Positions 1 to 64,000 of a stretch of DNA of 64,000 bases are shown here, one piece after another. The stretch is from IMG/VR virus record IMGVR_UViG_3300028797_000101, positions 95,305-159,304 of that record; one strand, given 5' to 3'. This DNA comes from a virus. Lineage: Duplodnaviria; Caudoviricetes. Both the position numbers and the translations under genes were made by a program. Within the stretch, counting starts at the first letter, position 1. The number at the start of each line of letters is the position of its first letter. Under the pieces are notes generated by a model. It made no database searches. It saw only the letters and a list, made by a program, of their open reading frames with translations, and had not been told where the DNA came from.

Positions 1-20
1 CAGAAAAACTGATTAAAATT

Positions 21-296
21 TTGTCACAGGAATTGGCGTATCATCAGATAATGGCTGATTGTTGGTTTTATTTAAGTAAAGACAGCAATATGTCATCTAA
101 GCACCTCGACGATGTTACGGAGTTGAAAAATGTTATTTCATTGCTTGATTTGCCAATTGACAAGGTATATGAAGAGGCAAAGAAAATTTATGATTTTACT
201 GATAGCGGGAAAAAGGATTTTGTTCCAGACTTAGATAATCTTAGAAGGTTGAGAACGGAGTTTTGTGAAAAATTCCAAAAGGAACGTTTGATTTAA
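21..296 (+). CDS. hypothetical protein (probably 3' part of a gene starting upstream of the window)
   Basis: Frame is open from the window edge; no RBS before the TTG. Confidence 0.5.
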   Translation: MSQELAYHQIMADCWFYLSKDSNMSSKHLDDVTELKNVISLLDLPIDKVYEEAKKIYDFTDSGKKDFVPDLDNLRRLRTEFCEKFQKERLI

Positions 297-312
297 TGAG
301 GAGGGAACAAAA

Positions 313-600
313 ATGATCGATATTGAATTAAAACCTTGTCCGTTTTGTGGATACACAAAAAGCAGAGTAATGGAAAAGAAAATTAGAGGAAGTTATAGGT
401 CTAGTTATTTAAGCAATTTTGTCCAAGTTAGATATTATGTCATGTGCAATAAATGTCATGCAAAAGGTGGTAGTGTTGTATCAGCCTGTATGTCACATGA
501 CGAGGTTTCGATATACACACCGGTTAAATACTCAAAAGAGGTAACAGCTATGTATAAACAACAAGCAATCGAATCATGGAATAGGAGGATATCTGAATGA
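313..600 (+). CDS. Lar-family restriction alleviation protein
   Basis: ELKPCPFCG...YYVMCNKC...AIESWNRR signature; GAGGAGG RBS. Confidence 0.75.
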   Translation: MIDIELKPCPFCGYTKSRVMEKKIRGSYRSSYLSNFVQVRYYVMCNKCHAKGGSVVSACMSHDEVSIYTPVKYSKEVTAMYKQQAIESWNRRISE

Positions 601-1124
601 GTTTAGAAACAATGAATCGGGGAACGGAAGGAATGAAAGAGCAAGCTCAGAAACTTATTGAGCAGGCTTACAATCGTGGATTCAAAACAGGATATGATAA
701 AGCCTTTTCAACACTAAACGAAAATTGGCAATTAGTAACATCCGAAGCAGCGGAAAAAGGAAGAAACGAATCTTGGGAACTTGCATATAGACTTGTGTTC
801 AATCAGGGCAATATACGAGATGTATTCGATACTGAATCACTGGGAAGGATTTTTGAAACATATTCAGCATCCGAAGCTATCGAGAGAATCAAAGCTCATG
901 AGGAGAAGAAGCAGGAAGAGGACGAAGAACTCAAGGTTGGAGATGAGGTTGTAACCGTAGCAGGAGACAAAGGAGTTGTTACAGGAATTATCAACAATGA
1001 TGTATATCTTTTCATATCCGGATGGGAAACATCGCAAGTTAAACACAAACTCTGCTGTAAAAAGACAGGCCGCCACTTCCCAGAAATCGTGGAAGTGCTG
1101 AAGAGCTTAAAGGAGGAAAAGTGA
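597..1124 (+). CDS. hypothetical phage protein, paralog of 1121..1693
   Basis: Shares GMK.QA..LIEQ.Y.RG, YSASEAIE, VGDEV and KTG..FPEIVE with the next ORF. Confidence 0.75.
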   Translation: MSLETMNRGTEGMKEQAQKLIEQAYNRGFKTGYDKAFSTLNENWQLVTSEAAEKGRNESWELAYRLVFNQGNIRDVFDTESLGRIFETYSASEAIERIKAHEEKKQEEDEELKVGDEVVTVAGDKGVVTGIINNDVYLFISGWETSQVKHKLCCKKTGRHFPEIVEVLKSLKEEK

Positions 1125-1693
1125 TGGGTTTAGGAAGCATGGAACAGAGAACTGCAGGCATGAAGCGGCAAGCTAAAGAACTTATAGAGCAATCGTACCT
1201 GCGTGGGTATAAAGCGGGATATTCTAAGGCAGAAACCGATTATCACGCTAACACAGAAGATGATCGGCAATCGTCTTATGAGTTAGGTTCAAATATGGCT
1301 TGGGAAGCGGCGCGTAAACTGGTGTCAATGAATTACATTGAGTGTAACAAAGTCCTTAGCGACGGTGTTTTGACGGTTGAAACTGTAGATGATATTTTTA
1401 TCAAATACACTGCATCCGAAGCAATTGAGAAAATCCAGGCTTATGCGGAGCAGAAGAAACAGAAAGAAGACGAAGAAATCTGCGTTGGTGATGAAGTCAT
1501 ATTGAATGCAAATTCATCTTATGACGCAAACACAAAAGCAATCGTTATTGTAAACGACAACAGTACAAGATATCCATACAATGTGCTAGGTCCTGATGGT
1601 GAAACCGAATGGGTCGACCTAGATGCTATTGACGGTAAGACGGGCCACACATTTCCAGAAATCGTGGAAGCTTTAGAGAAGTTAAGGAGTTGA
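1121..1693 (+). CDS. hypothetical phage protein, paralog of 597..1124
   Basis: Same conserved blocks; overlapping start/stop. Confidence 0.75.
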   Translation: MMGLGSMEQRTAGMKRQAKELIEQSYLRGYKAGYSKAETDYHANTEDDRQSSYELGSNMAWEAARKLVSMNYIECNKVLSDGVLTVETVDDIFIKYTASEAIEKIQAYAEQKKQKEDEEICVGDEVILNANSSYDANTKAIVIVNDNSTRYPYNVLGPDGETEWVDLDAIDGKTGHTFPEIVEALEKLRS

Positions 1694-1707
1694 AGGAGAA
1701 CGGGTGA

Positions 1708-2172
1708 ATGGAGAATAAATGTAAATATTGGGATGAAGAAAAAGACGGAGTTTCAGATGATAAGTTAAAGGATTTCGCACTTAATTTCCAAGCCAGAATA
1801 AACAATGAACTCCTGTGGGAAAATGAACAATTGAAGCTAAGAATCGAAGCATTGCAGCCGGATCATTACGGAGATTGTATCAGCCGTAAAACTGTGCTCA
1901 AAGTAATTGAAACAGTATGTTTCAGCGATGCTTGGAGGCAGTTTAGGGCAGATTATGGAAGTAACGGAGAGAGGGACTATATAATCAACTACATAAAACA
2001 GATGCCATCTACTCGGCCCGACCAGACGATTATTATGTGCAAGGACTGCGATGAATGGGACAGAGGCAAGAACTACAGTGGTTATGATGTGCGCAGCGAT
2101 ATGGGATATTGTTCCGTTATGCACACTGTTGTAGGCGAGAACTACTATTGTGGTGATGCAGTAAGAAAGTGA
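1708..2172 (+). CDS. modular hypothetical protein (DCISR module, Cys-rich C-terminus)
   Basis: RBS; DCISR...MPS block and CKDC...C...YC. Confidence 0.7.
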   Translation: MENKCKYWDEEKDGVSDDKLKDFALNFQARINNELLWENEQLKLRIEALQPDHYGDCISRKTVLKVIETVCFSDAWRQFRADYGSNGERDYIINYIKQMPSTRPDQTIIMCKDCDEWDRGKNYSGYDVRSDMGYCSVMHTVVGENYYCGDAVRK

Positions 2173-2183
2173 GGATAAGGAAG

Positions 2184-2276
2184 ATGAAAGTAATATTTGA
2201 TCTAATTATTTTTGTCGGAGTTGCATCCGGAGTTTCCACATATTTTGGAATGAAACTTGTGGAGTGGTTGGAATAA
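2184..2276 (+). CDS. 30-aa hydrophobic peptide (not in ORF track)
   Basis: MKVIFDLIIFVGVASGVSTYFGMKLVEWLE directly after a junction motif/RBS. Confidence 0.5.
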   Translation: MKVIFDLIIFVGVASGVSTYFGMKLVEWLE

Positions 2277-2341
2277 GGAATCTTACTGGACAAGAAGGAA
2301 AATGATAGAAAGATGAGTGCATGGAGCAGGAGGGCAAGTGA

Positions 2342-2758
2342 ATGAAGATTGACGAAGCAATCAAAAGGTTCATTGACAACGCAGAATATGAGCGTTCTCA
2401 TGGAAATCTGCAAGGGTGTTTAGAGTTTAGACAACTTGCGGAATGGCTTGCAGAGCTTAAACATTTGAGAGAACAGACGGATCCTTGCGAGGACACTATC
2501 AGCAGACGGGCTGCTGTATCCGTTGCGAATGATTTTGATGCAACCATGGTGGTAAGGGGATTGGAGAGGTTGCCCTCTGTTCATCCGGAACAGAAGATCG
2601 GGAAATGGATAACCTTAAAAGATGAGTATGGGGATGTAGTAGAAGCTGTTTGCTCTAACTGCGGAAGGAATGGAAGTCCCAATTGGAAGTATTGCCCGGA
2701 CTGCGGAAAACTGAAAGAGGTGAGTGATGGAAATCAAGGAAATAAAACCAACAGATAA
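2342..2758 (+). CDS. modular hypothetical protein with C-terminal zinc ribbon
   Basis: PCEDTISR module; GKWI...CSNCG...YCPDCG. Confidence 0.75.
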   Translation: MKIDEAIKRFIDNAEYERSHGNLQGCLEFRQLAEWLAELKHLREQTDPCEDTISRRAAVSVANDFDATMVVRGLERLPSVHPEQKIGKWITLKDEYGDVVEAVCSNCGRNGSPNWKYCPDCGKLKEVSDGNQGNKTNR

Positions 2759-2948
2759 GGACTATCCTATCATCATGGGCTTAGTTGACAAACCCGAACA
2801 ATATACGTTGTTTCGTTTAGACGGATTGACAGTAGTTCCTTTGTATCAAGTCATTGATGCTCTTTTAACAATCAAGCCCGATGTGAATGTAAGAAATGGC
2901 ATAAAATATTGTGCTAATTGTGGCAAGAAGATGGAGGAAGATAGGTAA
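2724..2948 (+). CDS. hypothetical protein
   Basis: RBS GAGGTG; ends KYCANCGKKM. Confidence 0.6.
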   Translation: MMEIKEIKPTDKDYPIIMGLVDKPEQYTLFRLDGLTVVPLYQVIDALLTIKPDVNVRNGIKYCANCGKKMEEDR

Positions 2949-3260
2949 ATGACACATGAAGAAATGATAGAGCAACTTGAGAATACTATTTTGCTTATTA
3001 AGCAAAACGGCAAAGATTGGTGGGATGAGAGAGACATTCCTGTTTTGGAGGAATCAATCAAAGCCATGCAGACGGAGCAGGAATGGATTCCGGTTAGTGA
3101 AAGGTTGCCGGAGAAATATGGAAAATACATTTGCACCATTGATGTCTATGACAGAGATAGAACTGTTGATTTTGTTACATATGACCCAAATTTGGGATGG
3201 TATGTGCATAATGTGACAGCCTGGATGCCGCAGCTAGAGCCGTGGAAGGAGGAAGAGTAA
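2949..3260 (+). CDS. DUF551-like protein
   Basis: EWIPVSERLPE...VTAWMPQLEPW. Confidence 0.75.
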   Translation: MTHEEMIEQLENTILLIKQNGKDWWDERDIPVLEESIKAMQTEQEWIPVSERLPEKYGKYICTIDVYDRDRTVDFVTYDPNLGWYVHNVTAWMPQLEPWKEEE

Positions 3261-3433
3261 TGAGAGAAGAAATCACAGAAAGACAGCTAGAAGATGTACG
3301 TTGGGTTCCGGCAGAATCCATCGAGTATCATGTGACATTATTCGGAAGAATAATGGGAAGAATCATTACTTTTTTGATCCCTAAAAAAGCATTTGATAAA
3401 TTTTTGGACTATTTGTGGAAGTGGGACGAATAA
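3260..3433 (+). CDS. hypothetical protein
   Basis: TAATG coupling with upstream gene; RBS. Confidence 0.55.
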   Translation: MREEITERQLEDVRWVPAESIEYHVTLFGRIMGRIITFLIPKKAFDKFLDYLWKWDE

Positions 3434-3453
3434 TGGCTTAAACAGGAGGGCGA

Positions 3454-3711
3454 GTGATGAATCATCCTATTGAAAACAGATACAGATATGGACTTTGCTA
3501 TAACTTAAATGGGCAGATTGTTGGATTTAATCTTTCACCGGATGTTTGTATAGTGCTTACGGACGAGGAGATTGAAAGGGTGTTGGGGGCGTACGCAAAG
3601 CGAAAATATGAGCAGGATGGATTATTTGCATACAGATGGCGAGATTGCAAAAATATAAATAACCTTGCCGGAAAGACTAATGAACAAAATGAGGAGATGG
3701 ATGATGAATAA
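3454..3711 (+). CDS. hypothetical protein
   Basis: GGAGG RBS, ORF track. Confidence 0.6.
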   Translation: MMNHPIENRYRYGLCYNLNGQIVGFNLSPDVCIVLTDEEIERVLGAYAKRKYEQDGLFAYRWRDCKNINNLAGKTNEQNEEMDDE

Positions 3712-3973
3712 TTCTTATTGGAATGAAGAAGATGATGAAAACATTATCTGTCCATACTGCGGGAAATCATATGAGCCATCTTATGAGGACACATACATTG
3801 GTGATGACATCGCTGATTGCTATACAGAAGATGAGCATGAATATGTTTGTGATAGATGCAAAAAGAAATTTACAATGTATGGGTATCAAGCAGGATGGAA
3901 GTATCATACGGAAACTGTTGACGGGGAAATGACCGAAGAAGAATATGAAAATATGCCGGAGGTAGATTATTGA
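3701..3973 (+). CDS. acidic zinc-ribbon protein
   Basis: CPYCG...CDRCKK; RBS GAGGAG. Confidence 0.65.
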   Translation: MMNNSYWNEEDDENIICPYCGKSYEPSYEDTYIGDDIADCYTEDEHEYVCDRCKKKFTMYGYQAGWKYHTETVDGEMTEEEYENMPEVDY

Positions 3974-4371
3974 GCATGACAACAGAATTGATTGAGAGAT
4001 TGCGTCAGCATGCAGACACATTTGAGAAAAGTGGATTTGCTGTTGATGGACTTATAAAGGATTACAGAGAGGCCGCAGACACGATTCAACTCTTGTCTGA
4101 AAAACTACACGCTTCGCAGACAGAACCCTGCGAGGATTGTATCAGCAGACATGTGGTGAAAGAGCAAATGATTAAGTATGGATTTCATGCTCCGGATATG
4201 ACGGTAACAGAATTTGTCGAAGATTTACCGCAGAAAGAAATCACGATAGAAGATGTAAAAGACTATTGTGAATCCAGAAACCTTGTTGTTATTTCAAAAG
4301 ACTTATTTGTCAGAATGAACCGCACCGCTGATGAAATTTATACTTATTTGAAAGATAGAGAAAGAAGGTGA
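3970..4371 (+). CDS. modular hypothetical protein (PCEDCISR module)
   Basis: ELIERLR...REAADTI, PCEDCISR. Confidence 0.7.
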   Translation: MSMTTELIERLRQHADTFEKSGFAVDGLIKDYREAADTIQLLSEKLHASQTEPCEDCISRHVVKEQMIKYGFHAPDMTVTEFVEDLPQKEITIEDVKDYCESRNLVVISKDLFVRMNRTADEIYTYLKDRERR

Positions 4372-4377
4372 GTGTAG

Positions 4378-4860
4378 ATGGTAAAAGAAGGCGATATATG
4401 TATTCTTGATGAAAGTGTTGAATATTCCATATTAAGCGAAAAACCTTTTGAGGTATTAGTTCTATGGAATGGCGTTAATGGTCAACCACTAGTCACAAGA
4501 ACGAACGAGTACAGACCTTTTTGGACTACCTATTCACAGCTTGTGGAGGTTGCTGGCCATATTGATTTAGCAGAAGCCTTAAGCAGTCCAGCGATGGGAA
4601 TGTTTGCAGATGCGATAGACTATCTTGAACGTGCTAATGGAAATTGCGATAGTGATTGTAGCTATTGCAAATACAACAATGATTGCTGGAGTTATAAATG
4701 CAGACAAATGGCAATCTGTTCCCTCGAAGCGTGGTATAAGGTTAGGACGGAGATGCAAGATATCATGATAGTAAGTCAGGACGAGGAGCGCATATATCAG
4801 CAGATAAAGGCGATTATCGACAAGCACATGAATGAAAGCGAGGTAAAGAATGAAAATTAA
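4378..4860 (+). CDS. modular hypothetical protein
   Basis: AICSLEAWYKV and IIDKHMNESE blocks shared with other array ORFs. Confidence 0.65.
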   Translation: MVKEGDICILDESVEYSILSEKPFEVLVLWNGVNGQPLVTRTNEYRPFWTTYSQLVEVAGHIDLAEALSSPAMGMFADAIDYLERANGNCDSDCSYCKYNNDCWSYKCRQMAICSLEAWYKVRTEMQDIMIVSQDEERIYQQIKAIIDKHMNESEVKNEN

Positions 4861-5128
4861 AGAGTTTCGCTGTAAATGCGGACATGATAATTTTTTCTTT
4901 GCGGATAAAGGAAATCAGATAGGCATCTATTGCTCTTACTGCGGTAAATGGTTCAAGTGGGCAGACAAAGACGAGCAGAATCTGAGAATGAAACAAGTTT
5001 CTGTACTTGACAAGATAAGAGCTGAGATAGAACAAGCTTCATTTGAGGATGTCAATGGTTCGAGATACATATTCGTTAATAAAATCAATCAGATCATTGA
5101 CAAGCATATGGCAGAAAGCGAGAAATAA
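4850..5128 (+). CDS. zinc-ribbon plus VLDKIRAEI/IIDKHMAESE module protein
   Basis: CKCG...CSYCGKW; shared C-terminal module. Confidence 0.7.
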   Translation: MKIKEFRCKCGHDNFFFADKGNQIGIYCSYCGKWFKWADKDEQNLRMKQVSVLDKIRAEIEQASFEDVNGSRYIFVNKINQIIDKHMAESEK

Positions 5129-5129
5129 C

Positions 5130-5318
5130 ATGACAGATAAAGAAAAATTTATTCAACTCTTAACAGAACTTGGAGTTGAATTTGAAGTGACTGGAGGCAC
5201 AATCTACATCAGTAAGGGGTATTGTGATGGTGCGGAAGAATTCGGAATATCTTTTTGGGATGGCGAAGACTACCCTGCAGGATCATTTCATGAATTTTGG
5301 GTAGTGCCGGAGAGATGA
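5130..5318 (+). CDS. hypothetical protein
   Basis: ATG right after junction motif (MTDKEKFIQLL). Confidence 0.55.
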   Translation: MTDKEKFIQLLTELGVEFEVTGGTIYISKGYCDGAEEFGISFWDGEDYPAGSFHEFWVVPER

Positions 5319-5347
5319 TACATACAGGAAAGAAAGTGAGGGCGCAT

Positions 5348-5623
5348 ATGAAAGATCCAATATGTAACTGGGAATATACTGGCGAATACGACACTAACAA
5401 ACAAGGCCAGATTAAAATGGCCATGTATAAGACGGATTGCGGAAGGGAAGTCAAATGGACAAGAGATAACAAGATAGGGCAGTTATTTAAGGACTATAAG
5501 AATCAAGTTGTATCACAATACATGGATTTTTATGTGAAATGTCCATACTGCGGTAAAGTCTTGAACCTCTATAATCCTTACGATGATGGGGAAACATGGA
5601 GATACGGAATAGGAGGGTTGTAA
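5348..5623 (+). CDS. hypothetical zinc-ribbon protein
   Basis: ATG after junction motif; C.W...TDCG...CPYCGK. Confidence 0.6.
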   Translation: MKDPICNWEYTGEYDTNKQGQIKMAMYKTDCGREVKWTRDNKIGQLFKDYKNQVVSQYMDFYVKCPYCGKVLNLYNPYDDGETWRYGIGGL

Positions 5624-5624
5624 T

Positions 5625-6035
5625 ATGTCAATCGTAATTGAAGAAATGGATATGCCGAAGTGTTGTAGCTCGTGCGAGTTCAACAACGGGTATCGCTGCA
5701 CACGGACGGAAACCGTGATTGATAGAGATTATGAATATCAGGAGCGGTTGTCAGATTGCCCATTACATGAAGAATCAAAAGAATGGATTCCAGTTTGCTA
5801 TCCACCAAAAGAAAAAGGCAAGTATCTTGTAACATTAAGTCTGGCAGGAGTAGCAAGCCAAATAGCTATACGAAGGTATGCTCCAAATTTGCAGGAAGTC
5901 GATCCGCATGATTTTTATGGAGAAAATAAAGCGGGATGGTATTCATATGATTCGGAATGTGGGTACAGTGAAACAACAGCGGTCGTAGCATGGATGCCCC
6001 TTCCTGAGACATACAAGGCAGAAAGTGAAGGATGA
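5625..6035 (+). CDS. chimeric protein: MDMPKCC..C module plus DUF551-like domain
   Basis: MDMPKCCSSC...R..DCPL; EWIPV...VVAWMPLPETYKAESE. Confidence 0.7.
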   Translation: MSIVIEEMDMPKCCSSCEFNNGYRCTRTETVIDRDYEYQERLSDCPLHEESKEWIPVCYPPKEKGKYLVTLSLAGVASQIAIRRYAPNLQEVDPHDFYGENKAGWYSYDSECGYSETTAVVAWMPLPETYKAESEG

Positions 6036-6038
6036 AGC

Positions 6039-6318
6039 ATGAAAAATTTAAAATATCCTAAAGAATTCTATACTTATTCTGGACTCTTCGGTGGAGATAT
6101 GGATTGCGAATACACGAACGAATCTGAAAAGCTGGTCAAATGCAGAAAATCACATGAATGTGTAAATTGCCAAAAAATTGATAAACATAGGTGACTATGC
6201 TGTAGAAGATAAAGCTTTATTCCGCGGAGAAGGATGGAAATCGTGTTACATTTGTGTTCAGTGTATTGAAGAATGGTTAGAAGAATCGGGACGGGCAGAA
6301 AGTGAGGATGAGGGATGA
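6039..6318 (+). pseudogene. Cys-rich hypothetical gene with +1 frameshift (or read error)
   Basis: Removing one A at 6172-6177 gives a continuous ORF KCRKSHECVNCQKLINIG...CYICVQC...AESEDEG. Confidence 0.65.
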
Positions 6319-6611
6319 AAGAGATTAAATGTCCATATGACTTAAACCAATTTCTTTTAAGAGAGCCCACATTTGAAAATACCTTCCCAGAAGAAGAATG
6401 TGAAGCACGAAAATGTTATGGAGATTGTTTTCATTGTTTTTCGACATCAATAGCAGGTCGTGACCATCAACTAAAAGCATCGGCTGCTGTAATGAACAAG
6501 ATAAAGTCAATCGTTGCAGAGTGGAAAGCTGACACATGGACGGACAATGTTTCTTATGATTGCATGTCTAAAATTGCAGATGTATTGGCAGAAAGCGAGG
6601 ATGGAGAATGA
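6315..6611 (+). CDS. hypothetical protein
   Basis: Coupled start; ends AESEDGE. Confidence 0.65.
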   Translation: MKEIKCPYDLNQFLLREPTFENTFPEEECEARKCYGDCFHCFSTSIAGRDHQLKASAAVMNKIKSIVAEWKADTWTDNVSYDCMSKIADVLAESEDGE

Positions 6612-6793
6612 CAGCGGAAAGAGAAGAAGCAATCAATGAGTGGCTAGGAGTACATTGCCAGACTTGCATGGAAAATCTTGACAGAGGCACCGGATTTGTA
6701 AACTGTCAAGCCGAATGTGAGGTACAGAAAGACATTGGAATTGCTTGTATTCATTATGAGGAATATATGGCAGAAAGCGAGGATACGGAATGA
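6608..6793 (+). CDS. hypothetical Cys-rich protein
   Basis: ATGA coupling; ends AESEDTE. Confidence 0.6.
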   Translation: MTAEREEAINEWLGVHCQTCMENLDRGTGFVNCQAECEVQKDIGIACIHYEEYMAESEDTE

Positions 6794-6969
6794 AAAATGT
6801 TTCTTTTGATTTATCTACACTAAAGATACTTCTTGCAGAGAGTGAAGATAATCACAAGCCTTGGGAGAGATATTCAGTCATAGACGAGGCGAACGGAGTA
6901 GTATATCAAGGTACATGGGGTACAGTATTCAAAGTTTTGAAAACAGCTATAGAAAGCTTTGGAAAGTGA
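6790..6969 (+). CDS. 59-aa hypothetical protein (not in ORF track)
   Basis: MKNVSFDLSTLKILLAESEDNHKPW...; ATGA coupling. Confidence 0.55.
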   Translation: MKNVSFDLSTLKILLAESEDNHKPWERYSVIDEANGVVYQGTWGTVFKVLKTAIESFGK

Positions 6970-6978
6970 GGATGAAGG

Positions 6979-7197
6979 ATGAAACTAAAACCAGTATATG
7001 TTGTGCATAGGGAGAGTGATGGGTACGACTACTCATATATCTTTGGATACGACAGGTTATTTTCGCTTTTTGGCAAAGTTTATGTCAAAACAAATCGTTC
7101 TTTGATTTACGCACTCACTCATTTTGGAAACATTTTGCATTTTGACAGCAAAGATTGTTTTGATACCGTAGCGGAAGCAAAGAAAGCGATTGAATAA
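6979..7197 (+). CDS. hypothetical protein
   Basis: After junction motif. Confidence 0.6.
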   Translation: MKLKPVYVVHRESDGYDYSYIFGYDRLFSLFGKVYVKTNRSLIYALTHFGNILHFDSKDCFDTVAEAKKAIE

Positions 7198-7250
7198 AGC
7201 AATGTGGGGGCAATAGATCATTGTCGCAAGGCAGGAAGCGAGGATAAGAA

Positions 7251-7409
7251 ATGATAAAGAAATTAGCGACACTAACAGTACGAAAAAGCGCAGATTGGTC
7301 AAATACCGTTGTTAAGGCATTGAAAGAAGCAGGATTCACCGTAGTTCTGGAGCAGGACGGATTGATTGAAGATACATACATCATCGCCGAAAGTGAGGAG
7401 AAGAAATGA
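7251..7409 (+). CDS. 52-aa hypothetical protein (not in ORF track)
   Basis: MIKKLATLTV...YIIAESEEKK between two junction motifs. Confidence 0.6.
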   Translation: MIKKLATLTVRKSADWSNTVVKALKEAGFTVVLEQDGLIEDTYIIAESEEKK

Positions 7410-7822
7410 CGAGAGATGAATTAGTAGCACATTGTAGACGGAAGATAGCACACTGCGAGAGATGGGCAGCAATCAAAGGAGAAGAAATCTCGAACGATAA
7501 AGTGTATGATGAGCACAGATTCGTTTTAACATTGCTAACTCAACCTCGCGAAGATGAGGTCAACGTGGCAGATGCAATAAGACTTGCAGAGCAAGGACAT
7601 GTGAGAAGACATAAACCCTTTAATGAGATTGCTAAGCAAGCTTGTCACGAGGACAAGATGAAGGTGCTGGAGAAGATTAAGAAAGAGATAGAAGAGTACA
7701 AGTCAACTATCGATAGAGCTATATCGGAAGATGAGTTAAAAATTGAAGGAATGAAAGTAGCTTATACTGATTGCCTTGAAATCATCAACAAATACATGGC
7801 AGAAAGTGAGGATGAGACATGA
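7406..7822 (+). CDS. modular hypothetical protein
   Basis: HEDKMKVLEKI...IINKYMAESE module. Confidence 0.7.
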   Translation: MTRDELVAHCRRKIAHCERWAAIKGEEISNDKVYDEHRFVLTLLTQPREDEVNVADAIRLAEQGHVRRHKPFNEIAKQACHEDKMKVLEKIKKEIEEYKSTIDRAISEDELKIEGMKVAYTDCLEIINKYMAESEDET

Positions 7823-8013
7823 AAGTATTCATAGCAGTAAAATTCAAGCCATTTGAAGCAGAGAGAATTGTAGGAGTTGGCAAGTCTGAAAAAGCAGCTC
7901 TTGCTATTCTCAGAAGGGAGTTTCCTTACATGCGAGGAACTGGGAACAGCATGTCGTCCGATAAGAATAATACATATCTACTCGCAATTCGGGCAGTAGA
8001 AGTAGAAGAATAA
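7819..8013 (+). CDS. hypothetical protein
   Basis: ATGA coupling. Confidence 0.6.
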   Translation: MKVFIAVKFKPFEAERIVGVGKSEKAALAILRREFPYMRGTGNSMSSDKNNTYLLAIRAVEVEE

Positions 8014-8056
8014 ACAAAAGGTTTTACCATTACACGAAGGAAAGCGAGGACAAGTA

Positions 8057-8254
8057 ATGTGGTTGCTACTACCGATAGGAACAATCATGTGCGCAGTAGT
8101 ATGTATAATATGTGATCTGTTTTTGACGAACGATAAACCGAGTCCGTGTGACAATTGTGTTTATCGTTTTTGTGTTTCTAACCAGCATCTTACGATATGC
8201 GATGAGTGCAATGATGGGAGCAATCATAAGGTGGAAAGTGAGTGCGCAGAATGA
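8057..8254 (+). CDS. small membrane-anchored Cys-rich protein
   Basis: Hydrophobic N-terminus, CDNC...CDEC, ends VESECAE. Confidence 0.6.
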   Translation: MWLLLPIGTIMCAVVCIICDLFLTNDKPSPCDNCVYRFCVSNQHLTICDECNDGSNHKVESECAE

Positions 8255-8445
8255 CAGAAATCATATCAAAGCCATTTGACTGGAATGACAATTTATCAGA
8301 AATAGCACAAGAGGATTTTTCTTTGATACAGAAAAACCTGCCATACGGAACAGCTACAACGATAGGGATGGCTTTGGCAAAGTTGGCGTTATTAGAAACG
8401 CAAGGATGCAAGGTTGAGTTGCAGGAAAGCGAGGACGCAGAATGA
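8251..8445 (+). CDS. hypothetical protein
   Basis: ATGA coupling; ends QESEDAE. Confidence 0.6.
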   Translation: MTEIISKPFDWNDNLSEIAQEDFSLIQKNLPYGTATTIGMALAKLALLETQGCKVELQESEDAE

Positions 8446-8723
8446 CAAATGAAGAAGCAATTAAAGAAGCAATTACAAAATTAAAACAACAACAAGCTGA
8501 ATATAATGATACGTATGTTGATTTTGCTGGTGTAAATGATGCATATAATTTAGCAATCCGTTCCCTTGAAGCGTGGGATAAGGTGAAAGCAGCGATTACT
8601 GAAACCATCTTGTATTACAAAGATTGGGGTCTGGTTGAACTCAAGGCACAATACAAAGAAGAAGCACTTAAAGAGGTATTAGAGTGTATTAACAGGCACC
8701 TAAAGGAAGGTAACGAAAAATAA
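8442..8723 (+). CDS. modular hypothetical protein
   Basis: MTNEEAI...AIRSLEAWDKV...INRHL. Confidence 0.7.
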   Translation: MTNEEAIKEAITKLKQQQAEYNDTYVDFAGVNDAYNLAIRSLEAWDKVKAAITETILYYKDWGLVELKAQYKEEALKEVLECINRHLKEGNEK

Positions 8724-8777
8724 TGGAATTCGTTATTGTAATTGAAACCCAGTATTCATAAATGAGGCGAACGAAGA

Positions 8778-8981
8778 ATGACACGGAAGGATATTCGGAG
8801 AATCAAAGAAGGTGACACCATATATGATTCAACAGGTTGGGCTCAGGATGTTTTTGAAGTCCAAAAAGATGGAGTTGTTACTATTTGTTGTCGGGAGAAT
8901 TATGCAGGGTACTTTTCAGAGAACAAATTCTATACATTCGATGATTTATTGGGTGACGAGTACATGTTGATTCAAGAGTGA
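8778..8981 (+). CDS. hypothetical protein
   Basis: GAGG RBS. Confidence 0.6.
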   Translation: MTRKDIRRIKEGDTIYDSTGWAQDVFEVQKDGVVTICCRENYAGYFSENKFYTFDDLLGDEYMLIQE

Positions 8982-9037
8982 TGAGTACACGTTGATTCAA
9001 TGAAGGGCGCGAAGATGGAAGAAAGTGAGGATAAGGA

Positions 9038-9379
9038 ATGAATTATACAGGCATATTAAGTCCAGATGGTAGTTTAATAGAATGTGAAAGCTACGAACAT
9101 CTTGATTTAGCAAAAGAAATTGCTGAAAAACTTAGTAGTGAATATTCAAACAAGAATGGTGTTGCATGCGAAGAATATCTACAGAAGCTAGGCTATATCA
9201 TTGTAAGAGCACGTGATGTGTACGGACTTGTCGGCTATTTAGATGATAATGGCAAAGTTATATACCTTTCGAGTGAACAGAAGAAATGGTTGGAAGACAA
9301 TTATGAAGACTTTCCAACCGATAAACAAAGGTCTGTTGATGATCTTATAGACCATAATTGCTGGTATGATGCAGAATGA
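9038..9379 (+). CDS. hypothetical protein (GILSPDG..H type)
   Basis: After junction motif; motif resembles 25967..26482 (AIILPDG...H). Confidence 0.7.
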   Translation: MNYTGILSPDGSLIECESYEHLDLAKEIAEKLSSEYSNKNGVACEEYLQKLGYIIVRARDVYGLVGYLDDNGKVIYLSSEQKKWLEDNYEDFPTDKQRSVDDLIDHNCWYDAE

Positions 9380-9627
9380 AAGAGAGGAGGACGAATCTGA
9401 TGACACTTAGTGAAGAAAAAGATGATTTACTGGCGGCTTTAAGAATTGCACAGGCCGATCGGGATAAGTGGAAAGCAAGAGCGCAGAAACTTGCTGAGAT
9501 AGCTGGAATCAAGACCAGTGACATAGATGTGATAGATTCTACTTATAAAATCTATGACGAATGTATGACTTGCGAGAATAAAGATGACGTCTGTACCTGT
9601 TCCAGAATGTTTGAGAGAATGGAGTGA
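9376..9627 (+). CDS. hypothetical protein
   Basis: Coupled; coiled-coil N-terminus, Cys-rich C-terminus. Confidence 0.6.
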   Translation: MKERRTNLMTLSEEKDDLLAALRIAQADRDKWKARAQKLAEIAGIKTSDIDVIDSTYKIYDECMTCENKDDVCTCSRMFERME

Positions 9628-9812
9628 ACCTGATGAAGAACAAGGCAAGTAGCAAGCCATGCAACAGAAAGAACTGTCTGTATTACGGAATGACATTGTG
9701 TCCATACAGAATGGTATGTGAATACTCCGTTCTAAGTACATGGGCGGATAGACATCTTAAGGAGTTTGATGAGAAAGGAGATAGACGAAATGCAGATAGT
9801 GATCGATATTGA
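9624..9812 (+). CDS. hypothetical Cys-rich protein
   Basis: Overlapping start. Confidence 0.45.
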   Translation: MNLMKNKASSKPCNRKNCLYYGMTLCPYRMVCEYSVLSTWADRHLKEFDEKGDRRNADSDRY

Positions 9813-10152
9813 CGAGGATGTAAAGACTAGATTTTGTTCTGGTCTAGGAATACCTTCGGATACTTCCGCAGTTGCTGATGCATTATATAAAGGCACACCT
9901 CCACCAAGCTGGGTTCCAGTGAGTGAGAGATTGCCTTTATTAGGTCTACATAAGATATCTGAGGATGTGTTGATCACCAATGGCTTTGAATTCTTTATGG
10001 GGTATCTTGTGGAAAGGAAGGGTAAGCTCTCTTGGCGTTATTATGACTCTGGTAGTGAAGTTGAGGTAGGTAGTGTGGACGATGATGTAACTGCATGGAT
10101 GCCATTGTCATTGCCCAAGCCGTATAGAACAGAAAGCGAGGATGAAGAATGA
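9790..10152 (+). CDS. chimeric MQIVIDI module plus DUF551-like domain
   Basis: MQIVIDID...KGTP then WVPVSERLP...VTAWMPL. Confidence 0.75.
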   Translation: MQIVIDIDEDVKTRFCSGLGIPSDTSAVADALYKGTPPPSWVPVSERLPLLGLHKISEDVLITNGFEFFMGYLVERKGKLSWRYYDSGSEVEVGSVDDDVTAWMPLSLPKPYRTESEDEE

Positions 10153-10415
10153 GGTGGGTAACATTTCACTACAACGAGTTAACCGAAAAAGTATCGAAAT
10201 TAAAGGTACACGAAAATAAAGAAACGGCATTAAAGTATTTTAATAGCAATATGAGAGATTTCTTTGAAATTAACATCAATTTTAAAGCCCAGGAACTTCC
10301 CGCTACTTATGGATACGCCTTAAGAAAGTATTGCGGAATATCCGCAAGGGCATTCAAGAAAGAGTTTGGTATTAGTGTAGATGAAGCGTTAGAAACAGCA
10401 CAAGGTAGAAAGTGA
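10149..10415 (+). CDS. hypothetical protein
   Basis: ATGA coupling. Confidence 0.65.
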   Translation: MRWVTFHYNELTEKVSKLKVHENKETALKYFNSNMRDFFEININFKAQELPATYGYALRKYCGISARAFKKEFGISVDEALETAQGRK

Positions 10416-10424
10416 GGGCGCAGA

Positions 10425-10601
10425 ATGACGAGAAGTGAACACAAGTATCAAAAAGCAATCAAGATGCTCGCAGATGAATACCGGAAGTCGCAAGCGATGG
10501 TATTTGTTTACAAGCCAATGGCATACGCATTGTATCAAGTTTGGAAATGGTTTGACGAACATGAAACGCCGAGAATTGCAGAAAGTGAGGACAAGGAATG
10601 A
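10425..10601 (+). CDS. 58-aa hypothetical protein (not in ORF track)
   Basis: MTRSEHKYQKAIKML...KPMAYALYQVWK...AESEDKE, bounded by junction motifs. Confidence 0.65.
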   Translation: MTRSEHKYQKAIKMLADEYRKSQAMVFVYKPMAYALYQVWKWFDEHETPRIAESEDKE

Positions 10602-11119
10602 CAACAGTTTATTGCGATTGTTACGATTGCTACAACAATGATGACGGCAAATGCGAACTTGATGCTATATCAATGAGTGGAAGAATGACAGGCGGTGGAT
10701 GGCTTACGTTGTGTGACGATTATCAAGAAATAAATAGAGAAGATTTTGAGACACAGGAAGGAGTGACACAAATGACTAGAGATGAAATGATTGAAACATT
10801 GATTGTGTTTTGCAACTATAAGCGTCTGGGCTGTCACTACCCTGACGATTGTGCATTGTACGAGGTATGCCGTAGAAGAAACTTCCATACTATGGAAGAC
10901 GAAGAACTACAAGCAATGTATTCCATCATAAAAGCTAAGTCGGAATCTACAAGTATACAAATTGAAATTCCGGCAGGAGCAACAAATGGAGATATGATTA
11001 AGTTGCTTTTTCCTAATTGTCATTATGCTCTTGGAAGCAATCGTAGAATTGAACTTGCCGTAAACAACGGAATTTGCAGTTTCGATTATGATTGGTGGAA
11101 TGCGCCGTATGTGAAATGA
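10598..11119 (+). CDS. fusion of Cys-rich, MTRDEMI and ATNGDMIK...WWNAPY modules
   Basis: Internal RBS+ATG near 10772; distinct blocks. Confidence 0.7.
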   Translation: MTTVYCDCYDCYNNDDGKCELDAISMSGRMTGGGWLTLCDDYQEINREDFETQEGVTQMTRDEMIETLIVFCNYKRLGCHYPDDCALYEVCRRRNFHTMEDEELQAMYSIIKAKSESTSIQIEIPAGATNGDMIKLLFPNCHYALGSNRRIELAVNNGICSFDYDWWNAPYVK

Positions 11120-11133
11120 AGGGAGCGAATCGG

Positions 11134-11436
11134 ATGCAGATTGTTATTGATATTCCTGATGTACCGATACAGGACTACCAAGATTTGTACTACAAAATAC
11201 ACGGGATAGCAGCAAGCGAAGGGTTATTTGATGACAAAGAAAAATCCCAACGCGCACTTGCCTTGAAAGCTGTATTGGATGTCTTGAATGGGGTCGTGAA
11301 TGGCACGCCGCTCCCTAAAGGACATGGGGATTTAATTGACCGTGATGAATTGATAAAAGACAGAGTATCAAATGATAATACTGTAATTCTTGCAAATACA
11401 GCAAAGACAATCATTCCTGCGGAGAAGGGAGAGTAA
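11134..11436 (+). CDS. MQIVIDI/GTPLPKGHG family protein
   Basis: MQIVIDIP...NGTPLPKGHGDLIDRD...TIIPA. Confidence 0.75.
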   Translation: MQIVIDIPDVPIQDYQDLYYKIHGIAASEGLFDDKEKSQRALALKAVLDVLNGVVNGTPLPKGHGDLIDRDELIKDRVSNDNTVILANTAKTIIPAEKGE

Positions 11437-11439
11437 CTG

Positions 11440-11706
11440 ATGCAGATTGTTATTGATATTTCAAGTTACGACAAAGAATGGATAACTAATGGTCATTACA
11501 CTCCAGAAGAGATAAATATGAGAATTTCGGAAGCAATAGCAAAAGGCACACCTATTGATGAAACAGATAATTCAGTATTAGAACAGTTGAAAGATGAAAT
11601 CGAAGAAAAGGGATTCAATAGTCCTTTAATGAATCCTGTATTCACAATGACTGAGATACTAGAAATGATTGACAAGCATATAGTAAGCAATCATAGGAAA
11701 GGATAA
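11440..11706 (+). CDS. MQIVIDI module fused to VLEQLKDEI/IDKH module
   Basis: Shared blocks. Confidence 0.7.
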   Translation: MQIVIDISSYDKEWITNGHYTPEEINMRISEAIAKGTPIDETDNSVLEQLKDEIEEKGFNSPLMNPVFTMTEILEMIDKHIVSNHRKG

Positions 11707-11724
11707 TAAAAGTGAGGAATGAAT

Positions 11725-12009
11725 ATGGCAGATATAGAATTGGCTATTAAGATACCTGCGGCAATATATGAAGCATCACAGATCTTAGACGTTAAACATG
11801 AAGATACTATTCAGATTCCGCTGGAAGTTATTTCAAACGGCACACCGTTCACTAAGTGGCATGAGGACAAGGTGAAAGTTCTGGAGAAGATAAGATCCGA
11901 ACTCTGGATGGAAGGAATGAACCTGACGGGAGAGTATCAAGGTATTTGGGTGCGATTTAGAGACATTGAACGCATCATCAACAAGCACATAGCAGAAAGC
12001 GAGAAATAA
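11725..12009 (+). CDS. MADIEL module fused to HEDK.KVLEKI/INKHIAESE module
   Basis: Shared blocks. Confidence 0.7.
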   Translation: MADIELAIKIPAAIYEASQILDVKHEDTIQIPLEVISNGTPFTKWHEDKVKVLEKIRSELWMEGMNLTGEYQGIWVRFRDIERIINKHIAESEK

Positions 12010-12296
12010 TGATGATGTTTGAATTAGGAAATCAGTACATAGTAGATGTAACCGAAAAGGGAATAATTCCGGTTGCAAAGTTTGACTGTGAGAGATACTT
12101 CGACAGAGATACCGATGACCTAGAGTTTCTCACAGATGAGGAAAAGTCTGTAGTAATCAAGCAAGTTCTAGTTGCGATTCGTGAAGAATTGACGAGCGAA
12201 ACGAAGTATCGTCCTGAATTTGCCTTCAGCAGCGCACTATCTCGTGCGCTTGACATCATTGATAAATACATTGCAGAAAGCGAGATGAATTCATGA
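12009..12296 (+). CDS. modular hypothetical protein
   Basis: Ends IIDKYIAESE. Confidence 0.7.
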   Translation: MMMFELGNQYIVDVTEKGIIPVAKFDCERYFDRDTDDLEFLTDEEKSVVIKQVLVAIREELTSETKYRPEFAFSSALSRALDIIDKYIAESEMNS

Positions 12297-12817
12297 AAGT
12301 ACAAGAAATACCTGTAAATATAAGATGTTTAGAGTATACCCAGGACAAATCAGACAGCGATTATGGTTCATGTTTATATGCAAGATTCTATTTCAATCTT
12401 GAAAAGTATGAACTGAATATCATATCTGATTGCGGAGACTATTCATATAAGTGGATGGCTACACCTGAGCATGAATCATTCCTTGAACTTCTAGCAAGGA
12501 TAAACAGCGATTACCTTATCCGGAAGCTATGCGGAAGTCCTCGTACATTCAATTATGAAAAGACAAAGGAGAATTTCTACAAATACGCAGATGAGGAAGA
12601 AAAGAACAAGTTAGACACAATCTTTGAATATATGAATACGCCCAGCAGCGGAGATGCTTTCCTTGAAATGCTTGAAAATTATTCACTTGACTTTAGCGAA
12701 CCTTGGGAGTGCCTTGAATATGAATACAACTTCCAGCAAAGACGGATCGTTAATATATTTGAGCAACATATTCAACCGGCAATAAAAGAGATGCTTAAGT
12801 CACAAGGCAAACAGTAG
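12293..12817 (+). CDS. hypothetical protein
   Basis: 174-aa ORF, coupled start; LNIISDCGDYSYKW block. Confidence 0.7.
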   Translation: MKVQEIPVNIRCLEYTQDKSDSDYGSCLYARFYFNLEKYELNIISDCGDYSYKWMATPEHESFLELLARINSDYLIRKLCGSPRTFNYEKTKENFYKYADEEEKNKLDTIFEYMNTPSSGDAFLEMLENYSLDFSEPWECLEYEYNFQQRRIVNIFEQHIQPAIKEMLKSQGKQ

Positions 12818-12844
12818 TGGTGAAATACACAGAAAGGATAAACA

Positions 12845-13042
12845 ATGAATAAGATCATCTGTCCCAAATGCGGAGAAAGAGAAATGTATGGAATTCTTGA
12901 AAGATGCCATCAAACTTTAGTGTTTGACGCAGATGGAAATCCTTGTGGTGCAACAGAACTCATAGGTGATGGATGTGGAATCCCTAGATGTTTGAAGTGT
13001 AACAGCAAAATAAAAATAGTAGATGGGAGTCAAGACACATGA
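12845..13042 (+). CDS. zinc-ribbon protein
   Basis: CPKCG...CLKC. Confidence 0.65.
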   Translation: MNKIICPKCGEREMYGILERCHQTLVFDADGNPCGATELIGDGCGIPRCLKCNSKIKIVDGSQDT

Positions 13043-13320
13043 ACGAAGAGGAAGCGATTGAAATATTCCGAAAATTCTGCGAGTTAGGCAAAGATATATC
13101 ATATATTGAGGATGTTGTGCCATGGGCTCTGGAACAAACGCTTGCTCTAAGCAGAAAAGGGACAGTCAATAGACGAAACGAAAACCATTCTGAGATGGTC
13201 AGAGAATGGAAACAAAAACATCCAAAGGGTAGGAAGATCGAATGTTCACGAGACCTCAGAATATCAAGACCCACAATTGATAAATATTGGGATCTGTATG
13301 ATGTGTACCAGAACATGTGA
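13039..13320 (+). CDS. small protein with C-terminal helix-turn-helix
   Basis: W...HPKGRKIECSRDLRISRPTIDKYW resembles an HTH. Confidence 0.6.
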   Translation: MNEEEAIEIFRKFCELGKDISYIEDVVPWALEQTLALSRKGTVNRRNENHSEMVREWKQKHPKGRKIECSRDLRISRPTIDKYWDLYDVYQNM

Positions 13321-13338
13321 CAGAGGAGGAAGGGTCTA

Positions 13339-13521
13339 ATGGATGACGAAATCAAAGTAACTATCTACATACCTAGGAAGACAATCAGAGAGCGCGGCAT
13401 GGATGGTTGCACTGTTGATTTAAGTTTTTGCGACGGAAAATTATGTCAAGCTATTAAGGTGGACGGAACAAGCGAAAAATCGTTGTATTTTGATGATGGT
13501 GAAGAGGAAGATGTCAAATGA
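13339..13521 (+). CDS. hypothetical protein
   Basis: RBS GAGGAG. Confidence 0.55.
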   Translation: MDDEIKVTIYIPRKTIRERGMDGCTVDLSFCDGKLCQAIKVDGTSEKSLYFDDGEEEDVK

Positions 13522-13694
13522 ATAAGTGACCAGTAGATAGAACTAAGAAATCTAACATCAAATGCGAGCATTGTTTTTACGCAGATGCAAACAAATGTTC
13601 AAGGTACTGGTGTGTACTGCACCAGAAAGAGAAGAACTATTGGAACAGGTGTAAGGATTTCATGTGGGGAGAAGAGGAGATCGAGAAGCAATGA
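13518..13694 (+). pseudogene. Cys-rich hypothetical gene with in-frame TGA at codon 4
   Basis: ATG AAT AAG TGA CCA GTA GAT AGA...KSNIKCEHC...KNYWNRCKDFMW; ATGA-coupled at both ends. Confidence 0.6.
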
Positions 13695-13996
13695 CAATAC
13701 CTAAAGAGATAGTCGATAAGATGAAACAGGTCAATTCTCTTATGGGAGAGATAGACAAGTGGCTAGACGAAAACATTGAGCTTGAGGGCTCCAAACATGA
13801 CTACAGACAGTGGATGGCAGGAGATTATGCGCATTCAGATTGGTATCAGTTTACGGACGAGGCGCGTGGTGACGAACAGAATGACGGCGAGTATTGCAAC
13901 CAGTGGTCTGTAGACGACAGCGGCGACAGTTTTGAAGGATATTACTACTATCCCACAGAGACTGGCGAATATTTCTACTTCCAATATTGGTTGTGA
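13691..13996 (+). CDS. acidic hypothetical protein
   Basis: MTIPKEIVDKM...DGEYCNQ...GYYYYP. Confidence 0.7.
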   Translation: MTIPKEIVDKMKQVNSLMGEIDKWLDENIELEGSKHDYRQWMAGDYAHSDWYQFTDEARGDEQNDGEYCNQWSVDDSGDSFEGYYYYPTETGEYFYFQYWL

Positions 13997-14021
13997 TCTG
14001 CAGAAAAGTGAGGTATGGACG

Positions 14022-14369
14022 ATGGCAGAAATAACAGTTGATAAGGCAGGGCTCTTAGAAGAACCTTGCCTATCTTGCAATAAAGCATATGTTGAAGACA
14101 TCTGGTATGAATGGTGTTGTGATGAAAAAGAATGCCCATACAAGATAGAAAACAAGCCACAAGAATGGAGAGGAAGCATGAGTAAAGTATCTTTTGAGAT
14201 TGAGGATGATGCTGTGATCAAGCATACGCCTATGCCAGAAATAGGAGAAGGCATCTATAAAAGTGAAGTTGTAATCACTAAGGAGATCTTTCAGAAGTGC
14301 TACAAGCAGTGGATTGCGCCACAGGAGGAGAGAGTAAGGAAGGAGAGACTGTGGAATGCAGATAAATAA
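14022..14369 (+). CDS. in-frame fusion of two small modules
   Basis: Start after junction motif; internal RBS+ATG at 14178 (MSKVSFEI). Confidence 0.6.
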   Translation: MAEITVDKAGLLEEPCLSCNKAYVEDIWYEWCCDEKECPYKIENKPQEWRGSMSKVSFEIEDDAVIKHTPMPEIGEGIYKSEVVITKEIFQKCYKQWIAPQEERVRKERLWNADK

Positions 14370-14550
14370 AGCGATGCTTGAAAGAGAAGCATATAGACTC
14401 ATAAGAATAGAAGCCAGAAGATTTGACAGAACCACAACGGATAGTGAGTTAGGTAATTACGTTCGTGGTGTAGTCGATTTACAGACACAACTGTATGGCG
14501 AACTTAACAAAGTAGAAAGTGAGGAAGCAGTGCGAGAGGATAAGAAATGA
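14356..14550 (+). CDS. hypothetical protein
   Basis: RBS; VESEE near the end. Confidence 0.6.
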   Translation: MQINKAMLEREAYRLIRIEARRFDRTTTDSELGNYVRGVVDLQTQLYGELNKVESEEAVREDKK

Positions 14551-14595
14551 TGCACTGACGTATGCAACAACAAATTATATAGAAGGAGAATAAGC

Positions 14596-14886
14596 ATGGG
14601 AGTTACTTTGTATTATGGCTACTATTCAAAGGAATGTAATCACCCAAAGGTGTTACCTTATCTTAGCAGAGAAGATTGTGATGATTGTAGCGGAAAACTT
14701 GACATTAGCTTCTATGATATGTGTAGAACATTTGCAGAGTATCATGAAGATGCAGCGTGTTGGGTGTTTTCTGATGTGCTAGATCTATTCAACTTTGCAA
14801 GCAACGAAGCAGTTCCTGCGTGTCTCGCTACTTATATAACAGAACATCATGAGGACGACTTGATATTTATAATTTGGAAGCGATAG
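14596..14886 (+). CDS. hypothetical protein
   Basis: AAGGAG RBS. Confidence 0.65.
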   Translation: MGVTLYYGYYSKECNHPKVLPYLSREDCDDCSGKLDISFYDMCRTFAEYHEDAACWVFSDVLDLFNFASNEAVPACLATYITEHHEDDLIFIIWKR

Positions 14887-14899
14887 GAGGAAACAAGTA

Positions 14900-15229
14900 A
14901 TGAGAGTTGAAGAAATGGCGTTAAGAAGTGAAATACGGCAGATGCTCAATGAAGCCGGTTTCAATAAAAATACTTTGAAAGATCTCGTAAAGGCTGTGCT
15001 GAAAGAAGAGTTAAACAAGGCCATAAAACAAGCAATCGCAGAAACTAATTGCGATATAATGGAATACACGAAGAAGAATATCGACTATATTATAAACAAG
15101 GCTGCGGAAAAAGTGGTTAGAGAAAAGATCACTGATACTATAGTAGGTAACTACTTCAAGCGAATGAAAGTAGATGTAAATATCGATCCCATAATGTCAT
15201 ACAAGGGCGACAGTACGGACAAGGAATGA
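14900..15229 (+). CDS. hypothetical helical protein
   Basis: GGAGG RBS. Confidence 0.7.
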   Translation: MRVEEMALRSEIRQMLNEAGFNKNTLKDLVKAVLKEELNKAIKQAIAETNCDIMEYTKKNIDYIINKAAEKVVREKITDTIVGNYFKRMKVDVNIDPIMSYKGDSTDKE

Positions 15230-15283
15230 CAGATCCTATATGACAGGGAAATATTTAGCATATAAAGGCGAGGTTGATGTAGA

Positions 15284-15598
15284 ATGTTGATACTGCCAAT
15301 CAAGAAAAAGTGGTTTGACATGATCTTATCAGGTGAGAAGAAAGAGGAGTATCGGGAGATCAAGCCATACTACGACACTCGGTTCAAAAACATTTGGAGT
15401 TATCCTGCATATTTTAGCGAGACACACATGATAAGATTCCGCAATGGATATGATCACACTTCACCATCGTTTGTTGCGAAAGTAAGTCTTAGAATAGGAA
15501 CAGGCAAAACTGAATGGGGTGCAGAATCCGGAAAGCAGTATTACGTGTTGTGCATACACAATGTATGCAAGGAGGATAAGAATGCAAGTAGTGATTGA
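15284..15598 (+). CDS. ASCH-domain protein
   Basis: LPIKKKWFDMILSGEKKEEYRE...FRNGY...EWGA. Confidence 0.8.
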   Translation: MLILPIKKKWFDMILSGEKKEEYREIKPYYDTRFKNIWSYPAYFSETHMIRFRNGYDHTSPSFVAKVSLRIGTGKTEWGAESGKQYYVLCIHNVCKEDKNASSD

Positions 15599-15857
15599 GA
15601 TTGACGACTATCTATACAATCAGATCTTTTCTGACGCAGAAATCATGATATACACAGGCAGAGGATGCGGGAAAACCTTGCTAGCCACACTACTAAGAAG
15701 CACACGAACAGGCACGACGCTCCCTAAAGGGCACGGAAGATTGATTGATGCGGATGCTTACAGAAAAGAAATGTTAGATAGTAGAGAGTTTGATTTCTTC
15801 AAACGACTTGATATGCAACCAACAATCATTCCGGCAGATAAGGAAGGAGAAGACTAA
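15582..15857 (+). CDS. MQIVIDI/GTPLPKGHG family protein
   Basis: MQVVIEID...GTTLPKGHGRLIDAD...PTIIPAD. Confidence 0.75.
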   Translation: MQVVIEIDDYLYNQIFSDAEIMIYTGRGCGKTLLATLLRSTRTGTTLPKGHGRLIDADAYRKEMLDSREFDFFKRLDMQPTIIPADKEGED

Positions 15858-15859
15858 GA

Positions 15860-16147
15860 ATGGCAGATATAGAATTAGTAATTAAAATACCTGAGGATTC
15901 TTACAAAGCTACTTGTAACGGGTTCATGTTACCTCCCGATGTTGAGAACGTAGTGCAAGGGATCAAGCATGGTACACCACTACCGAGATGGCATGGTGAT
16001 CTGATTGACCGGGACTATCTAGCTGTAACACCTATCGATGCTACCGATTTACCTGCGGACAAATGCTTGATGGTTTATTGTTCGGAAGAAGTAGACGATG
16101 CTCCAGTAATCCTTCCGGCAGAAAGGAGAGTGATTGTAAATGACTGA
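15860..16147 (+). CDS. MADIEL/GTPLP family protein
   Basis: MADIELVIKIP...HGTPLPRWHGDLIDRD...PVILPA. Confidence 0.75.
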   Translation: MADIELVIKIPEDSYKATCNGFMLPPDVENVVQGIKHGTPLPRWHGDLIDRDYLAVTPIDATDLPADKCLMVYCSEEVDDAPVILPAERRVIVND

Positions 16148-16352
16148 GAAAGAAGCAATAGAATATCTTAAACGTGCTGATATAACAGTGGGGCAAAAGA
16201 TAAAAACAAAGACAGCAGAAGCACTTGAAATGGCGATCCATGCTGTGGAAACAATTGAAAAATTGAAGAGGATGATTGATATGTACTCGCAGCAGGGTCA
16301 TGCGCCAACCCGAACAATATCAATGGAGAATTTGAAGGATATGCTTGAATGA
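16140..16352 (+). CDS. hypothetical protein
   Basis: MTEKEAIEYL...EALEMAI. Confidence 0.65.
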   Translation: MTEKEAIEYLKRADITVGQKIKTKTAEALEMAIHAVETIEKLKRMIDMYSQQGHAPTRTISMENLKDMLE

Positions 16353-16690
16353 ACGCCAGACAAAAGTGCAAGAAACTAAAGCAAAGAAACCAATTGCTCA
16401 TGAATGTTGTAACTGCAAATCCTGACTTCCTTAAAGTTTTTAATTACTGGGTCAATAAATCGTTTAAGGGTGTAAACTCACAGGTACGTTTACACACATA
16501 CGCAGCTACTTATCCTATTGATTCTATATATGGCAATAAAGCAAAAGAATTTGCTGAAGACCAAATAGTTGAAGAATTGTCTTACGCTATTAGAGATAAC
16601 ATAGAATGGAGAGTTGAGGATCATGACCCGTATCATATAGAACTTGAAGGCAGGATAATGATTGTAGAGAAAGCGACGGTGATCAAATGA
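16349..16690 (+). CDS. hypothetical protein
   Basis: MNARQKCKKLK; coupled. Confidence 0.65.
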   Translation: MNARQKCKKLKQRNQLLMNVVTANPDFLKVFNYWVNKSFKGVNSQVRLHTYAATYPIDSIYGNKAKEFAEDQIVEELSYAIRDNIEWRVEDHDPYHIELEGRIMIVEKATVIK

Positions 16691-16884
16691 CGGACAGCGG
16701 TTATGTACTGAAGACAAAAGATGGGCTGTATTACTGCGGCATGAACATATTTGACAAGCAACTTAGGATGGCAAAGATTTATCATAGCAAGAGATATGCG
16801 GAAGATGCCAAGGAAACGATGGAACAAATGAAAGGCTATCACATTTGTCTTGTTCATGTTGAGATTATGGAGAAGGAAGGTTGA
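16687..16884 (+). CDS. hypothetical protein
   Basis: Coupled; ends CLVHVEIMEKEG. Confidence 0.6.
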   Translation: MTDSGYVLKTKDGLYYCGMNIFDKQLRMAKIYHSKRYAEDAKETMEQMKGYHICLVHVEIMEKEG

Positions 16885-17530
16885 GTGAATTATGAAAGAG
16901 AAAATAATTGCTTGGCTTGACAGAAGATTTGAAAACATGAAAGATTCGACATTGTATGATGATGATGGAAATCGAATTTGCTGGGATATATCCGCTAGAG
17001 AAGAACTTCATGTGTCACATATTGAGAAGATTGTGGAGATTCTAAACGCTGACGTAACAGTCGTGCCTTTTCGTGGCGGGAGTTATGCGAATAAGACATA
17101 TTACATGTATACGGCGTATTTCAGGTATCGCGGTTTTAAGGTTTTTGAAATTGACAACGGTGCTATGGTGACGAAGTTAAAGAGTTTGGAATCTGATGGC
17201 AAAATAACATTAACATTTAAGGAGAGTGAATACGAAGATGCAGATTGTGATTGAGATTGATGATAACCTTTATACACGACTTTTTGATAATGGCGTAGAT
17301 AACTATGATGACGCTGTGGACATGGCAAAAGCGATCCGCAAAGGCACGCCACTCCCGAAGGGGCATGGGCGGTTAGTAGACATCAAAGAGATATTGGACG
17401 CATATGAAAATGCGTACAAAGGTACACGATTAGGTGATTTGGAGGCATTTCTGAGTGACTACGTGCAGACCGTTGTTCCTGCGGATTTAGTCAACGATTG
17501 TCTTGTTCATGTTGAGATTATGGAGAAGGA
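16845..17530 (+). repeat. exact 33-bp direct repeat (16845-16877 and 17498-17530)
   Basis: TTGTCTTGTTCATGTTGAGATTATGGAGAAGGA is present twice, 653 bp apart. Confidence 0.9.
16892..17254 (+). CDS. hypothetical protein
   Basis: RBS within the repeat copy. Confidence 0.65.
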   Translation: MKEKIIAWLDRRFENMKDSTLYDDDGNRICWDISAREELHVSHIEKIVEILNADVTVVPFRGGSYANKTYYMYTAYFRYRGFKVFEIDNGAMVTKLKSLESDGKITLTFKESEYEDADCD

Positions 17531-17543
17531 GGACGCAGAATGA
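17238..17543 (+). CDS. MQIVIEI/GTPLPKGHG family protein with duplicated C-terminal tail
   Basis: GTPLPKGHGRLVD...TVVPAD then CLVHVEIMEKE. Confidence 0.75.
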   Translation: MQIVIEIDDNLYTRLFDNGVDNYDDAVDMAKAIRKGTPLPKGHGRLVDIKEILDAYENAYKGTRLGDLEAFLSDYVQTVVPADLVNDCLVHVEIMEKEDAE

Positions 17544-17797
17544 AGGTATCAACCGTAATTATAAGAATCAAAGAGAATGAAAAGTTTATTGAGAAATATA
17601 GAATTTTTTACAATAAGAAGATTCAGCCAGCTATCAGTGAATTTGATGATTATATGAAAGCACATGATGAGAAATTGGATTGTGTATCTATTAAATTTAC
17701 TAGGAATGATTTAAGCGACTTGTATGATATGCTTTCAAAAATGGCGTCATTATGTAATGATGAAAACGAAAGATTTGAAGAAATGGAAGTTAATTAA
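17540..17797 (+). CDS. hypothetical protein
   Basis: Coupled. Confidence 0.6.
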   Translation: MKVSTVIIRIKENEKFIEKYRIFYNKKIQPAISEFDDYMKAHDEKLDCVSIKFTRNDLSDLYDMLSKMASLCNDENERFEEMEVN

Positions 17798-17847
17798 AGT
17801 GTTCATAAAAGTGCGCGTTGAGATTTCTGAGAAGGGTGGTGATTGAG

Positions 17848-18021
17848 ATGCAAAGAACCCTTGAACATTGTGGACTAATCACAAAAATAGGTGACAAAGA
17901 TTTTCCACCAAATCAACATGATGGTAAATGTGATGGATATGCAGTAAGTGAACACGATGATGAGCCTTGTTATATTTGCAAGGAATGCAAACTTAATACT
18001 TTTTATGAGGAAAATAACTAA
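17848..18021 (+). CDS. Cys-rich hypothetical protein
   Basis: GKCDGY...DDEPCYICKEC. Confidence 0.55.
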   Translation: MQRTLEHCGLITKIGDKDFPPNQHDGKCDGYAVSEHDDEPCYICKECKLNTFYEENN

Positions 18022-18054
18022 TGTTAAAAACTATAAGATAAGGAGTGTAATTAA

Positions 18055-18258
18055 ATGAAAAAGACTGATTTTAGACGTAATCTGGAATCAATCATCATAT
18101 CTAAAGTATATGCTTGTTCAGATGTAAAACTGGCACAAGCTGCCGCATTGATGATTGACTGCCAAGATTGTCCTATTAAACGCGAATGTTGGGAATTAGG
18201 ATTAGGATGCGAAAGTGCGTACTATAATCAGATCATTCCAGTAAAGGAGAGTGATTGA
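18055..18258 (+). CDS. Cys-rich hypothetical protein
   Basis: AAGGAG RBS; CQDCPIK.EC. Confidence 0.6.
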   Translation: MKKTDFRRNLESIIISKVYACSDVKLAQAAALMIDCQDCPIKRECWELGLGCESAYYNQIIPVKESD

Positions 18259-18426
18259 ATGAGTATTTGGAGTGACCACGATTGTGGAGCATTGTCTGAC
18301 GAAGATTTTGAACGGGAATGTATCCGCATGAATAATCGTGACAAGATCGAGAAAGAAGCCGAATGGGAAAGATTGTACCATGACGATGATGAGGACAGCG
18401 AAGGAGGCTTGATTGATGAAGATTAG
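18259..18426 (+). CDS. 55-aa acidic hypothetical protein (not in ORF track)
   Basis: MSIWSDHDCGALSDEDFERE...; AAGGAG RBS. Confidence 0.55.
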   Translation: MSIWSDHDCGALSDEDFERECIRMNNRDKIEKEAEWERLYHDDDEDSEGGLIDED

Positions 18427-18697
18427 AATTTGTGGAGTACCTTACACAGTTACGGAATGCGAAGATAAATTTACGGCAGATGCTACGCATTACGGGCAGA
18501 TCGAATATGGCAAGGCAGAAATATTGATTAACAAAAATATGCCTACGGAAGTGCAAGAAGAAACTCTCTACCATGAGGTGCTGCATGGAATGCTTCACCA
18601 TCTAGGATTCTATGAGCAATCCAACAATGAGCAGTTTGTTCAGGCGCTCTCTAACGCCATTTATCAGACGTTTGAGATTAAGAAAGGATCTGAATAA
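18413..18697 (+). CDS. ImmA/IrrE-like metallopeptidase (HExxH)
   Basis: GQI.Y...I.INK...ETLYHEVLHG...EQFVQ. Confidence 0.75.
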   Translation: MMKIRICGVPYTVTECEDKFTADATHYGQIEYGKAEILINKNMPTEVQEETLYHEVLHGMLHHLGFYEQSNNEQFVQALSNAIYQTFEIKKGSE

Positions 18698-18930
18698 TGA
18701 AACTTGAGTATACGTCACCAAACGGCTATCGAGGTGTTCTACATACAACCTCTGACATGAGCATCTATGATTCAAATGGAAAGGAAGTTTTACATACACG
18801 TTCCAGTGTAGTAAATAATCTAGAAGAGCTGAAAGTAGTAGTCGAACAAATGCCGGAACTAAGTAAGCAATTAGACAAACTGTTAAGTATTGATGAGTCC
18901 GACAGATATGCATTTTCTGTGATTCGTTAA
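18697..18930 (+). CDS. hypothetical protein
   Basis: YTSPNGYRGVL...IYDSNGKEVLHT. Confidence 0.65.
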   Translation: MKLEYTSPNGYRGVLHTTSDMSIYDSNGKEVLHTRSSVVNNLEELKVVVEQMPELSKQLDKLLSIDESDRYAFSVIR

Positions 18931-18986
18931 TAGATGTGAAGTTAACAAAACCTTAGATGATACAAAAGTATGGAGGAGGTTTGCAC

Positions 18987-19289
18987 ATGTTTAAGAATTT
19001 AATCATTTCACTTATGGGCAGTTGGATCATATCTAACATGAGCTTCTGGATGTATGATGATGTCTTCGATGAAGTTCTGATATTTATTGGGTTCACAATA
19101 GTTCTGTTTGTAACTGTTGCCGCTGTAGAAGATGCAATTAAATCTTACATGAGAAAACGTTACATGAAGAAGTGGCGTGTAAATAGATTCAAAGATGTAG
19201 TAAAACAGAATACTACACATGCTGCACGTGTTCAAGAATGTGATGAGATCATTTGCATGTTAGAAGACACAAAAAGAAAGCGTAGATAA
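18987..19289 (+). CDS. membrane protein (2 TM)
   Basis: GGAGGAGG RBS; hydrophobic segments. Confidence 0.6.
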   Translation: MFKNLIISLMGSWIISNMSFWMYDDVFDEVLIFIGFTIVLFVTVAAVEDAIKSYMRKRYMKKWRVNRFKDVVKQNTTHAARVQECDEIICMLEDTKRKRR

Positions 19290-19311
19290 CTTATAGGAGG
19301 GCAAAACAGTT

Positions 19312-19512
19312 ATGTTGACAATGGGACAAGGAATAGGTATATGTTTACTTCTATTTGGATCATTCCTATTTGGATACATGCGGGGAAGGGCAGCAGAACG
19401 ACAAAGATTTCGAGAATTTGTACTGAAAGACATATTGAAAGAGATTCAGGACATTTCCGATGCAAAGAAACCTTTTGATAAACTAGATCAAACAGAAAAG
19501 AATAGAAATTAG
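19312..19512 (+). CDS. small membrane protein
   Basis: GGAGG RBS; N-terminal TM. Confidence 0.6.
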   Translation: MLTMGQGIGICLLLFGSFLFGYMRGRAAERQRFREFVLKDILKEIQDISDAKKPFDKLDQTEKNRN

Positions 19513-19519
19513 ACAACAT

Positions 19520-19557
19520 ATCTCGATAGCATCATTTCAGATGTTATCGAGATTTTT
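19520..19557 (+). terminator. intrinsic terminator between convergent genes
   Basis: ATCTCGATAGCATC-N6-GATGTTATCGAGAT-TTTT. Confidence 0.7.
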
Positions 19558-20304
19558 ATGTAACTTTTGATACAACATCTTTTCCGCCTTAGGTAACTTT
19601 AGGGCTAATATATCATAATCTATCTGATAAATTTCTGACATTTTCTTCAATTTACTAGTGGTCAATTTAGACTCAGATTCAAGCATCTCGTGGATGAGTA
19701 ATTCTTCAATAGTGTTGTAATTATCAGACATACTGATATCTTTATGTGAGTGATCAACGGAAGGTACAAATGGTTCATGATCTTCCCAATTTGCTTCATA
19801 TAGCGACCCGAATATTGCTTGAAGTGTTACCATCTTTTCCGGAGACAGCTTCAATCTAGGATCTGAGAGATCTTCATATTTAACTTGACCCCAATGCTTG
19901 CCGAGTTGCGCTCCAACTTCCATGCAAAGTGTTCGTCGAATAGAATACTTGACCTCGTTCAATTCTCTCTCAATCATCTCTCCAATCCTAGGCTTGAAGA
20001 ATACAGAAAAGGAAAGATCTGTGCGATAACCTTTGTGAGTTTCATCACCTTGCCATTTATACCACCACCAGCACTCCATAAAATGTGTACAAGCGGATTG
20101 ATACTTATCTTCATATGTAACAGAGGAATTGTTGATGAATGTTTTTGATGCTATGTAGCCGAAGAACGCTTGATTCAATAGAAATATCTGGTCTCTAATA
20201 TCAGTCTGTTGCATTCTCAGTATTTTATTCTGAGGCAATCTGTCATATAATGCAAGTGTTTGTTGTTTGATTGCTTCTGATTTCGATACAGATGAATCTA
20301 TCAC
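19537..20304 (-). CDS. phage sigma-factor-like protein
   Basis: Region-2-like RDQIFLLNQAFFGYIA...VTYEDKYQ...FSVFFKPRIGEMIERE; C-terminal HTH-like segment. Confidence 0.6.
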   Translation of the reverse strand: MIDSSVSKSEAIKQQTLALYDRLPQNKILRMQQTDIRDQIFLLNQAFFGYIASKTFINNSSVTYEDKYQSACTHFMECWWWYKWQGDETHKGYRTDLSFSVFFKPRIGEMIERELNEVKYSIRRTLCMEVGAQLGKHWGQVKYEDLSDPRLKLSPEKMVTLQAIFGSLYEANWEDHEPFVPSVDHSHKDISMSDNYNTIEELLIHEMLESESKLTTSKLKKMSEIYQIDYDILALKLPKAEKMLYQKLHKNLDNI

Positions 20305-20323
20305 TTCTGAACCCCCTACAAAG

Positions 20324-20839
20324 TTAAATAAATTCGTAGATCTTTCCTTTGATCATTTCATGATTTCGTAGCTTTTTAGTGATGGTACCTCTAGATAAAC
20401 CAGTTACATTGCAAACTTGCTGTATAGATGCAAATTGCTCATTTGAATCTACACATCGTATCTTAAGACCTCCATAAGGCGCAGGAGGTTTACGTCTGCC
20501 ATCTTTTATGTTCTGCTTTGCAATCTCAGAAATAGTCTTCCATTCTAAGTTATCCACACAACAGTTAGATTTATCCCCATCTCTGAAAACAATCCAACTA
20601 GGTTCAGAAGGTTCTGTAAGAAACGCGTTAGCTACTAGCTGATGAATAGCAAAGCTCTTAGAACTAAAGTTCACATACAAAAATCCTTTTGCATCGGCTC
20701 TTGGTTGAATAAGCTTCGATTCAACATGCTGTTCAGATCCATCATCAAAACACATCTTGTATCCAGATTTCTTTACATTACCTTTATCAGAAATCAGATA
20801 TCCAACGCATCCATCAATAGGTCGCCAAATCTCATTCAT
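20324..20839 (-). CDS. NUMOD4/HNH-type protein, apparently degenerate active site
   Basis: EIWRPI..Y.ISD.GNVK; IHQLVANAF...VFRDGDKSNCCVDNLEW; NUMOD1-like C-terminus. Confidence 0.75.
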   Translation of the reverse strand: MNEIWRPIDGCVGYLISDKGNVKKSGYKMCFDDGSEQHVESKLIQPRADAKGFLYVNFSSKSFAIHQLVANAFLTEPSEPSWIVFRDGDKSNCCVDNLEWKTISEIAKQNIKDGRRKPPAPYGGLKIRCVDSNEQFASIQQVCNVTGLSRGTITKKLRNHEMIKGKIYEFI

Positions 20840-20863
20840 AAATTATTGCCCTCCTACATATTT

Positions 20864-20892
20864 ATTATAAGATAGACATAGCGAGAAGTCAA
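20864..20892 (-). promoter_or_regulatory. sigma-A-type promoter driving the HNH/sigma operon
   Basis: TTGACT-17-TATAAT on the minus strand, then GGAGG RBS. Confidence 0.8.
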
Positions 20893-20962
20893 GTAAAAAT
20901 CACCAAATTTCTTACAATCTTGAACGATTTAAGTTGATTACAAATTTGGAATAAGATCGTCT

Positions 20963-21102
20963 AAAATCAAAAATGTAGAAATTTGGACATTTTGTAAATA
21001 AAATCAAAAATGTAGAAAATTGGACATTTTCCAGCTAAATATCAAAATGTAGAAATTTGGACATTTTTGCATAGTGCTACGAAATCACTTTTGTCCAAAT
21101 TT
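20963..21102. repeat. iteron-like repeats, candidate replication origin
   Basis: 3 direct copies of ATCAAAA(A)TGTAGAAA(T/A)TTGGACATTTT plus an inverted TGTCCAAATTT, followed by an AT-rich tract at about 21120-21255. Confidence 0.7.
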
Positions 21103-21258
21103 AACGGTTTTTGCGAACATAATTTAAAAGAAAGTTAATCTTTTTAAATTTAAAAAAATAAATAAAAAAATAACTCCTCACTCAACTCAAAAAAAAATAA
21201 AAGGCAAAAGGCAGTAAAAGGCAATCGTTAAAAATTTTAGCAAAAATAAAAATAGGGC

Positions 21259-21287
21259 TTGACTTTTCGCAATTTATCGCATACAAT
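21259..21287 (+). promoter_or_regulatory. sigma-A-type promoter
   Basis: TTGACT-17-TACAAT with A-rich upstream tract. Confidence 0.75.
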
Positions 21288-21293
21288 AAGTCC

Positions 21294-21500
21294 ATTAACA
21301 CATATCATCGAATGCGGCGTTGATATGAGTTGCCTGGTAGACTTGTGTCAGCCGCATCTGACATATCTACACAGTTCAACGTTAGGACTAATTGTATATG
21401 GCGCCGGTTCGTTCAATTTTATTGAGCGGAAGACCGAGGTCGCAGCTATACAACGAGGTCTGCTGGAGAGAGGGCAATTCATATCAACGCCGCATTCATG
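21294..21500 (+). ncRNA. candidate structured non-coding RNA or leader
   Basis: 25-bp closing stem 21310-21334/21473-21497 (one G-U) with nested hairpins, directly downstream of a promoter. Confidence 0.65.
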
Positions 21501-21531
21501 TTGTACTGAAGTAAGGAGGTGAACTTTACTA

Positions 21532-22431
21532 TTGGATATTCACAGTGCAGAAGCTCATATGGAGAAGGTACTGCAGTATTTAGAGCAGATGCATGACAAC
21601 AATTCATCTCTTTATTCTAAAACACGAGAAAAACTGAAAAATATTAGCAATGATCTTTTTAGAGGATTGAAGCTAGTATCAGAAATCCTTGAGGAAGATT
21701 CACTTGTCGTTGAAGCAGAGTTTGAAGGAACAGATGAATCTATCATATCGTCTGTGAAGTCTATGAAAGAGCAATCTGAAGAGATCTCACAAGTCATTGA
21801 CCGAGTAGATAGTTTTGTTTATTCTCCTCATCCAGAGCCGAAGTTGACATACTCACCCAACAAGCTCAGTGCTAAGAAGAGAAAGCACATTGTTTACACC
21901 TACGGGCAAGTTTTGAAGAAAGTAGCCGGTGCATCAACACCTTACAAGTCTGTCCGAGATTGTGCAGCACTCATCTGGAGATGGTACGACACGAGATTTT
22001 TCTTATCATCACAATCATGTCCTAAGTTTCACTACAATATTCATAACATTCCCGAATGTATCAAATGGATAGTTTTAGCTTACAGCAAACACTTATCTGA
22101 CCATACACTAGATTCCTTCCTTTCTGACTTTGATACTTGGCTGAGCTCGTTATTATATCCGAAATCTGGTAATAATTATGTTTTACCTTACGCAATATTC
22201 AAGATCGGGCGAGAAACAAAGATCTCAGACGTTTCTCAAGCTTCAATCATGATATGGGACATTTTATTCGATCTAGGATATTCTGAACTATCAACTGATG
22301 ACCTCGCAGATGTTAAGCTTCAGTCAGAAACACTCTACAATCTGGCAGTTAAGATTGCACCAGATATTGCTGACAATTACGTGTATTATGAAGAAGATGA
22401 TTCACTTCTCAGATCTTTGGAGGTAAATTAA
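21532..22431 (+). CDS. hypothetical protein, first gene of replication operon
   Basis: AAGGAGGT RBS, TTG start, 299 aa. Confidence 0.75.
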   Translation: MDIHSAEAHMEKVLQYLEQMHDNNSSLYSKTREKLKNISNDLFRGLKLVSEILEEDSLVVEAEFEGTDESIISSVKSMKEQSEEISQVIDRVDSFVYSPHPEPKLTYSPNKLSAKKRKHIVYTYGQVLKKVAGASTPYKSVRDCAALIWRWYDTRFFLSSQSCPKFHYNIHNIPECIKWIVLAYSKHLSDHTLDSFLSDFDTWLSSLLYPKSGNNYVLPYAIFKIGRETKISDVSQASIMIWDILFDLGYSELSTDDLADVKLQSETLYNLAVKIAPDIADNYVYYEEDDSLLRSLEVN

Positions 22432-22434
22432 CTC

Positions 22435-23733
22435 ATGAGTCGCATAACAAAGTTCTCTCAAATAACTTCATCCCTTCCTTATCCTGCACAAAGTAGAGGT
22501 CTGTTGCAATCTATTCATTCTTCTATTGTCACTGCTGTATGTGAGAAAGGTGAATTGACCAGAAAGGAAAGCAGAAATGTAATCAAGCTGATCAACACGA
22601 TCACTTATCAGTGTGTTCAGCAAGAAAGCATATCTTGGAAGAAGGAAGATCCACTGAACTTCACAAATTTAACTGTAGACGAAGATACCTTGCAGCAAGT
22701 ACTTGGAAACATGTATCTAGTTTACCGAAACATAAATTGGAAAGCTGATGAGATAGACATTGTAGCCGAAACACAACCAGAGATAGCTAATCTAGTAGAG
22801 AAAAAGTTATCAGGTAGCGAGCCTATTGGTGAAAAGTTATCAGGCAGTGAACCTAGTGAGAAGAATCTATCAGGCAGTGAACCTGTTGATGAAAAGTTAT
22901 CAGGTAGCGAGCCTATTGAGAATAAATCTGCTAAATCGGATATAGAGAACGCTAATGTAGTTACTCAGCAGGTGCCAGTTTATGTTGATGCTACATCAAA
23001 CATTGCTGCTGAGCTCACGCCAAAAGAGGATCTTTACATACAACCACCATTAGTTCCTAGGTTCAATCCTCTACATATGGTAGCTTCTAAGGCTATTGGT
23101 GATTGTCAGTACGAAATATATGAATCTTATCCTATCATACCAAAGAAGCAGAATGAGATCTCTATGACAACGGATGTCAACAGAATGACTTCTAAGGATC
23201 TACGAAATCTGTTCCCCAATAGAAGAATCTGCACAAGGGCTTCTGTCATGTATGAAGAACAAGATCATTTAGAGATGCATCCTATCTTAGGATTGATCAT
23301 CCCAATTGAAGGTTTCACTAGAGATCAACTCATTGACAATCTTATCAAGTATCCTCACATATTCCGTCTGACTAAGATCGTCAATAATGATATCGTGAGT
23401 TTCTATACTACTGTTGAAATCGATGGAGAGCTTCAGAAAATAACAGAAATTTGGAACACACTTCCTGAGTCTAAATACATTCCTTACAATAGAGATTTCG
23501 TTAAAGAGTATGTAGTTAGACGATATCTTTTGGAGAGAGATGTAAAAGGTATTCATCATAAGTATCCACTGTTTGGTACACTTGATCCCTATTTGACCTT
23601 GTTTACCACACCCAATGAATACATACAACTCGGAATAGATGATATAGATTCTCTTGCTAGATCTTGTGTGAGAGCTAGAGTTTCTTATAAACAAAGCAGA
23701 AATCCTGTAATCCGGAGGTTGCAAAATGCGTAA
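22435..23733 (+). CDS. hypothetical protein with internal 10-aa repeats, possible replication initiator
   Basis: Sits just before loader and helicase genes; KLSGSEP repeats. Confidence 0.6.
   Translation: MSRITKFSQITSSLPYPAQSRGLLQSIHSSIVTAVCEKGELTRKESRNVIKLINTITYQCVQQESISWKKEDPLNFTNLTVDEDTLQQVLGNMYLVYRNINWKADEIDIVAETQPEIANLVEKKLSGSEPIGEKLSGSEPSEKNLSGSEPVDEKLSGSEPIENKSAKSDIENANVVTQQVPVYVDATSNIAAELTPKEDLYIQPPLVPRFNPLHMVASKAIGDCQYEIYESYPIIPKKQNEISMTTDVNRMTSKDLRNLFPNRRICTRASVMYEEQDHLEMHPILGLIIPIEGFTRDQLIDNLIKYPHIFRLTKIVNNDIVSFYTTVEIDGELQKITEIWNTLPESKYIPYNRDFVKEYVVRRYLLERDVKGIHHKYPLFGTLDPYLTLFTTPNEYIQLGIDDIDSLARSCVRARVSYKQSRNPVIRRLQNA
22801..22920 (+). repeat. 4 x 30-bp tandem repeat inside CDS
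   Basis: Unit like GAAAAGTTATCAGG(T/C)AG(C/T)GA(G/A)CCT. Confidence 0.85.
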
Positions 23734-24346
23734 TTGTATCTTTACTGCGCATTGCACAGAACTATTTTGTGATCGGTCTTGTCCTACATTTGTAGAAACA
23801 ACATATCTTCTTGAAAGGAACGGAATAGGTCTAAACAATTCCGTCTTTCAGGCTGAAGATGCATCTGTCTTGAAATCATTGAATGTTCTCGCTAAGTTCC
23901 AGGGATCATTCGGTGCATTTAAGTGTGAAGATACACTTAAGTGGGCAGACCTACTCACATATTGTGCAATATGCCAAAATTGGAAAGGTAGTCAACTTCA
24001 TTGCACTGTATTCAATTTGAAGTATGCGAAATATCTAGACGACCTCAAGAAGAGCTGGTCAGGTCCTGCTCCAGAAAGCTTAGAGCTGACGCAAATCTGG
24101 ATGCAAACTGCAAAGATACTGATTGTGTCTAATTTAGATTATGTAAACTTTGGAGATTTTGAAAGCCAAACTCTTCTGAATACTATACAACTTCGAGCAG
24201 CGGAGAATTTAACTACTATTGTCGTTGTACCTTCGCTAGGAATTGTGACAAAGCCGGGAGGGCTCAATTCATTCCCTATACTCCTCAAAAAGAAGATTGA
24301 TTCATCGCTCTACAAAGAATCAAAGATTGGGGGTGTACAGCGGTGA
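23726..24346 (+). CDS. DnaC/IstB-like helicase loader (degenerate)
   Basis: Cys-rich N-terminus, YLDDLKKSW, KILIVSNLD...LLNTIQLR...TTIVV; precedes helicase; Walker A not obvious. Confidence 0.55.
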   Translation: MRNCIFTAHCTELFCDRSCPTFVETTYLLERNGIGLNNSVFQAEDASVLKSLNVLAKFQGSFGAFKCEDTLKWADLLTYCAICQNWKGSQLHCTVFNLKYAKYLDDLKKSWSGPAPESLELTQIWMQTAKILIVSNLDYVNFGDFESQTLLNTIQLRAAENLTTIVVVPSLGIVTKPGGLNSFPILLKKKIDSSLYKESKIGGVQR

Positions 24347-25710
24347 GTGTTACTTCCATAGAGCTTCAAGTAATTTCAAGAATCTTAACCTCCAAAGATC
24401 CGAAAGACGTGGACACACTTTGTGCCTACGATTTATCATATTTTTCTGTATTCAAACAGCATATGGAATTTATTCTCAACCATAGACAAAGGTATGGAGA
24501 TGTTCCAGATGTTTTTACATTTCAAGCTCAGTTCCCTGACGTCACGTTAGTAAGCGTAACAGAACCTATTCAGTATCTCATAGATGGTCTTAAAGAATAC
24601 AAAAGACAGCTTATCTTGATTGAGACCTTCAACAAGATAAAGGATCTGGGTTCTGGGGACATAAATGATGCATGGGCCTACTTGGAATCACAATGCGAAC
24701 GAGCTGCACAACTTGATTCTACAAAGCCGATGGACATTGTTCATGATTCCAAACAAAGAGCAGATCAAGTTATCGCGTTTAACAAGCAAGCCAGGATACC
24801 AACAGGATTTGCAGAAATTGACAAACTGATGTATGGTGGATTGTCAACAGTAGAAGAATTACTTCTTTTAGTAGCAAGAACTAACACCGGTAAATCTTGG
24901 ATCTGTACAAAGATGATGGAGTCTGCACAAAAACATGGATTCGCAGTGCTTTACTACTCACCAGAAATGCAAGCATCATTTCTTGGTACTCGTTTTGATA
25001 CTTGGAGAACACATACACCAAATAGTCAGATCTTCCGAGGTAACTACACTGAAGAGTATGTAGAATATCTTGATAAACTCAGTCAAGAAGAAACAAGCGC
25101 ATTTATTCTCGAAGATAAAGATGTAGAGGGAGGAGCTGTAAACGTAAAGGCACTTGATAATCTCGTTAAAAAGTACAACGTAAAACTTCTCATCATTGAC
25201 GGTTTGTCTTACATGGATGATCCGCAGAAAGCGCCCACGGATTATCTGAAATACAAAAATATCTGTAATGGTCTATTCAAATTAAGTAAGACTAGAGGAT
25301 GCGCAGTAGTAGTTGCGATGCAGGCAAACAGAGAGACGCAGAACTGCAAGGATGATAAAGGGGAACCTTTTCCAGGTCTGATGCAGGTTGAAGGAAGCGA
25401 CCATCCTGCTAGAATCGCAACTCAGGCTTTCGCTATTCGTCAGATATTTGACAAACATGTGCTTGACATAAGACTTGAGAAATCAAGAAACGCAAACAAT
25501 CAGAAACCAGTTCTTAGTTACGCCTGGGATATCAACACAGGAAACATGCAGTATCTTCCGAATGGTGATGACGGATCCATTACTCCGGCTACTTCAACTC
25601 CTGGCTCTGTTGTCCCTGTAGTTAGCGGAGTTACTACTAATATTAAAAGTTCTGATGATTTCAGTGCTTTGATCGATATGGACGATTCAGATGATGATGT
25701 AGAATTCTAA
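24343..25710 (+). CDS. dnaB: DnaB-family replicative helicase
   Basis: IPTGF.EID, ARTNTGKS, SPEM, LLIIDGLSYM, QANR, LEKSRN. Confidence 0.9.
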   Translation: MSVTSIELQVISRILTSKDPKDVDTLCAYDLSYFSVFKQHMEFILNHRQRYGDVPDVFTFQAQFPDVTLVSVTEPIQYLIDGLKEYKRQLILIETFNKIKDLGSGDINDAWAYLESQCERAAQLDSTKPMDIVHDSKQRADQVIAFNKQARIPTGFAEIDKLMYGGLSTVEELLLLVARTNTGKSWICTKMMESAQKHGFAVLYYSPEMQASFLGTRFDTWRTHTPNSQIFRGNYTEEYVEYLDKLSQEETSAFILEDKDVEGGAVNVKALDNLVKKYNVKLLIIDGLSYMDDPQKAPTDYLKYKNICNGLFKLSKTRGCAVVVAMQANRETQNCKDDKGEPFPGLMQVEGSDHPARIATQAFAIRQIFDKHVLDIRLEKSRNANNQKPVLSYAWDINTGNMQYLPNGDDGSITPATSTPGSVVPVVSGVTTNIKSSDDFSALIDMDDSDDDVEF

Positions 25711-25737
25711 GCAATAGGTTCAGCGAAAGGAGAAAAC

Positions 25738-25917
25738 ATGAAGTTCATAGAAGTACACACAGAAACCGGAAATTCAATATTCGTAAATGTTAACAACATC
25801 GACTACATTTTGTTTAATGATACATATACACGTATTCGTTTTAATAATGGTAATGTGCTAGATATATCTGAAAACTCGGAAAAGATTTCAACTATGCTTT
25901 GTGCTTTTACGTATTAA
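25738..25917 (+). CDS. 59-aa FlbD-like small protein (not in ORF track)
   Basis: AAGGAG RBS; MKFIEV...IFVNVNNIDYI...TRIRFNNG..LDISENSEKI. Confidence 0.5.
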   Translation: MKFIEVHTETGNSIFVNVNNIDYILFNDTYTRIRFNNGNVLDISENSEKISTMLCAFTY

Positions 25918-25966
25918 ACAACCATGATTCAGTTAATGTAGAATAACAATGATGAGGTGATTTCAT

Positions 25967-26482
25967 ATGGAATTTAGCGTAGACGAGTTCATTGCATATC
26001 ACAACAGCAAATACAGAAACTATTGCGAAGCAATTATTCTTCCAGATGGTCAAATAACTTATTCCGAACCCTCTCATGTTTACAAGCTTCAGATGATATG
26101 GGGTGTACCTAAAGAAGAACTATATTGCGGCGGTGAAAAGAGAGATGAACTTTGGAGTATCATTCCACAATTTGCGTCTCCTATTCATTGGTTGAGTGAA
26201 GCGCTGAATTGCGTAGTCCTTTGGTATGATGCGATTATCTTTCCGCCTAACTATACAGAAGCTCAGATGTATTCTGTCAAGCAGCTCATGAAAAACAAGT
26301 GTATTGACGCATATCCTCTGATTCAGGTTACTACAGAAAAAGATATTTGCGATCTTGCTAATCGAGATACCAATCGCATACAAGACATAATTAAGATGGA
26401 AAACAATGTGAAAACTAAGATCCGTTCAGAACTATTTCCCGAAAATTTTATAAATTTGGAAAAAGGGCTTGACTTTTCCTAG
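25967..26482 (+). CDS. hypothetical protein
   Basis: GAGGTG RBS; NYCEAIILPDG...PSH. Confidence 0.7.
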   Translation: MEFSVDEFIAYHNSKYRNYCEAIILPDGQITYSEPSHVYKLQMIWGVPKEELYCGGEKRDELWSIIPQFASPIHWLSEALNCVVLWYDAIIFPPNYTEAQMYSVKQLMKNKCIDAYPLIQVTTEKDICDLANRDTNRIQDIIKMENNVKTKIRSELFPENFINLEKGLDFS

Positions 26483-26497
26483 TGTTCCGTCTATAAT
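26469..26497 (+). promoter_or_regulatory. sigma-A-type promoter
   Basis: TTGACT-17-TATAAT. Confidence 0.8.
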
Positions 26498-26575
26498 AAC
26501 ACTTGTAACAGATAAATAAACAGTTGAATCGTTACTGTTTCATACAAAAATATCAAAGGTACAGGAGGTACGCGT

Positions 26576-27520
26576 ATGGCAGCATTAGTTGAGAACATGT
26601 TTTATGTAGGTAGAGAAGTTCCTTGGCACGGATTAGGAGTTCAGCTTAACAATCCACCCACCAGTAAGGAAGCGATCGTAGCAGCTGGTCTTGATTGGGA
26701 AGTTATCCCGAAGCCTATCTTCAATGAGAAGGGTGTTCAGATTCCTAACTACGTAGCTAACGTCAGATCGTCTGATGATTCCGTTCTCGGTATCGTGACC
26801 AACAGATACACGATCGTCCAGAACGCAGAAGCATTTGATTTCACCGACAGCTTGGTGAACGTAGAAGGTGGTATGAAGTTTGAGACGGCCGGCAGCTTGA
26901 GAGACGGCAAGCAGATCTGGCTTCTGGGCAAGATGCCTAAGACAAAGATTCTTGGTGATGACGTAGAGCCTTACATCTGTTTCACCAATACGCATGACGG
27001 CACCGGAGCTGTTAGAGTCTGCATGACTCCTATCAGAGTTGTTTGCAACAACACTCTTAACTTAGCTCTTGACACCGCTAAGAGATCTTGGTCAACTCGT
27101 CATATCGGCGACATCAACGGAAAGGTTCAGGAAGCTCAGGCCACTCTCGGACTTGTAGACGCTTATATGTCTTCGCTCAAGACGGAGTGCGAGAAGCTCG
27201 CAGATGCAAAAGTATCTGATGCAGAAGTGGAGGCCCTTTTCGACATGCTTTATCCGGTGAATGAAATGACTTCTGACATCACCAGAAAGCGCATCGAGGT
27301 AACCAAGGAAGCCTTCTTCAAGTGCTTGCAGGCGGAGGACATGAAGAAGTTCAAGGGCACCGGTTACGGAGCAATCATGGCCATCACGGATCATGCAGAT
27401 CATAGTGCTCCTATGAGAAAGACTCAGAACTTCGAGCAGAACAGATGGGGATCTATCATCGTCGGCCATCCTTTCGTAGACGCGATGTACAAAGGCATCA
27501 AGAAGATCATCGCAGCATAA
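26576..27520 (+). CDS. DUF932 family phage/plasmid protein
   Basis: VENMFYVGREVPWHGLG, AGLDWEV, Y.IVQN.EAF, ETAGSL, NTHDG, RVVCNNT. Confidence 0.9.
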   Translation: MAALVENMFYVGREVPWHGLGVQLNNPPTSKEAIVAAGLDWEVIPKPIFNEKGVQIPNYVANVRSSDDSVLGIVTNRYTIVQNAEAFDFTDSLVNVEGGMKFETAGSLRDGKQIWLLGKMPKTKILGDDVEPYICFTNTHDGTGAVRVCMTPIRVVCNNTLNLALDTAKRSWSTRHIGDINGKVQEAQATLGLVDAYMSSLKTECEKLADAKVSDAEVEALFDMLYPVNEMTSDITRKRIEVTKEAFFKCLQAEDMKKFKGTGYGAIMAITDHADHSAPMRKTQNFEQNRWGSIIVGHPFVDAMYKGIKKIIAA

Positions 27521-27536
27521 TCTTTCGTATCTTCAG

Positions 27537-27560
27537 GAGGGCGTAGAAATACGCCCTCTT
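27537..27560 (+). terminator. terminator-like hairpin
   Basis: GAGGGCGTA-GAAA-TACGCCCTC-TT. Confidence 0.7.
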
Positions 27561-27607
27561 ATGCGTTATCGAATTCTATCAAAAATATTAAACAGAGGTG
27601 ACTAGCT

Positions 27608-28597
27608 GTGGATGTTGAAAAAGTAATTGATAAGCTCTCGGAGTTACAGCTTATTCGTCCAAGTAGAAGAATTGGAAACTACATGCAGATCTATTGTCCG
27701 TTTCATAACAATGGCGAAGAGAAGAAACCTTCGTGTGGAATACTGCTTCATGAAGAGTTCAGAAATGGTCAAAGATATCCTGCCGGGTGGTTACATTGTT
27801 TTACTTGTGGTGCAGCAAAAACACTTCCGGAAGCTATCACCGACATACTGAAGCTACGATCCATAACAAGGTCTGGAGAAGATTGGCTGAAAGAGAACAT
27901 AGAGGGCTATGAATCAGACACAGAATTTGATAGTTTGATACCGTCTAGTTTATCAGAAGCTATACTCAGTAAGTTCGCGGTAAATCAGCTACAGACACTC
28001 ACCAATCCGGTGACGTATGTTTCAGAAGAAGAACTTGCGTCTTATAGATTTACGGTTCCATACATGTATCAGAGAAAGCTAACTGACCCAATCATAGAAG
28101 AATATGACATCGGAGTAGACATGAAATGGACTCCTCCAGGAAGAACAAAAGTCACTCCATGTATAACATTCCCTGTAAGAGATAAGGCCGGTAGAACCTT
28201 ATTTATTTGTAGAAGATCAATAGAAGGTAAGCTATACAATTATCCTGAAGGCGTGTCTAAACCTGTGTATGGGCTAGACAGAGTTCCGCCAAATTGCAAG
28301 TCTGTTATCATATGCGAAAGCTGCATCAATGCTCTAACTGCAAGGGTTTATGGTTACAATGCTGTAGCTCTTTTGGGCACAGGAAATCAGTTGCAAGTAC
28401 AGCAGTTAAGGGAGTTAGGTGTTCGAGAATTTGTTCTTTGCATGGATGGAGACGAAGCAGGAAGAAAAGCTACAAATAAGCTATACAGGGCTCTGTCCTC
28501 TTGCAGTATTGTTTGGAGAATTCATATGCCTGATGGGAAAGATCTCAATGATTGTACAAAAGAAGAATTTGACAAACTATATTCTATGAAAGAATAG
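27608..28597 (+). CDS. dnaG: DNA primase (CHC2 zinc finger + TOPRIM)
   Basis: CPFH...HCFTC; ICESCINAL; MDGDEAG; KDLND. Confidence 0.9.
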   Translation: MDVEKVIDKLSELQLIRPSRRIGNYMQIYCPFHNNGEEKKPSCGILLHEEFRNGQRYPAGWLHCFTCGAAKTLPEAITDILKLRSITRSGEDWLKENIEGYESDTEFDSLIPSSLSEAILSKFAVNQLQTLTNPVTYVSEEELASYRFTVPYMYQRKLTDPIIEEYDIGVDMKWTPPGRTKVTPCITFPVRDKAGRTLFICRRSIEGKLYNYPEGVSKPVYGLDRVPPNCKSVIICESCINALTARVYGYNAVALLGTGNQLQVQQLRELGVREFVLCMDGDEAGRKATNKLYRALSSCSIVWRIHMPDGKDLNDCTKEEFDKLYSMKE

Positions 28598-28619
28598 CTT
28601 TCATTGCCTGGAGGATATT

Positions 28620-29612
28620 ATGGGTGAAATAAAATTAACAGATACAGAGAATTATGAAAACATTGCTCAAGCTATTCGAGAACAATCTGAAACTGAAGAT
28701 ACTTATTTGCCTAGTGAGATGCCAGCTGCCATTCGATCGGTAGGTAACGGCAAAATGGATAAAGTAAATCCTACAGGTACCGGATCTTTTAGTTTGAATA
28801 GAAAAGCTTCAACAACAATAGGTCAGAATTCATTTGCTGAAGGAGAAAATACTACAGCTTCCGGATATGCGTCTCATGCAGAAGGTTTTAACACGACGGC
28901 GAATCAACCATACTCACATGTTTCTGGAAAGAACAACAAAACCTTAGATGCAGATGTTATCTTTGTAGTGGGTAATGGTGAGCTCTGCATAAGTTCGAGC
29001 GATCTAGAAACAGAAAATCTCATACCTTCTGATGCTTTCGCTGTTAACAAAGAAGGATATGTAAGTGCAATGCAGTCGTTTTCAACTTCTTGTACCACTG
29101 GATATTGTGAATATTTTAAGTGGAAATCTACTCCGGTATCTGATCCTGTAGGTTTATTTGTAACACTAGACGGAGATGAGCTTGTAGTTGCAGACAATAC
29201 ATCGGATTATGTATTGGGTGTAGTTAGCGCGGCTCCTGCATTTGTAGCTAACGGTGATTGTGAAATAAGTGGTGAAAGATTTGTAAGGAATGATTTCAAT
29301 GTTCTTAGCACTGTTCAAGGACACGGACAGTGGGATACATATCGAGTGTACGACGCCACTTATGATCCTACCGTATATATTAAGAAACGATTTGATCCTG
29401 ATTGGAGTGCTATTTGTTTACAAGGCAGAGTACGGGTGAAACAAGATGGCACTCTTGTAGTAAACGGTTATGCAGATGTAGATAGTTCAGGGGAAGCAAC
29501 TAGTGCATCATATGGATATCGTGTAACTAAGATTATTTCGTCTTCTGTTGCTGAGATAATTCTTCTTGACAGAGGACCTTCTTGGGGAGTTGTTCCTGAA
29601 ATAGTGCCTTAA
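28620..29612 (+). CDS. tail-fibre-like protein with Peptidase G2 intramolecular chaperone domain
   Basis: SFAEG/SHAEG adhesin-like repeats; YCEYFKW...GLFVTLDG...VLGVVS...GRVRVKQDGT...GYRV. Confidence 0.7.
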   Translation: MGEIKLTDTENYENIAQAIREQSETEDTYLPSEMPAAIRSVGNGKMDKVNPTGTGSFSLNRKASTTIGQNSFAEGENTTASGYASHAEGFNTTANQPYSHVSGKNNKTLDADVIFVVGNGELCISSSDLETENLIPSDAFAVNKEGYVSAMQSFSTSCTTGYCEYFKWKSTPVSDPVGLFVTLDGDELVVADNTSDYVLGVVSAAPAFVANGDCEISGERFVRNDFNVLSTVQGHGQWDTYRVYDATYDPTVYIKKRFDPDWSAICLQGRVRVKQDGTLVVNGYADVDSSGEATSASYGYRVTKIISSSVAEIILLDRGPSWGVVPEIVP

Positions 29613-29662
29613 ATTTCAGCAAAAAAAAATTCTGGAAATTCTAATAAAATTGGAAAAAGTTA

Positions 29663-29691
29663 TTGACTTTTTTGCCAGTTCCGTCTATAAT
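29663..29691 (+). promoter_or_regulatory. sigma-A-type promoter
   Basis: TTGACT-17-TATAAT; context nearly identical to the promoter at 26469. Confidence 0.8.
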
Positions 29692-29781
29692 AATACTTGT
29701 AGGGACATATAATTTCTAACTTCATATAGTATATCAAAAGCCGAACATCTCAAAGGATATCAAAATCGGAGGGCAAATAAT

Positions 29782-30420
29782 ATGATGAATCTTAGTAATG
29801 AATTTTTCGTAACGCGCAACATGCTCAGAGACGCTGTCTCTGCTGAGAAGTCGCTGTCTTATGAATCTTGGTTAGCTATCGCTGACGAGTATAAGGCAGC
29901 GGCTTTGTATTTGATCTTTTTTGATCAGATCTTACTTGCTTGGTATCGTCTTAGAACTCCCGCCGCAATCGAAGAGGAATGTGTTTCCGAAGTTCTCTTG
30001 TATCTCAACAAGAACGTTGATAAGATCAAAGAGGACAAGAAACGATTCTCTCCTGCATACATCTATAGAGTATGCTATAATTGCATCTATTGCAAATCTG
30101 TAGATCCTTATTCCGGTCAAACTTCAAAAACCTCCTGGTTCAATAACACTTGCAGCAACATCGTTCATGTTGGAGAAGATGTTTTAGATCTTTTCGATAC
30201 TATTGTTGTTGAAACTGACATAATTGAAGAGCGCGTCAAAGCTGCAAACAGAGAACTCTTCTGGAGGCTCATTGAAGATTCTGACAAAGATACTGCTACC
30301 GTTATCAATGAGATCTTAGAGAACAAGAAGCCCTCTAAGAGATTATCTCCTGATAAGCGTGCAGCTATCATGGAAGGCCTCAGGAGAAAGTTCGCTAGCT
30401 TTGAAAGCGCATCATTCTAA
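29782..30420 (+). CDS. sigma-factor-like protein
   Basis: EECVSEVLLYL...KRFSPAYIYRVCYNCI resembles region 2; helical C-terminus. Confidence 0.45.
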   Translation: MMNLSNEFFVTRNMLRDAVSAEKSLSYESWLAIADEYKAAALYLIFFDQILLAWYRLRTPAAIEEECVSEVLLYLNKNVDKIKEDKKRFSPAYIYRVCYNCIYCKSVDPYSGQTSKTSWFNNTCSNIVHVGEDVLDLFDTIVVETDIIEERVKAANRELFWRLIEDSDKDTATVINEILENKKPSKRLSPDKRAAIMEGLRRKFASFESASF

Positions 30421-30442
30421 TATAGAAAGCGAGGGAAGAATA

Positions 30443-30835
30443 ATGAAGACTGAGAATATCAAAGTAAGTGGCCACAGAGGAACCTGGTACGTGATCGACA
30501 CGAAGACTTATTTCGGCAGCATGCTTTATCTGCTAGAGCATGAAACATACGGTGATGAAACTAGCGGAGTCATCATTGATGCCGGAAACAATTTGATCCT
30601 GGACGATGTCTGGAACGGATTTTTAGACTATGAGGAGTCTCCTATCTACGAAGTAAGCAAAGTTCTAGATATGGTCATTACGCAGGACGAATACGAACAG
30701 GTGTGCGAGGATTGGCAGGCATTTTCACAAGATCCTTCTTCCTACACTGTAGTAGTTGCATCCATGGTCAAGTATGATATTGAAGAAGGGAGGGCGGAAA
30801 ATGCTAAACAGTGTTCAAGTAACACAGAGAATTGA
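30443..30835 (+). CDS. hypothetical protein
   Basis: Preceded by the array junction motif; GHRGTWYVID...LLEHETYGDE. Confidence 0.65.
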   Translation: MKTENIKVSGHRGTWYVIDTKTYFGSMLYLLEHETYGDETSGVIIDAGNNLILDDVWNGFLDYEESPIYEVSKVLDMVITQDEYEQVCEDWQAFSQDPSSYTVVVASMVKYDIEEGRAENAKQCSSNTEN

Positions 30836-31241
30836 ATTTAGCTGCTGCTATATTGAGAGTATGCGGTTCAATATTCATCGCTATCGCATGGAAGCTACTG
30901 TAGTTTCCAAGAATCCGGAGAATGGTATTGTCATCGCTTTTGAAACACTTAAGCAGCTTATGAAGTCTGTTGTACCTGAGGACAATTCGTTCTTATTCAG
31001 TAGAATAAAGACGGGCGAACAGGCAGCTCTTAAGAATTCGCTAGAGATGAATAAGATTGCTGTAGCAGTACTGCCAATCGAGATTTTAACTGCAGAAACG
31101 CTATGTAGTTATCTTGCAGGTCGATTGCAAAATGCACTTGATGCGTCTAAACAAGATGCATCTGTCATCAACTTGAAACTCAGAGAAACTAATGATTCTT
31201 ATGCAAGCTGGACTCGTCCAGAAACAGATGAATCGTTATGA
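30801..31241 (+). CDS. QueD/PTPS-like T-fold protein, degenerate
   Basis: HRY.MEATV, GIVIAF..LK, TAETL, LKLRET..SYA; the usual His ligands are not all present. Confidence 0.6.
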   Translation: MLNSVQVTQRIEFSCCYIESMRFNIHRYRMEATVVSKNPENGIVIAFETLKQLMKSVVPEDNSFLFSRIKTGEQAALKNSLEMNKIAVAVLPIEILTAETLCSYLAGRLQNALDASKQDASVINLKLRETNDSYASWTRPETDESL

Positions 31242-31293
31242 TATGTGTAGAACATTCATGTTCTATAAATAAACAGAAAAGGAGAATAAAACA

Positions 31294-32028
31294 ATGGCTT
31301 TTAAGACACTCACTGACTACAATCAAGAGAGATATGGCGGATTGTTTCGCCTGGTCAACAACAACGACTTTGCAGATGTGATTTTCCTCTACAGGAAGAT
31401 TGAAGATGTTCTCATTGCTGACACGCATTACATCAAGTCTGCTGATTACTCCGGATACGTTCACTGCTGCGGAAGAGGCTGTCCTGCATGTGGGAAGGGC
31501 CTCAAGGTTCAGAACAAGTTGTTCATTCCGCTGTATAACATCCAGGCAGGGGAGATCCAGTTCTTCGACAGAAACACGAGGTTCGAGAATCAGCTTGTAA
31601 CAGATGTATTCCAGAAGTTTCCGAATCCTAGCGATTATGTTTTCCGGATCACTCGTAAGGGCGAGGCGAACGATATCAACACCACTTACACCATCCAGGC
31701 GGTAGGTAACAACACTGTTATGAGCTATGATGCGATCTGCCAGAAGTTCAACGCTTCCTTCCCTGCATACTACTCCAACATCTGCCGTGAAGTTTCTCCT
31801 GCAGAGCTCAGCAGCATGCTCAATGCTAGCAATGAATCCTCTTCCGAGAACTTTACCATGCCGGATTATCAGGTGACTCCTAGAGTATCCTCTAGCGCAG
31901 TACCTCCTGTAGTTACTCCTATTGAAGCTCTTGCGTTTGTAGATGTTCCTAACATGGAGCCTTCTGAGATCGATGTTCCTACTGCCGAATCTATTCCTAC
32001 TTTGGACTCTGACGAAGTAAGTTTCTAA
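31294..32028 (+). CDS. single-stranded DNA-binding protein, T4 gp32-like
   Basis: H...C...CPAC zinc motif, FRITRKG...TTYTI, acidic tail ending in F. Confidence 0.75.
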   Translation: MAFKTLTDYNQERYGGLFRLVNNNDFADVIFLYRKIEDVLIADTHYIKSADYSGYVHCCGRGCPACGKGLKVQNKLFIPLYNIQAGEIQFFDRNTRFENQLVTDVFQKFPNPSDYVFRITRKGEANDINTTYTIQAVGNNTVMSYDAICQKFNASFPAYYSNICREVSPAELSSMLNASNESSSENFTMPDYQVTPRVSSSAVPPVVTPIEALAFVDVPNMEPSEIDVPTAESIPTLDSDEVSF

Positions 32029-32046
32029 CAAAGGAGCAAAAATTCA

Positions 32047-34614
32047 ATGGGCTTATTTACGCTATCTCAGATTGATACTATCAATCAGGTAGCTGCTAAG
32101 AGCAAAGAAGTGCTTGAGCCTCCAAAGTCTACTAAGACAAAAAGTATAAATGATGAGTTAACATCTATATCTCAGAAAGTCATAGATTACTTCAAAGATT
32201 CGCCGGCAAAACTCATAACCACGGTAGATGAGCTCCATGATTATATCACTAAAGCTATTGAATCCGGATACGCCGGTATTGATACCGAGACGACAGGACT
32301 TGACAGGATAAAGGATACAATCGTTGGAGCTTCGCTATATTATCCTGGTGGAGTCGAAGTCTACATCCCGATGAAGCATCTTGTCCCAATATTTGATACT
32401 CCTTATAAGAATCAGCTTACTTATGAGGAGGTGGGTCGAGAGTTTCAAAGACTTGCCGACAGCAACATCAAGCTCATATTTGCAAATGCCGATTTCGACT
32501 TGGCGATGATACACAAAGATCTCAAAGTAGATTTATGCGGTGTTTGCTTCTATGATGTTATACTCGCTTGGAGATGCCTCAAGGAGAATGAGCCAGACAA
32601 CAAACTGAAAATTCTTTACAACAAATATGTGCTGAAAGGGAAGGGTCATGCGATGAAGTTCCAAGATTTCTTTCCCGTTGATCTGTTTCCTTACTGCAAA
32701 CCCGAAGTTGCAAAGTTTTATGCAGCGAACGATGCTAGGATCACATATGAATTGTTTGTGTGGCAGCTACCTTACCTTACAAAAACTCACCCGAAGTGTA
32801 AGAACGCACATCTTGAAAGAATTGCTGATCTCTACTGGAATGTAGAAGTTCCATTGATCAGGGTGTGCCAAACAATGCATCGTACCGGAACCTACATAGA
32901 CAAAACTATATCACGTGTTCTTGATGTACGATATGATAGCAAGTACAAAGCTGAGTCGAAAGCACTTGCGGAAATGATCGACAAAGTTATTGCCGATTCA
33001 GCATATTTACAACCTTCGTCCGGGAAGCGTCCATTTGTTTCCGGATCAGACTTTAATCCTAAATCACCTGTTCATGTAAAGTACCTTGTTTACACATTGC
33101 TTCAGGTACCAAAGGGCAAGAACGGTGAAAGTACCGACAAAGATGTTCTCCGTGAGTTAAACATACCGGTAATCAATCAAGTACTTTCCGTAAGAAGTTT
33201 AAGTACACTTATCGGGACATTTGTTCAAAAGATGCCTAAAGCTACAACCGAAGACAGTAGAATTCATGCACAATTCAAACAAATTGGCGCCGACACCGGC
33301 AGGCTATCATGCGCTGAACCAAATCTGATGAACCTTCCATCTCATGCAACAGATATCAGGCACATGTTTAGGGCAACACCTGGATATGTAATCCTTTCTT
33401 CGGACTACAGTAGACAGGAGCCTGCGTTAACTGCTTACATCAGTCATGACAAGAACATGCTTGAGTCTTTCCAAACCGGTAGAGACATTTACGCAAGTAT
33501 CGCGAGTCTAGCGTTCAATAAGCCTTATGAGGAATGTCTTGAATTCCATCCGGTTACGCATGAAGCACAACCTGAGGGAAAAGCTCGAAGAGGGGAAGCC
33601 AAGACAATACTTTTGGGCATAACGTACGGACGAGCTATTCCATCTATTGCCGATCAGCTCTACGGCAAGAGAAAAGACATGAGTGACGAAGAGAAGATTA
33701 AAGCTGCTCAAAAGGTATATGATTCAGTTCTGAACGCATTTCCTGGAATTCGTACGCTCATGATAGCTTCTCAGAAGTACGCTACTGAGCATGGATATGT
33801 GGAAACAATATTAGGTAGGCGCAGACATATTCCCGAGATGCAGCTTCCAGAATTTGAATTTACTGCACTCAAAGGCTACGTCAATCCTGATATAGATCCT
33901 CTTGACGTCAACACGTTACAGAACAAATCTGATATCCCTGAACGAATCAAAGAAGCACTACTAAAGGAGTTCAAGGGGTACAAGTACTTCGGGCAGATCG
34001 CTAGAAGAACAAAAGAGCTGTACGATCAAGGAATACAGGTAATCAACAATAGATCCAAGATTGGTGATGGTTCTAGAAAGGTACTGAATAGTATTATACA
34101 GGGCAGCGCGGCCGATATGACAAAGCTCGCAATGCTGAAGCTTACAAGTTGCGAAGAGTGGAATCAGATAGGTGGTAGAATTCTCATAAGCGTCCATGAT
34201 GAGTTGATATGCGAAGTTCCTATGGAGCACTGGAAACGTGGTGGAGAACTTTTATCGCAGATGATGGTAGAAGCTGGTAGCTTTCTTCCGTTCAGTGTAA
34301 AATGTGACGTAACTACAACTCTCAGATGGTATGGAGAAGAATATCCTATCGCCTTCACTAAACCTCAATCGTTTGATACAGTAGAACCTGATGAAGTGAA
34401 ATGGATTCAGTGCTGTTTACGAGAGATGGAGTATTTACTTCCTGTATATCCAGGACCCGATGGTAAAGATCCCATCGGTGATGCAGCTCATGGAATAAAC
34501 GGAGTTGTTTCTGATGAGTATGATGCAGCTATCCAGGATTACATAAGAACTCGAGGAATAACTTCTGAACAATTCATCGAAACTATTGAGAAGGAAGTAC
34601 TGTATCGTCAATAA
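32047..34614 (+). CDS. polA: family A DNA polymerase with 3'-5' exonuclease
   Basis: DTETTGL, YAANDA, TGRLS, DYSRQEP, R..AKT...GITYG, IQGSAAD, VHDEL. Confidence 0.95.
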   Translation: MGLFTLSQIDTINQVAAKSKEVLEPPKSTKTKSINDELTSISQKVIDYFKDSPAKLITTVDELHDYITKAIESGYAGIDTETTGLDRIKDTIVGASLYYPGGVEVYIPMKHLVPIFDTPYKNQLTYEEVGREFQRLADSNIKLIFANADFDLAMIHKDLKVDLCGVCFYDVILAWRCLKENEPDNKLKILYNKYVLKGKGHAMKFQDFFPVDLFPYCKPEVAKFYAANDARITYELFVWQLPYLTKTHPKCKNAHLERIADLYWNVEVPLIRVCQTMHRTGTYIDKTISRVLDVRYDSKYKAESKALAEMIDKVIADSAYLQPSSGKRPFVSGSDFNPKSPVHVKYLVYTLLQVPKGKNGESTDKDVLRELNIPVINQVLSVRSLSTLIGTFVQKMPKATTEDSRIHAQFKQIGADTGRLSCAEPNLMNLPSHATDIRHMFRATPGYVILSSDYSRQEPALTAYISHDKNMLESFQTGRDIYASIASLAFNKPYEECLEFHPVTHEAQPEGKARRGEAKTILLGITYGRAIPSIADQLYGKRKDMSDEEKIKAAQKVYDSVLNAFPGIRTLMIASQKYATEHGYVETILGRRRHIPEMQLPEFEFTALKGYVNPDIDPLDVNTLQNKSDIPERIKEALLKEFKGYKYFGQIARRTKELYDQGIQVINNRSKIGDGSRKVLNSIIQGSAADMTKLAMLKLTSCEEWNQIGGRILISVHDELICEVPMEHWKRGGELLSQMMVEAGSFLPFSVKCDVTTTLRWYGEEYPIAFTKPQSFDTVEPDEVKWIQCCLREMEYLLPVYPGPDGKDPIGDAAHGINGVVSDEYDAAIQDYIRTRGITSEQFIETIEKEVLYRQ

Positions 34615-34641
34615 CTATAACACAAACAAAGGAGAATTGTT

Positions 34642-35739
34642 ATGAGATTTACAACTAACACAAAGCCGTTTTCTGATGCTTTGTCATTAGGAATCATCAA
34701 CGCCAATGTCTCTAATTATCACAAGAAGAGTAACATTGCACAGATTTCTGCAACAACTGACACGCTTAAGATCAATCTTGAGGCGTCTAACATCAAGACC
34801 GAGATTCGCTTGAAGGGTTCTGGGGAAGGTGAAAGGGCTTCCATTTTCGTAAGTAGCTTGCTGATCAAGCAGTTGGTAGCTACATTGGAGTCAGCTACGG
34901 TAACACTTGAATTTGCTGAGAACGGTCTTATTCTTCATTCCGGAACATCCTCTTTCACACTTCCTAAAGTGATTGAGGCTAACGAGCTGGATCTGGATGC
35001 ACCTGCTGTTCCTAGTCAGACAGCTGAAACCATTACAATCGACAAATCTGATTGGAAGTTCATCAAAGAAAATCAGATGTATGCAATCGCTATGTCATTT
35101 GTCCATCCTGTATACACTCGTGTCTGGATCGGAGCTGAAGGCGATGTACTTGTAGGCGACTTTGATAGCAGCCTGTTTACACATTCCAAACATAGTAAGC
35201 TCGGCTCGCAGTGTTTACTTTCTGACACCATTATCAATCTTTTCATTTCACTTCCGGATGGCGCAAAGCTCACGAAGCTCGGTCGAGAGTATCTTGTTAC
35301 GTGTTCCGCAGATAGCTTCGAATATGTCACCCAGTTCAAGCCGCTCTACGAAGCAGATGAGGGAGTTGGTGATTACAATTCTAGCATCTTCCTTACATTG
35401 CTGAGAGAGCCTGCGTCAACAATCACTGTTTCTGCAACAAACTTGTCCAAATTCTTGGGTCAAGCAGATCTGCTATCTTCCACAACTGAAGATACAATCC
35501 AGATGATCAAGTCTGGCAACACGCTAGAGCTTAAGGACAAGCATGTTGACTGTAAGGTCACGGTAACCGGAACTACTCAAGACTTCTCGTTAGAATTCTG
35601 GACCGCTAGCTTGAAGAAGGTCATTTCTAACTACGGAGATGAGTCCATTCGTATCGCACCACTTGTTTCTGAAGGCGAGGTAACCGGTATCGGTATTTGG
35701 ACTTCTGAACTCGCTACTTGTATTGCAGCAAAAGAGTAA
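34642..35739 (+). CDS. beta sliding clamp-like protein
   Basis: 365 aa beta-rich, three-domain pattern; lies between polymerase and clamp-loader genes. Confidence 0.6.
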   Translation: MRFTTNTKPFSDALSLGIINANVSNYHKKSNIAQISATTDTLKINLEASNIKTEIRLKGSGEGERASIFVSSLLIKQLVATLESATVTLEFAENGLILHSGTSSFTLPKVIEANELDLDAPAVPSQTAETITIDKSDWKFIKENQMYAIAMSFVHPVYTRVWIGAEGDVLVGDFDSSLFTHSKHSKLGSQCLLSDTIINLFISLPDGAKLTKLGREYLVTCSADSFEYVTQFKPLYEADEGVGDYNSSIFLTLLREPASTITVSATNLSKFLGQADLLSSTTEDTIQMIKSGNTLELKDKHVDCKVTVTGTTQDFSLEFWTASLKKVISNYGDESIRIAPLVSEGEVTGIGIWTSELATCIAAKE

Positions 35740-35756
35740 TGTTATAGGAGGCCCAC

Positions 35757-36539
35757 ATGGCGTTTAGAAGCATGAATATAGCACATATCGCCAAGTTCAA
35801 TTCTGCTACCAGCAGTGAATTCTTGTCAGCTTATGAAACTTTCGTGAATGATAAGATCTCTGCTGGTGCAGGAACACCTCATAAGACATTTGCCCCTTCA
35901 TCGTTTAGATGTAATAGAAGATCCTGGTTTCGTCTTAGAGGTACTGTTCCGGACACTATCAAGAATCCTGATCCGACTTTGCAATTTACAGCAGACATTG
36001 GAACCGCGTGTCATCGCATCATTCAGTCAAATCTTAAAGAACTTCTTAAAGATGATTGGATAGATGTAAAGGACTACATGAGCACTATCAAGTGTCCATA
36101 TGATTATGTTCTGACACAATCTGAAGATTCATTGGAAACTCAAATTGAATTCCAGGATCCTCCAATCAGATTTGCATGTGACGGAATCATTCGATGGAAC
36201 GGAAGATATGTCATGCTTGAGATAAAAACATCGGAATTCAGCTCTTGGAATGATCTATGCGATCCAAAGGAAGAGCACATAGATCAGATAAAGTGTTATG
36301 CTTCGCTGCTTCAGTTAGATACCGTTTTAGTCTTGTATCAAGAGAGACAATACGGAGGTCTGAAGTGCTATGAGATGCATATCAAGGAGCCGGAGCGAGA
36401 TGAAGTAATCAATAGAATGCGATATGTGCAAGACATGGTCAAGAAAAATTTAGCTCCGGAAGGTTTACCTGTAGGCGATAAATGGTGTTCGGAGAATTAC
36501 TGTCCGTACTACAAGAAGTGCCAGGAGTACGGTAGATAA
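35757..36539 (+). CDS. Cas4-like PD-(D/E)XK exonuclease
   Basis: PSS..C.R; GTACH; DG..EIKT; Q..CY; C....C.Y...C. Confidence 0.85.
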   Translation: MAFRSMNIAHIAKFNSATSSEFLSAYETFVNDKISAGAGTPHKTFAPSSFRCNRRSWFRLRGTVPDTIKNPDPTLQFTADIGTACHRIIQSNLKELLKDDWIDVKDYMSTIKCPYDYVLTQSEDSLETQIEFQDPPIRFACDGIIRWNGRYVMLEIKTSEFSSWNDLCDPKEEHIDQIKCYASLLQLDTVLVLYQERQYGGLKCYEMHIKEPERDEVINRMRYVQDMVKKNLAPEGLPVGDKWCSENYCPYYKKCQEYGR

Positions 36540-36553
36540 TAAGGAGATGTAAA

Positions 36554-36952
36554 ATGCTCAAAAGACATAAGAAAGACAGATATGTTACTTCTGCAGATGA
36601 TAGCAAAATGATTGCCCTTTTCTGGTATGCAGAAGACCGTTTTGTAGGGTTAGAAGATTCTATCACAGGACCTTCTTCTATTCAGCTTGGTAACTACTGC
36701 AGAATCAATTGCACACATGATACAATTTGGAGTACCTATAAGAACCAAACTGCACACCCGGAAAAATCTTGGAGTTACTATCCAAGGGGTGAGGTGTCTT
36801 ACAATTCCATGCTCAAGCAATTCATTGTCAGAGCAGATCGTTCTATTTCAGAAGATTTTGAAATTCAAAAGAAAGTGCTATTCACGTATGGATTGCCTGA
36901 TAACACTCGATTTGAAACAGACTGGTCATATTCACCTGATAAGGAGGCCTAA
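36554..36952 (+). CDS. hypothetical protein
   Basis: AAGGAG RBS; H...W...YYPRG.V.Y. Confidence 0.7.
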   Translation: MLKRHKKDRYVTSADDSKMIALFWYAEDRFVGLEDSITGPSSIQLGNYCRINCTHDTIWSTYKNQTAHPEKSWSYYPRGEVSYNSMLKQFIVRADRSISEDFEIQKKVLFTYGLPDNTRFETDWSYSPDKEA

Positions 36953-36957
36953 TATCA

Positions 36958-37989
36958 ATGAGCTTAGCTACAAAATACAGACCATCTACTTGGTCAGACA
37001 TGACAGAGCAATCTCTTATAGTTAAGATGCTCAAGAATCTTTGCGAATCAGGGGAATTGTCTTGCAGAAACTTCCTTTTGATAGGTCCTGCAGGTGTAGG
37101 AAAAACTACAAGTGCTCGAATCATCGCTAAGGAATTGAACAATGGTGTTGGCGATACAATCGAGTTAGATGCTGCCTCCAATGGTAGTATAGATCGTGTC
37201 AGAGAACTGGTAGATCAGGCCCGATCATATCCTGTAGGGTGTAAGTACAAGGTGTTTATCTTGGACGAGGTTCATGCCTTCAGCCAGCAGGCTTGGCAGG
37301 TGCTCCTGAAAGCCCTCGAGGAAGGTCCGGCAAAGAGTGTGTTTATCTGCTGTACCACGAATCCTGAAAAGATCCCTGCAACTATTATTTCTCGTGTGCA
37401 AACATTCCAGTTATCTAAGATCAGCCTAGACGGTATTGTGGCTAGATTGACACATGTACTGGAGTGCGAAAATGCAGAAGGTGCAGGCATTACATATACT
37501 TCAGAAGCGATTGTATTTCTTGCGAAGTTAGCTAATGGCGGAATGAGAGACGCACTGACTCTGCTCGATAAAACTATATCTTACAGTAAAGATATCACAA
37601 TTGAGTCTCTTTCTGCTTCTCTCAATCTTCCAAACTACGATGACTACTTTGCATTGCTCAATGCGTATGCCAAGAAAGACAATGCCCAGATTGCTACCAT
37701 CATTCACACGGTATACAATTCTGGAGTAAACTTCACTAAGTGGTTTGAGGGTTTCCATAGCTTCGTTATAAATGTTGTAAAATACATTTTCTTACAGGAT
37801 ATTCAGGCCACTATGATACCTCCGTACTATCAGGATAAGATCGCGAAGTACGGAACAGCTCATTCTATCATATGTCTGAAACTCGCTAATAAGCTGCTTT
37901 CATTGCTTCATGAACTGAAAACTACTCAATATTTACAGGAAGTGGCGTTAACATATCTTTGCGGAATACCTGCTAAAGAGACGAAATAA
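36958..37989 (+). CDS. dnaX: DnaX-like clamp loader subunit (gamma/tau)
   Basis: LATKYRP, GPAGVGKTT, ELDAASN, ILDEVH, LKALEE, TIISR, GGMRDAL. Confidence 0.9.
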   Translation: MSLATKYRPSTWSDMTEQSLIVKMLKNLCESGELSCRNFLLIGPAGVGKTTSARIIAKELNNGVGDTIELDAASNGSIDRVRELVDQARSYPVGCKYKVFILDEVHAFSQQAWQVLLKALEEGPAKSVFICCTTNPEKIPATIISRVQTFQLSKISLDGIVARLTHVLECENAEGAGITYTSEAIVFLAKLANGGMRDALTLLDKTISYSKDITIESLSASLNLPNYDDYFALLNAYAKKDNAQIATIIHTVYNSGVNFTKWFEGFHSFVINVVKYIFLQDIQATMIPPYYQDKIAKYGTAHSIICLKLANKLLSLLHELKTTQYLQEVALTYLCGIPAKETK

Positions 37990-38003
37990 AGGAGATAGTT
38001 AGA

Positions 38004-38510
38004 ATGTATAAGGTACCTCAAGAATGTAAACAAGATCTAGAGGCTGTTTCGAACTACGCTTCTGAGATCTATAACAACACATTTTCGTCTTACCTGAAAG
38101 ATGTTAAAGAGCTCTACACTCAGGTTCAAGATACAGAACACGTTTCTCTGTCTGATACATCATTGGAGTGGATACTCACGACACTCCCTCTGAATCTGTT
38201 TACTGTATCAGAAAACTTGAATGACTTAAGGCTGAGGATAGAAGTTCTCAAACTTAAGGCAAGGGAGAAAGCTGAAGCAAAAGAAACTGTGTTAGAATAT
38301 CAGATTCTGAGAGCTATTTATGAAGCTGTAGTTTCTAGAGTGGAGAATGAGCTTTCTTTCTCCAGAGAGCTTATCATGGGAGCTAAGAAGATCTGGGACG
38401 CTAGACGAAGAGCAGAGACTCCAGCTGTCGGAGAAGTTGTTACCGAAGAATCTACGAAGCTTCCTGACTATGTTCCAGATTCATCTAGACGTCAGTACTA
38501 CGTGAAGTAA
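38004..38510 (+). CDS. hypothetical coiled-coil protein (possible recombination mediator)
   Basis: Helical; upstream of recA. Confidence 0.55.
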   Translation: MYKVPQECKQDLEAVSNYASEIYNNTFSSYLKDVKELYTQVQDTEHVSLSDTSLEWILTTLPLNLFTVSENLNDLRLRIEVLKLKAREKAEAKETVLEYQILRAIYEAVVSRVENELSFSRELIMGAKKIWDARRRAETPAVGEVVTEESTKLPDYVPDSSRRQYYVK

Positions 38511-38529
38511 AAAATAGATCTAACGGAGG

Positions 38530-38745
38530 TTGTATCTTATGTATCCTGAAATATGTAGCATGACGCTTACTTGGCATGATCTAAGGAGTTATCCTGAAGA
38601 TTTACCTAAAGAAACTGGATGGTACTTAATTAAAGTTAAAAGCTCAGATGATCTTCAATTAGTGTACGGTTTTGAAAAGATTACTGTTGAAATTGCAGAT
38701 CTTTGGGCTCTTATAGATTTAACTACTATGCTAAGAGAGGTGTGA
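38530..38745 (+). CDS. hypothetical protein
   Basis: WHDLRSYPEDLP...GWYL. Confidence 0.55.
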   Translation: MYLMYPEICSMTLTWHDLRSYPEDLPKETGWYLIKVKSSDDLQLVYGFEKITVEIADLWALIDLTTMLREV

Positions 38746-38746
38746 C

Positions 38747-39922
38747 ATGAGTTCATATCAAGACATAATCAACAAAAGAAAGAAAGATTGGAATTGCAGC
38801 CAGCTTATGGACAGGGCTTCTAGAGGTAAGAAACTTGCCTTTTCTAGCCCTCTGCTGAATTACGCGACCTACGGAGGCATTCCCCGTGCAGCGGTTACAG
38901 AGTTTTTCGGTGATCCAGGTGGCGGAAAGAGTACAACTGCAGTAGATATCTGCAAGAATGCTCACAAGTTGTTTGAAAAGGAGTACAATGACAAGCTGTA
39001 TGATCTGCAGATGAAAGCAAACGAAGGCGATAAATCGGCGCTTGTAGCTGTCGAAGATTTATCCGAACGCGGACCTAAGCGGATTCTTTACATTGACCTC
39101 GAGCATTCGTTTGACGATCTTTGGGCGAAAACATTAGGAATTGCGCAAGGTGAGTTAGACATCATGCAGCCGCCCGATGTTGTTGCTGAAGAAGTGCTTC
39201 AGACCGTGCAGGAGCTGATTGAGTCTGGTGAAGTAGGACTCTTAGTTCTCGACAGTATTCCCTCACTTGTCACTAAACAGGAGCTGGAGAAGAAGTTAGG
39301 CGAGAGAACTGTAGCATCTGTTGCAGGTTTGCTTACAGTATTCTTCCGGAAGATTGTGCCGATTCTAACCAGATACGATTGCACACTCCTTGTTATCAAT
39401 CAAACAAGAGATAACATGGACAATCCTTATGTGGTGAATACACCCGGCGGACGTGCTCTTAAGTTCTATGCTACATTGAGGATGTATTTTAAGATAGGCA
39501 CGCCTGTTGATTTCCTAGGAAACGATCTGCCAGCTAACGCTGAGAATCCTGCCGGTTACATTGTTAACGCTAAGATAGTAAAGCAGAAATCCGCCCCCTG
39601 GGACAGAAAGCTTGGATCATACTATCTCATGGCTCAATCAGGTATCCGAGTTGATATGGACTTCTGTCAGTTGGCTGTTAAGAAATATGGCATCATCAAG
39701 AAGGCCGGAGCTTGGTTCTCTTTGTGCAATCCAGAAACAGGTGAGATAGTATCAGATGATACAGGCAAGCCTGTAAAGCTGAACGGCATGGCTAAGGTTC
39801 TCGAATACATGCAAACGCATCCGGACTACTTTGAAATCCTTCAGAAATACATCATTGATGACATTGAGCACAACTCCAAGGAAGATGCTGAAGGAGGCGT
39901 AGAATCTGATGATGCCTACTAA
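38747..39922 (+). CDS. recA: RecA recombinase
   Basis: GGIPR, GDPGGGKST, YIDLEH, VLDS, INQ.R, TPGGRALKFYA, KAGAWF. Confidence 0.93.
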   Translation: MSSYQDIINKRKKDWNCSQLMDRASRGKKLAFSSPLLNYATYGGIPRAAVTEFFGDPGGGKSTTAVDICKNAHKLFEKEYNDKLYDLQMKANEGDKSALVAVEDLSERGPKRILYIDLEHSFDDLWAKTLGIAQGELDIMQPPDVVAEEVLQTVQELIESGEVGLLVLDSIPSLVTKQELEKKLGERTVASVAGLLTVFFRKIVPILTRYDCTLLVINQTRDNMDNPYVVNTPGGRALKFYATLRMYFKIGTPVDFLGNDLPANAENPAGYIVNAKIVKQKSAPWDRKLGSYYLMAQSGIRVDMDFCQLAVKKYGIIKKAGAWFSLCNPETGEIVSDDTGKPVKLNGMAKVLEYMQTHPDYFEILQKYIIDDIEHNSKEDAEGGVESDDAY

Positions 39923-40373
39923 GTATTTTAGCACAAAGCAAGAAACTGCAGTAGCTAAGTATCTTGAATGGGAAGTTGTATCTGGTAGCGGTGCTAGGGA
40001 TACACTTCCCGGAGATGTTATCTCAAATGAATGGTTAGGTGAATGTAAAACACATGTAGTGTCTAGCGAAACCATTACATTTGAGCTGGGTCATTGGCAG
40101 AAGATAAAGGCTGAAGCTCTTGCAAAATTTAAGAATCCTGTTCTCATCTGCGACAATGGTACTCAAGAGACACGAAACACTTGGTGCATGTTTTCTGCAG
40201 ATTACTTTGATTTAACATCTTACACTGTTGAAAATCTTTCCGTAGCTATTCGGAAGAATTTCAAGTTGAAGCTCAAGGATTTTCGTCGCCACGTTGTTTA
40301 TTCGTTCATGTATGATGACGCTAAGGTCTGCGTAGCTCACATAAGCATATTTAAGGAACTTCTTGGAGGTTGA
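39909..40373 (+). CDS. Holliday junction resolvase-like nuclease
   Basis: QE..VAK...SGSGA...GDV...LGECKT. Confidence 0.7.
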   Translation: MMPTKYFSTKQETAVAKYLEWEVVSGSGARDTLPGDVISNEWLGECKTHVVSSETITFELGHWQKIKAEALAKFKNPVLICDNGTQETRNTWCMFSADYFDLTSYTVENLSVAIRKNFKLKLKDFRRHVVYSFMYDDAKVCVAHISIFKELLGG

Positions 40374-40376
40374 TCT

Positions 40377-41291
40377 ATGCTAACAATACAGACTGTAGGA
40401 TCTGAAATACTTCAGAAAAATCCCAGAAAGTTTTATGTATTTGCCGGATCGGAATATGGAATAAAAGAGAAATACCTAAGTATTCTTCAGGAATATTACG
40501 GGACAAAGATTGAATCACCTAGTGTAATTTCTGTATTAGATAACATGGCGACTAAACATTTTGTTCCTCTAACACCAACTGTGTATGTAGTTAGATATGA
40601 CGACACTTTTGTAGCTGCTTTGGATGCAGCGTTAGCTAGACGTATTGAGACAACTAAGATAGTTGGTACTATAGTATGCATCATTGAGCAGAACAAGCAA
40701 GCTCAAAAGGTTGATAAGTTTCTTCCTAATAATATAGTGACAATCGACGAAGTTCACTCTCAGTTCTTAACTAAATATCTCCATCAAGATTTCCCTACCT
40801 TGCCAGATAGATTCATCAATGTTGCTGCAGAAACTGCTAGTAACTACAGTCATGCTAGACACATATGCTATTGTATGTCACAAGTGTCGGTTAATGAGCT
40901 ATTTGAATTACCCGATCCTTCTTTGAAGAAGCTATTTGGTGTAGTAGACACTGTAACAGAGGCTGATATGAAGATAGCTGTAGCTGCAAGAAACTTTGCT
41001 AGAGTTTTAGACATTATACAGCACAGCGGTGCAGCTTTAGAAACACTTCACTACACAATACTCAACACTATGATCGAAATCGACAAACTTCTGGAAAATA
41101 AGTACACGGAGTCAGTTCTTAGAAACTACGTGAAGCGGTGGTCACATCAAGATACATACAACATGTTCATGAATACTTATGCAGAACTTCAGAAGATAAG
41201 ATCTATTTCAGTGGACACAGAAAGCAGTTTGATTTATCTTGCATCTCTGCTTCAATTTTCTACCATTCCTGCAAAGGAGGCCTTACAATGA
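40377..41291 (+). CDS. clamp loader delta-like (HolA-like) subunit
   Basis: FYVFAGSEYGIKEKY N-terminus typical of delta; size and context. Confidence 0.55.
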   Translation: MLTIQTVGSEILQKNPRKFYVFAGSEYGIKEKYLSILQEYYGTKIESPSVISVLDNMATKHFVPLTPTVYVVRYDDTFVAALDAALARRIETTKIVGTIVCIIEQNKQAQKVDKFLPNNIVTIDEVHSQFLTKYLHQDFPTLPDRFINVAAETASNYSHARHICYCMSQVSVNELFELPDPSLKKLFGVVDTVTEADMKIAVAARNFARVLDIIQHSGAALETLHYTILNTMIEIDKLLENKYTESVLRNYVKRWSHQDTYNMFMNTYAELQKIRSISVDTESSLIYLASLLQFSTIPAKEALQ

Positions 41292-42070
41292 ATCTGATGT
41301 GTCAAAAACAAGCACTTGAGCAACTTCAGAGAATTTCAGATGCTGACAATCACAGTATTTTGATAGAAGGGATCAAAGGGTGCGGGAAAACTTATCTAGC
41401 TTCTCAATTTGCTAAGATGAAGAATATTGAAGACTACACAGTAGTAGAGGCGAATGTGAATAGCATAAAGGACATGATTGAACGATCTTGTTCGCTAACC
41501 AATGACATGATAATGTGCGTAGAAAATCTCGATCTGGGCGTATCTGCTGCAGCATTCACACTTCTGAAATACTTAGAAGAACCTCGATCTAATGTTTACA
41601 TCATAGTTACTTGCAGAAACATAAACAATGTTCCGGACACTATCTTAAGCAGAAGCGTAACTGTGACGGTAGCACCTCCGATAGACTCAGACATACTCAC
41701 CTACGCAAAGACAAAGGACCTGACTCGCTTACAGATACTGAAAGGGCTTCCATTATGGAATGTGGTCAGATCTTTTCAAGACGTTGATATGCTTTTTCTG
41801 CTTACTCCAGAAAAGATCGACTATTTAACAGGTCTGAACAAGATAAAGCTTTCTAATCATGTTTCGGATATCATCTGGCAGATGGGCCACTATCTTGACA
41901 GTTCAGAAACAGATATAGATTTTGTCATTCGTTATATAATGTTATCAACAAACAGTAAATACATGAAGCAGTGTTGTATTGAATGTTTAACTGAGCTATC
42001 ATATAATCGAGTAGCAACTCATGCTACTTTAGCCAAATTGGCATTTGAATTAAAGTATGGAGGTTACTAA
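41288..42070 (+). CDS. clamp loader delta-prime-like (HolB-like) subunit
   Basis: HSILIEG..GCGKT, LLKYLEEP, PDTILSR. Confidence 0.75.
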   Translation: MNLMCQKQALEQLQRISDADNHSILIEGIKGCGKTYLASQFAKMKNIEDYTVVEANVNSIKDMIERSCSLTNDMIMCVENLDLGVSAAAFTLLKYLEEPRSNVYIIVTCRNINNVPDTILSRSVTVTVAPPIDSDILTYAKTKDLTRLQILKGLPLWNVVRSFQDVDMLFLLTPEKIDYLTGLNKIKLSNHVSDIIWQMGHYLDSSETDIDFVIRYIMLSTNSKYMKQCCIECLTELSYNRVATHATLAKLAFELKYGGY

Positions 42071-43029
42071 TGGAAAAGTATGTATTTTCAGGATCTTTGA
42101 CACAATCAATGCACGACATGTTGATTGCTCTTCCCGAGTTTGAGCCACTTGACATTCTTATTTCGCAGTTAGATCGTTCTGCGATTACAAAAGCTATTGA
42201 GTGGAAACACGAAGGCTTCTGTAGATGGCTTTTCATAGATTCCGGAGCTTTCAGTATTCATACCGGTAATGCTAATACAACTGTTGACGAATACATCGCT
42301 TACTTGAACAGCATTGATGACGACATAGACGTATTCGCTCAGCTAGATACCATTCCTGGTCATTTCGGTCAGCCTAAGTCGAAGGAAGATTATGAAGAAT
42401 CTGCCAGGAAGTCCTGGGAGAACTTTTTATACATGAGATCAAAAGTAAAGTCTCCTCACAAGTTGATGCCTGTATTCCACTACGGAGAAGAGATGCAGGT
42501 TCTCAAAGATATGCTCGCCTGGAAGGACGAGAATGGTCAGCCTCTGGATTATGTAGGAATCTCGCCTGCAAATGATGCATCGGTTGAGATGAAAGATGTT
42601 TATCTTAAAGAAGTTTTCGACATAATCAAAGCTTCTGGTAACCCCAATGTGAAGACTCACTTGTATGGATACACTTCCTTACAAGGACTTGGAAAGTTCC
42701 CTTGCTATTCGGCTGACTCTATTTCACACAGACTTATCAGCGGGTATGCAAAGATACTATCTAGAAACTTTGGTGTAATATCTGTGTCTAAGAGAAGCCG
42801 CACGTCCAAGACAAAATCCAACATGAGTTTCCTGGAAACTTGCGATGAATTCAATAAGCAGAAGCTCATTGAAGAGATTGAATCACTTGGATTTACACTT
42901 GAACAGATAGAAGAGGATTCTTCTGCTAGAGTTGTAATGACCATGCACAACATACAGAAGATGATCAAGAATGAATACGCTTACAAGCCTTCAAATCTGA
43001 AAAGGACTAAGAAGCTATTCTCCATCTGA
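42070..43029 (+). CDS. dpdA: DpdA/TGT-like 7-deazaguanine DNA transglycosylase
   Basis: FIDSGAFS, QLD.IPG, PVFH.GE, HLYG, SADS motifs of the TGT fold. Confidence 0.75.
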   Translation: MEKYVFSGSLTQSMHDMLIALPEFEPLDILISQLDRSAITKAIEWKHEGFCRWLFIDSGAFSIHTGNANTTVDEYIAYLNSIDDDIDVFAQLDTIPGHFGQPKSKEDYEESARKSWENFLYMRSKVKSPHKLMPVFHYGEEMQVLKDMLAWKDENGQPLDYVGISPANDASVEMKDVYLKEVFDIIKASGNPNVKTHLYGYTSLQGLGKFPCYSADSISHRLISGYAKILSRNFGVISVSKRSRTSKTKSNMSFLETCDEFNKQKLIEEIESLGFTLEQIEEDSSARVVMTMHNIQKMIKNEYAYKPSNLKRTKKLFSI

Positions 43030-43049
43030 TGAACTTATCGCAAACTATC

Positions 43050-43084
43050 AGGTTGTGTGTCACAATTAGGCACACAACCTTTTA
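43050..43084 (+). terminator. intrinsic terminator
   Basis: AGGTTGTGTGTC-N7-GGCACACAACCT-TTT. Confidence 0.75.
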
Positions 43085-43114
43085 TATTTTTATCAATGTA
43101 GAGGAGGTTCAATC

Positions 43115-43369
43115 ATGTCGCGTATTCCTACATTTTTAATAGATGCTCAAGAAGCTAGAGAAATATCGAATGAGTCACCGCAGCAGCTTGAAAGACAATC
43201 TGTAGCTTACTGCATCAATACTGCAGTATACACAGGATTGCACGAAACACTCTGGCAACACCCTTTGAGTGAGGAGTTAAAAGCAGAGCTGGAAGCTCTC
43301 GGGTATCAAGTTAGAAACGATGCAAAATCTGCAGACCCTAACACGGCTTGGATAATTGGAGGATTTTAA
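43115..43369 (+). CDS. hypothetical protein
   Basis: GAGGAGG RBS; DAQEAREIS...LEALGYQV. Confidence 0.65.
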   Translation: MSRIPTFLIDAQEAREISNESPQQLERQSVAYCINTAVYTGLHETLWQHPLSEELKAELEALGYQVRNDAKSADPNTAWIIGGF

Positions 43370-43761
43370 TGAATCTTGAAAACATAGCATTTTGTGTAAA
43401 TGCTGTAACTCAACAAGAAGTCGGGTATGATTCTGGATTTTTTAATGTTGACGAGACTTCAGATGTTCTTCACATTAAACTTCCGTCCTACATCATACGT
43501 GATTATTCTATCTACAGTATAAAGCCAGTCACTGATCAAAAAGATGCTGTAGATATTGTCGCATATGCAAAATATGTACCTTACAGAAGGTGGATTGACA
43601 TAGCTTCATCTCATCTAGATTTGGCTGTAGGGTATCACATGTATAAGTTAGGGTTTGTGAACAAGCAAACTAATGATGTTGTTTACTTGTATTTCGCATA
43701 TCGCATTCAATCCAATTATCCTGATAGACCTTATTACTACATGGGAGGCTTAACAGAATGA
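43369..43761 (+). CDS. hypothetical protein
   Basis: TAATG coupling, GGAGG RBS. Confidence 0.65.
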   Translation: MNLENIAFCVNAVTQQEVGYDSGFFNVDETSDVLHIKLPSYIIRDYSIYSIKPVTDQKDAVDIVAYAKYVPYRRWIDIASSHLDLAVGYHMYKLGFVNKQTNDVVYLYFAYRIQSNYPDRPYYYMGGLTE

Positions 43762-44840
43762 GTGATGTGTTTTCTGCTTATAAATACTACAACGCTAACA
43801 CACGTAACAATGATGTAGGTGATTGTGTCAAAAGAGCGATTTCACTCGCTCTTGGAAGAGATTATGACCAAGTGGGTGCTGAATTAAACAAGATGAAGCG
43901 TGCTCTTGGTGCAACAGCTTTTAACACACCTACTGTGTATGGTAGATACTTAAAACAGTTCAATATTACGCCTCAACCTCTTCATCCAACTGCAGAAAAT
44001 TCTGTTACAGAAACTGAATTTGCAGAAGCTCATCCAAGCGGGACATACATTCTGGAAGTAGGCAGACCAAAACTTCGCAGCGGACCGTACAAATATTATC
44101 TACCTTCAAATCATCTAGTAACAATCATTGACGGTGACATATATGATTCTTGGAATAGCTCGGATGATATAGTACATGTAGTGTACAAGGTCAAAGAAGA
44201 ATCTACAAGTTTCAATTCATATGATATGTCAAATGTACTTACTGCTGTAGTGTCTTATATAGAAGAGCTACTGCCTAAGTACAATGATCAGTACATAAAC
44301 AACCTCTCAGCTACGTCAAACTGTCGCGTATTAAATAATGATACTGCGCAGTTCTTCGTGAGATTTCATACATCTTCTGAGGTTCCGAGATATTGTGAAT
44401 ACATAGCTGATAGATACTATTCTCATAAGCTTGTTCTGAAGTGTACGCCTACCATATCCGAAGAAGAAAACATTGCTAAGCTGAAAGCAAAGTGCAAACA
44501 GAAGGTGTATGACTATTTCTACAATGTGAAGAAAGCAATAAAGGATTCTGTTGCAGCACAGTCACCTGAGATAAAAGTGCGTTATTCAGAAGATAGACGA
44601 TTTGTTGCATCGCTTCCACAGTGGTGCTGGCCGCTGATAACTAGTGTAGACATCGCTACAGATTCTTATGTAGAATGGTCAGGAGTTCCAAAGTACGTAG
44701 TTTACATGGACGCATTAGATGGAGATCCGAGGAAAGAAGAATCTCCGGAAGTTCGAATAGAAGGCGACACCTTAAGAGAGTTCAAGAGCAATCTTGAAGA
44801 CTACAAGCAGACCTTCCGAAGACCTAATTACGATTATTGA
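43758..44840 (+). CDS. protein with N-terminal papain/C39-like Cys-His-Asp domain
   Basis: GDCVKRAIS...NHLVTIIDGDIYDSW. Confidence 0.55.
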   Translation: MSDVFSAYKYYNANTRNNDVGDCVKRAISLALGRDYDQVGAELNKMKRALGATAFNTPTVYGRYLKQFNITPQPLHPTAENSVTETEFAEAHPSGTYILEVGRPKLRSGPYKYYLPSNHLVTIIDGDIYDSWNSSDDIVHVVYKVKEESTSFNSYDMSNVLTAVVSYIEELLPKYNDQYINNLSATSNCRVLNNDTAQFFVRFHTSSEVPRYCEYIADRYYSHKLVLKCTPTISEEENIAKLKAKCKQKVYDYFYNVKKAIKDSVAAQSPEIKVRYSEDRRFVASLPQWCWPLITSVDIATDSYVEWSGVPKYVVYMDALDGDPRKEESPEVRIEGDTLREFKSNLEDYKQTFRRPNYDY

Positions 44841-44848
44841 GGAGGAAC

Positions 44849-45547
44849 ATGATGAAAGCTATTTTTGCAAGTAAGTTGTATGCAGCATCCTCTCGCAAAG
44901 ATCATATACGCGCAGCATTATCAGATCCGCTGAACAAAGAGCTAGTGCAACAGCTTAGATCATATCTAAGTGAAGACACAAAAGAGGAAATTTCTGAACC
45001 TGCTCAAGAATCTTTTGAAGAGCATTACGCCGCTCCTGATGGGTGGGAGGAAGATGAAAAACCTAGTTCAGGCCATCGAGTTGATACAGCTCCAAGATCT
45101 ACTCCGCCTTCCGGAGGATCTGGTCATCTTACAGAGTCCTGGGAGAATGCAGAAGATCTTGATCTTCCAGACGCATCAGAGGGTGAGTTTGAAGAGGGTG
45201 GTTCAGAATCAAATCAAGTACAAGATGACGTAGGTGCTCCGGAAATTCAGGACAACCTTCCTGACGAAACAGCACAAGCTTCTACAGCAATCACAGGAGT
45301 AGACGAAGGTCAAGTATCTGTACCTTCTGATACAGAGATACAAGAACTTTTAAAATCGCAAGAACAATGCCAAGGCGTGAGAAAGGTTTCATTACAAGGT
45401 GATGAGATCTGGGTGTACTATTCAGATAACATCAACTTGAATAACGTGATGGAACCTACCATATCGGCACTTGCAAGCTATCCAAACATCGAGTTCAACA
45501 GACTCGCAAGAACATATAACGCAGTAGTGTTTACAGTAGAGGAGTAA
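44849..45547 (+). CDS. hypothetical acidic protein
   Basis: GGAGG RBS; low-complexity middle. Confidence 0.7.
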   Translation: MMKAIFASKLYAASSRKDHIRAALSDPLNKELVQQLRSYLSEDTKEEISEPAQESFEEHYAAPDGWEEDEKPSSGHRVDTAPRSTPPSGGSGHLTESWENAEDLDLPDASEGEFEEGGSESNQVQDDVGAPEIQDNLPDETAQASTAITGVDEGQVSVPSDTEIQELLKSQEQCQGVRKVSLQGDEIWVYYSDNINLNNVMEPTISALASYPNIEFNRLARTYNAVVFTVEE

Positions 45548-45550
45548 TCA

Positions 45551-45877
45551 ATGCCTGGAGTAGAAAACCTTTCTATCACAGAAGAGCTTGATTTCGCATA
45601 TTTACTTGAATTACTTCCAGTTTTACACAATGTACCAGAGTATTCTTGGTTACCTGAATTATTCGCAATAGTCGGGCACGAAAGACTCATCGACTTGTGT
45701 AGATACGCAGGTGGAGAAACAATTACTATTCCAACATTAGATCAACTTACTAACAGTATAGAGGCGCTTCAATGGTTCTATGATGTGGCAATCAAGAAAG
45801 TAAAGAAGTCAGAAGATGTTCCTGAAAACCTTCAATCACTCTTTCAGAGGATAGTAGTTGAGCACAATGCTAAATAG
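45551..45877 (+). CDS. Mor-like transcription activator domain protein
   Basis: IVG.ERLIDLCRYAGGETITIP. Confidence 0.55.
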   Translation: MPGVENLSITEELDFAYLLELLPVLHNVPEYSWLPELFAIVGHERLIDLCRYAGGETITIPTLDQLTNSIEALQWFYDVAIKKVKKSEDVPENLQSLFQRIVVEHNAK

Positions 45878-46064
45878 TATATATAAGTTAGTAAAAACTT
45901 CACCTTGTATAACATTTGAAGAGAAGTATCAAGCATATGTTATGATGATGCAAGATAAAGTTATAGAAGCCGAAGCTTCTTTCTTATTTCATCATCAGTT
46001 TCTAACACCGGAAGTAATCGGTAGTATAATTGATAACTACTACAAGGAGTTAAGCAAATGTTAA
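45867..46064 (+). CDS. hypothetical protein
   Basis: Fills the gap between flanking genes. Confidence 0.45.
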   Translation: MLNSIYKLVKTSPCITFEEKYQAYVMMMQDKVIEAEASFLFHHQFLTPEVIGSIIDNYYKELSKC

Positions 46065-46516
46065 CCAGTCCAAATCTGCAGCAAGCTTATGTGGAGATGT
46101 ATAAAGCACTTAGAGAATACATATGGGAGTTCCGTACAGTTGAAACTCTTGCTAATTTAGAGATAGAGACGTTCGTAGCGTTCCCTAATCTCCTTAAAGT
46201 TAAGCAGCTGTATTCTGAGCTCAAGTTGCTGACCAACGAAGTAGCTGCAGAGGACAAAGAACTCGAAAAATCAATGAAGAAATTTGGAGATTTACTTGAA
46301 AATGTAAACTCCTTATATCTTAAACCATATATAGTAAACGAGGTGATTCAAGATGCAGATATCCAAGACAAAGAGAGTGAAGAATCCGGAAGTGAAGACA
46401 CAGGAAGCGAAGACACAGGAAGTGAAGGCACAGGAAGTGAAGGCGTCGAAGACGACCGAGACGAAGAAGCCGGTGGAAGCGAAGACGACTATTTTGAAAG
46501 TACAGAAGAAGCTTGA
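46058..46516 (+). CDS. hypothetical protein with acidic repeat tail
   Basis: AAGGAG RBS; GSEDT repeats. Confidence 0.65.
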   Translation: MLTSPNLQQAYVEMYKALREYIWEFRTVETLANLEIETFVAFPNLLKVKQLYSELKLLTNEVAAEDKELEKSMKKFGDLLENVNSLYLKPYIVNEVIQDADIQDKESEESGSEDTGSEDTGSEGTGSEGVEDDRDEEAGGSEDDYFESTEEA

Positions 46517-46655
46517 TCAAGGATACGATAAAGCTGAAATCCATATTCGTGCAGCTATTGAATGCCTGGGCGCTAAGGCCATAAACGGCGACACTAAAGC
46601 CAAAGAGTCTATCGCCAATCTGGGCGTAGTTTTACTGGACCTCAAGTCTAAGTAA
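46353..46655 (+). CDS. hypothetical basic protein overlapping previous gene
   Basis: GAGGTG RBS; EVKTQ repeats; helical C-terminus. Confidence 0.6.
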   Translation: MQISKTKRVKNPEVKTQEAKTQEVKAQEVKASKTTETKKPVEAKTTILKVQKKLDQGYDKAEIHIRAAIECLGAKAINGDTKAKESIANLGVVLLDLKSK

Positions 46656-46690
46656 CATAGCTACATTTACAATTGAATCAGGAGGTAATA

Positions 46691-47212
46691 ATGACTGACA
46701 TTAAAACCGTTGATGGCGTCCTTAGTGCTTCTGATCCGCTCACAGCTAAACAACGAGAGGACGTCGCTAAGATGCGTGCGTCCTTATTGTTATGTACTGG
46801 ATCAGATTCGTCTGTTGCACAAACAGCAATGAAAAACATAACAGTGCTTCGTGTCTATCATCAGATAGCTAGAATCATCAAGTATCTGGACATGATGGAC
46901 AAAATTGAAGCAAAGTTATATGATGCAATCGATTATCGTCTAGAGAACTTAGACGTGTTTGATGATGAAGCACTAGGAACGCTATTGTCCATACAAAGAC
47001 GATTGCAAGAGTCTATGATAGAGAGTCATAAACTTCTTCAGCCATACCTGAACATAGAAGAATTCAAGATTGTTGACTCTATAAGTGCTGAAGCTACTCA
47101 GCCCTCTGGTGCATCTGTTCTGAGCAGATCTTCTAGAGATAAGTTAAGATCTAGCGCGCAGCAAGTTTTACATGTTTTAAGTAAACCCGAGGAGATTTCA
47201 GAAACAGGATGA
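46691..47212 (+). CDS. putative terminase small subunit (positional)
   Basis: Helical ~170 aa, overlaps the terminase large subunit start. Confidence 0.45.
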   Translation: MTDIKTVDGVLSASDPLTAKQREDVAKMRASLLLCTGSDSSVAQTAMKNITVLRVYHQIARIIKYLDMMDKIEAKLYDAIDYRLENLDVFDDEALGTLLSIQRRLQESMIESHKLLQPYLNIEEFKIVDSISAEATQPSGASVLSRSSRDKLRSSAQQVLHVLSKPEEISETG

Positions 47213-49542
47213 GTTCAGAACTTCTAGATGAAAACATCATAGAGCGAATTCAGAAGATATACAATGACTGCACAAAAGAAGAGCAGGCAATATTGTATCA
47301 GATTGTGGAAGAGTATGCAGATTTCGGCTATTCTACTACATACGATAATGTCTGGCTTGCAGATTACAAAGAGATACCTGTTGACAAAACAACATTCTTG
47401 ACAGATAACTACTTCCTCGGGTTGACAAATAATCAAGGAAAATCTATCTATCCTATATGGATGAAAACAATGCAGGATCTAGAATCTGCAGGTAACCAAT
47501 ACTACGAAATAGTTTTAACAGGAGCTACTCGTACAGGTAAAACAAGTACCGCAGTATCTGATGCAGCATATCAGCTATACAGATTGATGTGTTTACGGAA
47601 CCCTCAAGAATATTTCAGTCTGAAAGATGTAACAACCATCTCTATATTCTTCTTCAATCTTACCGCTACACTCGCTAGAGGTGTTGCCTTCAAAGAGTTC
47701 AACAGCACATTAGCTGCAAGTCCTTGGTTCATGGAACATGGGCACATGACAAAGAGTGAAGCAAATCCTACATATGTTCCAGAAGGTGGATTGATTGAAG
47801 TATCTTACGGATCTGATGCTTCACATGCATTAGGAAAAGCAACATTCTGCCTAGTAGGTACAACTGAGATTCTAACAGATCAAGGTGTGCGTAGTTTAGC
47901 TGAACTCGCTGATTCTAAAGCTAATGTAGCTCAAGTAGATCCGAATGGTGAAGTTGTATATTCAGATGCACTTGTAGCTTGTACCGGATTAGCTGATAAG
48001 ACGATTCGAGTTGAGCTGGAAGACGGATCAGTATTTGAAGGTACAGCAGATCATAAAGTTATGCTAGCTGACAGCACATACACGTGTTTAAGTGATTTGC
48101 AAGAAGGCGATGACATCTTCAACCTTGAAGCTCGAGAGTTGAAAGTTTCTAAAATTGCTACAATTGAGTACAATACACCGATTCTTGTATATGATGTCAT
48201 AGACGCGAAACCTAATCACAATTTCATTGTATGCACAGAGCATTCTAACATAGTTGCGCATAATTGCGTAGTTTTCGACGAGGTAAACTTCGCACAAGCT
48301 GGAATAAAAGACGTAGCAAAATCCAAGAAGCGAATGAAGGAGAAGTACGACACTCTTGTAGCTCGTGTAACTGGTACATTTGTCAAGCATGGTGAGGTGT
48401 TTGGTAAGCTATACGTCATAAGTTCTAAGAGATCTGATTCAGATTTCATGGAAGAATACGTAGAGACTCAGAAGGCTGCAGGCAATAAACACATGTTCGT
48501 GTTCGACAGACCTCAGTGGGAGGTTTGGCCTGCGTCTAAATATTCATCTGATGAAAAATTCTGGATAGCTGTAGGCGATAAACACGCAAAAGGTTTTGTA
48601 GTTCCTGATGAGGAGACGGAAGAAGGGCTGAATGAATTACGAAGTCAAGGATACAGACTCATTCAAGTTCCTGTGGATAATAAGGTCAGATTCTTATCTG
48701 ACTTCGACATCGCACTAAGAGACATAGCAGGAATTTCCGTACCCGGAACATTATCATTTATCTCACAAGATGTACTTGATTCTTGTATCGGAGTTAGAAA
48801 GAATCCGTTCTTCAATGAGATATTGTCAATAGGAACAAAGGATTCTTACACTATCGAAGAATTCTTCCATGCAGATGTAGTAGATTCTCGATTGAAACAC
48901 AGCCCGATGTTTATACATCTTGACTTGTCATTGACTACAGATAAAACAGGTATCTCAGGAGTGTGCATAAACGGCAGGAAAGATATAGAAGATCCTGACG
49001 GTAAGAAGATATCTCAACCTACCTTTGCTCATATATTCTCAGTAGACATACAGGCTCCTAGAGGTGACAAGATACCATATGCTAAGATAACTGCATTTTT
49101 ATGTTGGTTAAGACGACAAGGATTCAACATTGATCACATAAGTCGAGACCAGTTCCAAAGTGAGTACATGGCTCAGCTTCTAGAAGCACAAGGATTCAAA
49201 GTAGACAAGTTATCACTTGACCGAACACCAGATGGATACAACGGACTTAGATCTGTACTTTTAGAAGAAAGAATAGACATGCTTGATGTCCAGCAGTTAC
49301 AAAATGAACTCATTCGACTTCAAAGAGATAGCGTAACAGGTAAGATAGATCACCCTGAAGGTGGAGAAAAGGATATGTCCGACTCATTTGCAGGAGCTGT
49401 TTGGAACGCTATCGTAACAGAGCCAGGCGTACCGGTTCCTAGTAAATCAATTGCAGCTGCAATGGCTGCGGTAAACACACGAAAATCACCAACAACTCCT
49501 CTATTAGGAAGTATGATGGGTGATATATACATAAGGAGGTAA
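47209..49542 (+). CDS. terL: terminase large subunit with intein
   Basis: GATRTGKT Walker A, VVFDE Walker B, HLDLS..DKTG and KDMSD nuclease motifs. Confidence 0.9.
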   Translation: MSSELLDENIIERIQKIYNDCTKEEQAILYQIVEEYADFGYSTTYDNVWLADYKEIPVDKTTFLTDNYFLGLTNNQGKSIYPIWMKTMQDLESAGNQYYEIVLTGATRTGKTSTAVSDAAYQLYRLMCLRNPQEYFSLKDVTTISIFFFNLTATLARGVAFKEFNSTLAASPWFMEHGHMTKSEANPTYVPEGGLIEVSYGSDASHALGKATFCLVGTTEILTDQGVRSLAELADSKANVAQVDPNGEVVYSDALVACTGLADKTIRVELEDGSVFEGTADHKVMLADSTYTCLSDLQEGDDIFNLEARELKVSKIATIEYNTPILVYDVIDAKPNHNFIVCTEHSNIVAHNCVVFDEVNFAQAGIKDVAKSKKRMKEKYDTLVARVTGTFVKHGEVFGKLYVISSKRSDSDFMEEYVETQKAAGNKHMFVFDRPQWEVWPASKYSSDEKFWIAVGDKHAKGFVVPDEETEEGLNELRSQGYRLIQVPVDNKVRFLSDFDIALRDIAGISVPGTLSFISQDVLDSCIGVRKNPFFNEILSIGTKDSYTIEEFFHADVVDSRLKHSPMFIHLDLSLTTDKTGISGVCINGRKDIEDPDGKKISQPTFAHIFSVDIQAPRGDKIPYAKITAFLCWLRRQGFNIDHISRDQFQSEYMAQLLEAQGFKVDKLSLDRTPDGYNGLRSVLLEERIDMLDVQQLQNELIRLQRDSVTGKIDHPEGGEKDMSDSFAGAVWNAIVTEPGVPVPSKSIAAAMAAVNTRKSPTTPLLGSMMGDIYIRR
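47848..48264 (+). mobile_element. mini-intein (139 aa, no endonuclease)
   Basis: Starts CLVGTTEI, has TADH block B, VYDV...HNF..., ends AHN followed by Cys. Confidence 0.9.
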
Positions 49543-49547
49543 AATAA

Positions 49548-51110
49548 ATGTTTGTCAGAAACTTTCTAACAGCAGGTGATTTTGTCACGCTACTACCGTT
49601 TGGGCTTCTTGCTACTGTACAGTACAGCGATAAGGGCAAAATCGAAAAAGTATTCATAGGTGCAGATCATTCTGGTCAAGATGTAACAAAGGAACTGCTT
49701 CCTACAATACTTAAATCTAACTTGGTTCCTAGATCTATCATGATTCAGGGAGGAACATCATTTGTAACAGGTATATTACAGCTTAAAGATTTCACGCCCG
49801 TTTCCGGAAACATTCCGGATTGTTTGAATCCTAGTCTTGTTTCTGCGATATCTACATCAACTAAGGACGTGAAGTTCTATGCAGGATCTGTATCTAGTTT
49901 AGCTGCAATTTATCGTGGTGCTGTGAATGTGAGAAGATGGCTTACCGGAAACAAATTTGAGCTGTTACCTGGCTATCCTGTACCTGCAAACTTGACAGAG
50001 GAATTGTTCACCAACATGGTGAAACAGTCTAGTCCTCAGTTCAGCCTTCCTGAAGTGTTCGGATATCTCGTGTTCCATCAGGGTACAGCTCAATATCATT
50101 CTTTAGGGTTCAAACTTGTTCAGGTGATAGAGGAGCCTGTTCACTTCACAAATGGTTTAGGTCAGATATGGTGTAATATACTTGTAGATGGTTCTAACAT
50201 TCCTAAGTTGACTGTACCTTTCGGTGTTTGCGCTAAATACAACATTCATGCTCAAGATTTCATACTGTTGGATGATCATGGAGAGATATTAAAAAGCTAT
50301 TCTGTTAAAAAGGATGCTTCTAGCTATCCATCTACTTTAGTGTGTGATGTATGCGGAAAAGTAATACCTGTTAACCTGGATGGTGTTACTAAGTGCACAA
50401 ATACGCATTGTGGATCTAATCTGTATACGGCTACAAATAGATTCCTTGAAAGATTAGGTGTTCCGGAGTCTATGAGTCATGAGAGGTACAAAGCTCTTGT
50501 GAAGAAGACTGGAAAGCTTTACACAATTCTGGATGTGTTAGATGAGCCTGAATACAAAGACAGAACATTTGATGTCACACTTAACAATCTTCTGATAGGC
50601 GTGCTTCCGTACACCATTCCAATTACACTCATCAACAGGTTCTGCGAATTCTGCAGCAACTCACCTGCATCTGTAGAATACTATCTGTCTTATCCTGATG
50701 TACTTACAAGAGAGTTCAGCGGATATGGTACGATCACTCAGTTGACTGATTGGGCATCCGATCCGGAGAACTTGAATATCTTACATCATGTTTTGTTGCA
50801 TACTAGAATTCACATCATCGCATCAACTAAAAAGTTTGAAGGCGCACCTACTTTGCGAAACTGGAGAATTCTTCTTACAGGGGAATTTGCGCATGGGCCG
50901 CAGCAAGAGATCCAGAGAATCTTGAGAAGTTATTCTGCGGAAATTGTTTACAAACCTGATGATGCAAATTGTCTTATCATTGGTGACGTAGGAGAGAATC
51001 TGAATGGTTTATTCATACATCAGATGAAGTCATCAAATAAGAAAGTCTTCAGAGAATTCGACTTTTTCAGGCTGTACGAAATCGACGATGACCTTCGTGC
51101 GAACCTTTAA
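49548..51110 (+). CDS. NAD-dependent DNA ligase-like protein, degenerate
   Basis: GLLATVQY..G.I; CDVCG...CTNTHC zinc finger; BRCT-like ILLTGEF...LIIGD; KxDG absent. Confidence 0.6.
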   Translation: MFVRNFLTAGDFVTLLPFGLLATVQYSDKGKIEKVFIGADHSGQDVTKELLPTILKSNLVPRSIMIQGGTSFVTGILQLKDFTPVSGNIPDCLNPSLVSAISTSTKDVKFYAGSVSSLAAIYRGAVNVRRWLTGNKFELLPGYPVPANLTEELFTNMVKQSSPQFSLPEVFGYLVFHQGTAQYHSLGFKLVQVIEEPVHFTNGLGQIWCNILVDGSNIPKLTVPFGVCAKYNIHAQDFILLDDHGEILKSYSVKKDASSYPSTLVCDVCGKVIPVNLDGVTKCTNTHCGSNLYTATNRFLERLGVPESMSHERYKALVKKTGKLYTILDVLDEPEYKDRTFDVTLNNLLIGVLPYTIPITLINRFCEFCSNSPASVEYYLSYPDVLTREFSGYGTITQLTDWASDPENLNILHHVLLHTRIHIIASTKKFEGAPTLRNWRILLTGEFAHGPQQEIQRILRSYSAEIVYKPDDANCLIIGDVGENLNGLFIHQMKSSNKKVFREFDFFRLYEIDDDLRANL

Positions 51111-51136
51111 TACTAACAGAGGAGGTGTAATTTCAC

Positions 51137-52645
51137 ATGGCCAATAGATGGATTGATAAGCTCATTCCAAAGAAGCATAAATATCAATCTTCTGCATCCT
51201 GGTTGCGTACTATCGTTACTGGAGCACTTTATAGAATGTCGGATGTTAGAACCGACACAGCTATTGCAGATATTAAGACACAGATTGACACTATGCGCGC
51301 ACTTGCAAGAGATTCTCAAATAAGCACCGCTTTATCTTACTACGCAACAGACGCAACTACGGTAAACACAGCAGGGCAGATCATTTGGGCTACTCCTAAG
51401 GAAGATAAATACAAAGATGTTGCGGACGTCATAAATAATCTGTTTGACAGATGGAATGTTAACTACTATGCTAGAGATCATATTCTTGAGCTAGCTACCA
51501 TCGGTAATCTTTACATTCCTACTTCCTATCTTTATAGAGAAGTTGCACATCTAACAGAGAAAGGTATCGTTCTCGACAACAATACAATTGTTGATTCTGA
51601 TTTCGATATCATACCTTCTTACAAGATTCCTCCCGAGGACATTGTGCATCTTTGGTACCAAGGAAAACCTCAAGGCTTCATCATGGATCCTCCAAAAGAT
51701 GTTACAGCTATACAACCCACACTTATTCTTCCTGAGCAAGCCTGCATTCATTTTTCGTTGGGCGGATTGCTTGGAGATTATACGCTTACAGCAAGAGACA
51801 GCGAAGGAAACGACCTTATCTACGACATTCAGTTTGCTGCACCTCTCATGGAACAAGCAGTTCAGCCTACACAGACCCTTAACTTGCTTGAAGATGCAGT
51901 AGTGTTATCCTCCTTGAACAGAGCCATCAAATTCATCAACGTAGAATGTGGTACAGATGAAGAGGAGATAAGAAGCACACTTCAGCAAATCAAAGATACG
52001 ATTGAGCAGCAGCTTTCACTCAACACAGCATCTGGAGATGTTCAATCCTTTGTAAATCCACAGAGCCCTAACAACTTGATCTACATTCCTAAGGTAGGTG
52101 GAAACGACGCAGTATCTGTAACAGATTTGAACATGGCAGAAGCTACAGAAGCTGACAATAAGCTGCTTCAGTATTATCAGGACAAGAAGCTTTCTGTTTT
52201 AGGCGTGCCTAAGGAAGCAATGAACTTCTCCTCCAATGAAGGTCTTGGTGGCGCTGGATCTGTACTCTCACAAAGATCTGCACTGTATGCAAACTCTTTA
52301 CAGCGTTTGGAAACTGCATACATGGCCGGATGGAGAGATGCTATCAACAAATATTTCATAGCACGTAACATGTCCGGGTTCATCGACAAATTCGATTTGC
52401 ACATGAATCCTATCATAACTATTCAGAGTACAGTACAGTTTGATAAGCGTGATGCAGCACTGAATCAGGCAACTGCTCTCGTGGCTATGCTTAAAGATCT
52501 TGGTGTAACTGATAAATCTTCCTACGTGAATGCACTTGTAGAGATCTTGTCTGAAGTATTCCCTCAGACGGGTGCTGCTGCAGCTGCTTGGAGTGTTGAT
52601 GTTGAAGATAAAGGCGAAGGAGGTAGCTTAGGCGATGAATTCTAG
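51137..52645 (+). CDS. portal protein
   Basis: 502 aa after terminase; DSQISTAL.YYA.D, LLEDAVV..L.R, YYQDK.L.VLGVPK. Confidence 0.75.
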   Translation: MANRWIDKLIPKKHKYQSSASWLRTIVTGALYRMSDVRTDTAIADIKTQIDTMRALARDSQISTALSYYATDATTVNTAGQIIWATPKEDKYKDVADVINNLFDRWNVNYYARDHILELATIGNLYIPTSYLYREVAHLTEKGIVLDNNTIVDSDFDIIPSYKIPPEDIVHLWYQGKPQGFIMDPPKDVTAIQPTLILPEQACIHFSLGGLLGDYTLTARDSEGNDLIYDIQFAAPLMEQAVQPTQTLNLLEDAVVLSSLNRAIKFINVECGTDEEEIRSTLQQIKDTIEQQLSLNTASGDVQSFVNPQSPNNLIYIPKVGGNDAVSVTDLNMAEATEADNKLLQYYQDKKLSVLGVPKEAMNFSSNEGLGGAGSVLSQRSALYANSLQRLETAYMAGWRDAINKYFIARNMSGFIDKFDLHMNPIITIQSTVQFDKRDAALNQATALVAMLKDLGVTDKSSYVNALVEILSEVFPQTGAAAAAWSVDVEDKGEGGSLGDEF

Positions 52646-52690
52646 TTTACAATTTTCGCATAGCAGCTATTCAACGGGAGGTGATCAGAG

Positions 52691-53047
52691 ATGATGTCTA
52701 GTTTAGAGCTTACTCAAATGTTTTTCAAAGACTTACGGTCTTATAACAGTACTAACTTCCGCACCATAGAGAAGGCGGACTTATCTTCTGATAACCCTAC
52801 AGTACACAAAGCTTTTTCTAGCGTAGTTACTCGTTATTTTATCTTTTCAGAAAGACATCCGGAAATATCCGATAGCGATCGTCGTATCCTGTATTTCAAG
52901 CTGAAGATTGATATGATCGCTAGATATTTCAGTGAGTATCCGGATGTGGATATAGAACTCCTTAAACCTTTTCAAATCGAGCTTCGTCAACATGTAAAGG
53001 ATATGAAGGGAGGAAAAGTAGATGACACAAATGCCACTGCGGTATGA
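52691..53047 (+). CDS. hypothetical protein
   Basis: GGAGGTG RBS. Confidence 0.65.
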   Translation: MMSSLELTQMFFKDLRSYNSTNFRTIEKADLSSDNPTVHKAFSSVVTRYFIFSERHPEISDSDRRILYFKLKIDMIARYFSEYPDVDIELLKPFQIELRQHVKDMKGGKVDDTNATAV

Positions 53048-53645
53048 GATAAGTGATTGGAATCAAGCTTCTAAATGCTTGTCCAACACAAGTAGACATC
53101 TTCACATACATGTTTCTTCATTCATTCAGAACCCTATCTTAACCGGAACAAGGATAAAAGTAGTTCATGATACCTACGGAGATCTATTTACGTGTGTTGT
53201 GAATGGACGAGGCGAGTTGGTTGATACAGATCCTAAGTACGAGTTATCTACAGACGAAATATTGGCTCAGCTCGCTAAATATGGATTCTACATCAAGTAT
53301 GCAGATGAACATAGAATTTCTAACAAACAGCTGGATTATTTAGTAACACTCAATCAGCTTCACTTCGATAAGCTTCGTGTTCTGAATGTGTCTAAATCAA
53401 ATAAATCCGGTATCCAGGAATTCAAACATCACATTGTTGCATTTCAATCTGCAAACAAAGCAAGCTGGTTGAACAATGATTATTCTCCTAGCTACACCGA
53501 ATTTACAGATGCTCTTGCAGATGGATCCGCTATGAATCTTGACGGAATTACAGAAACTTATAGATTTGTCTGGGATTGGCTTACATATGTAGCTAACATA
53601 CCCGATATATTGGAAGATTGTTCGGAGGTAGGAAAATGGCCGTAA
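53022..53645 (+). CDS. hypothetical protein
   Basis: GGAGG RBS, 207 aa. Confidence 0.65.
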   Translation: MTQMPLRYEISDWNQASKCLSNTSRHLHIHVSSFIQNPILTGTRIKVVHDTYGDLFTCVVNGRGELVDTDPKYELSTDEILAQLAKYGFYIKYADEHRISNKQLDYLVTLNQLHFDKLRVLNVSKSNKSGIQEFKHHIVAFQSANKASWLNNDYSPSYTEFTDALADGSAMNLDGITETYRFVWDWLTYVANIPDILEDCSEVGKWP

Positions 53646-54175
53646 ACTTAATTGGTGAAGACATAAAGTTAGTTCGGGCCAGATACGATGAAGCGTTGCA
53701 GATGAGAGGAATCCCTGTTAAGTATCAGTATCCAAACAAAGCCGAAACAAACGCTCAAGGCGAGTCAGTTGTCGATAGCTACTCTGAGTACCTAGATACA
53801 TACATCTTCTTTGATGGTAATGCAAAAGCAAAAACTTTCAAGAGGTACGGTTGGGTGGTAGAGAACAATGAAAATCTCCCCTTCCTAATTCACTGCAGTT
53901 TCAATCTTCCTCATGTACAAAGAGATGCTGTTTTCACCATACACGGTCAGTATAGTGAGCTACCTGATAGAGTATTTCGAGTAACAGAAATAACATATGA
54001 CCTGCAAGCTCCTGATCACATTGTTTGTATGGTTGTACCTGTTTACGAAAAGCAGACGGTAGGAAAAACAGATCAAGAAATTGCAGCAAAATTCAACAAA
54101 TCCAACTACTTCTTGCAGCAACGAACAGACTATCGAGGCAATCCTCATGTTACGAAGGAGGATATACAGCCATGA
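53636..54175 (+). CDS. putative neck/head-closure protein
   Basis: Position between portal and sheath; EAL.MRGIPV.Y, GW, FRVTEI. Confidence 0.5.
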   Translation: MAVNLIGEDIKLVRARYDEALQMRGIPVKYQYPNKAETNAQGESVVDSYSEYLDTYIFFDGNAKAKTFKRYGWVVENNENLPFLIHCSFNLPHVQRDAVFTIHGQYSELPDRVFRVTEITYDLQAPDHIVCMVVPVYEKQTVGKTDQEIAAKFNKSNYFLQQRTDYRGNPHVTKEDIQP

Positions 54176-54783
54176 TTTATTTGTACGACAACGCGATTGT
54201 TAAAGACCTAGAAGATTCATTCAATCCAAATCACGTAGAGAATCCTCTTGTTAGGGTCATAGATCCAGAAATGGCTATTGGATTAGCGGCGCAGCTTCAA
54301 AATGATGAAATCAAGTTTCCTATTATTGCTGTAACAAGAAGTCCAGAAGTATCTACAGATACAGATAGAATGAACTTCACTAGACTTCATAGAGGTTCTG
54401 TAGCAGTTGTAGATAACAAAACCAACAACTTGTATTATGAAAAAGCACTTCCTATTCAGCTCAGCTACGCACTAACAGTTATCACTACACGCGTAGCTGA
54501 CATGGATGAGATAATCAAGGAATTGCTTTTCAAATACACTTCAGAATACTTTATCACAATCACATTACCTTATGAATGTAGTAGAAAGATTCGTTTCGGA
54601 ATGGTGATAGATTCTAATGCACAGATTGAGACAAGATCTAGTGCAAAAGATTACTATGCTCAAGGAAAGCTGTATGAGACAGTGATTCCTATAAGATGTG
54701 ATGGGTGCGTATTAGTTTCTTACACGCCTGTTCAGCTTAGACGAACTACTTACGAAATCGCTATTGATCAGCAGAATACTTGA
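54172..54783 (+). CDS. putative tail terminator/sheath stabiliser
   Basis: IKFPIIAVTR, LPIQLSYALTVIT...DMDEIIKEL; position. Confidence 0.55.
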   Translation: MIYLYDNAIVKDLEDSFNPNHVENPLVRVIDPEMAIGLAAQLQNDEIKFPIIAVTRSPEVSTDTDRMNFTRLHRGSVAVVDNKTNNLYYEKALPIQLSYALTVITTRVADMDEIIKELLFKYTSEYFITITLPYECSRKIRFGMVIDSNAQIETRSSAKDYYAQGKLYETVIPIRCDGCVLVSYTPVQLRRTTYEIAIDQQNT

Positions 54784-54820
54784 GGCTGAACCTTATATAA
54801 TTCAGAAGGAGAAGACAACT

Positions 54821-55075
54821 ATGATATACTACAAAAACACGTCATGTATCACAAAAACTTTTTACGGCGTAAAATTTTGTCCTGGTGAAACAAAGGGTGT
54901 TCCTGGATTCATCAATGATTCAAAGTTTGTCAGAGTCGATGCTATTCCGCCACAACCTGTTGCGGTCCCTGTTGTAGCGAAACCTACAACACCTTCTAGA
55001 CCTGGTAAGCCTTCAAAATCAGAAAGTAAAATAAACAAGGAGGAAACTTTAGATGGCACAGATTGTGATCAATGA
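54821..55075 (+). CDS. small protein preceding tail sheath
   Basis: YKNTS..TKTFYGVKF.PGETK; Pro/Lys tail. Confidence 0.6.
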   Translation: MIYYKNTSCITKTFYGVKFCPGETKGVPGFINDSKFVRVDAIPPQPVAVPVVAKPTTPSRPGKPSKSESKINKEETLDGTDCDQ

Positions 55076-57227
55076 GATCTCACAAAACTACACGTATAAC
55101 ATCGGTAGTAATTCTTATGCTTGTGTTGCTCTTCCTATCACATCTTGTTGGGGCGATGGTTACTTCGACCCTGATGCAGAAGGAATAACTGCAGACGAGA
55201 TGTTGGAGCGCACAACATGGAGAAGATTTCCTGCTACTCAAGCAGGTCTCGAATCCTTTGTATCTACATTTAGAGGTCCTGCTGCTAACTACAGATTAGC
55301 AAAAGACAACTCTTATCAGATTGCAATGACACTTATCACTGCTGGATATGATGTCCTTGTATGCAGAGTTTGTCCAGGCACTAAAGCTCAAAACATGTTT
55401 AAGAAAGATGGTACTAGCGAGAGTAACGCAGTGATTGTAAAGGCGAAGTATCCCGGATCCTTCGGCAATGCTTTACAAATAGAGCTGAAGAAGCTCAGAT
55501 ATGTTGCTGCAGGAGCTCCTAAGTACTATTGGAACCTGATCACTTACATTGTTGATAGCACCGGTATCAAGACCGCAGTAGAAAACAAAACTTTTGTATT
55601 CGAGCTCAACAATTCCACAGACAACATCCTCCACTGGAGCGAAGTTGAATCTGATTTCATCACCTTATCTGTAGTAGGAACTATTCTGGATGATGTTTCC
55701 ACCGTATTTAGTGCTACTGCAAGTGATACCAGCTGGGCAGTAGTACTGACCGGTGGTTCTGATAAGGCTGCAGATCCTGACAACGATCCTGTAGTTACGG
55801 ATATCACAGTAGTACCTTCGTCTACTGTTAAGTCTGCTCCTGGTTACAGAGCATATTCCGCTGATACAGATGCAGGCAAGACAAGATACAAGTACGAGAA
55901 TAGCACCTATACAATAGATGCTGAGGGCGCTTATGTTGTAAGTACTTTCCGCCTTGCAGCAACAGGAGATACTACTAAGTACGCTATCAACGCAACTACA
56001 AAAGCTTATGAAGTAGATGCTGAAGGTACTTATGCAGAGTATCCTGTAACGTCTCAGCTGCTCGACGATGCATATGAACTTGCGAAAGCAAGATACGTAG
56101 GCGCTAAGGTAGCAACAGAGGAAACCTTCGCATCATCTGCATATGGCGCAGCTTTAAGTTCGCTTGCAGGTTCCGAAGATGTAGCAAAGATGTCTACTGT
56201 GAAGTACATGGAGTGGGTTTACACAGCAGTAGCCGGTACATCTACTGCAGATGGTATCTACTCTCTGCTTAAGGATAGACTCACCTACAATCCTAACAGA
56301 CTCATCAGCCCTTGGGACGATCAGGACACCAACGGCTTAACAGAGGGAGAAGCTCCTGTAGCTATCACAGCACTTTCTCCTTTACATGTAGTACTCATGG
56401 ATACTGCTTACGGAAGCAGATGTGCAACAGCTTACATCGACATTCCTAAGAGTGTTCCTAGAAGCGATGTTTGGGACGACAGTGTATCTGATCCTGGATA
56501 TGCTCAGAAGCTCGCAAGATACTTACCTTCTACAAGCGCCGCAGATGTAAACAGCGTTCTCTTCTCTTCACATTCTGCATTGTTTGCACCTTGGGGCCAG
56601 TATCAGTATGTAGGAACTTCTAGACAGACTGATGCATCTCCTGCGTTCCAGGCACTTATGATTCAGAGAGCACAGATCCTCAATCAAGCTCTTCAGTACG
56701 AGTGGGCGCTTCCTACCAACAGAAAGCACAACTTGAAGCTCGGAAAGCTTGCATACAATGTTCCGAAGAAGCTCTTGGATAAGTGGCAGACACTTGAAGG
56801 TGTAGGCGTAAACGTAATCACAGCTATTCCGGATCTCGGAACAAACATCTGGGGTAACTCGACATTGTTTGAAGTACCTCCTGCAACCTACCAAGCACTC
56901 GCCAACATGTCCACAAGATTCCTCGTGAACGCAGTAGAAGACGTAGCTTACAGAGTAGGTATCTCTATCACATTCCAGTACAACAACGACCAGGCCTACA
57001 ACAAGTTCTACGCAGGCGTAACTCCTATCCTTGACACGATGAAGAACGTAGGTGCTATCGAAGATTACTACGTGACGATGTCGGCAGATATTTCCGGCCT
57101 GGATCAGGTTAACGCCAATACAGTAATAGGAAAGATATACCTAGTAGTTAACGGGGTGGTTAACGATATCTACATCGACCTCGTTGCCCTTCCTGCATCG
57201 GTATCTCTTGATCAGTTCCGCAGCTAA
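55053..57227 (+). CDS. tail sheath protein
   Basis: AKYPGSFGN, FAPW, VNVI...IWGNSTL, STRFLVN, FQYN, GAIEDYYV. Confidence 0.88.
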   Translation: MAQIVINEISQNYTYNIGSNSYACVALPITSCWGDGYFDPDAEGITADEMLERTTWRRFPATQAGLESFVSTFRGPAANYRLAKDNSYQIAMTLITAGYDVLVCRVCPGTKAQNMFKKDGTSESNAVIVKAKYPGSFGNALQIELKKLRYVAAGAPKYYWNLITYIVDSTGIKTAVENKTFVFELNNSTDNILHWSEVESDFITLSVVGTILDDVSTVFSATASDTSWAVVLTGGSDKAADPDNDPVVTDITVVPSSTVKSAPGYRAYSADTDAGKTRYKYENSTYTIDAEGAYVVSTFRLAATGDTTKYAINATTKAYEVDAEGTYAEYPVTSQLLDDAYELAKARYVGAKVATEETFASSAYGAALSSLAGSEDVAKMSTVKYMEWVYTAVAGTSTADGIYSLLKDRLTYNPNRLISPWDDQDTNGLTEGEAPVAITALSPLHVVLMDTAYGSRCATAYIDIPKSVPRSDVWDDSVSDPGYAQKLARYLPSTSAADVNSVLFSSHSALFAPWGQYQYVGTSRQTDASPAFQALMIQRAQILNQALQYEWALPTNRKHNLKLGKLAYNVPKKLLDKWQTLEGVGVNVITAIPDLGTNIWGNSTLFEVPPATYQALANMSTRFLVNAVEDVAYRVGISITFQYNNDQAYNKFYAGVTPILDTMKNVGAIEDYYVTMSADISGLDQVNANTVIGKIYLVVNGVVNDIYIDLVALPASVSLDQFRS

Positions 57228-57247
57228 ACTACCTCATCCACATAAAG

Positions 57248-57282
57248 TAACGTCTAGCAGATCCTTGCTAGGCGTTATTTTT
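57248..57282 (+). terminator. intrinsic terminator
   Basis: TAACGTCTAGCA-N6-TGCTAGGCGTTA-TTTTT. Confidence 0.75.
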
Positions 57283-57326
57283 ATGTCGATTCGTTATAGA
57301 TCTTAACTTACTCTGGAGGAATCACT

Positions 57327-59378
57327 ATGGAGAAACATATCTACAAGAAAGTTTGCAAGTACTGCGGGAAGAAGTTTGAAACCTATTCTAACCGTCAACA
57401 ATATTGTGGAGAGGATTACGCAACCTGCGTAATATGCGGAAAGCCGTTCAAAATCAGAGAAATGTGCAACATACCTAAAACCTGCTCTGCGAAATGTAAA
57501 CAGAAGCAGATTGAGGCTACGTGTTTAGAAAAGTATGGTTCCATCTCTTCTGTAAATTCTAAGCATGGTAGAGAAAAAGCAAAGCAAACCTGTTTAGAGA
57601 AATATGGTGTAGAGTATTATACACAAACGGATGAATATAAAGAGAGGATGACAGCTACGTGTCTTGAGAGATTTGGCGTAAAGAGTCCTCTTCAGAATGA
57701 CACTATCAAAGAAAAACTTCGAGCAACTAATCAACAAAGATATGGTGGAAACAGTCCTATGTGTGATGAAACCATCAAACGTAAGGTTCGAGAAACTGTA
57801 ACGGAACGATACGGTGGATTCACTTTTCAATCTGAAGTATTGAGTGAAAAGGTAAAGAAAACTATGCTAGCTAGATATGGCGTAGAAGACTCTAGGCGTT
57901 CAAAAGAAATTCAGATGAAAGCAAGGGAAACAATGCTACAAAGGTACGGAGTAGCTAATCCTATGAAATCCCCTGAGATTCGTGCCAAAGGTGTTCAGAC
58001 TAGTTTAGGAAGATATGGAGTAGAGCATCCTTCTCAATCTGACAAAGTTAAATCTAAAGTCAAGCAGACTGTAGAGCAAAACTATGGTGTGTCTAATGTA
58101 TTCAAGTCTGAAGAAATCAAAGAGAAGATTCGACAGGTCAACCTAGAACGATATGGGTGCGAAAATCCAATGCAGAATGCAGAGATACAGGATAAGTCTA
58201 AACAGACCTGTTTAGAAAGATATGGTCATGAAAATTATCGCGGTTCCGATGTAGGTGTTTCTGCATCTATTTCTGACCCTACTAAATTTGAGCAGTTCAA
58301 GAGTTTCAAATCTGATCCTAGAGAATTTATACTCAAGCACTATGAAGATTCGCCTACACTTCAGAAATTGTCAGACGATTGCGGTGTAGATATTGCTACA
58401 ATATCTAACTATGTTGTACGTAACCACTGTCAAGAACTAGTTTCATATAGACCGCTTCTGCTAGAGTTACAAGTGATCGAATTCTTATCTGAAGTAGATC
58501 CAAACATTCAAATTAAACGGCACGATAGAGATATTATCACACCGTATGAAATTGATATTTACTTGCCGGAATACAAAATAGGTTTTGAGTGCAATCCTAC
58601 TGTTACGCACAATTCTTCTTTTGCAGATCCTTGGGGCATGAAAACTAAATCGTACAAGTATCATCAGATGAAGTCACAACTTGCACAAGAACAAGGTGTG
58701 TTCTTGTTTCATATTTTTGGATACGAATGGAGTAACCGGCGTGATGTATTAAAATCTATGATACGCAATTTACTCGGCAAAAATGCAAATAAGATTTATG
58801 CAAGAGATACTCAAGTAGTTACTATCTCTCATAAAGAGTGCGAAGCGTTCCTCAATGAAAATCATCGCCAAGGCGCTACGTACAGTAAAGTTTACTTAGG
58901 GCTCAAACATAGAGATGATCTAGTAGCTGTGATGACATTCAATCATCTTCGCAATACTATCGGTAGGACAAAAGATTGCGATGACACTACATGGGAGTTA
59001 AGTAGGTTCTGTGGAAAAGCAAATACTTCAATCATTGGTGGTGCGTCTAAGCTGTTTAAGCATTTTGTAACTACTTACAGCCCTAAGCGAATAATTTCAT
59101 TTTCTGATGTAGCTCACACCAAAGGAAATCTTTACAGTACGCTAGGTTTCAAACAAGTATCGGTATCTGCACCTAGCTATGTTTGGGTCAACGTTGCAAC
59201 TGACAAATATTTCAACCGAGTCACTTGTCAGAAAAACAATTTGAGGAAGTTATTTAGCGACCCAACCATTGATATCGAGCATCATACAGAACGAGAGATA
59301 ATGGAATCTCGTGGATTTGCACAAGTGTTCGATAGCGGAGTAATCAAGTGGAAGTTTGAACCTTTAATATCGGTGTAG
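57327..59378 (+). CDS. repeat-rich putative homing endonuclease (zinc fingers, T.LE.YG repeats, Vsr/DUF559-like nuclease, GNAT-like tail)
   Basis: About 11 (K/R)(Y/F)G repeats; EIDIYLPEYKIGFECN...H; WELSRFC...GGASKL. Confidence 0.75.
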   Translation: MEKHIYKKVCKYCGKKFETYSNRQQYCGEDYATCVICGKPFKIREMCNIPKTCSAKCKQKQIEATCLEKYGSISSVNSKHGREKAKQTCLEKYGVEYYTQTDEYKERMTATCLERFGVKSPLQNDTIKEKLRATNQQRYGGNSPMCDETIKRKVRETVTERYGGFTFQSEVLSEKVKKTMLARYGVEDSRRSKEIQMKARETMLQRYGVANPMKSPEIRAKGVQTSLGRYGVEHPSQSDKVKSKVKQTVEQNYGVSNVFKSEEIKEKIRQVNLERYGCENPMQNAEIQDKSKQTCLERYGHENYRGSDVGVSASISDPTKFEQFKSFKSDPREFILKHYEDSPTLQKLSDDCGVDIATISNYVVRNHCQELVSYRPLLLELQVIEFLSEVDPNIQIKRHDRDIITPYEIDIYLPEYKIGFECNPTVTHNSSFADPWGMKTKSYKYHQMKSQLAQEQGVFLFHIFGYEWSNRRDVLKSMIRNLLGKNANKIYARDTQVVTISHKECEAFLNENHRQGATYSKVYLGLKHRDDLVAVMTFNHLRNTIGRTKDCDDTTWELSRFCGKANTSIIGGASKLFKHFVTTYSPKRIISFSDVAHTKGNLYSTLGFKQVSVSAPSYVWVNVATDKYFNRVTCQKNNLRKLFSDPTIDIEHHTEREIMESRGFAQVFDSGVIKWKFEPLISV

Positions 59379-59412
59379 TACAATAGATTCCTAAATTTCG
59401 GAGGTGCATACA

Positions 59413-59715
59413 ATGAGTAAGTGGGCAGTTACGCTGAATTCTGGTAAAGCGCTTAGAGAAGCTATAGATGAAGAAGATGTCATTAAGTGTTTTGAATGCT
59501 TGAAAGCTTGTTATCAGGAGTTGCATGATAAGTTACCCGAGTCGTTTACAGATGTAGATTTGGACATGGCTCTAGAGGATATTGACATTCAACTGTCAGA
59601 TTTTCAAGATCCTGAAGATCCTGATGCGTACGAGGATGCAGAAGATGAGCTCAATTATCTGTTAGATGATTTCTATGATCTGTGCGATAACTTGCGTGTT
59701 TGGGTCGGAATGTAA
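59413..59715 (+). CDS. acidic hypothetical protein
   Basis: GGAGG RBS; L..FYDLCD.LRVWV. Confidence 0.65.
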   Translation: MSKWAVTLNSGKALREAIDEEDVIKCFECLKACYQELHDKLPESFTDVDLDMALEDIDIQLSDFQDPEDPDAYEDAEDELNYLLDDFYDLCDNLRVWVGM

Positions 59716-59745
59716 TCACAATATATTATTTATGGAGGAGTTTCA

Positions 59746-60567
59746 ATGAAGACATACATATCTGCTTCGTTCGACAATCCGGTGCCTCGTTGGCTGCGGA
59801 AGGATAAGAGGGCACTTGAAGCGCTGATTCGTAGTACTGGCATTGACTTGAAGAGCGCGGTATTTCATCATGAGCCAATAGGCCGAGGAAAAAGCTATCC
59901 GGTGTACGCAATAAAAAATGAGAGCAATGAAGATCTAACTGTCTGGATTCCGGAGATCTACAATGATGATTACAGAGTTCCAGATCCTTACAGCTCTAAC
60001 TATACCTCTATCAAGTATGTTCCTAAGAAGCATCTTGACATTGTAGATGTTGTGTATGTGTCTAAGGATTCTGCACTGAAGCCTGCAAGGGAGCACTATC
60101 AAGATCCTAGATACGATTCGTCTGGAAGATATAGGGGTCAGGTGTATAATGAAAATGCAGGTAAATGGAGTAATTATTACAGTTATAGTTCAGATAAGTA
60201 CGACAAATCTGGGTATCATATTCCTAAGCCTTCAGAGATGTTAGTTAAATGGTATCGTCAAGGTGGATCTAACAGACTTAAGGATAAACTTGATAAGATC
60301 TATCAGACACTTAAAGAGCTACAAGCTAGAATCGGCTCCATGAAGCTAGATGCGATGGATCCAGATGAATATAACGGCGATTTATTTAGTAACTGGATGC
60401 GGGGATTTGCTGATGCGGTTCAGAGTTATCGTCGTTTTCTGCGTAGATACAAAGGTGTGTTAGAATCCGGTCAAACAGATTCTTGGAGATCTTCCAGTAT
60501 GATTCAAGATTTACGTCAGCTTGAACGGAATATCAACTACCTGCAGAACAATGCCGAAGATCTGTAG
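59746..60567 (+). CDS. hypothetical protein
   Basis: GGAGGAG RBS; MKTYISAS leader. Confidence 0.7.
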   Translation: MKTYISASFDNPVPRWLRKDKRALEALIRSTGIDLKSAVFHHEPIGRGKSYPVYAIKNESNEDLTVWIPEIYNDDYRVPDPYSSNYTSIKYVPKKHLDIVDVVYVSKDSALKPAREHYQDPRYDSSGRYRGQVYNENAGKWSNYYSYSSDKYDKSGYHIPKPSEMLVKWYRQGGSNRLKDKLDKIYQTLKELQARIGSMKLDAMDPDEYNGDLFSNWMRGFADAVQSYRRFLRRYKGVLESGQTDSWRSSSMIQDLRQLERNINYLQNNAEDL

Positions 60568-60598
60568 TTTCTACTACTGTTAAACAAAGGAGAGTCTT

Positions 60599-62029
60599 AT
60601 GAAACGTTACATAATGGCAGCTACATTAGAAGGATTAGCTCAGCAGTTTTCATCTATTCCTGACGAGGAACGTGAAGATGTAATCTTCATAGATCCTACT
60701 TCTAGACCTGATAAAGAAAAGCCTGGTAAATATGCCATCTGGCTTCTGCGTCAGTATAAGAATGGCAGCTTAACAAAAGATCAATTTCAGAATGTAGAGG
60801 ATGGCTTACAAGATTTTGCAAGAAATTTTCGGAAGTATCCTAAGTCTGATCTTGGACAGTACGCTACAGTCGGTGAATTTCTAGAGGCTGTAGAAGAGGT
60901 CAACAATCGCGAGTTAACAGAAGCTGAAAAGAAGAAGATGCTCAAGAAACGTGCTCACAACGCTTCAGACACAGATAAGAAATTCATCGCGGAGGATGGT
61001 GAATGGGAGTGCTGGCAGCCACTCACCTATGAAGGTTCTATATCGCTTGCAAGAACTGGAGGAACAAAAGCATCATGGTGCACCGCTTATGAAGGTAACG
61101 ATCATTACTGGACTAGCTACACACAGAGAGGCCCATTGTACATTTTCCTGAATACTACGAATCCTGGTGAAAAATATCAGCTTCACATTCCTTCCAAGTC
61201 TTGGTACGACATAAATGATAGAAGCAAAGGCATGAATGCTTTCTATGAGTTCCTAGAAAATCATCCAAACTTCGCTGAATACTTCGACTACAAAGCAGAC
61301 CCGAACGGCTTTGTTACATTCAAAGGGAATGTTCTTAAATACAACGGACCCGAGGATGTTGTAATGCCAGACTACCTAGATAATTATGACTCTAGGATGT
61401 TCTCAGATAACAACCACATAACATCTGTTGATTTGAACAACATTACAGCAGTAGGAGCTCGTACATTTGAGAATTGCCCGGAACTTACAACCGTTGTAGG
61501 TAACAATGTAAGAACTATATCGACTAACGCATTTATACTGTGCGTACAGTTAACACAGTTTGTAGGATCTCAGTTGGAGTCCATAGGGGCTCGTGCATTC
61601 ACGAGCACGAGTTTACAATCTATAGACACATCTTCTGTAAGAACTATCGGCGAAGAAGCGTTCAGGGGTACAGACCTTACTTCTTTGAGATTACCTAAAG
61701 TGAAACAGATACCTGTAGGCCTTTGTCTCGCAGCTTCTGAACTTAGGGAGGTGCAGCTTAGTAGATCATTAGAGGAGATCGGCGCAGTTGCATTTGAAAG
61801 TTGCACCAAGTTAACAAACATCGTCATACCGGAACGTGTAGACAGCATCGGTAGACGTGCTTTTGCAAACTGTACATCGTTAACAACAATAACAATTCCT
61901 AAACGCGTTTCCTTCTTGGCGATGAATGCATTTGAAGGATGCTTTAACTTAGTAGTGCAAACCTACACTACTGATTGGGACAAGAGGCTTCGCGCTTGTG
62001 GAGTAAAAGACATCGTTCACCTACAATAA
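60599..62029 (+). CDS. protein with SWCT-type N-terminal domain and C-terminal BspA-type LRRs
   Basis: ASWCTA...GPLYIF; repeated IG..AF..C..L..I.IP. Confidence 0.85.
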   Translation: MKRYIMAATLEGLAQQFSSIPDEEREDVIFIDPTSRPDKEKPGKYAIWLLRQYKNGSLTKDQFQNVEDGLQDFARNFRKYPKSDLGQYATVGEFLEAVEEVNNRELTEAEKKKMLKKRAHNASDTDKKFIAEDGEWECWQPLTYEGSISLARTGGTKASWCTAYEGNDHYWTSYTQRGPLYIFLNTTNPGEKYQLHIPSKSWYDINDRSKGMNAFYEFLENHPNFAEYFDYKADPNGFVTFKGNVLKYNGPEDVVMPDYLDNYDSRMFSDNNHITSVDLNNITAVGARTFENCPELTTVVGNNVRTISTNAFILCVQLTQFVGSQLESIGARAFTSTSLQSIDTSSVRTIGEEAFRGTDLTSLRLPKVKQIPVGLCLAASELREVQLSRSLEEIGAVAFESCTKLTNIVIPERVDSIGRRAFANCTSLTTITIPKRVSFLAMNAFEGCFNLVVQTYTTDWDKRLRACGVKDIVHLQ

Positions 62030-62049
62030 ATTCAAGGAGGATAAACACT

Positions 62050-62412
62050 ATGAAGCGTCAATACATCAGAAGTGATGAGCGTCTCAAGCAGAAGAGAACA
62101 TCTGCTAAATTCACCGAGGGAGATATCACGAGGAATTCTCAGGGCACAGCCCCTAACGACGATAGCATGGCTCGTGTTTTCAACCGAATCATGAAAGATC
62201 CAGATGTTACTTTAGGTAAGAAGACTAGAAGAGGTTATCAGACAATCTTCTTCAAGGGCAATGACATCGGTTGGGTCAATGAGCGTGGAGTAGGTTGGAT
62301 CGACGATGCTGCTTATGATCTTCTCGCTAAGAACGAGGGACCTGCACATACCTGGATCTCTTCGCTGTTAGATGCAGTAGATTTGAAATCTACTTCAGAA
62401 AACGACAATTAA
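62050..62412 (+). CDS. hypothetical protein
   Basis: AAGGAGG RBS; MKRQYIRSD. Confidence 0.65.
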   Translation: MKRQYIRSDERLKQKRTSAKFTEGDITRNSQGTAPNDDSMARVFNRIMKDPDVTLGKKTRRGYQTIFFKGNDIGWVNERGVGWIDDAAYDLLAKNEGPAHTWISSLLDAVDLKSTSENDN

Positions 62413-62442
62413 CACATCTTCGCAACAATCCAATTTAGAAAT

Positions 62443-62476
62443 TAGCGTCTTTCAATAACATGAAAGGCGCTATTTT
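62443..62476 (+). terminator. intrinsic terminator
   Basis: TAGCGTCTTTCA-N6-TGAAAGGCGCTA-TTTT. Confidence 0.75.
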
Positions 62477-62549
62477 GTTGGCTGAAGCTACACCTTATAT
62501 AATTACATCAAGTTCTCTACAAATGACAATGTGAAGGAGGTCAAACAAT

Positions 62550-62786
62550 ATGAAACCTATGAGCTCAAAGATTTACGATGTTTTAAAGTGGATTGCAATA
62601 GTCGGTCTTCCTGCAGCATCTACGCTTATTGGAGATGTATTCCCTATCTGGAACATACCTTATGGCGCAGAGATTGCTAACACAATCACGCATGTAGCTG
62701 TTTTCCTCGGTGCATGCTTGATGATCAGTAACATGCAATACAAGAAACAGCAGCAAGAGTTGGAAGATACTCAGAAAGAAGAATAA
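62550..62786 (+). CDS. holin (Dp-1-type)
   Basis: MSSKIYDVLKWIAIVGLPA...W..PYG.EI..TIT.V.VFLG. Confidence 0.85.
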   Translation: MKPMSSKIYDVLKWIAIVGLPAASTLIGDVFPIWNIPYGAEIANTITHVAVFLGACLMISNMQYKKQQQELEDTQKEE

Positions 62787-62809
62787 ACACAAAAACGGAG
62801 GATAAAATT

Positions 62810-62978
62810 ATGATTACTTTGGTTAACTCTAGTGAAAATTTGATGGGTCTCAGCACCGACGTGAAGCCCCTCAACGTGTCTACAAATACGCTTTTCTTGG
62901 AGCTAGACACTAAAAAAATTCTATTATTTCGACGGCCGCGATTGGCAGCCCGTTGGAGGAGCAGAGGAGGGCGAATAA
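62810..62978 (+). pseudogene. small GLSTD.KP-type protein with +1 frameshift (or read error)
   Basis: Deleting one A in A7 at 62912-62918 gives ...FLELDTKKFYYFDGRDWQPVGGAEEGE*. Confidence 0.55.
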
Positions 62979-62979
62979 T

Positions 62980-64000
62980 ATGAATTATTTCGACTTATTA
63001 CTTGCGAATGAGCTAGGTGGAGGCGGAAGTGAACCAGCAGTCTTAATTGATAAGGACATCACGCAGAACGGAGATTATGCTGCGGCCGATGATGATGCAG
63101 ACGGCTACAGTTCGGTGCATGTTGACGTAGCACCTGACCTCACCACAAAGAACATCACTCAGAACGGTACTTATCAAGCATCGCAAGACAATGCTGATGG
63201 CTATTCAAGCGTGACAGTGGCACTTCCACTCGGAACCAAGTCCATCACGCAGAACGGGACTTATCAAGCATCTTCAGACAATCTGGAAGGATACAATCAA
63301 GTATCTGTTGAAGTACCCTCTCCTACTCTTGTTACTAAGAGCATTTCAGCTAATGGAACGTATACAGCATCATCTGATAATGCTGATGGATATTCAAGTG
63401 TTACAGTAACCGTGGCAAGCACTAACAAGGATATTGAAGGGGATTGCGATTTAGCCCCTTCTACATGTATTGGTTATGAAATTATAGTTACAGTGCCATC
63501 AACATATAATGGTACTAATATAACTTCAATATATGGTTTTCAAAATTGTTCAGGATTAAAACAGATAACGTTACCACAAATGCTTACGAAGATTAGCTCA
63601 TACGCATTTAGTGGTTGTTCAAAGCTAACCTCTATTAATATTCCAAGCGGAGTAACCCAGATCTTAAGTTATGCATTTCAAAATTGCTCAAGCTTAACCT
63701 CTATTAATATTCCAAGCGGAGTAACTAGTATTGATGTATACACTTTCAAAGGTTGCTCAAGCTTATTGTCCATCGAACTTCCAAGTGTAACTTCTATTGG
63801 AATTGGTGCATTCAATGGTTGTTCAAAGTTGACCTCCATTACACTTTCAAGTGGACTAACTTCTATTGGAAATACTGCATTTAGTGGTTGTTCAAGCTTA
63901 ACCTCCATTACACTTCCAAGTGGACTAACTTCTATTGGATATGGTGCTTTTCAAAGTTGTTCAAGCTTAACCTCTATTAATATTCCAAGCGGAGTAACTA
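62980..64000 (+). CDS. BspA-type LRR protein with four N-terminal ITQNGTY...DGYSSV repeats (partial, runs off window; not in ORF track)
   Basis: Open frame from ATG 62980 to the window end; GGAGG RBS; AF.GCS.LTSI.IPSGVT repeats. Confidence 0.85.
   Translation, partial: MNYFDLLLANELGGGGSEPAVLIDKDITQNGDYAAADDDADGYSSVHVDVAPDLTTKNITQNGTYQASQDNADGYSSVTVALPLGTKSITQNGTYQASSDNLEGYNQVSVEVPSPTLVTKSISANGTYTASSDNADGYSSVTVTVASTNKDIEGDCDLAPSTCIGYEIIVTVPSTYNGTNITSIYGFQNCSGLKQITLPQMLTKISSYAFSGCSKLTSINIPSGVTQILSYAFQNCSSLTSINIPSGVTSIDVYTFKGCSSLLSIELPSVTSIGIGAFNGCSKLTSITLSSGLTSIGNTAFSGCSSLTSITLPSGLTSIGYGAFQSCSSLTSINIPSGVT

Follow-up and report, generated by a model that had tools for sequence, protein, structure and literature searches.

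A recurrent GAAAGYGAGG word in a phage small-gene array as a probable extended Shine-Dalgarno site with one unpaired base

Why does one short word, GAAAGYGAG, recur at junction after junction in a phage's array of small genes? A sequence-only reading of the locus had proposed a dual-purpose linker, ribosome site and homology tag in one, in an integron-like accessory array. We analyzed a window of 64,000 nucleotides from the 159,304-bp genome of this rumen/gut phage. The array begins about 900 nt before the window and is closed by a strong terminator-like hairpin with a 14-bp stem at 19520-19553. Its GC skew is 0.21 to 0.32, and promoter- or terminator-like sites are not in excess inside it. 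ORF layout and upstream sequences delimited the array, and a census of start sites delimited the zone in which the word is used.

1-19553, + strand: array of about 75 tightly packed small genes
4300-12400, + strand: motif zone, with GAAAGYGAGG as the ribosome-site word and GGAGG almost absent

Among called genes, 15 starts in the motif zone use the motif, 1 uses GGAGG, and 10 fall under neither, while GGAGG is used in the flanking array zones. Outside the array, 86 GGAGG starts stand against a single motif start, which bears out the earlier statement that core genes use plain GGAGG. The window holds 21 exact GAAAGYGAG matches, on the + strand only (expected, 1.34; largest shuffle, 5). The whole genome holds the same 21 copies and none on the - strand, the reverse complement being absent from the strand. 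Twenty copies lie within 2165-14523 (chance, about 1.3) and one lies at 30425, where a lone core copy had been reported close by, at 30422. Five near variants (6021, 7234, 9378, 11708, and 14004) make the previous count of about 24 a fair one. The exact copies, all on the + strand, are as follows.

2165-2173, +: TGA stops ORF 1708-2172; next ATG 20 nt after the motif start, opening a short ORF only
4834-4842, +: tail of 4378-4860 reads NESE; ribosome site of 4850-5128
5114-5122, +: AESE in the tail of 4850-5128 (IIDKHMAESEK-stop); ribosome site of 5130-5318
5332-5340, +: intergenic leader; ribosome site of 5348-5623
6298-6306, +: ATGA overlap; ribosome site of 6315-6611; homology to loci L121 and L047 begins here
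6591-6599, +: tail AESEDGE-stop, ATGA overlap; ribosome site of 6608-6793
6773-6781, +: tail AESEDTE-stop, ATGA overlap; ribosome site of 6790-6969
6962-6970, +: TGA stops 6790-6969 (GK-stop); ribosome site of 6979-7197
7389-7397, +: tail AESEEKK-stop, ATGA overlap; ribosome site of 7406-7822
7802-7810, +: tail IINKYMAESEDET-stop; ribosome site of 7819-8013
8040-8048, +: follows a short frame; ribosome site of 8057-8254
8234-8242, +: left end of the cassette common to locus L069; ribosome site of the ATG at 8251
8425-8433, +: right end of that cassette; ribosome site of 8442-8723
9021-9029, +: follows a frame of 12 codons; ribosome site of 9038-9379; belongs to an exact 20-nt repeat shared with 2163-2182
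10132-10140, +: tail PYRTESEDEE-stop; ribosome site of 10149-10415; left crossover of a two-gene indel
10408-10416, +: TGA stops 10149-10415 (RK-stop); ribosome site of 10425-10601
10581-10589, +: tail IAESEDKE-stop; ribosome site of 10598-11119; right crossover of the two-gene indel
11995-12003, +: tail IINKHIAESEK-stop; ribosome site of 12009-12296; homology to a relative resumes exactly here
12276-12284, +: tail IIDKYIAESEMNS-stop; ribosome site of 12293-12817; kept in relative L147 with a different spacer
14515-14523, +: within the tail of 14356-14550 (VESEEAVREDKK-stop); no ORF of at least 35 codons starts after it
30425-30433, +: sole copy beyond the array; ribosome site of an ORF of 130 codons that starts at 30443

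The position of the word relative to the next gene is nearly constant. An ATG lies 14 to 18 nt downstream of the motif start in 19 of the 21 copies, and exactly 17 nt downstream in 13, in line with the claim that the copies sit shortly before an ATG. Read from the sequence, the motif stands 7 nt before the start codon; this spacer between GAGG and the start is found in 11 of 16 called genes and falls inside the 7- to 9-nt mode of the same genome's GGAGG sites. A Shine-Dalgarno site is expected 5 to 10 nt upstream of a start codon and on the coding strand only, and the copies agree with this. The word is mostly within coding sequence, usually in the final codons of the preceding gene, and ATGA stop/start overlaps chain the motif-linked genes. 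By manual reading, 14 copies give an in-frame xESE at the tail of an upstream ORF of more than 40 open codons (about 15 had been counted before), and in three others (2165, 6962, and 10408) the motif's own TGA is the upstream stop, again as described earlier. Of the remaining copies, some stand between genes and others come after very short frames. The distance to the ATG is the same whether the word is in frame 0, in frame 2, or in a leader.

GAAAGYGAGG is the complement of a Butyrivibrio-type 16S tail (CCUCCUUUCU) plus one extra base. The 16S end used here, GGATCACCTCCTTTCTAAGG, comes from a genome in the genus of Butyrivibrio sp. INlla21 and may not be that of the phage's host; the tail of a genome in this genus reads CACCTCCTTTCTA and is complementary to the motif, though again the host may differ. 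RNAduplex predicts that motif and tail form 6 bp, a 1-nt bulge, and 4 bp at -13.0 kcal/mol, compared with -11.1 for AAGGAGG. AGAAAG would pair with the six terminal bases of a host-type tail ending in CACCUCCUUUCU and GAGG with its CCUC, and one base would bulge out between the two helices. Among non-seed IMG/VR copies, conservation past the searched 10-mer reaches only an A at -1 (61%), beyond which no base can pair with the 16S tail; the flanks are no more than purine-rich. In the relative that is 78 to 93% identical, the motif is retained while spacers change. No hairpin was found at the motif (unpaired, 0.58, versus 0.52 at control positions). From the complementarity, the predicted duplex, and the fixed distance to the ATG, we conclude, with a probability of about 0.72, that (A)GAAAG-N-GAGG is an extended Shine-Dalgarno site of the next gene with one unpaired base; the pairing itself is a thermodynamic prediction. 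This agrees with the earlier statement that the GAGG part of the motif can act as a Shine-Dalgarno.

An extended Shine-Dalgarno site would also account for the peptide. In ATGA-chained genes the word would usually overlap the end of the gene before it and be read automatically as Glu-Ser-Glu, and the ESE tail is thus probably a by-product. Conversely, the acidic (A)ESE(D/E) tail might itself be selected, for example as a binding or degradation tag on small phage proteins. The modules IIDK(H/Y)xAESE and LPxPYKAESE, the latter on DUF551-like proteins, do recur across many phages, but the word keeps its distance to the ATG in other frames and in leaders, and the tails are nearly free of synonymous variation. 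Serine in C-terminal ESE tails is encoded by AGY in 11 of 11 cases, although 66% of Ser codons are TCN, and 9 of the 11 tails are spelled GAA-AGY-GAG. Internal ESE tripeptides vary freely, with TCN in 5 of 8. The codon test largely refutes selection for the tail, to which we give next to no weight; the constant distance across frames and the AGY-only serines uphold the earlier view that the motif is conserved as DNA or RNA rather than as protein. The same note had called the proteins with (A)ESE tails otherwise unrelated, and here it was mistaken, since several are related: a 36-nt IIDKHMAESE module is common to five junctions, and the genes at 4850, 7406, 9790, 11134, 11725, 15582, 15860, and 17238 form a paralogue family.

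The identity of the bulged base is set by coding context. In pooled non-seed copies in ribosome-site position, the counts are T76 C41 A5 G0 in embedded frame 0, T14 A1 G2 in embedded frame 2, and A15 T15 C6 in leaders, that is, Y for Ser, T for the TGA stop, and a freer choice in leaders. Locus L134 carries 8 embedded GAAAGYGAGG copies versus 11 copies of GAAAGAGAGG, most of the latter shortly after TATAAT-like boxes. The phage + strand has no copy of GAAAGGAGG, the perfect complement without a bulge, and in related loci this form is outnumbered by the bulged one (16 versus 130 Y-form copies), which counts against the Shine-Dalgarno reading. Coding constraint does not account for this rarity, since an xGA-AAG-GAG-G reading would be harmless.

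Use of the word extends beyond this phage, to the small-gene arrays of many unrelated IMG/VR phages and of Lachnospiraceae prophages. In 115 IMG/VR loci, copies other than the seeds likewise lie 16 to 17 nt before an ATG. When loci were picked by protein homology rather than by the motif, 8 of 10 had 2 to 8 coding-strand copies, against an estimated expectation of about 0.04 per 20-kb strand. The carriers are very different phages, on contigs of 7 to 277 kb, and prophages. The same tails and ATGA overlaps recur in prophage arrays of Butyrivibrio sp. INlla21, and that 3.3-Mb genome has 24 copies versus 13 for the control, at least 7 of them in two prophage-like arrays. In Butyrivibrio phage Bo-Finn, the word precedes the major tail gene. 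Across 41 Lachnospiraceae-family genomes the word is near chance level, the 13-mer CAGAAAGYGAGGA giving 29 matches versus 10 for the control. A plain strong ribosome site should appear in host genes too, and its failure to do so counts against that reading. The word probably travels with small accessory genes that are passed around, as a common pool, among the phages and prophages of Lachnospiraceae-type bacteria from rumen and gut, and shared homologues suggest that the middle block of this array (4.3 to 12.4 kb) belongs to that pool.

The spacing is also very tight, ATGA is universal, and some junctions share extended identities of 20 to 36 nt; these features exceed what ribosome pairing needs and point to copying. 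Three exact repeats of at least 20 nt occur in the array, all of them junction elements, and some junction repeats lack the motif.

11118-11154 and 11424-11460, + strand: 37-nt junction repeat, ribosome site plus MQIVIDI start; a relative has a single gene here
16845-16877 and 17498-17530, + strand: exact 33-nt junction repeat, spanning a CLVHVEIMEKE tail and the ribosome site that follows

The word with its surrounding 20 to 30 nt could have been kept mainly as a homology tag, a dedicated linker at which phage recombination would swap, insert, or delete translationally coupled cassettes, as a translational counterpart of the promoter-early stem-loops (PeSLs). Compared with one diverged relative (78 to 93% identical), a two-gene indel of 449 nt (genes 10149-10415 and 10425-10601) has its ends inside motifs 10132 and 10581, and a replacement ends exactly at motif copy 11995. 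The cassette common to L069 is flanked by motif copies 8234 and 8425, and the 6315-type cassette has a different neighbor in every phage examined. A linker would also fit the restriction of the word to phages and prophages, the placement of all three exact repeats at junctions, and the excess uniformity of spacing and ATGA. Against that same relative, however, 9 of 10 breakpoints fall at gene junctions and only 3 of these 9 at motif junctions, versus 7 motif-bearing junctions among the 16 in the compared span, so that breakpoints did not favor the motif over other junctions as the sequence-only reading had expected. Other breakpoints use the ribosome site plus MQIVIDI-start repeat or no repeat at all, and the zone that uses GGAGG is no less mosaic, with breakpoints inside genes and modules smaller than a gene. 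Strain-level copies from other samples are fully syntenic. Ten or 11 nt is short for homologous recombination; a conserved core that stops at the -1 A and matches the span of 16S complementarity is unexpected for a pure homology tag; and the Bo-Finn word precedes a structural gene outside any array. We regard a dedicated linker as unlikely. The linker proposal is only partly supported: crossover can take place at the motif, but in this comparison the motif does not stand out as a special stitching element. Of the suggested drivers, RecA is present at 38747-39922, and PF12705 gave no match to a Cas4-like (PDDEXK_1) nuclease. On the Shine-Dalgarno reading, the word, being the most frequent short repeat of the array, now and then serves for crossover, and such exchange would add or remove whole genes with frame and expression unbroken. 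Crossover of this kind is probably a side effect common to other junction repeats rather than the work of a dedicated cassette system.

The bulged word might instead be a class-specific control site, read by a phage or host RNA-binding protein or endoribonuclease that would turn the accessory genes, probably early ones, on or off together. T4 offers precedents: RegB cuts GGAG in early ribosome sites, and RegA represses early ribosome sites. Use of the word is sharply block-wise inside one long operon-like array, the word is absent from host genes, and the bulged form is favored over the perfect complement, as such a site would have it. Yet a base that follows coding context fits sequence-specific protein recognition poorly, and phages so different would hardly have one regulator in common. 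The genome gave neither a RegB homologue nor bS21, although the RegB profile also matched 0 of 14 control genomes, which makes this a weak search. We consider such a site quite improbable. Somewhat less doubtful, but still only tentative, is the idea that GAAAG-N-GAGG is a phage-restricted "expression standard" for a Lachnospiraceae pan-phage accessory pool, with recombination at the word a real driver of exchange. If so, the word would be tuned for ATGA termination-reinitiation or read by some further factor, so that host genes do not use it; with the geometry fixed, any pair of cassettes could be joined in frame, and cassette exchange at the word would be a translational analogue of the PeSLs.

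Several known systems resemble this array in part. Like integron cassettes (IntI plus attC), it is a one-strand array of small, mostly promoterless genes with a recurrent junction element. The integron-like label nevertheless fails: tyrosine recombinase (PF00589) had no match in the 100%-complete genome, whereas 14 of 14 control genomes matched; neither attC-like imperfect hairpins at the motif nor an attI/Pc arrangement was found; and positions 1-22000 hold no Rfam family. Exchange here looks like ordinary short-repeat recombination or illegitimate recombination. PeSLs of T4-type phages are promoter-plus-terminator cassettes in hyperplastic regions, intergenic transcription signals with a hairpin, for which mini-circles have been shown (Arbiol et al. 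2010, PMC2839356; PMC4122927). Both systems place a short regulatory repeat at junctions of small nonessential genes in a plastic region, and indel ends can fall in the repeats. The element here is instead a translation signal inside coding sequence, without a hairpin, much shorter, and not enriched among the breakpoints seen; against the one relative, the repeated element holds 3 of the 10 breakpoints, including those of the clean motif-to-motif two-gene indel. A PeSL-like promoter and terminator stem-loop in intergenic DNA was not found, such sites showing no excess in the array and the word being mostly coding.

Lambdoid and other temperate phages have mosaic boundaries and nin-region-like arrays, and in the Hendrix model illegitimate recombination is reportedly filtered by function. 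As in those mosaics, accessory genes are shuffled between phages, breakpoints concentrate at gene boundaries, and the same families (DUF551-like and Lar-like) and overlapped small ORFs appear; the differences are a defined, widely shared junction word and at least some repeat-mediated events. Translational coupling at ATGA overlaps with an intragenic Shine-Dalgarno is textbook operon architecture, and the SPO1 host-takeover module has strong ribosome sites. The present array likewise keeps the ribosome site in the upstream gene's last codons at a fixed spacing and chains small phage genes by 4-nt overlaps. What sets it apart is that a specific 10- to 11-nt word with a single bulge is reused about 20 times, a word common to many unrelated phages, favored over the perfect complement, and near chance in host-family genomes.

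The word GAAAGYGAG(G) occurs 21 times in the window as GAAAGYGAG against 1.3 expected, and the whole genome holds only these same 21 copies, all on the + strand. An ATG lies 14 to 18 nt after the motif start in 19 of the 21, and in 13 of those 19 the distance is exactly 17 nt. By our reading of the gene listing, 14 copies stand in frame near the end of the preceding ORF, where they read xESE, and in most cases its stop and the next start overlap as ATGA; three supply the upstream stop with their own TGA, and the remaining copies lie in leaders or after very short frames. Heuristic gene calls gave 15 motif starts versus one GGAGG start in the zone from 4300 to 12400, whereas GGAGG-type sites serve the array flanks and the remainder of the genome. 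The array feature is real and well-defined, and the sequence-only reading had described it accurately. That reading had also called the proteins joined in this way unrelated, which did not hold: several share modules, among them one of 36 nt, IIDKHMAESE, found at five junctions, and one paralogue family has at least eight genes.

2165-14523, + strand: 20 exact copies of the word
30425, + strand: the one further exact copy
6021, 7234, 9378, 11708, and 14004: near variants of the word
about 900 nt before the window start to about 19.5 kb, + strand: array of about 75 small genes
19520-19553: terminator-like hairpin with a 14-bp stem, at the array end

The phage contig is 159,304 bp long with overlapping ends, the window being its bases 95305 to 159304, and a completeness of 100% and direct terminal repeats are listed for the genome. 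Its gene products include a T4-like portal, a family A DNA polymerase, a DnaB-like helicase, RecA, and BspA-type leucine-rich-repeat proteins. No close relative was found among cultured phages; INPHARED megablast with array and core as queries returned a sole match of 61 nt, to Butyrivibrio phage Bo-Finn, and short-query blastn of INPHARED with a single junction gave results close to noise. The array has a strong purine skew and no excess of promoter- or terminator-like sites within it. Pfam and PHROGs named almost none of its proteins, whose homologues are dispersed over other phages that carry the word, in differing gene order and in many cases matching only part of a gene. With the 7406 protein as query, IMG/VR and JGI metagenomes yielded distant C-terminal-module matches only; the 22435 protein gave a single 6.7-kb contig, lying outside the array. 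The gene at 12293-12817 is a member of the large family PF26211 (Phage_phiTE_072; 70 cluster representatives, 31 to 100% identical) and is the best-conserved array anchor for gathering related arrays. One 101-kb ENA contig (NODE_296, locus L153) carries a prophage-like region with an integrase, a CI-type repressor, glycosyltransferases, and two TnpB (OrfB_IS605) genes; it includes a similar array of overlapped small genes with a PF26211 homologue and two motif copies.

We considered pairing with 16S rRNA. Because the draft genomes with motif-bearing prophages gave no 16S when we looked for it, the tail was read from one other genome of the genus to which Butyrivibrio sp. INlla21 belongs, where its end is GGATCACCTCCTTTCTAAGG. 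GAAAG joined directly to GAGG is the exact complement of CCUCCUUUC, and the motif is therefore that complement plus one inserted base. RNAduplex predicted 6 bp of AGAAAG/CUUUCU, a one-base bulge, and 4 bp of GAGG/CCUC at -13.0 kcal/mol, which in strength lies between AAGGAGG (-11.1) and the unbulged word (-16.8). Among 129 copies from IMG/VR loci, not counting the seed copies used to retrieve them, conservation beyond the searched 10-mer extended only to an A at -1; the flanks were merely purine-rich, and an ATG followed 16 to 17 nt downstream. The motif's 7-nt spacer falls within the 7- to 9-nt mode of this genome's GGAGG sites. In our view the word is most probably an extended ribosome-binding site with a bulge, a mark of an accessory-gene pool common to Lachnospiraceae phages (probability roughly 0.7). 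Literature searches turned up nothing relevant on bulged Shine-Dalgarno sites or on ribosome-site linkers in phages.

The 7-nt spacer and the ATGA overlap require the upstream frame to read GAA-AGY-GAG. In a codon test that did not presuppose the DNA word, the serine of C-terminal ESE tails of called genes was AGY in 11/11, although TCN makes up 66% of array serine codons, and 9/11 read GAA-AGY-GAG; internal ESE tripeptides used TCN in 5/8. The test confirmed that the peptide tail is a by-product of the word, which gives a simple, checkable account of a striking pattern, AESE ends on unrelated small proteins. The bulged base was tallied over all sequence at hand.

Base at the bulged position of GAAAG-N-GAGG, all sequence pooled and seed copies excluded
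Embedded, frame 0: T 76, C 41, A 5, G 0
Embedded, frame 2 (T makes a TGA stop): T 14, C 0, A 1, G 2
Untranslated leader: T 15, C 6, A 15, G 0

A single locus supplies many of the leader A counts: the 23.6-kb viral contig L134, in which the two uses occur together, with eight GAAAGYGAGG copies within ORF tails plus eleven GAAAGAGAGG copies, most of the latter directly downstream of TATAAT-like boxes. The pyrimidine is set by coding context and is outside the signal proper.

The word is no private tag of this phage and is widespread in others. Among the matches listed in a 15-mer scan of IMG/VR, many contigs of 7 to 277 kb had 3 to 10 further same-strand copies, clustered. Of ten loci picked by protein homology, without regard to the motif, eight had 2 to 8 coding-strand copies each, where we estimate about 0.04 per 20-kb strand by chance. 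A 23-mer scan of species-representative genomes matched 11 contigs: three Lachnospiraceae, two Eubacteriales, and one each of Bacillota, Bacilli, and Acutalibacteraceae MAGs, the isolate Butyrivibrio sp. INlla21, and contigs of Akkermansia and Paludibacteraceae MAGs. The prophage-like arrays of INlla21 have the same tails (LPEAESEDKE*, IDKYKAESEGKE*) and ATGA overlaps. In the whole genome of phage Bo-Finn (MN882552), ribosome sites are mostly AAAGGGGG, and there are three copies of the word, one upstream of the major tail gene. Its coding strand has GGAGG once and AAGGAGG never, which suggests either that GGAGG is avoided or that a G-U pair is favoured at the site centre. In practice, the word can be used to locate accessory-gene arrays in Lachnospiraceae phages and prophages and to call their small genes and start codons.

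The sequence-only reading had further proposed that the word is a linker by which small genes are gained and swapped as cassettes. Same-strain contigs from other samples, found by exact-protein look-ups, were fully syntenic except for a 12-nt indel (TTGAAGAATGGT) at 6266-6277, between direct GAAGAAT repeats, the only difference from the JGI contig L142. Breakpoints were compared with the only moderately diverged relative found, which is 78 to 93% identical and is represented by short ENA contigs, every junction being seen in two or three samples; five events fell within 8.6 to 13.6 kb.

Events separating the window from the relative
8746-9783 (about 1,040 nt): in the window and missing from the relative; flanked by copies of an MQIVI-type start module
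10149-10415 and 10425-10601 (449 nt): indel of these two genes, with the crossover within motif copies 10132 and 10581
11134-11439 (306 nt): difference of one tandem paralogue, bounded by 37-nt ribosome-site+MQIVIDI repeats
11553-11994: replaced segment, its right boundary coinciding exactly with motif 11995 and its left boundary intragenic
12805-13308 (504 nt): two-gene indel without a repeat

Nine of the ten breakpoints were at gene junctions. Three of these nine fell at junctions with the motif, which is present at 7 of the 16 junctions of the span compared; therefore, in this small sample from one relative, motif junctions were not over-represented. The linker proposal stood only in part, in that some ends do fall in the motif (10132/10581 and 11995). 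A cassette common to the window and locus L069 has a motif copy at each end, and the three exact repeats of at least 20 nt in the array are all junction elements. Junction repeats generally, the motif included, would serve as crossover points, and we read junction-to-junction events as surviving because frames and ribosome sites stay intact. In our reading, the word's part in cassette gain and loss is incidental rather than dedicated; standardised junctions could explain how arrays of this kind tolerate frequent gene gain, loss, and shuffling.

Hybrids also occur in the GGAGG-using zone of relatives, where the N-terminus of 4378 is joined to C-termini of other array genes (L149, L152), an in-frame sub-gene shuffling. 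An internal module (Q-x-x-P-C/Y-E/G-D-C/T-ISR) is found in three array genes, at 1855-1888, 2474-2507, and 4117-4150. At 8724-8747, after the stop of 8442-8723, a decayed MQIVIEID-type gene start (ATGGAATTCGTTATTGTAATTGAA) looks like the scar of the roughly 1-kb insertion or deletion separating window and relative. A second junction dialect, (GGAATA)GGAGGACGCAGAATGA, was seen at four called gene starts (-317, -9, 8442, and 17540) with tails WNRR or MEKE; its junctions lie at window -317 to 600 and at 17540, its variant GGGCGCAGAATGA lies upstream of 10425, and it has the spacer ACGCAGA in common with some GAAAGYGAGG junctions.

Were the word simply the host's usual ribosome site, it should abound in host genomes. 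The 3.3-Mb INlla21 genome had 24 copies versus 13 for the control, at least 7 of them in two prophage-like arrays, and 41 genomes of its family gave 29 matches to the 13-mer CAGAAAGYGAGGA versus 10 for the control; we rejected this explanation, as the word is near chance level in the host-family genomes searched. A hairpin masking the ribosome site was rejected because none surrounds the motif, and an Rfam RNA family because a search of 1-22000 matched none. The bulge itself is harder to explain. The perfect complement and the bulged form number 0 versus 17 on this phage's + strand and 16 versus 130 in related loci. Coding constraint does not account for this, since without the bulge the word would be read as xGA-AAG-GAG-G, with unchanged spacing, and be harmless. 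A phage bS21 or RegB homologue was also rejected, with neither a bS21 homologue nor, in a search run without a positive control, a RegB homologue found in the phage genome. In many rumen and gut phages a 10-bp site with a single-base bulge is apparently preferred over its perfect complement, although it is near chance in the host-family genomes searched, and this is unexpected for a plain strong site. Together with block-wise usage within the array, this leaves room for the bulged ribosome-binding site to have a class-specific function, or it may have been passed down along with a mobile gene pool.

The array had also been likened to an integron; that comparison fails, as we found no tyrosine recombinase and no attC-like structure at the motif. 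Like the PeSLs of T4-type phages (PMC2839356), the word recurs at gene junctions in a plastic region. Unlike PeSLs, it is a probable translation signal within coding sequence, without hairpin or promoter, and it would work like the intragenic Shine-Dalgarno sites of translationally coupled operons.

Follow-up and report, generated by a model that had tools for sequence, protein, structure and literature searches.

We analysed a window of 64,000 nucleotides that corresponds to bases 95305-159304 of an IMG/VR phage genome; this genome is complete at 159,304 bp and carries direct terminal repeats. Upstream of the element studied here, an HNH/NUMOD4 gene (20324-20839) and a 255-aa gene lie on the minus strand, and a consensus scan placed a divergent promoter at 20892-20864 on that strand (score 11/12). 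On the plus strand, the scan recovered at 21259-21287 (10/12) the sigma-70/sigma-A-type promoter TTGACT-17-TACAAT that the first-pass annotation of this DNA had already read there. Between the two divergent promoters sit a very AT-rich tract and an iteron-like array of three 37-bp direct repeats, located by repeat search at 20962-21072. The element follows the plus-strand promoter and is itself followed by a ribosome-binding site (21513-21519) and a 299-aa orphan gene with a TTG start at 21532, which together span 21513-22431 on the plus strand. This gene is the first of the replication module, which continues with 432-aa and 206-aa orphans and then a DnaB-like helicase at 24343-25710; in relatives, the module additionally carries a Toprim primase. 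Since the iterons, the AT-rich tract and the promoters are followed by this module, the region resembles an origin with its replication genes behind it, and we regard the iteron/AT-rich region as a putative replication origin.

The 299-aa protein matched no Pfam or PHROG family. Its AlphaFold model is all-helical (pLDDT 76) and had no PDB fold match at E ≤ 0.001, and neither the model nor the searches give a hint on the role of the RNA.

Fold and parts of the element

The letters of 21259-21505 agree with those described in the first-pass annotation. Folded as the plus strand, 21300-21505 reaches -91.1 kcal/mol (z = -8.84), a value that none of 200 shuffles equalled; the opposite, minus strand of the element region gives -77.7 kcal/mol. 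A closing stem, P1, joins 21310-21335 to 21472-21497 over 26 positions, of which 24 are Watson-Crick and 2 are G-U. The long closing stem proposed at first pass is thus real, but its size had been given as 25 bp with one G-U and needed correction. Within P1 lies the longest perfect inverted repeat of the entire 159,304-bp genome (19 nt; the runner-up has 13 nt), and the element occurs in a single copy in this genome. Its GC content is 0.48, against 0.40 genome-wide, in keeping with the earlier remark that it is richer in GC than its flanks.

All parts of the element are given here on the plus strand. From the transcription start to P1 runs an A/C-rich 5' leader (21298-21309), with 68% A+C over 12 nt across 16 lineages. 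In the 5' arm of P1 (21310-21335), the basal 12 nt are conserved in sequence and the upper 14 nt co-vary; this arm includes segment A (21312-21318), which has as alternative partners the P2 loop or the basal 3' arm. The P2 hairpin (21337-21370) rests on the fold and on covariation, 10 of its 11 pairs having changed on both sides. Its apical loop, together with the closing G, constitutes segment B (21351-21357), an exact copy of the basal 3' arm that can therefore pair with A. Next comes a conserved junction, ACAGUUCA (21371-21378), whose UUCA pairs with UGGA at 21464-21467 to form a short helix, P4, in which three of the four pairs are compensatory in the covariance-model alignment. The variable arm P3 (21392-21453) is an expansion segment that evolves fast even among relatives that are 91-93% identical. 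A conserved, purine-rich junction, GCUGGAGAGA (21462-21471), precedes the 3' arm of P1 (21472-21497), whose basal part (segment C) repeats segment B letter for letter. After P1 there is a U/G-rich tail (21498-21509), with 5 U in 12 nt here and stronger tails in relatives. Both inner features noted at first pass, a side hairpin (21337-21370) and an interrupted arm (21392-21453), are present in the MFE and centroid folds.

An 87-codon frame that overlaps the element (21259-21522) was ruled out as coding, as the indels of close relatives inside it are not multiples of three. Targeted hypervariation was also considered for the P3 patch, which diverges among near-identical relatives; because pairing is maintained there, a fast-evolving expansion helix fits better.

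A plus-strand RNA family at a constant genomic position

ARAGORN found no tRNA in the element. The first-pass annotation had suggested a cmscan search of Rfam with 6S included, and this returned no family at the element, 6S (RF00013 and related models) or other: Rfam 15 had no match at gathering score over the whole window and nothing meaningful at E ≤ 10 over 21100-21700, and at gathering score in the loci of 13 relatives the element itself was again without a family match. Across the window and the relatives, these searches gave chance snoRNA-level matches, one unrelated tRNA and nothing else. The element is therefore a member of an RNA family absent from Rfam 15. The C4/P4 CI antisense RNAs are processed RNAs of ~70-80 nt whose loops are complementary to flanking target sites; membership in this group was considered and rejected, as there is no Rfam match in the window or the 13 relatives and the loop of the element is identical, not complementary, to the downstream segment.

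None of 50,697 cultured phage genomes matched the region by BLAST. In a pattern scan of 185,579 prokaryote genomes, none of the matches listed had the long stem, and no link to a host or prophage emerged; the recurrent Lachnospiraceae matches among those listed fall within a conserved protein-coding gene and were discarded. Loose DNA-pattern matches in viral contigs were, among the matches listed, mostly due to chance, and L028, L033, L081, L088, L174 and L189 were inspected and rejected. A 2023 catalogue reports 10,006 unnamed candidate structured RNAs out of IMG/VR (PMC10690425). The motif is not described in the main text of that catalogue, and the family may already stand anonymously among its unnamed entries.

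Relatives were gathered via the 299-aa protein, a profile search of its family, and DNA patterns. The profile search yielded 450 clusters of the protein family, and an 81-sequence alignment of the protein was too diverse for locus finding. A comparable element lies upstream of the gene in ~18 lineages of large gut/rumen phage contigs, several of the relatives being on contigs of 124-253 kb. The window belongs to one lineage with L004 and L009 (91-93% protein identity). Further lineages with the element are L006, L008, L060 (with the fragment L129), L122, L125, L252, L253, L259, L264, L267, L268, L275, L400, L402 and L403; in L262 the element is reduced to a hairpin form. The gene is present and the element undetected in L260, L271, L273 (a 214-kb provirus record) and L277. 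The record name of one relative refers to a pig gut metagenome.

In the lineages examined, the layout is kept: iteron array, AT-rich tract, near-consensus sigma-70-type promoter, RNA and replication module, in this order. Iteron-like arrays with lineage-specific sequences also lie upstream of the element in L253, L268, L275 and L060. In L008, two unrelated genes stand between the RNA and the 298-aa gene, the first after the RNA being an amidase and not a homologue of the 299-aa gene; here the RNA remains beside the iteron/promoter region.

We built a covariance model, R1, from five relatives, leaving the window out. R1 found the window at 21310-21497 on the plus strand with 73.9 bits (E 5e-17), compared with 31.3 bits on the minus strand, and found one copy genome-wide. 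With filters off, it also recovered the short forms L060 and L006. Plain MAFFT put the variable arm out of register, so the covariance model served to align the interior. The resulting alignment comprises 12 sequences and has 95.4% of its cells paired, versus 76.0% in shuffles, both of which are upper estimates since the alignment was fitted to the model. Covariation in homologous intergenic regions had been named at first pass as a check on the RNA, and 36 of the 48 pairs carry compensatory changes on both sides. Covariation scores 0.630, a value that 0 of 500 shuffles reach; shuffled alignments give 0.259 and slid partners 0.07-0.13.

P1 was counted in a separate walk, independent of this alignment. 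In 15 sequences it extends over 24-29 pairs from a common base, with at most one irregularity each. Summed over all sequences, 355 pairs are Watson-Crick and 41 are G-U, and there are 5 mismatches, of which 3 are C-A. Positions 1-12 have a mean pairwise identity of 0.85, and positions 13-26, where pairing is retained, one of 0.36. The consensus order is P1, P2 with a small apical loop, ACAG followed by UUCC/UUCA, P4 to GGAA/UGGA, P3, the purine-rich junction and P1 again. P3 differs strongly among the window, L004 and L009 while its rod shape stays; the long forms keep the junction nucleotides, whereas the short forms L006 and L060 are without the junction motifs. The window itself has the features by which we define the family, namely a 26-bp P1 with a conserved base, 7 nt of loop-arm complementarity, a sigma-70-type promoter and iterons.

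These comparisons establish the family, its structure and its position, and they also give its strand. G-U pairs are mismatched on the opposite strand, and their excess over C-A in P1 (41 versus 3) identifies the folded species as the plus strand; given the promoter, RNA is the natural reading. The earlier argument that G-U pairs favour RNA over a DNA cruciform is borne out by this count. So is the core of the first-pass annotation, an undescribed phage non-coding RNA made from a host-type promoter, which is now strongly supported by conservation, covariation, strand-specific G-U pairs and the lack of an Rfam match. The same data speak to whether the element might act as DNA, for example as an origin cruciform or as a single-strand hairpin for primosome or initiator loading, with the RNA irrelevant. 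Its inverted repeat, the genome's longest, does lie beside the iterons. However, the G-U pairs would be wobble pairs in DNA, the inner helices co-vary via G-U intermediates, R1 favours the plus strand by 40-100 bits, and a sigma-70-type promoter is directly upstream. We consider a purely DNA-level role very improbable.

Promoters scoring 10-12 of 12 stand 13-39 nt ahead of the stem in 10 of 16 lineages. At the other end, the 12 nt after P1 are 56% U overall in 16 lineages. U runs of at least 5 occur within this tail in L122, L253, L268, L275, L400, L402 and the short form L262, and in L125 and L264 a U run straddles the last stem pairs and the tail. A GC-rich base of P1 is found in all lineages, and U runs of at least 5 in or overlapping the tail in nine. 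In L253 and L267, leader and tail lengthen the helix, which reaches 39 bp in L253. A simple terminator scan, which is blind to long-range stems, reported none. The window's own tail has no U run, and termination here would be weak.

A second promoter type may bear on how the downstream genes are reached. Upstream of the window's host-type promoter lies AATCGTTA (21223-21230, plus strand), a candidate phage-specific promoter element. The motif A[AT]TCGTTA has 28 copies on the plus strand of the genome, mostly 20-50 nt ahead of a ribosome-binding site, and the reverse complement of AATCGTTA has zero occurrences on that strand; a role as a phage-specific promoter element is probable. In the window, L253, L268 and L275, the motif or a near variant precedes the host-type promoter. 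In seven lineages, it instead separates the RNA from the gene, and there the genes may not rely on read-through. The window, L253, L268, L275 and L006 have no such motif between RNA and gene, so the replication genes there would need read-through; among these, L253, L268 and L275 combine this with strong U tails.

A hairpin loop that copies the closing stem

The most informative feature of the element, missed at first pass, is the combination of loop mimicry with a terminator-like stem base and tail. In all lineages except the reduced L262, 5-9 nt of the P2 apical loop are the same as the basal 3' arm of P1. Copying the basal 3' strand makes loop B a complement of the basal 5' strand; a script found perfect complementarity of 5-9 nt between the loop and positions ~2-9 of the 5' arm in 13 of 15 sequences. 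For L275 the complementarity was read by eye from the fold. For L264, CCGCA alone was seen by eye, and the script's best complementary match falls outside the loop. Three more lineages also show loop-arm complementarity.

The three segments change together. Most lineages have UGCGG in A and CCGCA in both B and C; L253, L402 and L403 have UGUGG with CCACA in both, and L267 has UGAGG with CCUCA in both. In L275, A is GUCGUAG, B is CUACGAC and C is CUACAAC. A neighbouring A-U pair has become G-C in L122, L125, L252, L259 and others. By a formal count, the six arm-loop pairs are 95.3% paired, compared with 26-68% in slid controls, and three of the six are compensatory on both sides. L268 and L402 have a mismatch at the base of P1, yet their loops are perfectly complementary to the arm. 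The co-variation of A, B and C is thus established, and these pairing data give the 5' arm two conserved, mutually exclusive partners.

Energies were compared for the two pairings. Nested folds were computed for nascent RNA truncated either behind P2 or ahead of the 3' arm; with the truncation behind P2, arm and loop pair in 7 of 10 lineages. Energies of -10 to -20 kcal/mol were obtained for the A:B duplex and of -14 to -24 for the basal A:C duplex; in L268, A:B is stronger than A:C. The three-way co-variation may equally reflect A:B pairing or the reading of B and C by one shared partner.

Possible roles at the head of the replication operon

The roles considered here are read from sequence comparison. 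We favour, tentatively, the view that a promoter-proximal, terminator-like stem with an antiterminator mimic gates transcription by the host polymerase into the replication operon and yields a small RNA with closed ends. According to our model, host RNA polymerase would transcribe the RNA from the near-consensus sigma-70-type promoter beside the origin-like region. The base of P1 and the U tail would act as an intrinsic terminator that separates this early promoter from the replication operon and releases the small RNA with its ends closed. Once P2 is made, loop B would pair with A, so that the A:B pseudoknot forms first; it would occupy exactly the nucleotides needed beside the U tail and would serve as a built-in antiterminator. 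The upper stem could then provide a toehold by which the incoming 3' arm displaces the loop. Consequently, the balance of A:B and A:C would set early read-through into the replication genes, and this balance may be fixed or tuned by a hypothetical factor. Termination, antitermination and the biological output are what we infer from the conserved pairings. For the window's own lineage, the degenerate U tail and the absence of a downstream promoter-like motif suggest that the RNA would be mostly a 5' leader of the replication operon.

Some features sit awkwardly with attenuation. An intrinsic terminator stem enclosing 75-170 nt of folded RNA is unusual. Attenuation does not account for the near-constant length of P1 (24-29 bp) or for the conservation of the junction nucleotides; both features suggest a protein partner, or a ruler such as RNase III. 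A further variant is a self-referential riboregulator, in which the RNA would work in cis as a pseudoknot antiterminator and, after its release with the arm bound up in the long stem, in trans on nascent copies with a free 5' arm; we hold this to be possible, though rather unlikely. A riboswitch would combine a conserved ligand-binding core with a switching expression platform. The element has an alternative pairing and, in its long forms, conserved junctions, which the short forms L006 and L060 lack; no known class was matched, and the gene context implies no ligand.

The element resembles attenuators and riboswitch platforms in that one strand of a GC-rich stem has exclusive pairings, with U residues after it, between a promoter and an operon. 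It differs in having the shared strand at its extreme 5' end, in a stem that encloses the entire RNA of 100-200 nt, and in a competitor that is a hairpin loop of 5-9 nt, which makes the alternative a pseudoknot; a sensor of the ligand, tRNA, leader-peptide or protein type is not evident. The nearest system in its logic is the immunity of the phage-plasmid P4, where, as described in PMC4825925, one segment in the leader RNA of the replication operon is complementary to two others and transcription terminates prematurely. Like the P4 CI RNA with its seqA, seqB and seqC, the element would be an untranslated leader of a replication-gene operon and has three short segments, one complementary to two. 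The two differ in that the processed P4 RNA pairs in trans with two complementary sites, while the element's loop copies one strand of its own terminator-like stem and competes for the other. The two share no similarity in sequence or structure; host type, promoter type and lifestyle differ, and termination in the element is predicted. We therefore see in P4 a resemblance and not a membership, the polarity of the segments also differing.

Besides the gating of transcription by a terminator-like stem, several other roles have to be weighed. Three of them, an RNase III substrate, an RNA tied to the origin and a leader of the genes downstream, were among the options listed at first pass and would be compatible with the element. 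Double-stranded RNA of two or more turns is an established substrate size for RNase III, and the host enzyme might cut the P1 stalk, releasing a core (upper P1, P2 and P3) that acts in trans and maturing the 5' end of the replication mRNA. A host enzyme would have to act, as no RNase III gene was found in the phage's complete genome. The stalks of rRNA precursors and of T7 early RNA are likewise long, nearly perfect duplexes around a functional RNA. The stem is of suitable size (~20 bp or more of regular duplex) in 15 sequences and is almost free of mismatches in every lineage, at 24-29 bp, despite 36% identity in its upper part; its constancy hints at a ruler, and the long forms conserve their junctions as a functional core RNA would. 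However, the sequence conservation of the basal 12 bp and the copying of the 3' strand by the loop, features that set the element apart from those stalks, remain unaccounted for, and the U-rich tail and the A/C-rich leader would be superfluous. Such a cleavage, itself hypothetical here, could leave loop B to pair anew with the basal strands that it releases. We judge excision by RNase III unlikely, although it is compatible with a terminator and the two may coexist. Transcription at the locus might instead fire the adjacent origin, either through promoter activity, by unwinding the AT-rich tract, or through the RNA itself, by acting on the initiation complex. The order of iterons, AT-rich tract, promoter and RNA is constant in the lineages examined, the RNA stays with the iterons and promoter in L008 although two unrelated genes part it from the 298-aa gene, and strong divergent promoters flank the AT-rich region. 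A precedent is PE1-T of lactococcal phage c2, a non-coding transcript of the first early promoter, within the origin region between two origin promoters, which is described as crucial for replication in a Gram-positive phage (PMC7150918, citing Schiemann 2004). The c2 transcript has no comparable fold (z -0.17) and no sequence similarity to the element; the c2 genome measures 22 kb, and its origin functions independently of phage proteins. The phage analysed here possesses its own primase and helicase. Moreover, direct priming at the AT-rich tract by the RNA is precluded by the direction of transcription, which leads away from it; the iteron region is in its own right a putative origin, and the mimicry among A, B and C would be left unexplained. 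For these reasons, a transcript that fires the origin is a doubtful explanation.

The RNA could also belong to the mRNA that follows it, as a shield of the replication mRNA against 5' exonucleases or as the operator of an autoregulating 299-aa protein. In Firmicutes, stabilisation by stem-loops at the 5' end is known. A distance of 30-50 nt separates the end of the RNA from the start codon in the window, L006, L253, L268 and L275, the five loci (with the window) lacking a promoter-like motif in this interval, and RNA and gene family co-occur in most contigs. Such a role is nevertheless improbable: the ribosome-binding site lies outside the structure, the next gene in L008 is the amidase, seven lineages have the A[AT]TCGTTA-like motif after the RNA, four contigs have the gene without the RNA, and a simple stabiliser has no need of a junction or a loop mimic. 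We give the least credence to a 6S-like decoy of RNA polymerase, which had been offered at first pass, or to an msr-msd RNA of the retron type. The size near 190 nt and the paired 5' and 3' ends recall 6S RNA, and a closing inverted repeat with inner hairpins resembles retron non-coding RNA. Yet 6S RNA is rod-shaped, with irregular helices on either side of a large central bubble, whereas the element has a perfect 26-bp stem and a multi-helix junction, with no central bubble or open-promoter mimic; no Rfam model matched it at E ≤ 10, and none matched the element of the 13 relatives at gathering score. As for a retron, a search for reverse transcriptase (RVT_1) found no such gene anywhere in the complete 159-kb genome, while control genomes responded.

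To our knowledge, few phage-encoded structured RNAs have a worked-out role. The family described here is conserved among many large gut and rumen phages at the junction of a likely origin, an early promoter and the replication genes. Its three co-varying segments are an unusually clear signal, and the competition between the loop mimic and the terminator strand is directly testable. If a terminator with a built-in antiterminator is indeed at work, the competition would explain the timing of replication in these phages and would offer a compact design principle of transcription control, reusable in synthetic circuits. If the RNA also acts on nascent copies of itself, it would be an RNA-counted timer or copy-number sensor that switches on the replication module at the origin. 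And if excision by RNase III or firing of the origin turns out to be its role, the family would still be a new entry into replication control in an uncultured phage group.

Variant forms of the RNA

Comparison of the window with two related phage contigs, L004 and L009, revealed many substitutions and indels in the distal part of P3, the variable arm of the RNA (21400-21452), where the helix is nevertheless kept despite this divergence; the surrounding sequence is ~94-100% identical. Distal P3 is a fast-evolving expansion segment. In another related contig, L262, we observed a reduced form of the RNA (1372-1464), consisting of a 21-bp stem with a U6 tail and ~50 nt enclosed, and lacking the loop that mimics the basal 3' arm of the closing stem. 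The covariance model gives this form only 18.6 bits. It has perhaps decayed, or is a minimal version, with the terminator-like stem alone retained.

Matches in Lachnospiraceae genomes (L281, L283, L284, L286, L296 and L353) were rejected: they have no stem and are unrelated to the RNA. Among the matches listed, they correspond to one conserved protein-coding gene present in many Lachnospiraceae genomes, in which the loop hexamer and the 14-nt arm sequence occur by chance 21 nt apart.

Genes flanking the RNA

The replication module opens with a gene (21532-22431) for a 299-aa orphan protein, whose large metagenomic family comprises 450 clusters at 50% identity. The protein has no match in Pfam or PHROG. 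Its predicted structure is all-helical (pLDDT 76), and fold comparison of this model against the PDB gave no match. This protein could possibly be an initiator. In the related contig L008, the DnaB-like helicase (7758-9977) has 739 aa and a weak match to Hom_end, a homing-endonuclease domain, which suggests an intein.

An HNH/NUMOD4 gene lies on the - strand, divergent from the RNA, and is followed by a gene of ~255 aa (19537-20839 for the two). The synteny of this pair is kept at the same positions in the distant relatives L006, L008 and L060. Free-standing homing endonucleases seldom show such conservation, which suggests a domesticated role.

Repeated elements around the RNA

The + strand of the whole genome carries 28 copies of the motif A[AT]TCGTTA (in the window, for example, at 21223-21230, 26527-26534, 31231-31238 and 57289-57296), mostly with a ribosome-binding site 20-50 nt downstream of the copy. 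The reverse complement of AATCGTTA is absent from this strand. In relatives, the motif directly follows the RNA and precedes the replication genes. It resembles the SPO1 late -35 box, CGTTAGA, and is likely a promoter element recognised by a sigma factor that the phage itself encodes.

Upstream of the RNA, we found iteron-like arrays of 3-5 direct repeats spaced 32-37 bp apart, both in the window (20962-21072) and in the relatives L253 (1887-2045), L268 (831-1055), L275 (698-883) and L060 (8504-8700). Each lineage has its own repeat sequence, as expected for sites co-evolving with an initiator or repressor.
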